A program made the position numbers and the translations under genes. The notes below the pieces were generated by a model that was not told where the DNA came from, made no database searches, and saw nothing but the letters and a program-made list of their open reading frames with translations. DNA of 39,145 nucleotides, from contig JBDOIB010000021.1 of assembly GCA_041082155.1 (NCBI GenBank), forward strand, positions 1-39,145, written 5' to 3'. Origin of the DNA: Thermodesulfobacteriota bacterium. Its GTDB lineage: Bacteria > Desulfobacterota > BSN033 > UBA1163. Below, one piece after another: positions 1-39,145 of this stretch (position 1 is its first letter; the number at the start of each line of letters is the position of its first letter).

Positions 1-2654
1 GCCAGGCTCGATGGGATCAGTTTAAACTTGAGAGACTCAATCCCTGGGTTGGGAAGTTTCATCTATCAGGTCATACGAACGGAGATCTGGAGCTTCAATG
101 GATAGAGAAAGGGGGAATTAAAATAAACGGGGAAGTGGATGTTAGGGGGGGGTTTTTCTATCCATCTTTGAGGATGGATGTTACAAAAGCTAATTTAAAA
201 TTCAATTGGGATGAGAAGAAACTTGACGCCATGGCAACATTGGAACTCCCTCCGGAAGGAAGATTCCACGTTCTCCTCACCTCTGAACAACCTGCTCGAT
301 TGTCTTTTCCTAAACCGATAAAAATTGATGCCCGTTGGGAGGACATTGATACCTCTATTTTTCGTTCTTACTTTCCCAGGGGTGTTTCTATCGAGGGAAA
401 ACTTTCCGGTCATCTCCTTACCCAGTGGTTGAGAGATTCAAGGTTCGATCATGAAGGTTGGATCAAACTCTCGCAAGGGATCCTGAAGTGGCCACACCGT
501 GAGGGTCAAAAAATGGCCGAGGTAAAAACTCTAAATCTAAACTGGACTTGGCAGAAAGATTCAGTCAAAGGACGCCTTTCTTGGGCCCTTGCCGATTATG
601 GGTTCTTCAGAGGGAACTTCGAGTTTCCTATTGCTCCCCAATGGCCTCCAACGATTCAACCTAAAAATCCCCTGAGAATTGCACTTTCTGGAGAGCTTCG
701 AGACAGAGGGCTGATGAGTTCCTTTTTTCCTGAACTGATCAAGGATAGTCGAGTGCAGATGGAGATGAATCTTGAGGCTATGGGAACCTGGGAGAGACCG
801 AATCTGAGAGCCCTTCTTGAGCTGAAGAATTCCGAGGTCTCTTTAAATTTATCTAAAGAAAACCGCTCACCCCCTCCCTTAACAATAGAACTTTCTCGAG
901 GGCAGATTAAATTGAATTGGGATGAGAAGGGACTTTTTACCCTATGTCATCTTGAATTTAACCGGGCAGGCCGATTCAAAATCAATCTCTCTTCTTCTCA
1001 ACCGGCAAGAATGGGTATCCCGAGCCGGGGAAAGGTTGAGGCAACCTGGGAGGGATCCGGTCTTAGTCTTCTTAGTCCCTGGCTTCCTGCCGGGCTTCTC
1101 ATGGAAGCAGAGTGGCTGGGTACTCTCTCAGGGGAATGGTCAGAGGGTCGTTTCGAATCAAGGGGAGGGATAAAGATCTCTTCAGGGAAGATCACGTGGC
1201 GTCATGAGGGAGGGAATATAAAGGCATACCTTAAATCAGCGGATTTGGACTGGAATTGGAGGGGAGATCGTTTAAGGGGGGAGATCTCCTTTGCCCTTCA
1301 GGAATATGGTTATCTGAAGGGTAATGTTGACCTGCCTTTGCCTGCCCGGTTTCCCATTGCCATTCAGCCGGATGGTCTATTAAAACTTTCTCTTGAAGGA
1401 GAGTTCAGGGAAAAGGGAATTCTACCTGCTTTTCTTCCCGGACTCGTTCAGGAGAGTCAGGGACAGCTTCATATTTGTCTATCAGGAGATGGCTCTTGGA
1501 AGAATCCTGACCTTAAGGGAAATATTCAGCTAAAGAACATCGAGGCCTCCATCCCGGGGTTGGGGATATGGCTGAAAGAGGTTAGGATGGAGGCAAAACT
1601 TAAAAAGGATGATGTTCGAATTACTTCCTTTCAAGCTTATTCCGGTGAGGGACAGGTTGGGGGAGAGGCAACGATTCAAATAAAAGATTGGAGAGTTTCT
1701 CATTTTCAGGGCCGTCTACAGGGAGAACGCTTCAAGACGATTCATCTTCCAGAACTTCAGGTATGGAGTAGTCCAAAGATTGAGTTTCACGGAACTCCTC
1801 AGAAGCTTTTTGTGAGAGGAGAGGTTCGTCTCCCGGAGGTCATCATCACGGGTCCTCCTACCAGGGAAGGGATAGGGCCGAGTTCAGATGTGGTGATCCT
1901 GGATGCCCCAGAAGTTTCAAAAAAAGGTTTTCCTCTTTCACCTGATATTCAGATTCAGGTTCTTCTCGGGGAAAAGGTCTTTGTAAAATCCTACGGGATT
2001 GAAGCAAGGCTGGTGGGAGGTTTATTTATTAAATTTCAGGATCCCCGGAAAATAGATGCGGAGGGCGAGATTCGTGTAGCCAGAGGTCATTACGAGGCTT
2101 ACGGACAGAGACTTGAAATCATTCGGGGACGACTCATCTTTACAGGAGGTCCTGTTGAAAATCCCACTGTAGATGCCTTGGCTGTTCGTAAAATAGAAGA
2201 GATTCAGGCAGGTGTGGTGATTTCAGGCTCATTAAAGAAACCGATCGTCAAGCTCTATTCTCGTCCTGCTATGCCGGATACAGATGTCCTGTCCTACATT
2301 ATTTTAGGACGACCTCTGGGACATGGGACGGAAGCAGTTCCTTCCCTTATGCAAGCGGCTGCGGCTCTTCTTTCTGCAGGAGAGTCAGTAGTGCTTCAGG
2401 GAAGGCTTAAGAAATTATTGGGTCTGGATACTCTAGATATCACGACTCCTTCCGGAGAGGGGGAGGTCACTCGTTCCATGGTGACAGTGGGGAAGTACCT
2501 CACTCCGAAACTTTATATCAGTTTGGGTCGCTCTCTCTATGCGGATTCTACTCTCCTTATGCTTCGCTATACTCTTTCAAAACGATTAGAACTCCAGGCT
2601 ACCACGGGTACTGAAAGCGGGGCCACACTTTTTTATAAAATTGAATTTAAATAG
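1..2654 (+). CDS. tamB: TamB-family translocation and assembly module protein, C-terminal ~880 aa (5' end lies upstream of the window; codon phase starts at nt 3)
   Basis: The frame of the 135..2654 ORF stays open back to nt 3, so the listed GTG at 135 is internal. The protein is large and beta-rich. Its C-terminus, MLRYTLSKRLELQATTGTESGATLFYKIEFK, matches the DUF490/TamB C-terminal signature (RY-L-x-RL-L-x-A ... L-x-Y-x-x-EF). Confidence 0.82.
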   Translation, partial: QARWDQFKLERLNPWVGKFHLSGHTNGDLELQWIEKGGIKINGEVDVRGGFFYPSLRMDVTKANLKFNWDEKKLDAMATLELPPEGRFHVLLTSEQPARLSFPKPIKIDARWEDIDTSIFRSYFPRGVSIEGKLSGHLLTQWLRDSRFDHEGWIKLSQGILKWPHREGQKMAEVKTLNLNWTWQKDSVKGRLSWALADYGFFRGNFEFPIAPQWPPTIQPKNPLRIALSGELRDRGLMSSFFPELIKDSRVQMEMNLEAMGTWERPNLRALLELKNSEVSLNLSKENRSPPPLTIELSRGQIKLNWDEKGLFTLCHLEFNRAGRFKINLSSSQPARMGIPSRGKVEATWEGSGLSLLSPWLPAGLLMEAEWLGTLSGEWSEGRFESRGGIKISSGKITWRHEGGNIKAYLKSADLDWNWRGDRLRGEISFALQEYGYLKGNVDLPLPARFPIAIQPDGLLKLSLEGEFREKGILPAFLPGLVQESQGQLHICLSGDGSWKNPDLKGNIQLKNIEASIPGLGIWLKEVRMEAKLKKDDVRITSFQAYSGEGQVGGEATIQIKDWRVSHFQGRLQGERFKTIHLPELQVWSSPKIEFHGTPQKLFVRGEVRLPEVIITGPPTREGIGPSSDVVILDAPEVSKKGFPLSPDIQIQVLLGEKVFVKSYGIEARLVGGLFIKFQDPRKIDAEGEIRVARGHYEAYGQRLEIIRGRLIFTGGPVENPTVDALAVRKIEEIQAGVVISGSLKKPIVKLYSRPAMPDTDVLSYIILGRPLGHGTEAVPSLMQAAAALLSAGESVVLQGRLKKLLGLDTLDITTPSGEGEVTRSMVTVGKYLTPKLYISLGRSLYADSTLLMLRYTLSKRLELQATTGTESGATLFYKIEFK

Positions 2655-2764
2655 AGAGGATAGATTTATCTCGTTAAAAAGCACTTTCTTAAAAACGGGA
2701 AGAGAGAGACGGGAGTTTAAAATTTAAAGATCCTGAGAAATCTTTTCCTTTTTAAAAAGGATTG

Positions 2765-2773
2765 TGATATGAT
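2765..2773 (+). promoter_or_regulatory. Possible extended -10 element (TG-a-TATGAT) upstream of the USP gene
   Basis: TGATATGAT sits 33 nt upstream of the ATG at 2806. There is no good -35, and a perfect 16-bp palindrome (2746-2761) abuts it. Confidence 0.3.
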
Positions 2774-2805
2774 ATTTGAAAACCTTTCTATTGGAGGAGG
2801 GAAAA

Positions 2806-3747
2806 ATGAGACGAATACTGCTTGCAACGGATGGTTCGGAACATGCCCTGAAAGCGTCCTCTTACCTTGCCCATCTTTATCAGGGGGCAACGGATGTAGA
2901 TATTACTATTATCCATATTTCACCACCTGTCCCTCCCATCTATCGGGAGGAGAAGAACGATCCTCAGATCCGAAAGATCTATTCTGCCTGGAAAAAAGGA
3001 AAGGAAGAAGAGGCTAAAAAATACATCTATGAGGCGATGGGAGTCCTTCAGAATGAAGGATTCCAGAAATCTCACATCAAGGCCAAACATCTTCATCAAG
3101 TGATTGGAGTGGCTCGTGATATCCTTCGAGAAGCCGATGCCGGAGATTATGAAGCCTGCGTGGTGGGGAAGAAGGGCATGGGCTGGTTTGATGACATGTT
3201 CCTTGGGAGCATTACCAGTAAGATTCTCGAAATTTCAGAGCATCGGCCGGTGTGGCTTGTGAGTGGAAGGAAATGGGATAGCCGAAAGGTTCTGATCGCA
3301 ATGGATCATACTTCTCAGATCGTTCAGCTGGCCGGATATGTGGGAAAGATGCTTCAAGGGTTAGAGGATATCAAAATTAAATTCTACCACTATTTTGCTC
3401 CTTTCGGAGAGAATCTCATTCCGATAGGAAAAGAGGAGATAAAGGAATTTGAAAAACGAATTCTTGAGAAAGAGAGGGATCGAATGTTTCAGTTCTTCGA
3501 GGATGCTCAAAAACTTCTTGAGGGATTGGGATTCGGAAGAAAGGAGATTTCTTTTGAGATTTTCAAAGGGGATTCTCTCTCTCCCAAAAAGGTTTCTCAA
3601 AGGATTCTGAAGGAGATGCAAACCGGGAAGCATGGAACTCTGGTCATTGGACGAAGAGGAGCTACGAGAGCAAGAGAGTTCAGGCTGGGATCAGTGGCCT
3701 GGCGGATTGCCACGGAAGCCCAAAATTGTGCTCTCTGGGTGGTGTAA
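2806..3747 (+). CDS. Universal stress protein with two tandem USP domains
   Basis: The N-terminus MRRILLATDGSEHALKA is typical of USPs. Both domains keep the G-x2-G-x9-G-S ATP motif (GKKGMGWFDDMFLGS and GRRGATRAREFRLGS). I chose the ATG at 2806 over the track start at 2776 because GGAGGAGGG lies 5-13 nt upstream of it. Confidence 0.85.
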   Translation: MRRILLATDGSEHALKASSYLAHLYQGATDVDITIIHISPPVPPIYREEKNDPQIRKIYSAWKKGKEEEAKKYIYEAMGVLQNEGFQKSHIKAKHLHQVIGVARDILREADAGDYEACVVGKKGMGWFDDMFLGSITSKILEISEHRPVWLVSGRKWDSRKVLIAMDHTSQIVQLAGYVGKMLQGLEDIKIKFYHYFAPFGENLIPIGKEEIKEFEKRILEKERDRMFQFFEDAQKLLEGLGFGRKEISFEIFKGDSLSPKKVSQRILKEMQTGKHGTLVIGRRGATRAREFRLGSVAWRIATEAQNCALWVV

Positions 3748-3795
3748 AAAATTTAAAATAGGCAGGGAAAGGCTCCTTTTTAAGATCTCTTAAAG

Positions 3796-3823
3796 TTGCA
3801 ATAATTTACAAATTTGATAAAAT
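3796..3823 (+). promoter_or_regulatory. Sigma70-like promoter candidate P1 (TTGCAA-16 nt-TAAAAT)
   Basis: Hexamers by eye: -35 TTGCAA at 3796-3801 and -10 TAAAAT at 3818-3823, with a 16-nt spacer. The element lies in an AT-rich 388-bp intergenic region upstream of the ABC operon. Confidence 0.35.
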
Positions 3824-3939
3824 ATTTAATAAATTAATTGAAGTTAAAGCTTCCTTCTCTTCTCATTCCTTTCGGTTCCAAGGGAAACGGGGTCTTCAAA
3901 CCAATTAGAGGATGGATTCCGGTATATGAAATTTTTTTC

Positions 3940-3967
3940 TTGCTTTTTTATTTTGGATATGTAAAAT
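3940..3967 (+). promoter_or_regulatory. Sigma70-like promoter candidate P2 (TTGCTT-16 nt-TAAAAT)
   Basis: Hexamers by eye: -35 TTGCTT at 3940-3945 and -10 TAAAAT at 3962-3967, with a 16-nt spacer. It would give a leader of about 160 nt before the SBP gene. Confidence 0.4.
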
Positions 3968-4135
3968 AGATTCACCTTTTAGATTCTTGTGAAAAAAACC
4001 GCAAATTTATTCAAAAATCAGGAAGGAGGTGATCATTCCCCAGGCATAAGGGAAAGAATGAAGGGTTCTTATTGATAGGTAGGAAGGTTATTTAGGAAAA
4101 AGGGATATAAAATTTTAATCAAAGGAGGGGACGTC

Positions 4136-5362
4136 ATGAAAAGGTGGATGATTTATTCAGCAATTTTAAGTCTTCTTGGGTTTATCCTTGGGGTAAGTGT
4201 GGAGGCCCAGCCCCCTATTAAAATCGGAGCGGTCATCAACCTTACCGGTATAGCCTCAACCTGGGGCCAGTATCATGCCAAAGGGCACAGAGACTATATT
4301 AATTATGTCAATGAGGTTAAGGGAGGAATTGCAGGGAGAAAGATCGATCTTGAAATCGTTGACCACGCCTATAAAGTTCCCGAAGGAGTCAAGTTTGTAA
4401 AGAAGTTCTGCGAGGAAAAAAAGGACATGATTGCGACCTGGGATGCAGGGACCGGTATCCAGATCAAACCCATTATTCAGGAATATAAGATTCCAACCAT
4501 CAATTATTCCACCTATCAGGGGATTCTCAAACCCCCTATTGAATTTATGTATCTTCCTTTTGGAAGTTATGTTTTAGACTCATATGCGGTATTGGAATAT
4601 ATCCGGACAATACATAAAGGAAAAGAAGCTCCAAAAGTAGGGCTATTGACGTATAATAATGTTTATGGGAGATCGATTCATGATCCAAGCAAGGAATATG
4701 CAGCAAAAAATAATATTAATATTGTCACCATTGAAGAATTTCCCTCCGCCACGGTTGATTTAACTACTGAAATGCTTCGTCTGAAAAGCAAGGGAGCTGA
4801 GTATATTTTTATGCAACTTCTTCCTGCTCATGTAATTTCGGCATTAAAAGCAGCTGATAAGATAGATTATAAAGTTCCCTTCTTTGGAACATGGACTTCC
4901 ACTGACCCTGACTTCTTTAATCTTGGAAAAGGATTGATTCGGGATAGACTCTACATGCAGTTCTGTGGTGTGCTTCCTGGAGATAAGACCCCAAAGGGGG
5001 AAAAGATGCCTGGAATTCAATTGTTAGAAAAATTATGGACCAAATATAAAACAGTAGAAAAATTTGATACCTCTTATTGGGAAGGAGTCGTGGTGGCTAT
5101 GATTCAGGAGCGTGCCGCTCATAGGGCTGCCGGGTTATTTAAAACGATTAACTCCGAAACCATTAATAAAGCTATGGAGACTTTTGATAAAGAAGACTTT
5201 GGAGGGCTTGTTCCCTATGTCACCTATACAAAAAATAATCATGAAGGTTCATTTAAGGGGAGGATTGTCCAGATCCATGAAGACGCCACCTATACTCCTG
5301 TGACCGAATTCTATACCCCTGGGAAAGAGAAGGTGAAGGTTTTAAAAGCTCCTAAGATGTAA
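4136..5362 (+). CDS. ABC transporter periplasmic substrate-binding protein, LivK/Peripla_BP_6 (type I PBP) family
   Basis: Strong RBS AAGGAGGGG. Signal peptide MKRWMIYSAILSLLGFILGVSVEA. The IKIGAVINLTGIASTWG start of the mature domain is typical of Leu/Ile/Val-binding-protein-like SBPs. The gene is first in an operon with Liv-type permeases and ATPases. Confidence 0.85.
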   Translation: MKRWMIYSAILSLLGFILGVSVEAQPPIKIGAVINLTGIASTWGQYHAKGHRDYINYVNEVKGGIAGRKIDLEIVDHAYKVPEGVKFVKKFCEEKKDMIATWDAGTGIQIKPIIQEYKIPTINYSTYQGILKPPIEFMYLPFGSYVLDSYAVLEYIRTIHKGKEAPKVGLLTYNNVYGRSIHDPSKEYAAKNNINIVTIEEFPSATVDLTTEMLRLKSKGAEYIFMQLLPAHVISALKAADKIDYKVPFFGTWTSTDPDFFNLGKGLIRDRLYMQFCGVLPGDKTPKGEKMPGIQLLEKLWTKYKTVEKFDTSYWEGVVVAMIQERAAHRAAGLFKTINSETINKAMETFDKEDFGGLVPYVTYTKNNHEGSFKGRIVQIHEDATYTPVTEFYTPGKEKVKVLKAPKM

Positions 5363-5388
5363 AAAGAAATCTCATACGGGGAGATTAA

Positions 5389-6216
5389 ATGAAGGCTTTT
5401 CGTGGACAACCCAGTATCTTTGCCTCCACTCGGCCCGAAGAGCGTCGGGCCGAGCTGGAGGTTAAACAGATCTATCTCAATTTTGGGGGTGTGATGGCCC
5501 TCCATAATGTAGACCTCACTGTTCATACAGGAGAGTTGCTCAGCATCATTGGCCCCAATGGTGCAGGAAAAACAAGCCTCCTTAATTGTATCACAGGGTA
5601 CTATCATCCCCAGCGGGGACAGATCTTTTTTAATGGTGAGGAGATTACCGGATTCCATCCCCATGAGATTACAAAGAAGGGCATCGGCCGGACTTACCAG
5701 AATATCGAACTCTTTCCCGGAATTACCGTTCTTGGTAATATGCTTCTGGCCCGCCATCTTTATTGCAATTATGGGATCGCAAAGGCATCTATCTTTTCAC
5801 CCAATGTCAGAAAAGAGGAGGTTCGTCATCGAAGGGTTCTTGAAGAATTGATCGATTTTTTAGAGATGCAGTCGATTCGAAAAAAACTCGTGGGTTCTCT
5901 CCCCTATGGATTAAGAAAAAGGGTGGAGTTGGGCCGGGCCCTTGCCTTGGAACCGAAGCTTCTGGTTTTAGACGAACCTTTTGCTGGAATGACCCTTGAA
6001 GAGAAGGAGGATATGGTTCGTTTTCTCCTTGAGCTGAATGCCGCCTGGGGCCAGACGATTATCCTTGTGGAACATGATATGTCTGTCGTGATGAGTATCT
6101 CCCAGAGGATTGTCGTATTGAATTTCGGGGAGAAGATCGCCGAAGGTCCACCTGAGGAGATCCAGAACCATCCAGAGGTCATCAAGGCTTACTTAGGGGA
6201 TACTACAAAGATTTAA
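5389..6216 (+). CDS. ABC transporter ATP-binding protein, LivG-like
   Basis: Walker A GPNGAGKTS. Signature-region LPYGLRKRVELGRAL. Walker B LLVLDEPFAGM. LivG-type C-terminus PEVIKAYLG. Confidence 0.9.
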   Translation: MKAFRGQPSIFASTRPEERRAELEVKQIYLNFGGVMALHNVDLTVHTGELLSIIGPNGAGKTSLLNCITGYYHPQRGQIFFNGEEITGFHPHEITKKGIGRTYQNIELFPGITVLGNMLLARHLYCNYGIAKASIFSPNVRKEEVRHRRVLEELIDFLEMQSIRKKLVGSLPYGLRKRVELGRALALEPKLLVLDEPFAGMTLEEKEDMVRFLLELNAAWGQTIILVEHDMSVVMSISQRIVVLNFGEKIAEGPPEEIQNHPEVIKAYLGDTTKI

Positions 6217-6259
6217 GATTTTTATCCTCCCCAACAAAGATTTCATTGGAGTGGAATAA

Positions 6260-8209
6260 ATGACGGAAGTTAGAAAGACAGAGCGAATAGACCAACAGAC
6301 CCTTCTTTCATTGATGAACTATACCCTCCCACAGATTCTATTTCAGCAGGCCAAGCGTTTTGGATCCCAAAAGATCGCAATTCGGGAGAAGATGTACGGA
6401 ATATGGCTCTCTTATACCTGGGAGGATTATCTTCGATATACGAAACAGGTGGCCCTCGGATTAAAACATATGGGACTTCAGCGTGGAGAGAAGATCGGGA
6501 TTATCACCGATAACCATCCTGAATGGCTCTTCACCGAGATGGGAGCTCAGGCCATAGGGGCCATCACCGTTAACCTCTTTACCTCCTCCATTGCAAAAGA
6601 GTTGGCCATCATGCTCAATCGTATTCAGGCTGTCTTTGTTGTAGCCCAGGATCAGGAACAGGTGGATAAACTTCTTGAGGTGAAAGGCGATCTTCCTCAT
6701 GTGCGAAAGGTAATCTATATTGATCAAACCGGGATGAGAACCTATGTGGGAAATCCCTGGTTGATGAGTTTTAAGGAACTCTTAGAGCTTGGTGCAAAGG
6801 TGGACCAGGAACAACCCCATCTTTTTGAAGAGGAACTATGGAAGGGAAAACCTGACGAAGTGGCTCTCATGATTATGACCTCCGGAACCACAGGGATCCC
6901 GAAACTGGCCATGATATCCCACAGAAGTTTCACTGAAATCGCAAGGAAGTGGGTTGAGACCGCTCCCATCGGACCTGAGGATAACTGGATCTCCATTACC
7001 CCCACCGCCTGGATCGTGGATCAGATGTGGGGGATGGGGGTTTCTCCTCTTGCCGGAATGGCCATGAACTTTCCTGAGACCTTAGAAACTCAGGCCGAGG
7101 ATTTCAGAGAGATTGGTCCTGTAGTCATTATTACTTCTTCAAGGTTCTGGGAAGATCTTGCCTCAAAGATCAGAGTAAAGATGGCGGATGCAGGATGGGT
7201 AAAGAGGAAACTTTTCCATCTGGGAGAAAAGATTGGAGGGGCGGTCGTTGACCGGGAGTCTAAGAAAGAACCTGTTCCTTCGGTATTGAGGATTCTCCAT
7301 AAGATATTTTCAAAGATTGTTTATCAACCTCTGCTCGATCGGGTGGGCTGTTCCCAGATTCGAGCTGCCATTACCGGTGGACATCCCATTAGCCCCGATG
7401 TGATCCGTTTCTTCCGCGCCAAAGGCCTAAACCTCAAACATGCCTATGGCCTTACGGAGGGAGGGGGAGTCTTTCAGGTTCAACCGGATAAGGAAGTGAA
7501 GCCTGAAACCGTCGGGAAGCCACTGCCTCGAACCGAAATCAAGATTGCAGAGGATCAGGAAGTTCTCGTGAGAACTCCTTCTTGTTTTGTGGGTTATTAT
7601 CAGGACCCTGAGGCCACTCAGAAGGCTTTAAGGAATGGGTGGCTTCATACCGGAGATGCTGGGTACATTGATGATGATGGGCATCTACTGATCATCGGGC
7701 GAAAAGAAGAGATTATGCGAACCAAGGCTGGGGAAGCCATCTCCGCAGACTTTATTGAAACCCGGCTAAAGTTCAGTCCTTATATCAAAGAGGCTGTGGT
7801 CTGGGGAGAAGGACGGGACTATATCACGGGATTTATCAATATCGATTTTGGGAATGTGGGAAGCTGGGCCGAGGATCGAATGATCCCCTATACGACCTAT
7901 ACGGATCTTTCACAACGACCCGAAGTCGAAGAACTCATCCTTAATGAAGTTCGTCAAGTCAACAACCAACTCCCCAAACCGATGAGGCTTAAAAAAATCA
8001 TTCTCCTTTATAAACTTCTTGATGCAGATGATGAAGAGCTCACCCGGACCGGAAAGGTCAGACGTAAATTTGTTTATGAGCAGTACCTTAATTTGATTGA
8101 AGCCATGTATAGCGGTAAAGAGGAGCTGGAGGTCACCGGAAAAGTTCGTTATCGAGACGGTCACGTCGGCACGATCACGACGAAAGTGAAGATCCTTACC
8201 GTTGAATGA
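6260..8209 (+). CDS. Long-chain-type (FAA1/COG1022-like) AMP-forming acyl-CoA ligase embedded in the ABC transporter operon
   Basis: AMP-binding motif MTSGTTGIPKLAMISH. GWLHTGDAGYIDDDGHLLIIGRKEE motif. C-terminal LTRTGKVRRKF. At 649 aa the size is typical of this subfamily. RBS GGAGTGGA. Confidence 0.85.
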   Translation: MTEVRKTERIDQQTLLSLMNYTLPQILFQQAKRFGSQKIAIREKMYGIWLSYTWEDYLRYTKQVALGLKHMGLQRGEKIGIITDNHPEWLFTEMGAQAIGAITVNLFTSSIAKELAIMLNRIQAVFVVAQDQEQVDKLLEVKGDLPHVRKVIYIDQTGMRTYVGNPWLMSFKELLELGAKVDQEQPHLFEEELWKGKPDEVALMIMTSGTTGIPKLAMISHRSFTEIARKWVETAPIGPEDNWISITPTAWIVDQMWGMGVSPLAGMAMNFPETLETQAEDFREIGPVVIITSSRFWEDLASKIRVKMADAGWVKRKLFHLGEKIGGAVVDRESKKEPVPSVLRILHKIFSKIVYQPLLDRVGCSQIRAAITGGHPISPDVIRFFRAKGLNLKHAYGLTEGGGVFQVQPDKEVKPETVGKPLPRTEIKIAEDQEVLVRTPSCFVGYYQDPEATQKALRNGWLHTGDAGYIDDDGHLLIIGRKEEIMRTKAGEAISADFIETRLKFSPYIKEAVVWGEGRDYITGFINIDFGNVGSWAEDRMIPYTTYTDLSQRPEVEELILNEVRQVNNQLPKPMRLKKIILLYKLLDADDEELTRTGKVRRKFVYEQYLNLIEAMYSGKEELEVTGKVRYRDGHVGTITTKVKILTVE

Positions 8210-8303
8210 AACGCTATATTGCAAATAAAAATTGTTTGAATGCTGGTTAATGGCTAATTTTTCAATCTGCAATTTGTATCGATCTTTTTAGGGGGTTTTC
8301 TTT

Positions 8304-9182
8304 ATGGAATTCTTTTTTCAACTTCTGGTTCAAGGCCTCTCTGTTGGGTTTCTCTATGCCCTTGCCGCCCTTGGGTTTGTGATGATCTTTAAATCTTCGA
8401 GTGTCCTTAATTTTGCCCACGGAGAGCTACTGGCCATCGGGGCGTTTGTCTTTCTGGTCTTCTCGGTTCGATTAAACCTTCCCATTCCAATAGCTTTTAT
8501 TTTTACACTCGCAGGAACCTTTGCATTGGGATTTATCATTGAGCGCCTCTTCCTTCGTCCCCTGATCGGTGAGGCATTAATCGAAGTCATCATGCTTACC
8601 GTTGGTTTAGCAGCCATGTTCAAAGGGCTCCTGCTGGTCATCTTTGGGGGAAATCTTTTTAATTATCCCGATTTCCTTCCCAAGGGACTTACCATTCAAT
8701 GGGGGGCAGTGGTCATTCAACCTGTTTATGTCGCCTCTTTTATTATTGGAATCATCTTCCTTTCCGTCTTTGGATTCTTTTTCAAATATTCCTCTCAAGG
8801 AATCTATATGAGGTCGGTCGCAGATAATCAACCCGCTGCACTGTCTCTGGGGGTCCATGTACGAAGGGTCTTTGCCCTCTCCTGGGCTATTGCCTCTCTG
8901 GTCTGTGCCCTCAGTGGAATCATCCTCGGAATCATGAATGGAATCAATGTTCACGATATTAGTATCATGGGGTTGAAAGTCTTCCCAGTCGTGATCCTTG
9001 GTGGACTGGAAAGTATCGGAGGTGCCATCATCGGAGGGCTTATCATCGGGTTGCTTGAAACCTTCACCGGGGGCTATGTCTCCACCTCACTTAAAGAAGT
9101 GATTCCCTTTGTGGTACTGGTCTTTATTCTTTTAGTGAAGCCCTATGGCCTCTTTGGTTTAGTGGAGATTGAACGGGTTTAA
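8304..9182 (+). CDS. Branched-chain-amino-acid-type ABC transporter permease, LivH-like
   Basis: Polytopic membrane protein. It carries NFAHGELLAIGAF, the hallmark of LivH/BPD_transp_2 permeases. Confidence 0.9.
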   Translation: MEFFFQLLVQGLSVGFLYALAALGFVMIFKSSSVLNFAHGELLAIGAFVFLVFSVRLNLPIPIAFIFTLAGTFALGFIIERLFLRPLIGEALIEVIMLTVGLAAMFKGLLLVIFGGNLFNYPDFLPKGLTIQWGAVVIQPVYVASFIIGIIFLSVFGFFFKYSSQGIYMRSVADNQPAALSLGVHVRRVFALSWAIASLVCALSGIILGIMNGINVHDISIMGLKVFPVVILGGLESIGGAIIGGLIIGLLETFTGGYVSTSLKEVIPFVVLVFILLVKPYGLFGLVEIERV

Positions 9183-9203
9183 GATCTGGTTAGAGGAGGA
9201 AGA

Positions 9204-10274
9204 ATGAGAAAACTGAGATTTCATCCATGTGGAAACTATAAAGAGAGTTACGAGGAAGAACTAACCATATTCACCACAGACTTTGGAAGACTATGGACCG
9301 GGATAGGACTCATTCTTCTTTTTGTGGTCATTCCTTTGATCTCTAATCCTTATCTTCTGTACGTCATCAATCATATCGGGATAGCCGCTATTGCGGCGAT
9401 TGGTCTCAATATTCTCATTGGATATACCGGGCAGATCTCATTGGGGCATGGAGCCTTTTTTGGGGTGGGGGCCTATGGAGCAGCGATTCTGGCCACTGCG
9501 GTAGGATTCCCATTCTGGCTCTCCGTCATTGGTGCCGGTGTGATTACAGCCATGGTCGGGATGGTCTTTGGGATTCCTTCGGCAAGGCTCAAACACCTCT
9601 ACCTGACGATTGCTACTCTCGCCGGTCAGTTTATTCTGCAATATCTTTTTGTCTCCTGGGAAAGCCTTACCAAAGGTCCGATGGGAATCATGCTTCCTCG
9701 GGCAACCCTCTTTGGATTCGATGTCAAAGGGGACCGAACCTTTTATTATGTCATCTTTGTCTGCTTTGTGGTCTTGACATGGATTGCAGTCAATCTCATG
9801 CGAACCCGATATGGGCGGGCATTCATTGCTATCCGGGATAACGATCGGGCGGCTGAGGGAATGGGGATTCCGATCTTCCGGTATAAACTTCTCTCTTTTG
9901 CCATTAGCTCCTTTTATGCTGGTTTTGCAGGTGGCCTTGCGGCCTTCTACATCGGGAGTATTACTCCGGAACCCTATACGCTGATGCTCTCCGTAGAATA
10001 CATTGCAATGATTATCATTGGTGGTTTAGGAAGTATCCCGGGATCGGTATTTGGAGCTATTTTCATCACTTCTTTAAACGAGATTTTAAGCCATGCCACA
10101 CAGTTTTTTATGAATATTGGCGTGTTGACGAAGGTCGCTCTGACGATCGCACCTCTTCGGGAGTTCATCTTTGGATTGGCGATCGTTCTCTTTATTATCT
10201 TCGAACCTCGAGGATTGGCTGAGGTTTGGAGAATCATCAAGTCAAGCTTTAAACTCTGGCCATTTTCATATTAA
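9204..10274 (+). CDS. Branched-chain-amino-acid-type ABC transporter permease, LivM-like
   Basis: Polytopic membrane protein. GYTGQISLGHGAFFGVGAY motif typical of LivM. Strong RBS GAGGAGGA. Confidence 0.9.
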   Translation: MRKLRFHPCGNYKESYEEELTIFTTDFGRLWTGIGLILLFVVIPLISNPYLLYVINHIGIAAIAAIGLNILIGYTGQISLGHGAFFGVGAYGAAILATAVGFPFWLSVIGAGVITAMVGMVFGIPSARLKHLYLTIATLAGQFILQYLFVSWESLTKGPMGIMLPRATLFGFDVKGDRTFYYVIFVCFVVLTWIAVNLMRTRYGRAFIAIRDNDRAAEGMGIPIFRYKLLSFAISSFYAGFAGGLAAFYIGSITPEPYTLMLSVEYIAMIIIGGLGSIPGSVFGAIFITSLNEILSHATQFFMNIGVLTKVALTIAPLREFIFGLAIVLFIIFEPRGLAEVWRIIKSSFKLWPFSY

Positions 10275-10294
10275 AAAGGGTGGTGAGGTAAGAA

Positions 10295-11098
10295 ATGGAA
10301 GACAACCTTCTTCTTCAGATCAACAATATCAGTGTCGTCTATTCAGACGTCATTCAGGTCCTCAAAGGGGTCTCACTGGAGGTGAAGAAGGGGCAGATTG
10401 TTTCTCTCCTTGGAAGTAATGGAGCAGGTAAAACGACCACTCTGAAAGCCATCTCAGGACTCCTTAAACCCGAAAATGGAAAGGTCACTGAAGGAAGTAT
10501 CATTTATCAGGGTCGTCCCATTCATAACTCTTCTCCGGAAGAGATTACCCGATTAGGGATCATTCAGGTTCTTGAAGGTCGCCAACCCTTTAAATACCTC
10601 ACGGTGGAGGAAAACCTAAGGGTCGGAACGGCCACTCGATGGGGGAAACCTTACAAAAAGGACCTTGAATTGGTCTACCATTATTTTCAGCCATTGGTGG
10701 CTCGAAAGAATCGACTGGCCGGATACTGTAGCGGCGGAGAGCTACAGATGCTCGTGATGGGTCGGGCCTTGATGGCTCAACCCAAGCTTCTTCTCCTTGA
10801 TGAGCCCTCTCTGGGGCTCGCTCCCTTTCTGGTAAGAGAGATCTTTGAAATCGTAAAGAGGATCAATGAAGAGCAGGGAACGACGATCATGCTCGTCGAG
10901 CAGAATGCCAATATGGCCCTTCAGATTGCACACTATGGATATGTGATGGAGAATGGAAAGATCGTAATGGAAGACGAGGCTTCAAAATTGAGAGAGAATC
11001 CGGATGTAAAGGAGTTTTACCTTGGTACGGCAACCTCCGGAGCCCTAAAATCATATAAAGACGTAAAGGCTTATAAGAGGCGAAAAAGGTGGCTATAA
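10295..11098 (+). CDS. ABC transporter ATP-binding protein, LivF-like
   Basis: Walker A GSNGAGKTT. Signature CSGGELQMLVMGRAL. Walker B LLLLDEPSLGLAP. VEQNANMAL motif. Confidence 0.9.
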   Translation: MEDNLLLQINNISVVYSDVIQVLKGVSLEVKKGQIVSLLGSNGAGKTTTLKAISGLLKPENGKVTEGSIIYQGRPIHNSSPEEITRLGIIQVLEGRQPFKYLTVEENLRVGTATRWGKPYKKDLELVYHYFQPLVARKNRLAGYCSGGELQMLVMGRALMAQPKLLLLDEPSLGLAPFLVREIFEIVKRINEEQGTTIMLVEQNANMALQIAHYGYVMENGKIVMEDEASKLRENPDVKEFYLGTATSGALKSYKDVKAYKRRKRWL

Positions 11099-11108
11099 AC
11101 AATATTAC

Positions 11109-11136
11109 GTAAGGCGTAAGGGGTAAGGGGTAAGGG
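11109..11136 (+). repeat. Four tandem copies of the heptamer GTAAGG(C/G) (G-tract-rich microsatellite)
   Basis: Read directly: GTAAGGC GTAAGGG GTAAGGG GTAAGGG. It begins 11 nt after the livF-like stop. Confidence 0.95.
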
Positions 11137-11144
11137 AAACATCT

Positions 11145-11162
11145 GGGCGACATGGGTCGCCC
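11145..11162 (+). terminator. GC-rich hairpin (7-bp stem GGGCGAC/GTCGCCC, loop ATGG) without a U-tract; possible operon-end structure
   Basis: The stem arms at 11145-11151 and 11156-11162 are perfectly complementary. The hairpin is followed by ATTAAAAATG, so it is not a canonical intrinsic terminator. Confidence 0.3.
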
Positions 11163-11207
11163 ATTAAAAATGCTTCATTTGTGAAAATTTGCACTGAAGG
11201 AAAGGGG

Positions 11208-12794
11208 ATGAAGAGTCCTATGGATATTCATATTGGAGAGATACTGGCAAGAAACGCAAGACTCTATCCCAATGAGGTTGCTCTCATTGAAAGGATCCCG
11301 GCCGAGGGAAAGAGAAAAGAGATTACCTGGAGGCAGTTCGATGAGAGGGCCAATCGATTTGCTAATGCTTTGATGCAAAGAGGAATTGGAAAAGGGGATA
11401 AGGTCATCCACCTCATGATGAATTCCATCGATTGGCTGATTGCCTATTTTGGTATTATTCGGACAGGGGCCTGGGCAGTGCCACTCAATTTTCGCTTCAC
11501 GGGGAGTGATATTAAATACTGCTGCGAAGTGGCTGAACCTAAAGCCATGATCTTTGGAGAAGAGTTTGTGGATCGAGTGAGCGAAATTAAGGATGATCTT
11601 CCTACGATTAAACATTATTTCTTTGTGGGGAAGGAGGTTCCAAGTTACGCAGAGTCTTTTGAACGGGCTCTTGACAGAGCCCCTTCCACCCCCTCCAATG
11701 TTACGATCACTTACCATGATCCCTGTGGTCTTTACTTTACTTCAGGGACAACCGGGCAGCCCAAGCCGATTCTTCTTACCCATAAGAATATGATCTGTGC
11801 CTGTATCACGGAGAATCATCATCATTTCCAGACCCGAAGGGACAACTTTATTCTTATTCCTCCTCTTTATCATACCGGAGCGAAGATGCACTGGTTCGGG
11901 AGTTTTATCGTGGGAGGCCGGGCAGTGATTCTGAAAGGAGTCGCTCCTGAGTATATTCTTGAAGCCATTCATGAAGAGAAAGGAACGCTTATTTTCCTTC
12001 TGGTTCCATGGGCTCAGGATATTCTGTTAAAAATTGATAGCGGGGAGATTAAACTAGAAAATTATGATCTCAAACAGTGGAGGCTGATGCATATCGGGGC
12101 CCAACCTGTTCCTCCTTCTCTGGTCAAACACTGGAAGGAATATTTTCCTCGTATGGCTTATGATACCAATTATGGATTAAGTGAGTCTACCGGTCCCGGG
12201 TGTGTTCATCTTGGAATAGAGAATGAGCATAAGGTTGGAGCCATTGGCCTGCCGGGGTTTAACTGGGAAGCACGGATTGTGGATGAAGAGGGAAGGGATG
12301 TGCGACAGGGAGAAGTCGGAGAGCTGGTCGTCCGCGGAGATGGGGTCATGAAGGAGTATTACAAAAACCCTGAGGCTACAGCAAAGGCAATCCGTGATGG
12401 CTGGCTTTATACGGGAGATATGGCCAGACAGGATGATGAAGGATTTATCTATTTAGTGGATCGGAAAAAGGACCTGATCATCTGTGGAGGTGAGAATGTT
12501 TTTCCTGTGGAGGTTGAGGATTTTCTTCACACCCTGCCGGGGGTGAAGGATGTGGCTGCCATCGGATTTCCGGACGAACGACTGGGGGAGATCGTGGGGG
12601 TGATCATTGAGGTGGTTCCCGGAAAGACCCTCACCGAAGAAGAGGTCTTTAGATTCTGTGAACAGCTCCCAAAATATAAACGCCCGCGGAAGGTCATCTT
12701 TGGAGAGGTTCCCCGAAATCCCACCGGAAAGATCGAAAAACCCAAACTTCGAAAGAAGTATATCGGAGTGGAAGAGGCCTTTAAGATAAAATAA
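11208..12794 (+). CDS. AMP-forming acyl/aryl-CoA ligase (medium-chain / aromatic acid type)
   Basis: Motifs YFTSGTTGQPKPILLTHKN, GWLYTGDMARQDDEGFIYLVDRKKDLIICGGENVFPVEVE and PRNPTGKIEKPKL. I preferred the ATG at 11208 (RBS GAAGGAAAGGGG) to the track GTG at 11181. Confidence 0.88.
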   Translation: MKSPMDIHIGEILARNARLYPNEVALIERIPAEGKRKEITWRQFDERANRFANALMQRGIGKGDKVIHLMMNSIDWLIAYFGIIRTGAWAVPLNFRFTGSDIKYCCEVAEPKAMIFGEEFVDRVSEIKDDLPTIKHYFFVGKEVPSYAESFERALDRAPSTPSNVTITYHDPCGLYFTSGTTGQPKPILLTHKNMICACITENHHHFQTRRDNFILIPPLYHTGAKMHWFGSFIVGGRAVILKGVAPEYILEAIHEEKGTLIFLLVPWAQDILLKIDSGEIKLENYDLKQWRLMHIGAQPVPPSLVKHWKEYFPRMAYDTNYGLSESTGPGCVHLGIENEHKVGAIGLPGFNWEARIVDEEGRDVRQGEVGELVVRGDGVMKEYYKNPEATAKAIRDGWLYTGDMARQDDEGFIYLVDRKKDLIICGGENVFPVEVEDFLHTLPGVKDVAAIGFPDERLGEIVGVIIEVVPGKTLTEEEVFRFCEQLPKYKRPRKVIFGEVPRNPTGKIEKPKLRKKYIGVEEAFKIK

Positions 12795-12810
12795 GATAAA
12801 AGGGGAGATC

Positions 12811-12856
12811 AGGGGAGGCGAATGAAAGCCATCTTTCATTCGCCTCCCCTTTTTAT
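12811..12856 (+). terminator. Rho-independent terminator
   Basis: Perfect 18-bp stem, AGGGGAGGCGAATGAAAG (12811-12828) pairing with CTTTCATTCGCCTCCCCT (12833-12850). The loop is CCAT and TTTTAT follows. It starts 17 nt after the ligase stop codon. Confidence 0.9.
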
Positions 12857-12896
12857 GAATAGGAAGAAATTAAAAAAGTATGTTATCTTTAAATAA

Positions 12897-13715
12897 ATGA
12901 AGGATGAGGGAGGGATATTCTTAGGGATTGATATTGGTTCGTACAACTCCAAGGGAGTCTGTCTGAATCCTCAAGAGACTCTGGCCTCCTTTGATTGCCT
13001 GTCTCGAGGGGACTATAAGGCGACGGCCGAAAAGATTAAAGCCGAACTCCTTCGTCACTCCGGAAGGAAAGAAGAGGAGATCTCCTGGACAGTCGCCACC
13101 GGATTCGGTGCACAACTCGTTTCTTACGCCAATGAGACTAAAACAGATATTTTATGCCTGGCCAAAGGGGTGGCCTCGATTTTCCCTCACGTGAGAACGG
13201 TGATAGATATCGGAGATCTCTATACGAAGATCATCCGAATGGATGGCAGAGGGACGGTCCATAATTTTCTATTAAGTGGAAAGTGTGCAGGGGGAAGCGG
13301 TCGAATTCTTCTCATCATAGCAAAGGTTTTACAGATCAGGGTCGAGGAGATAGGTGAGTTGTCACTGAAATCTCAAAAGAGGGTGGATTTTCATACGGGA
13401 TGCGCGGTCTTCTCGGAATCGGAGGCCATTTCGCGGATTGCCGAGGGTGAAAAAAAGGAAGACCTACTGGCCGGCCTTCACCGAGCCCTTGCCGCTCAAA
13501 TTCATAGTCTTGTGCAGAGAATCGGTGTGGAAAAGGAGGTGGCTATCGTGGGAGGGGGAGCAAGGGATGTGGGATTGATCCAGGCCTTCCAGGAGGTATC
13601 AGGTTATGAGGTGTGGGTTCCTCCTCAGCCCCACATGGTTGCTGCCTTAGGGGCAGCTCTCATTGCGAGAGAAAATGTTCTTAAACGGGAGTCAATGGGC
13701 CAAGGATTCAACTGA
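12897..13715 (+). CDS. BcrAD_BadFG/HgdC-family ASKHA ATPase subunit (activator / BCR ATPase-type), divergent paralogue
   Basis: Motifs GIDIGSYNSKGV, GKCAGGSGRIL and GCAVFSESEAIS, with both cluster-ligand Cys contexts kept. Overall it is colinear with HgdC. The phosphate-2 motif reads DIGDLY instead of DIGGQD. Confidence 0.85.
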   Translation: MKDEGGIFLGIDIGSYNSKGVCLNPQETLASFDCLSRGDYKATAEKIKAELLRHSGRKEEEISWTVATGFGAQLVSYANETKTDILCLAKGVASIFPHVRTVIDIGDLYTKIIRMDGRGTVHNFLLSGKCAGGSGRILLIIAKVLQIRVEEIGELSLKSQKRVDFHTGCAVFSESEAISRIAEGEKKEDLLAGLHRALAAQIHSLVQRIGVEKEVAIVGGGARDVGLIQAFQEVSGYEVWVPPQPHMVAALGAALIARENVLKRESMGQGFN

Positions 13716-13794
13716 AAAATTTCCAATCTTTGAATCCTTCTTTACCACTAAATTCGAGAAGAAATTCAAAATCTTTTAGAGAAGGGGAGAAGAG

Positions 13795-14952
13795 ATGAAA
13801 TTAGATGATGTCTTTTTTAAGATCGAAAAGCAATTTAAGGAGTATGGATCAAGAGCAAGAGAGCTCGCGAGAGAAGGCCGAAAGATTATCGGTTATATAT
13901 GTTCCTTTGTCCCTCTGGAGATGATCGCAGCCTCAGGTGCTATTCCTTTTCGTGTCAGGGGAAATATTCAGGAACCCATTACCCTTGGAGATACGCTTCT
14001 TGAAACCATCGTCTGTCCCTATTATCGAAGTTGTTTTGACCTTTCCATCAAGGGAAGGTATGAATTTCTCTCAGGGCTGGTCATCCCTCATGCCTGTGAC
14101 AGCATGGTAAGGAGTTACAGTGTCTGGAGTTATTCTCTCCCCTATTCCTATTTTCATTTTGTCAATGTTCCAACAGTCTGTGAAGACTCCTCGTTTGAGT
14201 TCTTCGAAGAAGAACTGAAACATTTCAAAAAAAGTCTTGAGAAGTTTACAGGGAAATCTATTCAGGATGAAGATCTTTCGAAGGCTATTCACCTCTATAA
14301 CAAAAACAGGGATAAGATTAGAGCCCTTTATGAACTGAGAAAGGAGGATCCTCCCCTCCTCTCGGGTACCGAAATGACCATGGCCTTGACAGTAGGATCA
14401 GGCCTTCCCGTCGATGAGTCCAACGAATGGTTCGATCAGGTGATTGAAGCTGCAAAGGGACGAGGGCATTCTCCTCTTTCAAAGGGACCCAGGATTTTAA
14501 TCGATGGGGCCTGTATTGATCATATCGAACTGGTCAAACTGATCGAAGAATTGGGGGGGAATGTGGTGGCCGATACCATCTGCAATGGAGCTCGAGATTC
14601 CTTTCCGAAGACAGAAGAATCGGGAAATCCTATCCAGGCCCTTTCCCATCGCTATCTTGATCAACTGAACTGTCCAAAGACTTATCGGGCAAACAAGGCT
14701 GGAACATTCGAAGGGGATATTGCTAACCGATTTGGTGATATTGGAACTCGTGCCAAGGAGTTTCGGGTGGATGGAGCCATCCTCTATGTTTACAAATACT
14801 GTGATCCTTTTGGGTTCGAAGTTCCTGCCCGAAAGGCCTATTATCAGATGATCCAGGTCCCTATGCTTCATTTGGAGGATACCTATTCGGCAGGGAATCT
14901 GGGTCAACTTCGAACAAGAATCCAAGCCTTTTTAGAAATGATCAGTAAATAA
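13795..14952 (+). CDS. HGD-D family subunit (BcrC/BzdN/HgdB-like) of a benzoyl-CoA reductase / 2-hydroxyacyl-CoA dehydratase-type enzyme
   Basis: 385 aa. Family-typical N-terminus KIIGYICSFVPLEMIAASGAIPFRVRG. Cys contexts are CPYYRSC, HACDSM and YKYCDPFGFE. RBS GAAGGGGAGAAG. Confidence 0.8.
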   Translation: MKLDDVFFKIEKQFKEYGSRARELAREGRKIIGYICSFVPLEMIAASGAIPFRVRGNIQEPITLGDTLLETIVCPYYRSCFDLSIKGRYEFLSGLVIPHACDSMVRSYSVWSYSLPYSYFHFVNVPTVCEDSSFEFFEEELKHFKKSLEKFTGKSIQDEDLSKAIHLYNKNRDKIRALYELRKEDPPLLSGTEMTMALTVGSGLPVDESNEWFDQVIEAAKGRGHSPLSKGPRILIDGACIDHIELVKLIEELGGNVVADTICNGARDSFPKTEESGNPIQALSHRYLDQLNCPKTYRANKAGTFEGDIANRFGDIGTRAKEFRVDGAILYVYKYCDPFGFEVPARKAYYQMIQVPMLHLEDTYSAGNLGQLRTRIQAFLEMISK

Positions 14953-14968
14953 AAAAGGAGGTTCAACG

Positions 14969-16372
14969 ATGGCTGAGCAGCAGAAAGAGGCTAAACCAAA
15001 GAAAAGAATGACGGCTACCAGGGCAGCTGCATCGATCGGACCCATGGTGAAGAGTTTTATTACCGAAACCCTTCAAGCACGGGCCGAAGGAAAACAGAAA
15101 TTGGCCTATACGTTTATTGTTTGTCATCATGAGGAGATCCTGCGAGCCATGGACGTCATTCCGATCTGGACAGAGAATTTCGCAGGGGTCTGTGGAGCCA
15201 AGCGAGATGCCGAAAGGTTCCTCCAGAGGGCAGAATCCTTGGGACTCTCCCGCTCTCTATGCACCTATGCCCTTTGCGGAATCGGATTTGATCAGTGGAG
15301 GGAAGAGTTAGGGGAGATGCCTCCTGATTCTCCTTGGGGAGGGATGGCGAGGCCTGATTTTATGATCTCCAGTGGGCAGATTCTCTGTGATCCGAGATCA
15401 AAATGGTACCAAGCCTCACAACAATTTATGCCGGATGTCCCCATCTATAATATCGATCTTCCCTATCCTCTGTTTCAAAGAGATCAGGACCATCGAGAAG
15501 TCTGGGGCTACTACCATAAGTATATCGTCAAGCAGTTGAGAGGATTGGTCGCATTTGTGGAAGAGCAGACCAAAAAGAAGATGGATTATGATCGGCTCCG
15601 GGAGTTGGTCGATCTGAGCGATCGAACCTGGAATCTAATCGATGAAACCTACCGCCTCCGGAAGGCCGTTCCCTGTCCCATGGGAACCGGAGATGCAATG
15701 AATACCATGGTTCCGATCTGTTTTATGATGGCTACCCAGAAGGCCTATGACTTCTTTGTCGAACTCAAAAAGGAGCTGGAAGAGAAGATTGCCAAAGGAG
15801 AGGGAGAAGTTGAAAATGAGAAGTATCGACTCATGTGGGGAGGAGGACTGCCTGCATGGTATGCCTTAAATGACTTTAATTATTTTAATAGTAAGGGGGC
15901 TTCTTTCCCTGTGGAGACCACCTATCGAATGGTTGCCCCTCTCTACGAGATGGATATCCCGGAAACGAAGGATCCGATTGAGCATCTAGCCTGGAGATGG
16001 CTTGGATATTGGACTTTCTGGTATGACAAAGCGAGGAAAAGGCCTAATTCCGAACCGGATGTAGAACGTCTGATCAACTGGATTGAAGAATATAAGATTG
16101 ATGGGATTGTGATGCATGAGGCCTTTTCCTGTCGAACCTGGCATGTAGGTCTGATCTGGCAACTCCATCAATTAGGCAAGATTTACAAGCCTATTCCTCT
16201 CTATGTCGTTGGGAAAGATGGTAAAAAAGAGGTGGTTATGAAGGAACTCCCCTCTCTGATCTTAGAGAGTGATATTATTGACATTACTTCCTATTCTGAG
16301 GTGGATACTCGAAAAAAGATTGACGCCTTTATTGAAACCCTGGAGTCCTATCGGCTCAATAGAGCCTATTAA
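14969..16372 (+). CDS. HGD-D family subunit (BcrB/BzdO/HgdA-like) of the same enzyme
   Basis: 467 aa. KLAYTFIVCHHEEILRAMDVIPIW region. Cys contexts are LCTYALCG, ILCDPRSKW and FSCRTWH. Strong RBS AAGGAGG. It starts 16 nt after the previous gene. Confidence 0.78.
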   Translation: MAEQQKEAKPKKRMTATRAAASIGPMVKSFITETLQARAEGKQKLAYTFIVCHHEEILRAMDVIPIWTENFAGVCGAKRDAERFLQRAESLGLSRSLCTYALCGIGFDQWREELGEMPPDSPWGGMARPDFMISSGQILCDPRSKWYQASQQFMPDVPIYNIDLPYPLFQRDQDHREVWGYYHKYIVKQLRGLVAFVEEQTKKKMDYDRLRELVDLSDRTWNLIDETYRLRKAVPCPMGTGDAMNTMVPICFMMATQKAYDFFVELKKELEEKIAKGEGEVENEKYRLMWGGGLPAWYALNDFNYFNSKGASFPVETTYRMVAPLYEMDIPETKDPIEHLAWRWLGYWTFWYDKARKRPNSEPDVERLINWIEEYKIDGIVMHEAFSCRTWHVGLIWQLHQLGKIYKPIPLYVVGKDGKKEVVMKELPSLILESDIIDITSYSEVDTRKKIDAFIETLESYRLNRAY

Positions 16373-16398
16373 TTTCAGAACCCCATGGAGAGAGCCTA

Positions 16399-17241
16399 TT
16401 GACCTCCTACTTTGCCGGCATTGATATTGGGTCCACCATGACCAAGGTGGTGATCTTGAAGGATGGGGTTCTCACCTCCATTATCGGACCCACAGGTCCC
16501 GAACAACGTCGTCTGGCCAACAAGGTCATGGAGGAGGCTTTAAAGAAAGCCAACCTCCCTTTCTCTGAAATCCAGTATATCGTCTCTACCGGATATGGAA
16601 GGATTAATGTCCCATTTTCTGACCGTCAGATCACAGAGATCACCTGTCATGCAAAGGGGGTAAGCTATCTCATCCCTGAAGCAAGAACCATCATTGATAT
16701 TGGGGGTCAAGATTCAAAGGGGATAAAGATTGACCGAGGTGGGAAGGTCCTTGATTTTGTGATGAATGACAAATGTGCAGCCGGAAGTGGCCGCTTTATT
16801 GAAGTCATTGCTGAAACCCTTGGAATCTCCCTCAAAGACGTTGGCGAACTCTCTCTTCAGAGCCAGCATCCTGCGAAGATCAGCAATATCTGTACGATTT
16901 GGGCTCAACAAGAAGTGGCTGCGAGTTTAGCCCAGGGCATTGCGATTTCCGATTTACTGGCCGGGGTCCACTACTCCTTGGCAGAGAGGATCGGAAGAAT
17001 GGTGAGTCGATTAAAGATTGAGAGGGCGATTGTGGTCACTGGAGGGGGAGGGAAAAATAAAGGACTCCTTCATGCCCTTTCAGAGGTCTTGGGAGAAAAG
17101 CTCATGGTTCCAGAGGAACCCTTGATCACAGGAGCTCTCGGAGCCGCTTTGATAGCTCGAGAGATTGTTGAAGAGGCTAAGAAAAATAAGATAGTTCTTA
17201 AAACCAAAGAGCGTCGGCTGGAAGAGATAGAGATCCTATAG
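16399..17241 (+). CDS. BcrAD_BadFG/HgdC-family ASKHA ATPase subunit, canonical motifs (TTG start)
   Basis: Motifs FAGIDIGSTMTKVVIL, IIDIGGQDSKG, MNDKCAAGSGRFIEV, ICTIWAQQEV and VVTGGGGKNKGL. It aligns closely by eye with Acidaminococcus HgdC. GGAGAG lies 6-7 nt before the TTG at 16399. Confidence 0.88.
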   Translation: MTSYFAGIDIGSTMTKVVILKDGVLTSIIGPTGPEQRRLANKVMEEALKKANLPFSEIQYIVSTGYGRINVPFSDRQITEITCHAKGVSYLIPEARTIIDIGGQDSKGIKIDRGGKVLDFVMNDKCAAGSGRFIEVIAETLGISLKDVGELSLQSQHPAKISNICTIWAQQEVAASLAQGIAISDLLAGVHYSLAERIGRMVSRLKIERAIVVTGGGGKNKGLLHALSEVLGEKLMVPEEPLITGALGAALIAREIVEEAKKNKIVLKTKERRLEEIEIL

Positions 17242-17446
17242 GTTCTTAAATCCCCATAAAAATTTATAATCGATTTCTTCCATTCCCGTTTCAAACCTGC
17301 TTCTTATTTCCTGAGCAAGGGAGGGCTAAAAAATCCACCTTCAACTTGACGGAGGGGGGAAAATGGGTTAGGTTAAATAGTCCAAAATAATAAGATAACT
17401 CCTCAATCTTACATTCTTTTTCGCTCTTAGGGAGAATGGCGGTCCA

Positions 17447-18928
17447 ATGGATGAGTCAAGCGACCTTTTCGAGCAGAGGGTCCGGAAACTTCAGCTCCTA
17501 AAAAAGGAAGGAATCAACCCTTTCCCAAACGATTTTAAAGTCTCCCACACCTCAAAGGAAGTCTTTGAGCGTTGTGGTTCTCTCTCCAACGAGGAGCTCC
17601 AAGCCTTCCAAGAGAGTTTCTCTCTTGCTGGACGTATCATAGCCATTCGAGATTTTGGAAAGGCTGCTTTTATTCACATTAAAGACCGTGAGGGAAGGAT
17701 TCAGGCCTATCTTCAGAAAAATATCTTAGGGGAGGAGAGTTTTCGGTTCTTTAAGCGATTTGACATCGGGGACTACATCGGATTAGAAGGAAGACCTTTT
17801 AGGACTAAAACGGGAGAGCTTACCCTTCAGGTCAATCGGTTTCGGCTTCTGGTCAAATCCCTTCGCCCTCTTCCTGAAAAATGGCACGGTCTTACCGATA
17901 TAGAAACCCGCTATCGACAGCGATATTTGGATCTCATTGCTAATCCCCGAACCAAAGAGGTCTTTTTGAAGAGAATCCAAATTATTCAGAGAATTCGAGA
18001 GTTTTTTACAGCTCGAGGGTTTTATGAAGTGGAGACTCCCATGCTCCATCCTATTCCCGGAGGAGCAACGGCGAAGCCGTTTAAAACCTACCATAATGCC
18101 CTCGACATGGATCTCTACCTGAGGATTGCTCCGGAACTTTATCTCAAACGTTTGGTCATTGGAGGATTGGAAAGAATCTTTGAGATTAATCGAAGTTTTC
18201 GAAATGAAGGGATCTCCACGCTTCACAACCCAGAATTTACTATGCTTGAATTCTATCAGAGTTATGCCACGTATCTTGAGATGATGGAGATGACAGAGGA
18301 ACTCATCTGTTCGCTCGTGAAAGAGATATACGGCCAATTCTCTATCTCTTATCAAGGAAAACAGATTGATTTTACTCCTCCTTGGAAGAGAATTCGTTTT
18401 GAGGAATCCCTCCTGGAGATCGGAGGCCTAAGCCCTGAGGTCTTACGAGAACCCTCAAAGGCGGTAGAAGCAGCCAAGGGCCTCCATCTGGAACTCAAAA
18501 AAGGAACCTCTCATGGAAGGGTCCTGGCAGACCTCTTTAAGGAACTCGTGGAGCCTCGTCTCGATCAACCCACATTTGTCACCCATTATCCAACAGCTGT
18601 CTCTCCCCTTTCAAGAAGAAATGAGGAGAATCCAGACCTGGTGGATCGATTCGAACTCTTTATCGCAGGAAGAGAGATTGCCAATGGATTTTCTGAACTC
18701 AATGATCCCATTGACCAGAGAGAACGTTTTCTTCAGCAGATCAGTGAAAGAGGTGAGGAGGCGGATGCTTCTCTCCTGCTGGATGAAGATTTTCTCCTTG
18801 CCCTTGAATTTGGTATGCCTCCTACCGCAGGAGAGGGAATCGGAATTGACCGTTTGGTCATGATCCTTACGGATTCACCGTCCATTCGAGATGTGATCTT
18901 CTTCCCCTTGCTCCGACCGGAGAGGTAA
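17447..18928 (+). CDS. lysS: Lysine--tRNA ligase, class II
   Basis: The N-terminal OB-fold region precedes the class II motifs. These include YLDLI, FRNEGISTLHNPEFTMLEFY and AGEGIGIDRLVMILT. The protein is 493 aa. Confidence 0.95.
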   Translation: MDESSDLFEQRVRKLQLLKKEGINPFPNDFKVSHTSKEVFERCGSLSNEELQAFQESFSLAGRIIAIRDFGKAAFIHIKDREGRIQAYLQKNILGEESFRFFKRFDIGDYIGLEGRPFRTKTGELTLQVNRFRLLVKSLRPLPEKWHGLTDIETRYRQRYLDLIANPRTKEVFLKRIQIIQRIREFFTARGFYEVETPMLHPIPGGATAKPFKTYHNALDMDLYLRIAPELYLKRLVIGGLERIFEINRSFRNEGISTLHNPEFTMLEFYQSYATYLEMMEMTEELICSLVKEIYGQFSISYQGKQIDFTPPWKRIRFEESLLEIGGLSPEVLREPSKAVEAAKGLHLELKKGTSHGRVLADLFKELVEPRLDQPTFVTHYPTAVSPLSRRNEENPDLVDRFELFIAGREIANGFSELNDPIDQRERFLQQISERGEEADASLLLDEDFLLALEFGMPPTAGEGIGIDRLVMILTDSPSIRDVIFFPLLRPER

Positions 18929-18933
18929 GCTTC

Positions 18934-20190
18934 ATGAGATATGAGTGGTTCATTGGCCTGAGATACCTTAAGGCAAAACGAAAACAAACCTTCATCTCGA
19001 TTATTACGATCATCTCCATTGTCGGAGTGATGGTCGGAGTGATGGCTCTGATTATCGTTCTGGCTGTGATGAGTGGTTTTGAGAAGACCCTGAAGGAGAA
19101 GATCTTAGGGACACAGGCCCATTTGGTGGTCCTCAAAGCCAGTGATCAAGGAATGGATCAACCGGAGGAGGTCGTTAAAAAAGTGGAGGAAGTCAAAGGG
19201 GTTCTTTCCGCTGCCCCCTTCATTTTTAGTCAGGTGATGCTCTCTTCAGAATCAGGGGTTTCAGGAGTTGTCCTCAAAGGGATTGATCCAGAGAGGGTCG
19301 GTGGAGTAACGGACCTTGCAAGGAATCTAAAAGCAGGTCGTCTGGAAGACCTGAAGAGAGAGAAAGAGAACGAGCCTCCAGGGATTATCCTGGGGGTGGA
19401 GTTAGCCAAACACCTTGGTCTTTCCTTGGAAGATTCTGTTCAGGTGATCACTCCTCTGGGCACCATGACTCCAATGGGAATGATGCCAAAAATGAAACGA
19501 TTTCTGGTGAAAGGGATCTTCTATTCAGGAATGTATGAGTATGATAACACAATGGCCTATATCTCCCTTGAGAGTGCACAGAGGTTTTTCGGCATGGGAT
19601 CACGGGTCACCGGGATTGAGGTGAAGACGAACGATATCTATAAGGTAAAGGAGATCGCCAAGGAGATTCGAAAGAGATTAGGGTTTCCTTTCTGGACCAA
19701 GGACTGGATGGAGATGAATCGAAACCTTTTCTCCGCTTTAAAATTAGAAAAGATTGCCATGTTTATCATTCTGGTCCTCATTGTCCTGGTTGCTGCCTTC
19801 AATATCATCTCCACCCTCATTATGGTGGTGATGGAGAAGAATAAGGATATTGCTATTCTTAAATCCATGGGAGCTCCTTCGAGAGGAATACTGAGGATCT
19901 TTATGATTGAGGGAGGAGTGATTGGGGTGGTGGGGACCTTCTTAGGAACCCTTTTAGGTCTTGGAGCAGCATTGAATCTGGAAAAAATCACCGATTTCAT
20001 AGAACACCTGTTCGGGTTTAAGATTTTAGCAAGCGATGTCTACTACATTGATAAACTTCCTTCTCAGGTGAATCCTCTCGATGTCTTCTTGATCGTTACA
20101 ACGGCCATTCTCATCAGTTTACTGGCGACTCTTTATCCCTCTTGGAGGGCATCCCGACTCGACCCTGCTGAGGCATTGCGTTATGAATAG
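18934..20190 (+). CDS. lolE: Lipoprotein-releasing system transmembrane permease, LolC/LolE family (only one copy in the cluster)
   Basis: N-terminus FIGLRYLKAKRKQTFISIITIISIVGV. There is a large periplasmic MacB-like domain and a C-terminal FtsX-type 3-TM bundle ending [16 protein letters not shown]. Confidence 0.9.
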   Translation: MRYEWFIGLRYLKAKRKQTFISIITIISIVGVMVGVMALIIVLAVMSGFEKTLKEKILGTQAHLVVLKASDQGMDQPEEVVKKVEEVKGVLSAAPFIFSQVMLSSESGVSGVVLKGIDPERVGGVTDLARNLKAGRLEDLKREKENEPPGIILGVELAKHLGLSLEDSVQVITPLGTMTPMGMMPKMKRFLVKGIFYSGMYEYDNTMAYISLESAQRFFGMGSRVTGIEVKTNDIYKVKEIAKEIRKRLGFPFWTKDWMEMNRNLFSALKLEKIAMFIILVLIVLVAAFNIISTLIMVVMEKNKDIAILKSMGAPSRGILRIFMIEGGVIGVVGTFLGTLLGLGAALNLEKITDFIEHLFGFKILASDVYYIDKLPSQVNPLDVFLIVTTAILISLLATLYPSWRASRLDPAEALRYE

Positions 20191-21367
20191 GGAGAAGGTA
20201 TCCCTGAAGGAGGAGGCCTTTAGAGCCCTCTCCCGCAGGGAGTGGGAGAAGGCCTTGATTCTCTTTCAGAGAATATGCGATCGGAACCCTGAGGATCTAC
20301 GATCACGAGTGAAGGTCGCTGAACTTCTGGAAAGATTGGGAAAGAGGGAAGAGGCCATTTCGATGTACCGCGAAATCGGAGAGGCCTATGCTAAAGACGG
20401 TTTTATTCTTGAGGCCATTTCTGTAAACAAAATCCTCTTGAGACTCGATCCTCAGTCCAAAGAGATCCATCAACGGCTGGCTCAACTCTATCTCGAGAAG
20501 ATTCGGAAAGAGAGGAGGGGTTTTTCCTCTATTCCTTTCATCCCGATTCTGTCTGATTTAAAGGAAGACGAACTTCAGAGTTTTTTGGATCGTCTTCGAA
20601 CCCGAACCTTTCGAAAAGGAGAGATCATCTGGGAGGAAGGGTCGAAGGGGGATGCGATCATGATTCTCTCCAAAGGAGAGGTCACGGTCTCAAAAAGGGA
20701 TCCGAGAGGAAGAGAGATTTGGATTCGGGATCTCCAGGAGGGGGACTGTTTTGGAGAATTTGGTTTCTTTCTGGATGGAAAGAGACACGCAAAAATCGAA
20801 GCAAAGACCGATTGTGAACTTCTCGAAATCCCTCGCGCTGAACTGGAAGAGATCCTCAGAGTCCATCCCAGGGTGAAAGAGGTTCTTTACGAATGGTATA
20901 AAAAGAAAGTCCTGGACCTTCTTCTTGCCCTTTCCCCTTTGTTCTCTCCCCTGGATCCAAAGGAGCGAGAGGTAGTGGGGAAGAGATTTAGGCTTACCGT
21001 TCTTCCTCCTGAAACAGTCATCTTCAAAGGAGGAGAAACTTCCTCTTCTCTTTATGTGATCAAAAGAGGGGAGGTGGAGATCTATACACAAGATTCCTAT
21101 GGGAAGAAGACCTTGTTGGGAAGATTAGGGAGTGGTAATTTCTTTGGAGAAATAGGGGTATTGCTCAATACCCCGCGGATGGCTTTTGCAAAGACCACCA
21201 AAGAGACCGAATTGCTTGAATTGACCAAAGAAGATTTTGATGAGCTTATGTCCCGGTTTCCTAAACTTCAATTGAAGGTGAAGGAGCTCTCCTCCAAACG
21301 ATTAATTCGAATGAAAGAGATTCTTTCACGAAAAGTGGCTGAGAGGGCAAAGGGGATGGGGATATGA
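20183..21367 (+). CDS. TPR-like N-terminal region plus two tandem cyclic-nucleotide-binding (CAP-effector) domains; no recognisable output domain
   Basis: The helical-repeat N-terminus includes [19 protein letters not shown]...[18 protein letters not shown]. Phosphate-binding-cassette-like motifs are [18 protein letters not shown] and [18 protein letters not shown]. The start overlaps the lolE stop by 8 nt and the stop overlaps the lolD start (ATGA). Confidence 0.8.
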
Positions 21368-22038
21368 AGGAGCTGATTCGGGTGGAACAGCTCTATAAAT
21401 CCTTTGGTAACGGGGCCAAACGGGTGGAAGTCCTGAAAGGAATTGATCTGATCTTTTATCAAGGAGAGAGTGTAGCCATTGTGGGTGCCTCTGGGGCTGG
21501 AAAGACCACCCTACTTCATATCCTGGGAACGATCGATCGGCCCACCTCCGGGAAGGTTTATTACGAAGGGAAGGATATTTTTACAATGGGAGAGAAAGAA
21601 CTCGCCCATTTCCGGAATCGGGAGATTGGATTTGTTTTTCAATTTCATCACCTTCTTCCTGAATTCAATGCCCTGGAGAATACCATGATGCCCTGTCTCA
21701 TCCAGGGGATTTCCAAGAAAGAGGCCGCTCTTCGAGCTGAAGCCATTCTAACGACAGTAGGATTGAAAGAGCGTCTCACTCATAAACCCGGGGAGCTTTC
21801 AGGAGGAGAGCAGCAGCGAGTGGCCGTAGCCAGGGCTCTCGTTTTAGAACCGAAGGTCCTTCTGGCCGATGAGCCCACAGGGAATCTGGATACAAAAACA
21901 GGAGAGGCCATTTTTACCCTTCTTCGGGAACTCAATCGGGAAAAAGGGGTAACCCTGATTATGGTCACCCATAATCTTAAACTGGCCGGAGAGCTTCCAA
22001 GGCAGATCCACCTGGTGGATGGGAAGATCAATGCTTAG
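21364..22038 (+). CDS. lolD: Lipoprotein-releasing system ATP-binding protein
   Basis: Walker [10 protein letters not shown]. Signature [15 protein letters not shown]. Walker [12 protein letters not shown]. Size (224 aa) and context next to lolE fit LolD. Confidence 0.9.
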
Positions 22039-22092
22039 GGACCCTCTGTTTACAAAATGAGTCGGATCTGGTATGGAAGAAGAGATTTTTTT

Positions 22093-24330
22093 ATGAAGAA
22101 GATTATTCTGCTCGTCCTCTTATTTTTTCTCTTTTTCTCCATTGGAAGGGCGGAGGAAGAGAAGATCTTTAGAGTCGTAATCCTCGGGAATGTAAAGGTG
22201 GAGGAAGGGGTCATTCGAGGAGCGGTAAAAAGTAAGGAAGGAGGGCCCTTTTCTGTGGAGCAGGTGCGGGAGGATCTGAAGAGGATCTATGGGTTAGGTT
22301 ATTTCTCCGATGTGCAGGTGGATGTCAAATCCACTGCCCAAGGGAAAGAAGTCATTTTTGTGGTGGTTGAAAAGCCTTCGATTAAGGAGGTGAGGATTGT
22401 CGGGAATCAAAAGATTAAATTAGAGGATATTAAAGAAAAGATCACCCTCGCCCCCCGCTCCATCCTCAATCTTGAGAAGGTGAAAGAGAACGAGGAGCAG
22501 ATTCGGAAACTCTATTTTTCAAAAGGGTATTATGGAGTTCAATTGGGATATCGAGTAGAGTATCTGGAAACAAACGAGGCCGTGGTCATCTTTGAGATTA
22601 CCGAGGGGCCTAAAGGATATATCAAGAAGATTGTTTTTAAAGGAAACCAAAAGATTAAAACCTCCGAGCTTAGGAAGCTGGTGTCCACCAAACAGAGGAA
22701 TATTCTTTCTCTGATTACGAAAACCGGAATTCTTGACGAGGATGTTCTTAAGAATGATATTCAGCTTCTCAGCGCCTATTATATCGACCATGGATTTCTT
22801 GAGGTCAAAATCTCCGAGCCCAAGCTTGATCTTAAAGATCCTCGAAGGATAGGGATTGAGATTGAGATTGAGGAGGGCCCCCAATATCATTTTGGAGACA
22901 TCGACTTCCAGGGAGACGTCCTGACCACCCGGGAAGATCTCTTCCGAACCATTCAAATCAGAAGAGATGATATCTACAGTACCACCGCCATTCGAAAGGA
23001 TGTCCAAGCCCTTATTGAGAAGTTTGCCAATCAGGGATATGCGAATGTGGATATCACTCCTCATACGACCACAGACCCGAAGACACACCTTGTTCATCTC
23101 ACCTTTGAAATCGATAAAAAGAAACAGGTCTCTTACGAGAGAATTGAGATTTCTGGAAACACCAAGACCCGAGATAAGGTTATCCGGCGAGAGCTTCTGG
23201 TCGCGGAAGGAGAACTCTACAATGCGTCCCAGATGAGTAAGAGTCGGGATCGATTGAAACGCACAGGCTATTTTAAGGAAGTGGAGTTTATGACCAGCCG
23301 GGGAAGCACGGAGGAGAAGATCAACCTGGATATTAAAGTCGAGGAAGCCCCTACGGGAGCTTTGAGCTTTGGACTCGGGTATAGTTCCATTGAAAAGGTG
23401 GTGGGAACCGCCTCCATCTCGGACCGTAACCTTTTTGGCCTCGGATATCACGGGATCTTGAAATTTACCCTTGGTTCTATCTCTCGAGATTTTAGACTCA
23501 GTTTCACAGATCCCTATTTCCTCGGGACCCGATATTCCGCAGGGATTGATCTCTATCATGAAAATCGAGACCTCGATACCTATTCTTATAAAATTACAGG
23601 AGGGGCACTCCGGGGAGGAAAGGAACTTACCGAGAACCTCAGAGCCGATGGAGTCTACAAATTAGAGAGGATAAAGGTCCACAATGTGACCGAAGATGCC
23701 TCTCGCTATATTAAAGAGCAGGAAGGGGATAGAATCACGAGTTCCATTTCTCTCGGTCTCACGATGGATACGCGAAACGATTACTTTAACCCCACCAAAG
23801 GAGGACGTCATAATCTTACCCTTGAGAATGCGGGAGGACTCTTAGGTGGAGATAATTACTTTTTTAAGGTCACAGGATCAACCAGTTGGTATTTTCCTCT
23901 TCCATGGAACCTGGTTCTCAATCTTCGAGGGAAGGCTGGGATCATTGAGTCTTATGGGGGAAAGAAGACCCCTATCTATGAAAAATTCTTTGTGGGAGGA
24001 CTCTATACCATTAGAGGTTTTGAATACGGAATGGCAGGACCCTTTGATGAAAACAAAGAACCTTTGGGTTCGGAGAAGATGGTCGTGGCGACCTCAGAAC
24101 TCATCTTCCCCATCTCCCGGGAGATCGGACTTCGAGGGGCTGTCTTTTTCGATATAGGGAAAGGTTTTAATAAATGGAGCGATCTCACCCCTCTGAAGAT
24201 GGGGGTTGGAGCTGGAATTCGCTGGTTCTCTCCTTTAGGTCCAATCCATATTGACCTTGGGGTGAATCCTAACCCCAAACCGGGAGAGAAGCGAAAGGTC
24301 TTTGACTTTACTGTAGGAACCATTTATTAA
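22093..24330 (+). CDS. bamA: Outer membrane protein assembly factor BamA (POTRA repeats plus Omp85 barrel)
   Basis: Signal peptide MKKIILLVLLFFLFFSIGRA from the ATG at 22093; the track start at 22057 adds 12 unlikely residues. It has repeated POTRA-like modules, GYF..V and the RGF/GY motif YTIRGFEYG. The C-terminal beta-signal ends FDFTVGTIY. Confidence 0.92.
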   Translation: MKKIILLVLLFFLFFSIGRAEEEKIFRVVILGNVKVEEGVIRGAVKSKEGGPFSVEQVREDLKRIYGLGYFSDVQVDVKSTAQGKEVIFVVVEKPSIKEVRIVGNQKIKLEDIKEKITLAPRSILNLEKVKENEEQIRKLYFSKGYYGVQLGYRVEYLETNEAVVIFEITEGPKGYIKKIVFKGNQKIKTSELRKLVSTKQRNILSLITKTGILDEDVLKNDIQLLSAYYIDHGFLEVKISEPKLDLKDPRRIGIEIEIEEGPQYHFGDIDFQGDVLTTREDLFRTIQIRRDDIYSTTAIRKDVQALIEKFANQGYANVDITPHTTTDPKTHLVHLTFEIDKKKQVSYERIEISGNTKTRDKVIRRELLVAEGELYNASQMSKSRDRLKRTGYFKEVEFMTSRGSTEEKINLDIKVEEAPTGALSFGLGYSSIEKVVGTASISDRNLFGLGYHGILKFTLGSISRDFRLSFTDPYFLGTRYSAGIDLYHENRDLDTYSYKITGGALRGGKELTENLRADGVYKLERIKVHNVTEDASRYIKEQEGDRITSSISLGLTMDTRNDYFNPTKGGRHNLTLENAGGLLGGDNYFFKVTGSTSWYFPLPWNLVLNLRGKAGIIESYGGKKTPIYEKFFVGGLYTIRGFEYGMAGPFDENKEPLGSEKMVVATSELIFPISREIGLRGAVFFDIGKGFNKWSDLTPLKMGVGAGIRWFSPLGPIHIDLGVNPNPKPGEKRKVFDFTVGTIY

Positions 24331-24360
24331 ATAAAAAACTCATTGAAGAAGGAGAAAGAA

Positions 24361-24888
24361 ATGAGACTTCACAGAATCTTTGTTCCTGTCCTTGTGCTCC
24401 TCCTTATAGGAGGAACATTTAGGGTGACTCTGGCCAGTAACATCAAGATTGGGTTTGTAGATATTCAGAGGGCCGTCAATGAATGTCAGGCAGGGAAGGA
24501 GGCTAAAAAGACGATCGCTAAAGAGTTAGAAAAATATAATCGGCAATTTTTAGAGAAGCAAAAGGAACTACAGGCCATGAGAGAATCCCTGGAGAAACAG
24601 GCTCCCATGCTTAACCCTGATGTTCGTGCCAACAAAGAAAAGGAGCTTCAGAACAAGATCAGAGAATTTCAGAGATGGCAGGAAGATGTGCAGAACGAGG
24701 TCAATCAAAAAACAAAGGAGATGGAGCGAACGATCTCTCTGGGTCTCCAGAAGGTCATTCAAAAATTAGGAGAGGATGAAGGATACGCCCTCATTCTCGA
24801 CAAGAATGAGATGATCGTTCTTTTTGCTTCAAAAGCCATTGATCTGACAGATCGGGTGATTAAACTTCACGACCTGCAAAAGAAATAA
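24361..24888 (+). CDS. skp: OmpH/Skp-family periplasmic chaperone
   Basis: Signal peptide MRLHRIFVPVLVLLLIGG. IGFVDIQRAV start typical of Skp. A long K/E/Q-rich coiled region follows. The gene lies between bamA and lpxD, as in many diderms. The ATG at 24361 follows GAAGGAGAAAG. Confidence 0.85.
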   Translation: MRLHRIFVPVLVLLLIGGTFRVTLASNIKIGFVDIQRAVNECQAGKEAKKTIAKELEKYNRQFLEKQKELQAMRESLEKQAPMLNPDVRANKEKELQNKIREFQRWQEDVQNEVNQKTKEMERTISLGLQKVIQKLGEDEGYALILDKNEMIVLFASKAIDLTDRVIKLHDLQKK

Positions 24889-24896
24889 GGAGGGTT

Positions 24897-25958
24897 ATGA
24901 AAAAGCGGCTTAAAGAACTGGCCGAGATGGTAGGAGGAGAGATACTCGGAAATGGAGAGATAGAGATTATAGGAGCGAACTCTATTGAAAGGGCTAAAGC
25001 TGGGGAGATTACCTTTATCGCTCATCCAAAGTACCTCGGGAAATTAAAAGAGACGCAGGCCTCTGCCGTGATTGTCTCCAAGGAGGTCAAAGAGGCCCCA
25101 ATACCGCTTCTTTCCGTAGAGAATCCTCTTCTGGCCTTTACCAAGATTCTCACCCTTTTCTCCTTCAAGGTCTATCAACCTCGAGGAATCGATCCAGGAG
25201 CCTGGATCAGTCCATCGGCCCATTTGGGTAAAGACCTCTCTATCTATCCTTTCGTCTATATTGGAGATCGATGTGACATTGGAGATCGCGTGACCCTCTT
25301 TCCAGGAGTCTATATTGGAGAGGATTCAGTCATTGGGGAAGACTCCATTCTCTATCCAAATGTCACTCTCTATCCACGCTCGATGATTGGGAAAAGGGTC
25401 ATTCTCCATAGCGGGGTGGTCATCGGAGCCGATGGCTTTGGATATGTGAAGGAAGGAACGAGGAATCAAAAGATTCCTCAGCTCGGCAGAGTGATTATTG
25501 AGGATGAGGTTGAGTTGGGGGCCAATACTACGGTCGATCGAGCGACCTTTGGAGAGACCATCATTCGGAAAGGGGTAAAGATCGATAATCTGGTTCAGAT
25601 CGCCCATAATGTCGAGATCGGTGAAGACTCCCTCATCGTTGCACAGGTGGGGATCGCAGGTTCAACCAAAATTGGAAAGAATGTGATTCTTGCAGGACAG
25701 GTAGGAGTTGTGGATCATGTCGAAATCGGAGACAACGTCAGGGTAGGTGCCCAATCTGGAGTTCCTTATGACCTTGCTCCCAACCGAGGATATACGGGTT
25801 CACCTGCTCTACCTCATCAGGAGTTCCTTCGAGCCATCACCACCTTCCCCAAATTGCCCGAGATGAGGAAGAATCTACTTGATTTTGAAAGACGATTAAA
25901 AAAGCTCGAGGAGCTGATCTATTCCAAAGAGAAGGAGAAAAAGGATGATCGAGATTAG
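24897..25958 (+). CDS. lpxD: UDP-3-O-acylglucosamine N-acyltransferase
   Basis: N-terminal [16 protein letters not shown]...I region. Extended left-handed beta-helix hexapeptide repeats. GADGFGY motif. Synteny is skp-lpxD-fabZ-lpxA. Confidence 0.92.
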
Positions 25959-26382
25959 GGAAATCATGAATATTCTTCCCCATGCCTATCCCTTCCTCCT
26001 GGTCGATCGGATTCTGGAGATCGAACCTGGAAAGAGAATTGTCGGTCTTAAAAATGTAACTTATAATGAACCTTTCTTTCCTGGTCACTTTCCTGAACGG
26101 CCGATTATGCCGGGAGTCCTTATAGTTGAAGCCATGGCTCAAACTGCAGGAGTCCTGGCTTTTAAATCGATGCCCGAAGAGAAACAGAAAAGACCGGTCT
26201 ATTTCTTAGGGATTGATAATGTCCGCTTTCGGAAGCCTGTCGTTCCAGGGGACCAACTTCGATTGGAACTCGAAGTCACCCGCCATCGTCAATCCATTTG
26301 GGGTTTCAAAGGAAAGGCTTGGGTGGAAGGGAAATTAGTGGCGGAGGCTGAGCTGCTGGCCATGATGGGGGAGGAGAAATGA
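25945..26382 (+). CDS. fabZ: 3-hydroxyacyl-ACP dehydratase FabZ
   Basis: Motifs [15 protein letters not shown] and [23 protein letters not shown]. The protein is 145 aa. Confidence 0.95.
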
Positions 26383-27152
26383 TCCATCCCACAGCCATTG
26401 TTCACCCCAAAGCAGAGATCTCAAAGGATGTCGAGGTTGGGCCTTATTCAGTCATTGAAGAGGGGGTATATATTGGTGAAGGAACCCGAATAGGCTCTCA
26501 TGTGGTCATTCGAGAAGGGACAACGATCGGAAGGGATTGTCAGATCTATCAATTTGCTTCTATTGGAGAGGCCCCCCAGGCTTTAGCCTATCGGGGTGAA
26601 AAGACGACCCTAAAATTGGGGGATCGTAATATCATTCGAGAATTTGTGACCCTTCATCGAGGTACCCTGAAGGGAGGAGGGGAGACAGTCATCGGGAATA
26701 ATAATTTTTTTATGGCTTATGCCCATGTGGCCCATGACTGTCGGATCGGAAATCAGGTGATTCTGGCAAACGGGGCTACCTTGGCAGGCCATATCTTGAT
26801 CGAAGATTATGCGGTGATTGGAGGGCTTTCGGCTGTCCACCAATTCTGTCGAATTGGTACCCATGCCTTCGTGAGTGGCCTTACGGGAGTCACACAGGAT
26901 ATCCCCCCCTATACCTTAGCCGCTGGTAATCGTGCAAAGCTTTTCGGCCTCAACACAGTGGGCCTTAAACGCCATCAATTTTCCGAAGAAACGATCAAAG
27001 CCCTCAAAGCAGCCTATCGAATCCTCTTCCGGTCAGGGTTCACCCTTGAGAAGGCCCTCCGAAGTCTTGAGGAATCTGAGCTTTCACAGTTTTTAGAAGT
27101 TCAACATCTCGTTCAATTCATCAGGCAAACCAAGAGGGGGATTAGCCGATAA
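26379..27152 (+). CDS. lpxA: Acyl-ACP--UDP-N-acetylglucosamine O-acyltransferase
   Basis: [13 protein letters not shown] start. Hexapeptide repeats. [13 protein letters not shown] motif. C-terminal helical domain. The start overlaps fabZ (ATGA). Confidence 0.92.
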
Positions 27153-28088
27153 GTGGATAAGATCAAAGTGGGTGTGGTCGGGGTTGGATACTTTGGCCAG
27201 TTCCATATAGAGAAGTATTTAAAAATGAAGGAGGTCGAACTGGTCGGAGTGGTGGATACCGACGCTGCCCGTTCGAGAAAGATTGCACAAAGATATCAGA
27301 TCCAATTCTTCGAGAATCATACTCAGCTTTTTGATAAGGTTCAGGCGGTCAGTATTGTTTCTTCTACTCCTTCTCACTATTCTATTGCCAGAGATTTCTT
27401 ACTTCGAGGGATTGATATCCTCCTTGAAAAACCCATGGTCACGAATTTAGGAGAAGCTGAGGATTTGATTCGAATTGCTGAACAGAAGGGACTTGTCTTT
27501 CAAGTCGGACACTTGGAACGATTTAATGGAGCCCTCTTAGCGACCCAAGGCCTGATCCATGAGCCTAGGATTATCGAATTTCAACGATTGACCCCTTTTA
27601 CGGGAAGAGGAATTGAAGTCGATGTGGTCTTAGACTTAATGATCCACGATCTGGATCTCCTTTTAAGCTGGATTTCTTCCCCGATTAAATCCATCTTTTC
27701 GGTTGGACTCCCCATTCTAACTCCCCATTCCGATGTAGCCCACGCACGAATCGAGTTTGAGAATGGTTGTATCGCCTCCCTCTTGGCGAGCCGCTTCTCC
27801 AAGGAGAAGGTGAGAAAAGCCCAGATTTTTCAACCCGAAAGCATGGTGTTGATTGATTTTCTGAACCAGAAGGCCTCTTATATTCAGAAAGAAGGGCATT
27901 TAGGGGGGAGGGTAAGAGAGATCCCAGTCACCCCGAGTGATCCTCTGGAGTTAGAAATTCGAGACTTTATTCAAAGTGTCAGAGACCGGAGAGTGGCAAA
28001 GGTTTCAGGTCAAGAGGGAAGACGGGTTCTGGAATTGGCCCTCCAAATCCTTCAACAAATTCACTCTGCACAGAAACCCCTATCGTGA
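27153..28088 (+). CDS. Gfo/Idh/MocA-family NAD(P)-dependent oxidoreductase embedded in the lpx cluster (GnnA-like candidate)
   Basis: Rossmann N-terminus KVGVVGVGYFGQFH and the family EKP motif (LLEKPM). The GTG start immediately follows the lpxA stop. The stop lies 1 nt before the lpxB ATG. Confidence 0.8.
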   Translation: MDKIKVGVVGVGYFGQFHIEKYLKMKEVELVGVVDTDAARSRKIAQRYQIQFFENHTQLFDKVQAVSIVSSTPSHYSIARDFLLRGIDILLEKPMVTNLGEAEDLIRIAEQKGLVFQVGHLERFNGALLATQGLIHEPRIIEFQRLTPFTGRGIEVDVVLDLMIHDLDLLLSWISSPIKSIFSVGLPILTPHSDVAHARIEFENGCIASLLASRFSKEKVRKAQIFQPESMVLIDFLNQKASYIQKEGHLGGRVREIPVTPSDPLELEIRDFIQSVRDRRVAKVSGQEGRRVLELALQILQQIHSAQKPLS

Positions 28089-28089
28089 G

Positions 28090-29232
28090 ATGAAGAAGAT
28101 TTTCCTTTCGGCCGGAGAGGTTTCAGGAGATCTCCATGGAGCCCATCTCGTTGAGGCGATTCGAAGGATGAACCCTCACATCAGGTTTTATGGAATGGGA
28201 GGGGAGTGCCTGAAGTCAATAGGGATGGAGATTCTCATAGAGGCCCATCGTCTATCCGTGGTGGGCATTACGGAAGCCCTATCAAAGATTCCTACCGTCT
28301 GGATGGCTCTCAGGAAATTAAGAAATTGGATGGAGCGAGAGAGACCTGATCTGATGATTTTGATAGACTTTCCGGAGTTTAATCTTCGATTAGCAAAGAT
28401 TGCTCATCATCTGGGAATCCCCGTGGTCTACTATATCAGCCCCCAGATCTGGGCCTGGAGGAGGGGAAGGGTTAAACGGATTGCAAAGTATGTTCGAAAG
28501 ATGATCGTTTTTCTCCCCTTTGAAGTTCCCTTTTACCTGAAAGAAGGGGTGGATGTTTCATGGGTCGGTCACCCTCTTCTTGATATCGTGAAACCCTCCC
28601 TTCCCAAAGAAGAGGCTTTCCGAAAATTCGGTCTCGACCCTGGAAAAAGAACGATCGGACTTCTACCCGGAAGCCGCCAAGCGGAGGTTCAAAGACATCT
28701 TCCTGTGCTGCTGCGCTCGGCCATTCTTCTTCAAAAAGAGATTCCAGACCTTCAGTTTGTTATTCCCCTGGCTCCTGCCCTCTCGGAGATCGAGGTTCAA
28801 TCCCTTATCGAGATGAATCCGATTGAGGTGAAGATAATCAAAGGATTTGTGTATGATATCATGAATCTTTCGGAACTTCTCCTCCTAGCCTCCGGGACGG
28901 CAACGCTTGAGGCGACTCTCCTTGAAAAACCCATGGTGATTCTCTATAAAGTTTCCTTTCTTTCCTACTGGATAGGAAGGGGGCTCATTCATGTAAAACA
29001 TATCGGTCTGGTCAATCTTTTGGCAGGTCGGGAGATCGTCAAAGAATTGATTCAAAAAGAGGCCACCCCTGAAAAGATGGCAGAGGAGGCCCTTCTGCTT
29101 CTGAAAGATCAAGCTCTTTATCAAAAGGTAGTTACCTCTCTTCAAGCCATACGGAAAACTCTTGGGGAGCCTGGCGCCGTTCAAAGGGCGGCGGAGATCA
29201 TTCTTTCCTTGCTTAAAAAGAATGAGTTATGA
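28090..29232 (+). CDS. lpxB: Lipid-A-disaccharide synthase
   Basis: MKKIFLSAGEVSGDLHGAHL N-terminus and YYISPQIWAWR motif. I chose the ATG at 28090. The track start at 27976 would overlap the oxidoreductase gene by 113 nt and adds non-homologous residues. Confidence 0.92.
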   Translation: MKKIFLSAGEVSGDLHGAHLVEAIRRMNPHIRFYGMGGECLKSIGMEILIEAHRLSVVGITEALSKIPTVWMALRKLRNWMERERPDLMILIDFPEFNLRLAKIAHHLGIPVVYYISPQIWAWRRGRVKRIAKYVRKMIVFLPFEVPFYLKEGVDVSWVGHPLLDIVKPSLPKEEAFRKFGLDPGKRTIGLLPGSRQAEVQRHLPVLLRSAILLQKEIPDLQFVIPLAPALSEIEVQSLIEMNPIEVKIIKGFVYDIMNLSELLLLASGTATLEATLLEKPMVILYKVSFLSYWIGRGLIHVKHIGLVNLLAGREIVKELIQKEATPEKMAEEALLLLKDQALYQKVVTSLQAIRKTLGEPGAVQRAAEIILSLLKKNEL

Positions 29233-29256
29233 TAACAATAAGAGAGAGGATGATCC

Positions 29257-31017
29257 ATGGACCTTTACCGGCGTCTCCTTCAGTTGATTAAACCCTACTG
29301 GATGAAATTGGCCTCTGCCATGCTCTGCATGGTTTTTGTGTCTCTTCTCACCTCTGCTCAGGCCTTTCTCGTGAAACCTGCTTTGGATGAGATCTTCCTG
29401 AAGAAGGACGAAAAGAGCCTCTTTCTCCTTCCCCTGGCCATTATCCTTCTGTTCCTTTTAAAAGGGCTCTTCGATTATGGTCAGGCTTATCTCATGAATT
29501 ACGTAGGGTTAAGGATTGTCGCCGATCTCAGAGAGAAACTCTATCAGCATATTCAAAGACTCTCCCTCTCTTTCTTTACGAAGACCTCTACAGGAACCCT
29601 CATTTCCCGAATCACCTATGATGTCGGTCTCATCCAATCTTCTGTTTCAAATGCCATTACGGGTTTAATCAAAGATGTCTTTACGATCTTGGGTCTGATC
29701 GGTGTCCTTTTCTATCAGCATTGGAAATTTGCCCTGCTGGCCCTCATCGTCTTTCCTTTAGCGATCATCCCGATCAAAGAGTTTGGAAAGAAACTTCGAA
29801 AATTTAGCCGAAAAGGACTCCAGCGGATGGGGTCGCTGACGACCCTCCTTCACGAAACCATCACAGGAAATCGAATCGTCAAGGCCTTCAATATGGAGGA
29901 TTATGAGATACGTCGTTTTTCCCAAGAAAATGAACGATTTTTTAGAATCTTTTTGAAACGAGTCAGGGTGAGAGCCATTTCCCATCCTCTCATGGAACTT
30001 TTAGGGGGGATAGGGGTGGCCCTCCTCATCTGGGTGGGAGGCTATAGTGTGATTCGGGGAGAATTGACTCCCGGGACATTCTTCTCCTTCATGGCTGCCC
30101 TTTTCATGCTTTATGCCCCTGTGCGGGATCTTAGTAAGGTTAATCTCGAAATTCAGGAAGGTCTTGCAGCGGCCGGAAGGGTTTTTGAACTCCTGGATAC
30201 AGCAGTAGAGATTAAGGACGAAGATGGAGCGATTCCTCTCCCCCCTATCTCTAAGGGCATCGAATTTCGGGATGTCTATTTTAAATATGACGGAGAGCCG
30301 ATCCTCGAGGGGATTAACCTTTCTGTTCGGGTGGGGGAGACCATTGCGATTGTTGGGATGAGTGGAGCAGGAAAGACCTCTCTGGTGAACCTCCTTCCAC
30401 GATTTTATGATGTCCAGGAAGGACAAATCCTGATCGATGGCTATGATATTCGAAAAGTAACCTTGAAATCTTTAAGGGATCAAATTGGGTTGGTCACCCA
30501 GCAGACCATTCTCTTCAATGATACGGTTCGAAACAACATTGCTTACGGAAGTCCCAACCGTTCAGAGGAAGAGATTATCGAAGCCGCTAAAGCCGCCTAT
30601 GCCCATGAGTTTATTCAAAAGCTTCCCCAGGGATATGAAACCCTCATTGGAGAGCAAGGAGTTAAACTTTCTGGAGGAGAACGCCAACGGATTGCCATTG
30701 CAAGGGCCCTCCTTAAAGATGCACCCATTCTGATTCTTGATGAAGCGACCTCCTCTCTTGACTCCGAATCAGAGATTGAGGTTCAAAAGGCTCTGGAGAG
30801 ATTGATGAAAGGCCGAACGGTTTTTGTCATCGCTCATAGACTCTCTACCGTTCGAAATGCTCATCGAATCATCGTTCTTTCAGAAGGAAGGATTGTTGAA
30901 GAAGGGACCCATGAGGAACTCATGGCCCGCGGAGGGGAGTATTATCGACTCTATCAACTCCAATTCAAGGATGATGGGATGAAGGTCGAGAGGAGGGAGA
31001 GAAAGAAAATTTACTGA
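29257..31017 (+). CDS. msbA: Lipid A export ABC transporter (fused permease/ATPase), MsbA-like
   Basis: Six-TM N-terminal domain. Walker A GMSGAGKTS. Signature LSGGERQRIAIARAL. Walker B ILILDEATSSLD. It sits in the lpxB-msbA-...-waaA-lpxK context. Confidence 0.88.
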   Translation: MDLYRRLLQLIKPYWMKLASAMLCMVFVSLLTSAQAFLVKPALDEIFLKKDEKSLFLLPLAIILLFLLKGLFDYGQAYLMNYVGLRIVADLREKLYQHIQRLSLSFFTKTSTGTLISRITYDVGLIQSSVSNAITGLIKDVFTILGLIGVLFYQHWKFALLALIVFPLAIIPIKEFGKKLRKFSRKGLQRMGSLTTLLHETITGNRIVKAFNMEDYEIRRFSQENERFFRIFLKRVRVRAISHPLMELLGGIGVALLIWVGGYSVIRGELTPGTFFSFMAALFMLYAPVRDLSKVNLEIQEGLAAAGRVFELLDTAVEIKDEDGAIPLPPISKGIEFRDVYFKYDGEPILEGINLSVRVGETIAIVGMSGAGKTSLVNLLPRFYDVQEGQILIDGYDIRKVTLKSLRDQIGLVTQQTILFNDTVRNNIAYGSPNRSEEEIIEAAKAAYAHEFIQKLPQGYETLIGEQGVKLSGGERQRIAIARALLKDAPILILDEATSSLDSESEIEVQKALERLMKGRTVFVIAHRLSTVRNAHRIIVLSEGRIVEEGTHEELMARGGEYYRLYQLQFKDDGMKVERRERKKIY

Positions 31018-31024
31018 TGGAAAA

Positions 31025-31702
31025 ATGACCATCAAAAGGCTCAAAAAAAGGTTGGCCGAAAAATTTGGGCCGTGGCTTGCCTATTGGGCGGTTAGGCTTT
31101 TAGCTAAAACCATGCGTTTTGAGATCCTCCGTTCAGAGATCCCTATGTCTTTCTGGAAGGAGGAGATCCCTGTTATTGGAGCATTTTGGCATAGTCGGCT
31201 TCTTATGATGCCGGTCGTTTACAAGGGAAATAAGTTAAGTTTTTTAGTCTCCCCTCATCGAGATGGCCAGATTGTGGGTCGAGCCTTTAAGAAATTCGGG
31301 TTCATGCCGATCCTTGGCTCCTCTGATAAAAGAGGAAGTCAGGCCCTTCAGGAGATGATCAGGGCCATTCGCCAAGGTTATGACGTGGCCATTGTCCCGG
31401 ATGGACCCAGGGGACCTTGTCAACGGGTTCAATTTGGAATCATCGAATTGGCCCGCCGCACTGGAGCCCCCATCCTCCCGGTCTCTTTCAGTGCATCCAA
31501 GAAAAAGATCATGAAGACTTGGGATCGATTCCTCCTTCCAAGACCTTTCTCCAAAGGCGTCTTTATCTGGGGAGAACCCATTTATGTGAATCCCAAAGGA
31601 GATCGACAGTATCTTGAAGAAAGGAGGGCTTTTTTAGAGAAACGCCTGAACGAACTCACCGAAGAGGCTGATCGTTATTTTAACCATGGAGGAAAGGAAT
31701 AA
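31025..31702 (+). CDS. lpxJ: DUF374-family lysophospholipid-acyltransferase-like protein (LpxJ-type lipid A late acyltransferase candidate)
   Basis: Motifs FWHSRLLMMP, SPHRDGQIVG and VAIVPDGPRGP, which I recall for DUF374. It lies directly upstream of waaA, as is typical for this family. Confidence 0.65.
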   Translation: MTIKRLKKRLAEKFGPWLAYWAVRLLAKTMRFEILRSEIPMSFWKEEIPVIGAFWHSRLLMMPVVYKGNKLSFLVSPHRDGQIVGRAFKKFGFMPILGSSDKRGSQALQEMIRAIRQGYDVAIVPDGPRGPCQRVQFGIIELARRTGAPILPVSFSASKKKIMKTWDRFLLPRPFSKGVFIWGEPIYVNPKGDRQYLEERRAFLEKRLNELTEEADRYFNHGGKE

Positions 31703-31713
31703 GACTTCTCTTT

Positions 31714-32997
31714 ATGGTGTTATCCTATCTTTACAATATACTCTTCACCCTATTCCTTCTTTTTTATATCCCTTTTCTCTTCCTTAAGAGTCTCTTTCAA
31801 AAGTCACTTCGAGAAGTTCTCAGAGAGAGATTGGCCTTTTACCCCTCTCTTTCTCCGGCTCGACCCATCTGGATTCATGCAGCCTCGATGGGAGAGGTTC
31901 TTTGCTCTCTTCCATTGATCAGAAAGATGAGGGAGGAGTTTTATTCTTTTAGAATGGTTCTTACAACCATGACTCAAGCTGGCAAAGAAACAGCCAGGAA
32001 GAATCTTACGGAAGTGGATGGGATTCTTTACTTTCCCTTTGATCACCCTGTGATTCTCAAACGGGCGTTTCGCACCCTCTCCCCTTCCCTTTTACTCATT
32101 GCGGAGACGGAGCTCTGGCCCAATCTTCTTCGGCTCTGTGGAGAGAAAGGGATTCCCGTTCTTCTTTTTAACGGCAGGATCTCTCAGAAATCCTTTGGAA
32201 GATATAGATGGTTGAAACCCCTTTTTAAAATTCCTCTCCGTTCCGTATCCCTCTTTTTAATGCAGACGGAAGAGGATCGTAGACGAATCATCGAGATGGG
32301 AGTTCCCCTCGAGAAGACCCGTGTCACCGGGAATCTTAAATTTGACCAAGTCGTTTCTTCTCCGGATTCGAGAAAAGAAAGCGAGGACAAAAGCCTCCTC
32401 TTTTTGAAGTCCATCCCTCTCTGGATTGCCGGATCGACCCATCCCGGAGAAGAGGAGATACTTCTCCGTCTTTTCAAGAGACTCAAAGAGAATCATCCTT
32501 CTCTTTGCCTTCTTCTTGCTCCTCGCCACCTCCATCGGCTTGAGGAAGTAGTGAGACTCTTAAAAAGAGAAGGCCTCTCCTGGGTGAAAAGAACAGCTCT
32601 TCGGGCTAAAGAGGAGGAAGAGAGAAAGCAGGTGATTCTTCTCGATACCCTTGGTGAGCTGAAGACCCTTTATCAATATGGAACTATAGTGTTTATTGGA
32701 GGCAGTCTGGTTCCGGTGGGAGGACACAACCCTCTGGAGCCTCTCTTCTTTAAGAAATGCGTCCTCTTCGGGCCTCATATGTTCAATTTTATGGAGATCT
32801 CCCGGCATTTGGTTAATCTCGGGGGAGCCATTCAGGTAAAAGATGAAGAAGAGCTTGCCTTTCAAATGGAAGACCTTCTCAGAGATGAGCGAAAAAGGAG
32901 GGAGGTTGGAGAGAGGGGATACCAGTTTGTTCAAATGCATCGGGGGGCCACCAAAAGAAGCATGGATGAAATACGAGCCTATTTGATTGGAAGATAA
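31714..32997 (+). CDS. waaA: 3-deoxy-D-manno-octulosonic acid (Kdo) transferase
   Basis: N-terminal TM helix. Motifs IWIHAASMGEV and ETELWPNL. C-terminal GGSLVPVGGHNPLEP. The protein is 427 aa. Confidence 0.92.
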   Translation: MVLSYLYNILFTLFLLFYIPFLFLKSLFQKSLREVLRERLAFYPSLSPARPIWIHAASMGEVLCSLPLIRKMREEFYSFRMVLTTMTQAGKETARKNLTEVDGILYFPFDHPVILKRAFRTLSPSLLLIAETELWPNLLRLCGEKGIPVLLFNGRISQKSFGRYRWLKPLFKIPLRSVSLFLMQTEEDRRRIIEMGVPLEKTRVTGNLKFDQVVSSPDSRKESEDKSLLFLKSIPLWIAGSTHPGEEEILLRLFKRLKENHPSLCLLLAPRHLHRLEEVVRLLKREGLSWVKRTALRAKEEEERKQVILLDTLGELKTLYQYGTIVFIGGSLVPVGGHNPLEPLFFKKCVLFGPHMFNFMEISRHLVNLGGAIQVKDEEELAFQMEDLLRDERKRREVGERGYQFVQMHRGATKRSMDEIRAYLIGR

Positions 32998-33036
32998 AAA
33001 GATTGGGAGATCAGAAAATCCAACACTTATGACTTT

Positions 33037-34110
33037 ATGAAGTGGCGAATGGATCACTTCCTTTATAAAAAGAGTTCCTCCTGGGGAGAAAGGGTATCCC
33101 TCTTTCCTCTTTATCTGGCTTCTATTCCATATGGATGGGCTGTTTCGATGAGGACTCTTTTGTATTCCTCGGGTTTCCTAAAACAGAATAGACTCCCCTG
33201 TCCCGTGATCAGTATTGGAAATATTACGGTGGGAGGAACAGGGAAGACTCCCTTGGTAATCCATCTGGCCCAGAGACTGGTTGAAGAAGGAATCTCCATA
33301 GCCATCCTGAGCAGGGGATATAAAAGGAATAAAGATTCGAGTCCTTTGGTCAGCGATGGGAAAACGATTTTTCTTCCACCTGAAGACTCCGGAGACGAAG
33401 CCTACTTGATGGCTCAGAGGCTCAAGAACGTTCCTGTGCTGGTTGGAAAGGATAGGTTCAGAAATGGCTTAATGGCTCTTCAAACACTTAAGGTTCAAGG
33501 GTTTCTTCTTGATGATGGATTCCAACACCTTTCTCTTTATCGAAATCTCAATATTGTTCTCATCGATTCCCTCATTGGATTTGGCAGCGGATATCTCCTT
33601 CCAAGAGGTATTCTCAGAGAGCCTCTTTCGAGTCTTCAGAGAGCGGATCTTTTCATCCTGACCAAGGTGAAGGGAAAAAAGGATTGTGACCCCCTGGAGA
33701 ACAGATTAAAGGAGCTTCACCCCCGGGCTAAGATTTTTCATAGCCATTATGAACCGGTTGAATTTGTAAATTCCCATGGAGAGATTCAAGAGCTTTCGTT
33801 ACTGAAAGGAAGGAGGGTCCTCGCCTTTTCTGGAATTGCCAGGCCTGAAACCTTTTCTTCTCTGCTTGAACAGATGGGCATTGAAATCCAGAAGGAATTG
33901 GTCTTTCCCGATCATCATTCTTATTCTATTTCCGACTTAGAAAGGATAAGGAGAGAAGCCAGAGGAGTGGACTTCCTGGTAACGACAGAGAAGGATATGG
34001 TGAAGTTGGCCCAATCCCCTCTTTCTACCTTCCCCCTGATGGCCCTTCGGATCGATGTGAAGGTATGGGAGGAGGAGGAATTTTATAGAAGAGTAATGGA
34101 AATTTTTTGA
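33037..34110 (+). CDS. lpxK: Tetraacyldisaccharide 4'-kinase
   Basis: P-loop SIGNITVGGTGKTP, then ILSRGY and LLDDGFQH motifs. The start is uncertain: the ATG at 33037 or at 33049, neither with a clear RBS. Confidence 0.9.
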   Translation: MKWRMDHFLYKKSSSWGERVSLFPLYLASIPYGWAVSMRTLLYSSGFLKQNRLPCPVISIGNITVGGTGKTPLVIHLAQRLVEEGISIAILSRGYKRNKDSSPLVSDGKTIFLPPEDSGDEAYLMAQRLKNVPVLVGKDRFRNGLMALQTLKVQGFLLDDGFQHLSLYRNLNIVLIDSLIGFGSGYLLPRGILREPLSSLQRADLFILTKVKGKKDCDPLENRLKELHPRAKIFHSHYEPVEFVNSHGEIQELSLLKGRRVLAFSGIARPETFSSLLEQMGIEIQKELVFPDHHSYSISDLERIRREARGVDFLVTTEKDMVKLAQSPLSTFPLMALRIDVKVWEEEEFYRRVMEIF

Positions 34111-34161
34111 GAGATAGGTTAAAAAAATTTTTTAAAATTTTGGAAGGGAGAATTTTTGGAG

Positions 34162-35688
34162 ATGAGTGAGCAGGTAAAAATCTTTGATACCACCCTTCGG
34201 GACGGAGAGCAATCTCCGGGAGCGACGATGAATGTCGCCGAAAAGGTGAGGATTGCCGAACAGCTGGAGAAGCTGAGGGTGGATGTCATTGAGGCGGGTT
34301 TTCCCATCTCCTCAGAAGGAGATTTTGAAGCAGTCAGAGAGATTGCAAAGAAGATCAAACGATCGGAAGTCGCCGCCTTGGCGAGGACTTCTTTGCCGGA
34401 TATTAAAAGGGCTTGGGAAGCGGTAAAATTTGCCCTCCATCCGCGAATTCACACCTTTATTGCCACCTCCGATATTCATCTGAAATATAAACTTCGAATC
34501 TCTCGAGAGAAGGCTTTAAGGGAAGCTGTCAAAGCGGTCAGATATGCCAAGAGCCTCTGTGAGAATGTAGAATTTTCAGCGGAAGATGCAACCCGGAGCG
34601 ATATCGATTTTCTGTGTGAAGTCTTCTCAAGAGTCATTCAGGCAGGGGCCACCACCATCAATGTTCCAGACACGGTGGGATATGCGATCCCGTCAGAGTT
34701 TGGAAGGCTGATCAAGACCATCCGCGACAAGGTCAAGGATATCGATAAGGTCACCCTAAGTGTTCACTGTCATAATGATCTCGGATTGGCCGTGGCAAAC
34801 TCCATCGCTGCCATTGAGAATGGAGCAAGGCAGGTAGAATGTACGATTAATGGAATCGGCGAAAGGGCAGGAAACGCCTCTCTGGAAGAGATTGTGATGG
34901 CCCTGAAGACCAGGAGAGACCTGTTTCAATTCCATACCCAGGTCAATACGAAACAGATCTTTTCGACCAGCCGTTTGGTTTCAAAAATTACAGGAATGGT
35001 CATTCAACCCAATAAGGCGGTGGTAGGAGCCAATGCCTTTGCTCACCAGTCAGGGATCCATCAGGATGGGGTGTTAAAGGAGAAATTGACTTATGAGATT
35101 ATGACTCCGGAGTCTGTGGGAATCCCTAAAAGTTCCATTGTTTTGGGAAAGCTTTCAGGACGTCATGCCTTCAGGGAAAGGCTTAAAGAACTGGGTTATG
35201 AGCTCTCCGATGAAGATCTTGAACGGGCGTTTGCAAGGTTTAAACAACTGGCAGACAAAAAACGGGAGATCTTTGACGAAGACATTGAATCGATCGTCGT
35301 CGATGAGATCCTTCGAGTTCCGAAACGTTTCAAATTAGTCTACCTCAATGTGGTTGCGGGAAATTTGACGGTTCCCACAGCCACGGTTCAGATGGAGGTG
35401 GATGGGAAGCTCGTTCAGGAAGCTGGTTTCGGAGATGGGCCAGTGGATGCGACCTTTAAGACGATTAAGAAGATCACCCGAACTCGATCAAAACTCCTTC
35501 AGTTTGCCATCAATGCCATTACCAGCGGTACAGAGGCTCAGGGAGAAGTCACGGTGAGGTTAGAAGAGAAGGGACAGACCGTCATTGGTCAGGGAGCAGA
35601 TACGGATGTGATTGTGGCAAGTGCCAAGGCCTACATTAATGCCCTGAATAAAATGGAATTCAAAAAGAAGAAATTGATCGGGATGTAA
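34162..35688 (+). CDS. leuA: 2-isopropylmalate synthase (bacterial ~510-aa type with C-terminal LeuA-dimer regulatory domain)
   Basis: Motifs IFDTTLRDGEQSPGATM, HCHNDLGLAVANS, ECTINGIGERAGNASLEE and AFAHQSGIHQDG. The ATG at 34162 follows GGAAGGGAG. Confidence 0.9.
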   Translation: MSEQVKIFDTTLRDGEQSPGATMNVAEKVRIAEQLEKLRVDVIEAGFPISSEGDFEAVREIAKKIKRSEVAALARTSLPDIKRAWEAVKFALHPRIHTFIATSDIHLKYKLRISREKALREAVKAVRYAKSLCENVEFSAEDATRSDIDFLCEVFSRVIQAGATTINVPDTVGYAIPSEFGRLIKTIRDKVKDIDKVTLSVHCHNDLGLAVANSIAAIENGARQVECTINGIGERAGNASLEEIVMALKTRRDLFQFHTQVNTKQIFSTSRLVSKITGMVIQPNKAVVGANAFAHQSGIHQDGVLKEKLTYEIMTPESVGIPKSSIVLGKLSGRHAFRERLKELGYELSDEDLERAFARFKQLADKKREIFDEDIESIVVDEILRVPKRFKLVYLNVVAGNLTVPTATVQMEVDGKLVQEAGFGDGPVDATFKTIKKITRTRSKLLQFAINAITSGTEAQGEVTVRLEEKGQTVIGQGADTDVIVASAKAYINALNKMEFKKKKLIGM

Positions 35689-35690
35689 AG

Positions 35691-36971
35691 ATGACCCATC
35701 CGATGACTCTCACAGAAAAGCTCTTAGCCTCCCATGCCCATCGGAAATGGGTTTCACCGGGAGAGATCCTGAACGTTCGTCTGGACCTGGTTTTGGCCAA
35801 TGATATTACTGCTCCTCTTGCGATTCAGGCCTTTCAGGAGATTGGTGCCAAAAAAGTCTTTCGCCGGGATCGAGTCGTGCTGGTCCCTGATCACTTCGCT
35901 CCTGCCAAGGATATCCTTTCGGCCGAGCAGTGCAAGGTGATGAGGGAATTTGCAAAGGCTCATCGTCTCACCCATTATTTCGAGATTGGACAGTGCGGGA
36001 TTGAACATGTTCTTCTCCCGGAGAAAGGACTGGTTCTTCCGGGAGAGGTGGTCATCGGTGCAGACAGTCATACCTGCACCTATGGAGCGCTTGGAGCCTT
36101 CTCCACCGGTGTCGGGAGTACGGAACTCGGTGCAGCGATGGCCACAGGCGAGATCTGGCTCAGAGTCCCGGAGACGATCAAATTCATCTACTATGGGAGG
36201 CTCCAGCCTTGGGTGGGCGGAAAGGATTTGATTCTTGCGACCATTGGAGCTATTGGGGTGGACGGAGCCCTTTATCGAGCGATGGAATTTTCTGGGGAGG
36301 CCATTCGTACACTTTCCATGGCGAATCGCTTTACCATGTCCAATATGGTCATCGAAGCAGGAGGAAAGAATGGGGTGATTGAACCCGATGAGGTGACCCT
36401 TCAGTTTATTAAAGGGAGAGCCCAAAGGCCTTATCGCATCTTTAGAAGTGACCCGAAGGCTCGGTATGAGCGAGTCATCGAGTTTGATGTGTCGAAGATT
36501 GGCCCCCAGGTGGCCCTTCCCCACCTTCCCTCCAATGTGAAGGATGTAAGAGAGGTGGGAGGGGTTGAGATCGATCAGGTGGTCATTGGTTCGTGCACCA
36601 ACGGCCATCTCGAAGATCTAAGGGTTGCGGCCAGGATTTTGAAAGGAAAAAAGGTAGCTTCTACATTACGACTGATTATCATCCCGGCTACTCAAGAGAT
36701 TTATCGACAAGCCTTAAAGGAGGGTCTCATCGAGATCTTTTTATCTTCGGGAGCAGTGGTCAGTCCTCCTACCTGTGGACCCTGCCTGGGAGGTTATATG
36801 GGTATTTTAGCAGCGGGGGAGAGGGCTTTGGCCACCACAAACCGTAATTTTCGGGGAAGGATGGGACACCCTGAAAGTGAAGTCTATCTCTCGGGGCCTG
36901 CAGTTGCGGCCGCAAGTGCCGTGAAAGGAAGGATTTCTCATCCCGAAGAGGTCTTAAGAAGGAAACCTTGA
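35691..36971 (+). CDS. leuC: 3-isopropylmalate dehydratase large subunit, short archaeal/HacA-like type
   Basis: Aconitase-family cluster motifs DSHTCTYGALGAF, GSCTNG and PTCGPCLG. The protein is 426 aa. Confidence 0.9.
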   Translation: MTHPMTLTEKLLASHAHRKWVSPGEILNVRLDLVLANDITAPLAIQAFQEIGAKKVFRRDRVVLVPDHFAPAKDILSAEQCKVMREFAKAHRLTHYFEIGQCGIEHVLLPEKGLVLPGEVVIGADSHTCTYGALGAFSTGVGSTELGAAMATGEIWLRVPETIKFIYYGRLQPWVGGKDLILATIGAIGVDGALYRAMEFSGEAIRTLSMANRFTMSNMVIEAGGKNGVIEPDEVTLQFIKGRAQRPYRIFRSDPKARYERVIEFDVSKIGPQVALPHLPSNVKDVREVGGVEIDQVVIGSCTNGHLEDLRVAARILKGKKVASTLRLIIIPATQEIYRQALKEGLIEIFLSSGAVVSPPTCGPCLGGYMGILAAGERALATTNRNFRGRMGHPESEVYLSGPAVAAASAVKGRISHPEEVLRRKP

Positions 36972-36985
36972 GAGGAAAGAAGAAA

Positions 36986-37489
36986 ATGCGATTGGAGGGA
37001 AGGGTTTGGAAATTTGGTTCAGATATTGATACCGATGCCATTATTCCTGCCAGATATCTTAATCAATCAGATCCTAAAGAACTGGCGAAACATGTGATGG
37101 AAGACGAAAGGCCTTCCTTTTCCAGAGAGGTGAAGAGAGGTGATATTCTTTTAGCGGGAAGGAACTTTGGCTGCGGGTCTTCCAGGGAGCACGCCCCCCT
37201 GGCTCTGAAGGCAGCCGGTATCTCCTGTATCATTGCCAAAAGTTTTGCACGGATCTTTTTCAGGAATGCTTTCAACATCGGTCTCCCTCTTCTGGAATCT
37301 CAAGAAGCCCCCGAGGTCATTGAGGAAGGGGATCGAGTTCGAGTGGATCTTTCTAAAGGTGAGATCTATGATCTCACAAAGAAGAAGAGATTTCTTTCGA
37401 AACCGATTCCTCCCTTCATGCAGGAGCTCCTTCGTGATGGAGGCTTAATCCCCCATCTCAGAAAAAAGATGATCAAACATAAAAAATAG
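36986..37489 (+). CDS. leuD: 3-isopropylmalate dehydratase small subunit, short type
   Basis: Motifs GRVWKFGSDIDTDAIIPARYL and GRNFGCGSSREHAP. I preferred the ATG at 36986 (RBS AGAGGAAAGAAG) to the track TTG at 36968. Confidence 0.9.
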   Translation: MRLEGRVWKFGSDIDTDAIIPARYLNQSDPKELAKHVMEDERPSFSREVKRGDILLAGRNFGCGSSREHAPLALKAAGISCIIAKSFARIFFRNAFNIGLPLLESQEAPEVIEEGDRVRVDLSKGEIYDLTKKKRFLSKPIPPFMQELLRDGGLIPHLRKKMIKHKK

Positions 37490-37500
37490 AGCAAATTCTG

Positions 37501-37530
37501 TTGACTTTTGGTTGAAAGACTAAATAGAAT
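37501..37530 (+). promoter_or_regulatory. Sigma70-like promoter candidate for larB (TTGACT-18 nt-TAGAAT)
   Basis: Hexamers read directly at 37501-37506 and 37525-37530. The element ends 28 nt before the larB ATG. Confidence 0.4.
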
Positions 37531-37557
37531 TCACTTTGTTCTACTTGGATCAATCCG

Positions 37558-38307
37558 ATGGAGATTCGAAAGCTAAAAAACCTTTTAAAGAATGTTCAGA
37601 GGGGAAAGCTCTCTATCGAGGAAGCGATGAATCAGTTGAAATCGCTTCCCTTTGAAGACCTTGGCCATAGCAGGGTAAACCATCATCGGTCTCTTCGAAA
37701 GGGATTTCCAGAGGTGATCTGGGGGGAGGGAAAGACCTCCGAGCAGATTCTTTCCATCATGAGGCAGATGAAAGAAAAAGGTCAGAATATCCTTATCACC
37801 CGCTTGGACGAGAAGAAGGCAAAAATGATCCGAAGGGTCTTTCCTAAAAGTGAGTATCATCCCCTCTCAAGGGTTCTGATGTATCTAACCCATCCAATAG
37901 AACTCGTTGGAAAAGGAACAATTCTCGTCATTACGGCAGGGACTACGGATATCCCTGTGGCTGAAGAGGCTGCTTTGACGGCACGATTTATGGGAAATCG
38001 GGTCGAAACCCTTTATGATGTTGGGGTTTCGGGGATTCATCGACTCCTTTCGGAAAGAGAGAAGATCGAGAGGGCGAGGGTATTGATCGTCGTGGCCGGA
38101 ATGGAAGGGGCACTTCCAAGCGTTGTTGGAGGACTGGTCCCGCAACCTGTCATCGCTGTCCCCACCAGCGTTGGATACGGCGCCAGTTTCGGGGGGATTG
38201 CGGCACTCCTTTCCATGTTGAATTCCTGTGCCGCGGGGGTGGCGGTCGTCAATATTGACAATGGGTTTGGAGCAGGATGGATGGCCAGTCTCATCAATCA
38301 GATGTAA
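37558..38307 (+). CDS. larB: Nickel-pincer cofactor biosynthesis protein LarB (PurE/AIR-carboxylase-like pyridinium-3,5-biscarboxylic acid mononucleotide synthase)
   Basis: N-terminal helical region LSIEEAMNQLKSLPFEDLGHSRVNHHR. PurE-like core ILVITAGTTDIPVAEEAALTA ... VVAGMEGALPSVVGG ... PTSVGYG. The protein is ~249 aa, as for LarB. Confidence 0.85.
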   Translation: MEIRKLKNLLKNVQRGKLSIEEAMNQLKSLPFEDLGHSRVNHHRSLRKGFPEVIWGEGKTSEQILSIMRQMKEKGQNILITRLDEKKAKMIRRVFPKSEYHPLSRVLMYLTHPIELVGKGTILVITAGTTDIPVAEEAALTARFMGNRVETLYDVGVSGIHRLLSEREKIERARVLIVVAGMEGALPSVVGGLVPQPVIAVPTSVGYGASFGGIAALLSMLNSCAAGVAVVNIDNGFGAGWMASLINQM

Positions 38308-38317
38308 AAGAGAGAAA

Positions 38318-38941
38318 ATGGAAGGGGTCCTCTGGATAAAGTTCTTGAATGAAGGAGTAAGCCTTGTATTGCTCATCAGTGTGGGAGTGATCCTATACAA
38401 AGGAGTGAGGAAAAATCACCTCCTTCTTTCCGAACGGGAGGAGACCTTCAGACGGTATCTCCTGTTTCGTGAAGATCTTAAGGTCCGGATGAAACTCTAC
38501 GGGGAGGATGAGAAAACTTATCGGGAACTCCTGAGAAATCTCTCCGAAGGCTGGAAAAATTTTAAGCGGACCTATGACCAATATCTGGAGACCCTTTCTA
38601 AAAATGTCACAAAGACCAACCGGTTTCTTCAGCTCCTCACCTTAGCGCTGCTTCTCAATAGCTTTAGACTTCTTTTCGAGTCCTATTACTTCTTTGGCCT
38701 TCAATCTCGGCTTTTTTATCTTCTGACAAGAGAACTCTCTAACTATGTCATCGTGATTTTAGGGTTCTTTCTTTTAAAAGAACAGAGAGATCGATTCTTT
38801 TCAATGAAGGGCGAAATGGATAAGATGGATCGAGAGATCCTATTCTATTCGAATCATCTCACGGAGATAGGAGAAAAGAGGGCCCTTTACGATGAATTCA
38901 GTCCTCTTGAGAAAGGAGAAGGGGATGGAAAGAAGGATTAA
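38318..38941 (+). CDS. Hypothetical membrane protein (about 3 predicted TM helices), no family recognised
   Basis: The ATG at 38318 lies 10 nt after the larB stop; the track start at 38228 would overlap larB by 80 nt. Hydrophobic segments are VSLVLLISVGVILY, FLQLLTLALLLNSF and YVIVILGFFLL. The linkers are charged. Confidence 0.55.
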   Translation: MEGVLWIKFLNEGVSLVLLISVGVILYKGVRKNHLLLSEREETFRRYLLFREDLKVRMKLYGEDEKTYRELLRNLSEGWKNFKRTYDQYLETLSKNVTKTNRFLQLLTLALLLNSFRLLFESYYFFGLQSRLFYLLTRELSNYVIVILGFFLLKEQRDRFFSMKGEMDKMDREILFYSNHLTEIGEKRALYDEFSPLEKGEGDGKKD

Positions 38942-39145
38942 GATTCGAGTGGGGACACTCCAGGTGGAGGCAGAATTAAATGATTCGAAAACCGCCCAAT
39001 TGATCTGGGAGGCCCTGCCCATAGAAGGTCGGGCCAATACCTGGGGTGAGGAGATCTATTTTTCTATCCCTGTGAAGACGGGTTTGGAAACGGGCTCAAG
39101 GGAAGTCGTTTCAGCAGGAGAATTGGGATACTGGCCCACAGGGCA
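38925..39145 (+). CDS. Cyclophilin-like-fold protein (TM1367/PF04126-like), 5' part only; runs off the window; not in the supplied ORF track
   Basis: My own translation from the ATG at 38925 (RBS AAGGAG 6 nt upstream) gives MERRIKIRVGTLQVEAELNDSKTAQLIWEALPIEGRANTWGEEIYFSIPVKTGLETGSREVVSAGELGYWPTG. It is open to the window end. The NTWGEEIYF and GxxGYWP motifs match my recollection of the cyclophilin-like family. Confidence 0.6.
   Translation, partial: MERRIKIRVGTLQVEAELNDSKTAQLIWEALPIEGRANTWGEEIYFSIPVKTGLETGSREVVSAGELGYWPTG

What the first reader, a model, noticed from the sequence alone, without database searches (positions are those of the whole stretch)
12897..17241. Orphan four-gene ATPase / HGD-D / HGD-D / ATPase module: a benzoyl-CoA-reductase-like or atypical dehydratase-like radical enzyme of unassigned substrate
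Seen: two different BcrAD_BadFG ATPases (272 and 280 aa) bracket two HGD-D family proteins (385 and 467 aa). Both ATPases keep the two Cys contexts that ligate the dimer-bridging [4Fe-4S] cluster in HgdC (K-C-A-G/A-G-S-G, and C-x-V/I-F/W). Both HGD-D proteins are Cys-rich. Established: 2-hydroxyacyl-CoA dehydratases (Hgd, Fld, Had, Lcd) use one homodimeric activator gene. Class I benzoyl-CoA reductases (BcrCBAD, BzdNOPQ and relatives) are heterotetramers with two different ATPase subunits plus two HGD-D-type subunits. Two non-identical ATPase genes therefore argue for a BCR-like architecture. However, the gene order (ATPase, gamma-like, beta-like, ATPase) is neither bcrCBAD nor bzdNOPQ. No ferredoxin, dienoyl-CoA hydratase, hydroxyacyl-CoA dehydrogenase, ring hydrolase or CoA-transferase is present, and the next gene is lysS. 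Inference: this is an ATP-driven low-potential reductase (or dehydratase) acting on a CoA ester I cannot assign.
Basis: partly seen in the sequence, partly recalled or inferred. Interest (0 to 1): 0.72.

Follow-up and report, generated by a model that had tools for sequence, protein, structure and literature searches.

The report
Uncharacterised ATP-driven iron-sulfur radical enzyme cassette
These four genes encode a widespread, highly conserved but unstudied relative of benzoyl-CoA reductases and 2-hydroxyacyl-CoA dehydratases in syntrophic and sulfate-reducing bacteria; it has an unusual pair of ATPases, one with a broken ATP site, and it is probably not a benzoyl-CoA reductase.

Summary
Four + strand genes (12897-17241) encode an ATPase (A1), an HGD-D protein (N), a second HGD-D protein (O) and a second ATPase (A2).

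- **Conservation:** the same order occurs in 58 of 81 loci, from Syntrophaceae, Syntrophus buswellii, NaphS2, Desulfatiglandales and Desulfobacteraceae.
- **No named family:** no protein reaches a BCR, HAD or double-cubane equivalog cutoff. None of the 111 full-length sequences among the 150 nearest 50%-identity clusters of O is within 50% identity of the BzdO, MbdO or HadB fragments tested.
- **N subunit:** it keeps all six Cys that hold the [8Fe-9S] double cubane in BzdN and DCCP.
- **O subunit:** it keeps the three-Cys catalytic [4Fe-4S] site, the catalytic Glu and the thioester-binding Tyr. BzdO His131 is Arg and Gln274 is Leu.
- **A2:** a canonical activator.
- **A1:** it keeps the cluster cysteines but has lost the phosphate-binding residues (GGQD to GDLY; catalytic Glu to Asp). 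It is missing from nine loci.
- **Context:** partners are a FadD-type ligase and a thiolase. Benzoyl-CoA pathway genes are not among the recurrent neighbours. Related clusters sit in 2-hydroxyacid or aliphatic acyl-CoA settings.

Best reading (confidence about 0.45): an ATP-primed ketyl-radical enzyme, most likely a dehydratase, acting on an aliphatic acyl-CoA. A BCR-like reductase remains a serious rival (about 0.3). It is a new variant of a known kind, of moderate interest.

The parts
12811..12850 (+). Intrinsic-terminator-like hairpin (18-bp stem, 10 G-C pairs, then TTTTT) that ends the transporter/ligase transcription unit just upstream of the cassette
   Evidence: Equivalent hairpin plus T-tract, with different stem sequences, after the ligase in L015, L024, L026 and L027.
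12879..12886 (+). Conserved upstream motif TATGTTAT (family consensus T[G/A]TGTTAT), a possible promoter or operator element of the cassette
   Evidence: Matches allowing one mismatch occur within 260 nt upstream of the first cassette gene in 21 of 70 loci, most of them in the Syntrophaceae-type loci most similar to the window. About 0.06 matches are expected per stretch of that length. Function not tested.
12897..13715 (+). A1: BcrAD_BadFG/ASKHA-family subunit that keeps both [4Fe-4S]-bridging cysteines but has a degenerate nucleotide site (delta-like, probably not ATP-hydrolysing)
   Evidence: Pfam 1.2e-48. Across 56 orthologues: DIGST becomes DIGS[A/Y/F], DIGGQD becomes D[VI]GDLY, and the cluster Cys motifs are kept. 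The catalytic-base Glu is Asp in 54 of 56. Every solved relative keeps GST and GGQ. The exact start codon is uncertain: there is no Shine-Dalgarno sequence before the ATG at 12897.
13795..14952 (+). N: BzdN/DCCP-like HGD-D subunit predicted to bind an [8Fe-9S] double-cubane cluster (electron store or relay)
   Evidence: HGD-D 1.9e-78. Best PDB hit is BzdN 8s02_B at 2.9e-44. Best NCBIfam hit is double_cubane, 210 bits against a cutoff of 350. C36, C74, C101, C263, C293 and C336 are invariant in 72 of 72 orthologues and align with Cys in BzdN and DCCP. HadC has 4 of 6 and MbdN 3 of 6.
14969..16372 (+). O: catalytic HGD-D subunit with a three-Cys [4Fe-4S] site that leaves one Fe open; the predicted acyl-CoA binding subunit and the most conserved protein of the cassette
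   Evidence: HGD-D 5.5e-53. C98, C140 and C388 correspond to BzdO C95, C128 and C380; E69 to E65; Y100 to Y97. BzdO H131 is R143 here and Q274 is L294. AF2 model pLDDT 94.1. TM-score 0.77 to BzdO, 0.78 to MbdO, 0.76 to HadB and 0.65-0.67 to DCCP. 71-97% identity across the 84 related loci fetched.
16399..17241 (+). A2: canonical ATP-dependent electron-activating ATPase (HadI/HgdC/MbdQ/DCCP-R type) with a bridging [4Fe-4S] cluster
   Evidence: Pfam 1.5e-60. TIGR00241 'acyl-CoA dehydratase activase' 268.6 bits against a cutoff of 125.4. PDB: HadI 1.7e-70, MbdQ 2.4e-67. DxGST, DIGGQD, both Cys motifs and the GGG adenosine motif are conserved in 76 orthologues. The catalytic Glu is present in 76 of 76.
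11181..12794 (+). Associated FadD-type acyl-CoA ligase (537 aa), the likely supplier of the CoA-ester substrate
   Evidence: AMP-binding 1.3e-79. [quoted passage not shown] The same ligase family is next to the cassette in 28 loci, in at least three different arrangements.
4136..11098 (+). Context only: Liv-type ABC uptake system (binding protein, two ATPases, two permeases) with an embedded 649-aa FadD11-like ligase
   Evidence: Found upstream of the cassette only in the Syntrophaceae subgroup (12-16 loci).

Best explanation
The cassette encodes a four-component Fe-S radical enzyme of the BCR/HAD superfamily and, in this window, probably forms its own transcription unit. Shown from sequence: N carries the six-Cys site of a BzdN/DCCP-type [8Fe-9S] double cubane. 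O carries the three-Cys [4Fe-4S] site with one open Fe, plus the conserved catalytic Glu and the thioester-binding Tyr. A2 is a complete ATP-dependent electron activator. A1 keeps the cluster cysteines but has lost the residues that bind and hydrolyse ATP. Inferred mechanism: A2, either as an asymmetric A1:A2 heterodimer sharing one [4Fe-4S] cluster or as an A2 homodimer where A1 is absent, takes an electron from a low-potential donor. It uses ATP hydrolysis to inject that electron into the N double cubane, which passes it to the O cluster. There the electron reduces the thioester carbonyl of a bound acyl-CoA to a ketyl radical. The substrate is most likely an aliphatic or alicyclic acyl-CoA made by the FadD-type ligase. 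The reaction is most likely a HAD-type elimination (2-hydroxyacyl-CoA to 2-enoyl-CoA) with the electron recycled, and the product would enter ordinary beta-oxidation (thiolase). It is not a benzoyl-CoA reductase in the sense of the characterised families.
For: Architecture. Cofactor sites: six double-cubane Cys invariant in 72 of 72 N orthologues. E69, C98, Y100, C140 and C388 are invariant in O, whereas DCCP, which uses no CoA ester, has Leu at the Tyr position. A2 is canonical and passes the dehydratase-activase model. A1 replaces exactly the residues G92-Q93-D94 and E69 that the DCCP-R study ties to phosphate binding, catalysis and coupling to the cluster (PMC9351452). A1 is nevertheless under purifying selection, with mean pairwise identity 0.65. 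The A2-like plus A1-like pair also occurs in the related cluster L088. The BCR delta subunit MbdP shares the Glu-to-Asp change and loss of the Asp after GGQ, which supports a heterodimer. Aliphatic or dehydratase lean: the ligase is FadD13/FadD5-like. In 36 non-redundant contexts the only recurrent metabolic neighbours are AMP-ligases and thiolases. A GlcD/GlcF-type D-2-hydroxyacid dehydrogenase fusion accompanies the ligase and thiolase in 7 loci. The sister family lies next to 2-oxoacid:ferredoxin oxidoreductase and a D-2-hydroxyacid dehydrogenase. Other relatives lie next to a TPP enzyme with CoA-transferase, or next to a CoA-transferase, a single activator and an enoyl-CoA hydratase. BzdO His131 and Gln274 are not conserved. 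The hosts are strict anaerobes, many of them syntrophs, for which stoichiometric ATP use would be costly. That last point is an inference from the class I versus class II BCR distribution described in PMC11971306.
Against: The double cubane in N is the BzdN state, proposed to store two or more electrons for a net reduction. Characterised HADs have lost it (PMC11971306). The best sequence hits among solved structures are BzdN and BzdO, although O scores only 67 bits. No CoA-transferase or 2-Hacid_dh appears among the cassette's nearest neighbours, and the GlcD-like gene is present in only 7 of about 80 loci. Functions of the relatives are themselves inferred only from context. Fold comparison does not discriminate BzdO, MbdO and HadB. 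A terminator separates the ligase from the cassette in the window, so the link to the ligase rests on conserved adjacency rather than shown co-transcription. No expression or biochemical data exist for any member; the NaphS2 copy is not among the genes listed in that study's expression tables.
Confidence: 0.45

Rival explanations
1. A BCR-like ATP-dependent two-electron reductase. An A1:A2 alpha/delta-type heterodimer drives electrons stoichiometrically through the N double cubane to O, which reduces a non-benzoyl CoA ester. That ester could be an alicyclic, polycyclic, substituted aromatic or otherwise hard-to-reduce unsaturated acyl-CoA.
For: Four-gene content of two HGD-D proteins plus two different ATPases. 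BzdN-type six-Cys double cubane. Best solved-structure matches are BzdN and BzdO. The catalytic Glu and thioester Tyr of BzdO are kept. A1 shares substitutions with the BCR delta subunit MbdP. The cassette occurs in aromatic-compound degraders such as NaphS2 and S. buswellii. Strict anaerobes can use ATP-dependent aryl-CoA reductases, as NaphS2 does in naphthalene degradation (PMC6129605; PMC2988823).
Against: No BCR equivalog cutoff is reached, and all scores are below half of the cutoff. BzdO His131 is Arg and Gln274 is Leu. A1 lacks the phosphate-binding residues, so a 2-ATP-per-2-electron cycle is unlikely as such. A1 is absent from nine loci. No ferredoxin, dienoyl-CoA hydratase or ring hydrolase appears among the 25 most frequent neighbour families in 36 non-redundant contexts. 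The ligase is of fatty-acid type. Relatives sit in non-aromatic contexts. NaphS2's naphthalene-induced BCR-like genes are a different locus with a different gene order.
Confidence: 0.3
2. The two ATPases do not form a heterodimer. A2 homodimerises and is the sole activator, as HadI, HgdC and DCCP-R do. A1 is a separate homodimeric [4Fe-4S] protein with another role, such as an ATP-independent electron carrier, a docking or protection factor, or a regulator. This rival concerns assembly only and is compatible with either chemistry.
For: Eight loci keep N-O-A2 without A1, and their A2 proteins nest within the A2 clade next to genomes that do have A1, which indicates secondary loss. A1 is the least conserved and most loosely linked gene, with up to 2 kb between A1 and N. 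The A1 nucleotide site is degenerate. A2 resembles homodimeric activators at 43% identity.
Against: A1 keeps both cluster cysteines and is under purifying selection in 56 genomes. The A2-like plus A1-like pair recurs in a related cluster. A1 shares its signature substitutions with a true heterodimer subunit, MbdP. In the A1-less MAGs an A1 gene could lie elsewhere; this was not testable.
Confidence: 0.25
3. A DCCP-like reductase of a small, non-CoA molecule.
For: The best NCBIfam hit of N is the double-cubane reductase model. The C-D-x-R motif of O is closest to the CDGK of DCCP.
Against: O has only three of the six double-cubane Cys ligands and keeps the thioester-binding Tyr that DCCP lacks. 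The enzyme would be a heterodimer rather than a homodimer. O is structurally closer to BzdO, MbdO and HadB (TM 0.76-0.78) than to DCCP (0.65-0.67). Acyl-CoA ligase and thiolase are the recurrent partners.
Confidence: 0.07

Closest known systems
BzdNOPQ, the Azoarcus/Aromatoleum-type class I benzoyl-CoA reductase (PDB 8S02; PMC11971306)
   Same: Gene content of two HGD-D proteins plus two ASKHA ATPases. N shares all six double-cubane Cys with BzdN. O shares the three cluster Cys, Glu65 and Tyr97 of BzdO. These are the best sequence hits among solved structures, and TM-score is 0.77.
   Different: Only 22% identity to BzdO, with bit scores far below the equivalog cutoffs. BzdO His131 is Arg and Gln274 is Leu. 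Gene order is A1-N-O-A2 rather than N-O-P-Q. One ATPase has a degenerate ATP site. Ferredoxin and benzoyl-CoA pathway genes are not among the recurrent neighbours. The ligase is FadD-type. The hosts are strict anaerobes.
(R)-2-hydroxyisocaproyl-CoA dehydratase HadBC with activator HadI (PDB 3O3M, 4EHT), and the HAD family in general
   Same: O is as close to HadB as to BzdO (TM 0.76; best NCBIfam hit). A2 and A1 are most similar to HadI, and both pass the dehydratase-activase model. The residue at the BzdO Gln274 position is hydrophobic, as in HadB. Relatives sit in 2-hydroxyacid or aliphatic acyl-CoA contexts.
   Different: N keeps the full six-Cys double-cubane site, whereas HadC has four of the six and a [4Fe-5S] cluster. 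There are two ATPase genes instead of one. An AMP-ligase replaces the CoA-transferase. No adjacent NAD-dependent 2-hydroxyacid dehydrogenase. Identity is about 20%.
MbdONQP, 3-methylbenzoyl-CoA reductase (PDB 9G87, 9GAI)
   Same: A heterotetramer with a canonical alpha subunit (MbdQ, 45% identity to A2) and a divergent delta subunit (MbdP). MbdP shares the Glu-to-Asp change with A1, and in both the Asp that follows GGQ is replaced (Thr in MbdP, part of GDLY in A1). O to MbdO TM-score is 0.78, and both have the SCRT motif at the third Cys.
   Different: MbdN has only three of the six double-cubane Cys. MbdP still keeps GST and GGQ, whereas A1 does not. Identity is 19-21%.
Double-cubane cluster protein DCCP with DCCP-R (PDB 6ENO, 7YYL)
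   Same: N shares the six Cys ligands and scores best against the DCCP model. A2 is 43% identical to DCCP-R. The C-D-x-R/K motif follows the second cluster Cys in O.
   Different: DCCP is a homodimer with two double cubanes and a homodimeric reductase, and it uses no CoA substrate. Here O has lost the distal sub-cluster ligands and has the thioester Tyr.

Membership tests
Class I benzoyl-CoA reductase (Bcr/Bad, Bzd, Mbd types) | Scores above the curated equivalog cutoffs for the BcrA/B/C/D or BzdN/O/Q subunit models | tested here: not met
   bits against cutoff. N: BzdN 154 vs 454, BcrC 143 vs 421. O: BzdO 84 vs 449, BcrB 75 vs 487. A2: BzdQ 178 vs 380, BcrA 155 vs 578, BcrD 146 vs 313. A1: 123, 122 and 107 against the same three models.
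Class I benzoyl-CoA reductase (Bcr/Bad, Bzd, Mbd types) | Two HGD-D-type subunits plus two different ASKHA ATPase subunits encoded together | tested here: met
   The arrangement is conserved in 58 of 81 loci, but the gene order A1-N-O-A2 differs from bcrCBAD, bzdNOPQ and mbdONQP.
Class I benzoyl-CoA reductase (Bcr/Bad, Bzd, Mbd types) | Catalytic subunit with a three-Cys [4Fe-4S]-OH2 site flanked by Glu65 and His131, and a thioester oxygen held by Tyr97, Gln274 and Tyr298 (BzdO numbering, PMC11971306) | tested here: not met
   The three Cys, the Glu and Tyr97 are conserved. His131 is Arg143 and Gln274 is Leu294, both invariant in the 12-sequence family alignment. The Tyr298 position was not aligned. 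MbdO also lacks the His, so this feature may define only the Bzd type.
Class I benzoyl-CoA reductase (Bcr/Bad, Bzd, Mbd types) | Both ATPase subunits have intact nucleotide-binding motifs (stoichiometric ATP hydrolysis) | tested here: not met
   A1 has GDLY in place of GGQD, has lost the phosphate-1 Thr, and has Asp in place of the catalytic Glu. MbdQ and MbdP keep GST and GGQ.
Class I benzoyl-CoA reductase (Bcr/Bad, Bzd, Mbd types) | Genomic association with ferredoxin, dienoyl-CoA hydratase, hydroxyacyl-CoA dehydrogenase, ring hydrolase and a benzoate-type CoA ligase | tested here: not met
   None is in the window. None is among the 25 most frequent Pfam families of 123 nearest neighbours in 36 non-redundant contexts. 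The ligase is FadD13-like.
Class I benzoyl-CoA reductase (Bcr/Bad, Bzd, Mbd types) | ATP-dependent two-electron reduction of an aryl-CoA | not testable with these tools
   This needs anaerobic enzymology.
2-Hydroxyacyl-CoA dehydratase (Hgd, Had, Fld, Lcd) | Scores above the equivalog cutoffs for HadB and HadC | tested here: not met
   O to HadB 97 bits vs 750; N to HadC 143 bits vs 700.
2-Hydroxyacyl-CoA dehydratase (Hgd, Had, Fld, Lcd) | Alpha subunit with a three-Cys [4Fe-4S] cluster that has an open Fe site | tested here: met
   C98, C140 and C388 are invariant. Fold TM-score to HadB is 0.76, or 0.88 when normalised to HadB length.
2-Hydroxyacyl-CoA dehydratase (Hgd, Had, Fld, Lcd) | Beta subunit with a reduced [4Fe-5S] site (distal sub-cluster lost) | tested here: not met
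   N keeps all six double-cubane Cys, whereas HadC has four of the six.
2-Hydroxyacyl-CoA dehydratase (Hgd, Had, Fld, Lcd) | A dedicated ATP-dependent activator of the HgdC/HadI type | tested here: met
   A2: TIGR00241 268.6 bits vs 125.4; HadI 1.7e-70; all motifs intact. An extra, degenerate A1 is present, which is not typical.
2-Hydroxyacyl-CoA dehydratase (Hgd, Had, Fld, Lcd) | Pathway context of an (R)-2-hydroxyacid dehydrogenase and a CoA-transferase | tested here: inconclusive
   No CoA-transferase or 2-Hacid_dh is among the nearest neighbours. A GlcD/GlcF-type D-2-hydroxyacid dehydrogenase fusion with ligase and thiolase occurs in 7 loci. Sister families do sit in such contexts.
Double-cubane cluster protein (DCCP) | A homodimer in which each subunit has the six-Cys [8Fe-9S] site; score above the NF040772 cutoff | tested here: not met
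   N has six of six Cys but scores 210 bits vs 350. O has only three and scores 63 bits. There are two different subunits.

The most novel reading that the evidence does not exclude
This would be a distinct, widespread class of ATP-driven low-potential Fe-S enzyme of strict anaerobes. It would combine a BzdN-type double-cubane electron store with a non-BCR catalytic subunit. It would be powered by an obligately asymmetric activator: a canonical ATPase (A2) paired with a partner that cannot hydrolyse ATP (A1) across one shared [4Fe-4S] cluster. That arrangement would cut the ATP cost per injected electron roughly in half and make this chemistry affordable for energy-starved syntrophs. The reaction would be one not yet known for the family, for example reduction or rearrangement of an aliphatic or alicyclic acyl-CoA.
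Probability: 0.2. Interest if true: 0.8.

Novelty: new variant of a known kind. Interest (0 to 1): 0.55.

Why it matters
The BCR/HAD family performs some of the most reducing chemistry in biology, yet only a handful of members are characterised. This cassette occurs in at least 161 species-level genomes of syntrophic and sulfate-reducing Thermodesulfobacteriota. One 90%-identity cluster alone holds 1747 metagenomic sequences. Automatic pipelines label these proteins 'benzoyl-CoA reductase subunit' or '2-hydroxyglutaryl-CoA dehydratase'. Genome-based studies can then read such labels as evidence for ATP-dependent aromatic degradation, which the data here do not support. Working out the function would add a missing reaction to the carbon metabolism of Syntrophaceae and Smithella-type organisms. 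It would also test whether a double cubane is used outside aromatic reduction. Finally, it would show what an ATP-site-dead activator subunit does, which bears on how ATP hydrolysis is coupled to electron injection.

Tried and rejected
1. First AF2 model of O, built from the shallow 12-sequence alignment: pLDDT 47, unusable. It was replaced by a model from a 111-sequence alignment with pLDDT 94.
2. Fold search did not separate BCR from HAD: TM-scores were 0.76-0.78 for BzdO, MbdO and HadB.
3. Hypothesis that the NaphS2 copy is the known naphthalene-induced NcrABCD reductase: rejected. NPH_5888-5891 has the order C, D, A, B, a different arrangement, and the cassette's 'D-component' gene does not appear in the expression tables.
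4. Literature searches found no study of this family. Topics covered were Syntrophus, Smithella, Desulfatiglans, the class I BCR structures, the double-cubane review and the limonene enrichment.
5. Ketone-induced 'BCR/HGD' subunits of Desulfosarcina cetonica (PMC7888143) could belong to this or a related family. I could not obtain their sequences.
6. The binding protein of the ABC transporter gave no ligand clue: the best PDB hit is an unliganded BCAA-type protein.
7. Downstream synteny genes (ResB, HU, deacetylase, LarB-like and others; my reading of the family representatives, with only ResB confirmed by Pfam) were judged housekeeping carry-over within Syntrophaceae, not functional partners.
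8. No Rfam element lies around the cassette, and no hidden small ORF lies after A2.
9. The fetch of an annotated region could not reach the S. buswellii record.

Full report
**1. Observation**

- A1, 12897-13715, 272 aa
- N, 13795-14952, 385 aa
- O, 14969-16372, 467 aa
- A2, 16399-17241, 280 aa, TTG start

A1 and A2 are BcrAD_BadFG proteins (1.2e-48 and 1.5e-60). N and O are HGD-D proteins (1.9e-78 and 5.5e-53).

Upstream on the same strand lies a Liv-type ABC uptake system with an embedded 649-aa ligase, followed by a 537-aa AMP-ligase. Downstream come lysS and lolCDE, then BamA and the lipid A genes. There is no ferredoxin, hydratase, dehydrogenase, ring hydrolase or CoA-transferase. No small ORF is hidden after A2, and no Rfam element is present.

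A strong terminator-like hairpin (18-bp stem plus T-run) sits at 12811-12850, between the ligase stop and the A1 start. Equivalent hairpins with different stem sequences follow the ligase in L015, L024, L026 and L027. In this lineage the cassette is therefore probably its own transcription unit.

**2. Distribution and conservation**

The O protein has hundreds of homologues at 70-93% identity. Nearly all come from Thermodesulfobacteriota MAGs, and one is from strain NaphS2. A scan of species-representative genomes found 161 genomes with a relative. The 80 best include Syntrophaceae, Syntrophus buswellii DM-2, NaphS2, Desulfatiglandales and Desulfobacteraceae. The window itself is Syntrophaceae-like, at 97% identity and with the same synteny as L008 and L033.

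Architectures across 81 distinct loci:

| Architecture | Loci |
|---|---|
| A1-N-O-A2 complete | 58 |
| Cut by contig ends | 14 |
| No A1 despite 2.9-8.9 kb of upstream sequence | 9 (8 are N-O-A2; one has N-O only) |

O is by far the most conserved component: 71-97% identity, against 58-88% for N, 58-91% for A2 and 54-83% for A1. One 90%-identity cluster of O holds 1747 metagenomic sequences.

**3. Placement**

No protein reaches any curated equivalog cutoff for BCR, HAD or DCCP. Both ATPases do pass the generic 'acyl-CoA dehydratase activase' domain model.

The closest solved structures by sequence are:
- for N: BzdN (2.9e-44)
- for O: BzdO (1.3e-17), MbdO and HadB
- for both ATPases: HadI and MbdQ

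An exhaustive profile search of 1.84 billion 50%-identity representatives found 187 clusters with E below 1e-30. The ten nearest reach no named family. None of the 111 full-length sequences among the 150 nearest is within 50% identity of the BzdO, MbdO or HadB fragments I reconstructed.

A high-confidence AF2 model of O (pLDDT 94.1) is equally close to BzdO (TM 0.77), MbdO (0.78) and HadB (0.76). It is further from DCCP (0.65-0.67) and from the N-type subunits (about 0.62). The family therefore lies in a large uncharted part of the BCR/HAD superfamily, roughly equidistant from reductases and dehydratases.

**4. Cofactor sites**

I used the BzdNO structure paper as the reference (PMC11971306).

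*N subunit.* C36, C74, C101, C263, C293 and C336 are invariant in 72 of 72 orthologues. They align with Cys in both double-cubane proteins, BzdN and DCCP. HadC has four of these six and MbdN three.

*O subunit.*
- C98, C140 and C388 correspond to BzdO C95, C128 and C380.
- E69 corresponds to the catalytic Glu65.
- Y100 corresponds to the thioester-binding Tyr97. DCCP, which uses no CoA ester, has Leu at this position.
- BzdO His131 is Arg143 here, and Gln274 is Leu294 (Ile in HadB).

The C-D-x-R motif after the second cluster Cys is shared by most of the uncharacterised radiation. Among known proteins it is closest to the CDGK of DCCP. It differs from CCSH in BzdO, CNQV in HadB and CNTF in MbdO.

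The predicted cofactor set is therefore BzdNO-like: an [8Fe-9S] cluster plus a [4Fe-4S] cluster with an open Fe. The substrate pocket, however, is not that of BzdO.

**5. The two ATPases are not equivalent**

A2 has every ASKHA and cluster motif intact in 76 orthologues. A1 differs in all 56 orthologues:
- It keeps both cluster cysteines and the adenosine motif.
- DIGST becomes DIGS[A/Y/F].
- DIGGQD becomes D[VI]GDLY.

The Glu equivalent to DCCP-R E69 is Asp in 54 of 56 A1 orthologues and Glu in 76 of 76 A2 orthologues. In DCCP-R, G92, Q93, D94 and K96 form the phosphate site and start the H-bond networks that couple it to the cluster. E69 acts as a catalytic base there (PMC9351452). A1 has lost G92, Q93, D94 and E69.

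All solved relatives, including the BCR delta subunit MbdP, keep GST and GGQ. MbdP does share the Glu-to-Asp change, and its Asp after GGQ is replaced by Thr.

A1 and A2 share 37-39% identity and form two deep clades. Neither is specifically BCR-like. The A2 proteins of A1-less loci nest inside the A2 clade beside genomes that do have A1, so A1 was lost secondarily. A1 is still under purifying selection, with mean pairwise identity 0.65 against 0.71 for A2.

A related cluster, L088, carries an A2-like ATPase and a milder A1-like ATPase (GSV, GGQA, Asp) in tandem. The pair is therefore ancestral to this radiation, and A1 here is the extreme case.

I infer an asymmetric A1:A2 dimer with one competent ATP site. 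An A2 homodimer would do the job where A1 has been lost. This inference is untested.

**6. Functional context**

The 537-aa ligase family lies next to the cassette in 28 loci, in at least three arrangements. It is FadD13/FadD5-like rather than benzoate-CoA-ligase-like.

A divergent thiolase accompanies the cassette in 11 loci, and a GlcD/GlcF-type D-2-hydroxyacid dehydrogenase fusion in 7.

I ran a Pfam census of the 123 nearest neighbours in 36 non-redundant contexts. AMP-ligases (6) and thiolases (4) were the only metabolic families with more than two members. No enoyl-CoA hydratase, ring hydrolase, ferredoxin, CoA-transferase or 2-Hacid_dh appeared in the top 25 families.

Contexts of the relatives:

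| Relative | Locus | Neighbours |
|---|---|---|
| Sister family (about 45% identity) | L085, L086 | 2-oxoacid:ferredoxin oxidoreductase; D-2-hydroxyacid dehydrogenase in L085 |
| P0129 | L088 | TPP enzyme, family-III CoA-transferase, formyltransferase |
| P0130 | L091 | CoA-transferase, a single activator, enoyl-CoA hydratase, DUF35/thiolase-like gene |

None of these contexts is aromatic. The sister-family N proteins also keep all six Cys, so a double cubane is not restricted to aromatic-ring reductases.

**7. Interpretation**

Shown by sequence: this is a four-component BCR/HAD-family Fe-S enzyme with a BzdNO-type cofactor set, a CoA-ester-type active site, one canonical activator and one ATP-site-degenerate partner.

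Inferred: ATP-driven injection of an electron passes through the double cubane to the open-site [4Fe-4S] cluster, producing a ketyl radical on an acyl-CoA.

I favour a HAD-type elimination on an aliphatic or alicyclic 2-hydroxyacyl-CoA that feeds beta-oxidation (confidence about 0.45). The reasons are:
- the fatty-acid-type ligase and thiolase partners
- the contexts of relatives
- the activator-like ATPases
- the non-BzdO pocket
- the energy budget of the syntrophic hosts

The main rival is a BCR-like stoichiometric reductase of a non-benzoyl CoA ester (about 0.3). It is supported chiefly by the retained double cubane, which BzdN is proposed to use for storing two or more electrons, and by the paired ATPases.

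A separate question is whether A1 and A2 heterodimerise or act independently; I give the independent-action rival about 0.25. A DCCP-like reductase of a small, non-CoA molecule is unlikely (about 0.07).

**8. Comparison with known systems and novelty**

The cassette works like a member of the BCR/HAD family. It fails the membership tests for class I BCR:
- equivalog scores
- His131 and Gln274
- an intact second ATP site
- pathway context

It also fails the tests for HAD (equivalog scores, reduced beta-subunit cluster) and for DCCP (homodimer with two double cubanes).

I found no paper that treats this family. Source databases label these proteins 'benzoyl-CoA reductase subunit' or '2-hydroxyglutaryl-CoA dehydratase'. 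Genome-based studies of related organisms use BCR-type gene hits to argue for ATP-dependent aromatic degradation.

I rate it a new variant of a known kind. It is moderately interesting in itself, and more so if the asymmetric activator or a new reaction type is confirmed.

Noticed in passing
window 12811-12850: A near-perfect 18-bp hairpin followed by TTTTT lies directly after the ligase stop codon. Hairpins with different stem sequences but the same position and T-tract follow the orthologous ligase in L015, L024, L026 and L027. This suggests a conserved terminator, or possibly an attenuator, between the ligase and the cassette.
   Followed up: partly
window 12879-12886, and upstream of A1 in about 20 loci: The motif T[G/A]TGTTAT (one mismatch allowed) recurs within 260 nt upstream of the first cassette gene in 21 of 70 loci, against about 0.06 expected per stretch. 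Most matching loci are the Syntrophaceae-type loci most similar to the window. It could be a promoter -10 region or an operator; the regulator is unknown.
   Followed up: partly
window 12897-12915: The A1 start codon is uncertain. There is no Shine-Dalgarno sequence before the ATG at 12897, and a GGAGGG lies inside the first codons. Orthologue alignments begin around residue 7-9.
   Followed up: no
window 6260-8209: A 649-aa FadD11-like AMP-ligase is embedded inside the Liv-type ABC transporter operon, between the first ATPase and the permeases. The arrangement is conserved in 12 loci and looks like coupled uptake and activation of an organic acid.
   Followed up: partly
L088:1-9972: A related N-O-ATPase-ATPase cluster sits behind an HMG-CoA-lyase-like gene, a 645-aa TPP enzyme, a family-III CoA-transferase and a formyltransferase. 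This looks like a formyl-CoA / 2-hydroxyacyl-CoA-lyase-type module coupled to a radical dehydratase. It recalls the ketone-induced 'BCR/HGD' proteins of Desulfosarcina cetonica (PMC7888143).
   Followed up: partly
L085:359-6474 and L086:852-6468: The sister family (about 45% identity to O) occurs as an N-O pair without an adjacent ATPase, next to a four-subunit 2-oxoacid:ferredoxin oxidoreductase. In L085 a D-2-hydroxyacid dehydrogenase is also present. Its N protein also has all six double-cubane Cys.
   Followed up: partly
L031:8859-11398 and L012:8685-9819: L031 has N-O with neither ATPase nearby. In L012 the N gene matches in two overlapping pieces, which indicates a frameshift, either a pseudogene or an assembly error.
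   Followed up: no
window 14969-16372 (O residues C52, C75, C103) and window 13795-14952 (N residue C240): These are additional cysteines beyond the known cluster ligands, invariant in the family alignments examined (12 O sequences; 72 N orthologues). O C52 aligns with the first distal-cubane ligand position of N and DCCP, and is found almost only in this family. Their role is unknown.
   Followed up: partly
window 135-3747 and 17447-35688: The transporter, ligase and cassette block sits inside an outer-membrane and lipid A biogenesis neighbourhood: TamB, Usp, lysS, LolC/E-like permease, a TPR plus double cNMP-binding protein, an ABC ATPase (LolD-like), BamA, LpxD, LpxA, a GFO/IDH/MocA-family oxidoreductase, LpxB, MsbA-like, KdtA and LpxK. 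A LeuA-type synthase follows. Only L008 and L033 share the lysS flank.
   Followed up: partly
window 27153-29232: The GFO/IDH/MocA-family ORF (27153-28088) and the LpxB ORF (27976-29232, GTG start) overlap by 113 nt. The true LpxB start is probably further downstream, since the Pfam match begins at residue 42.
   Followed up: no
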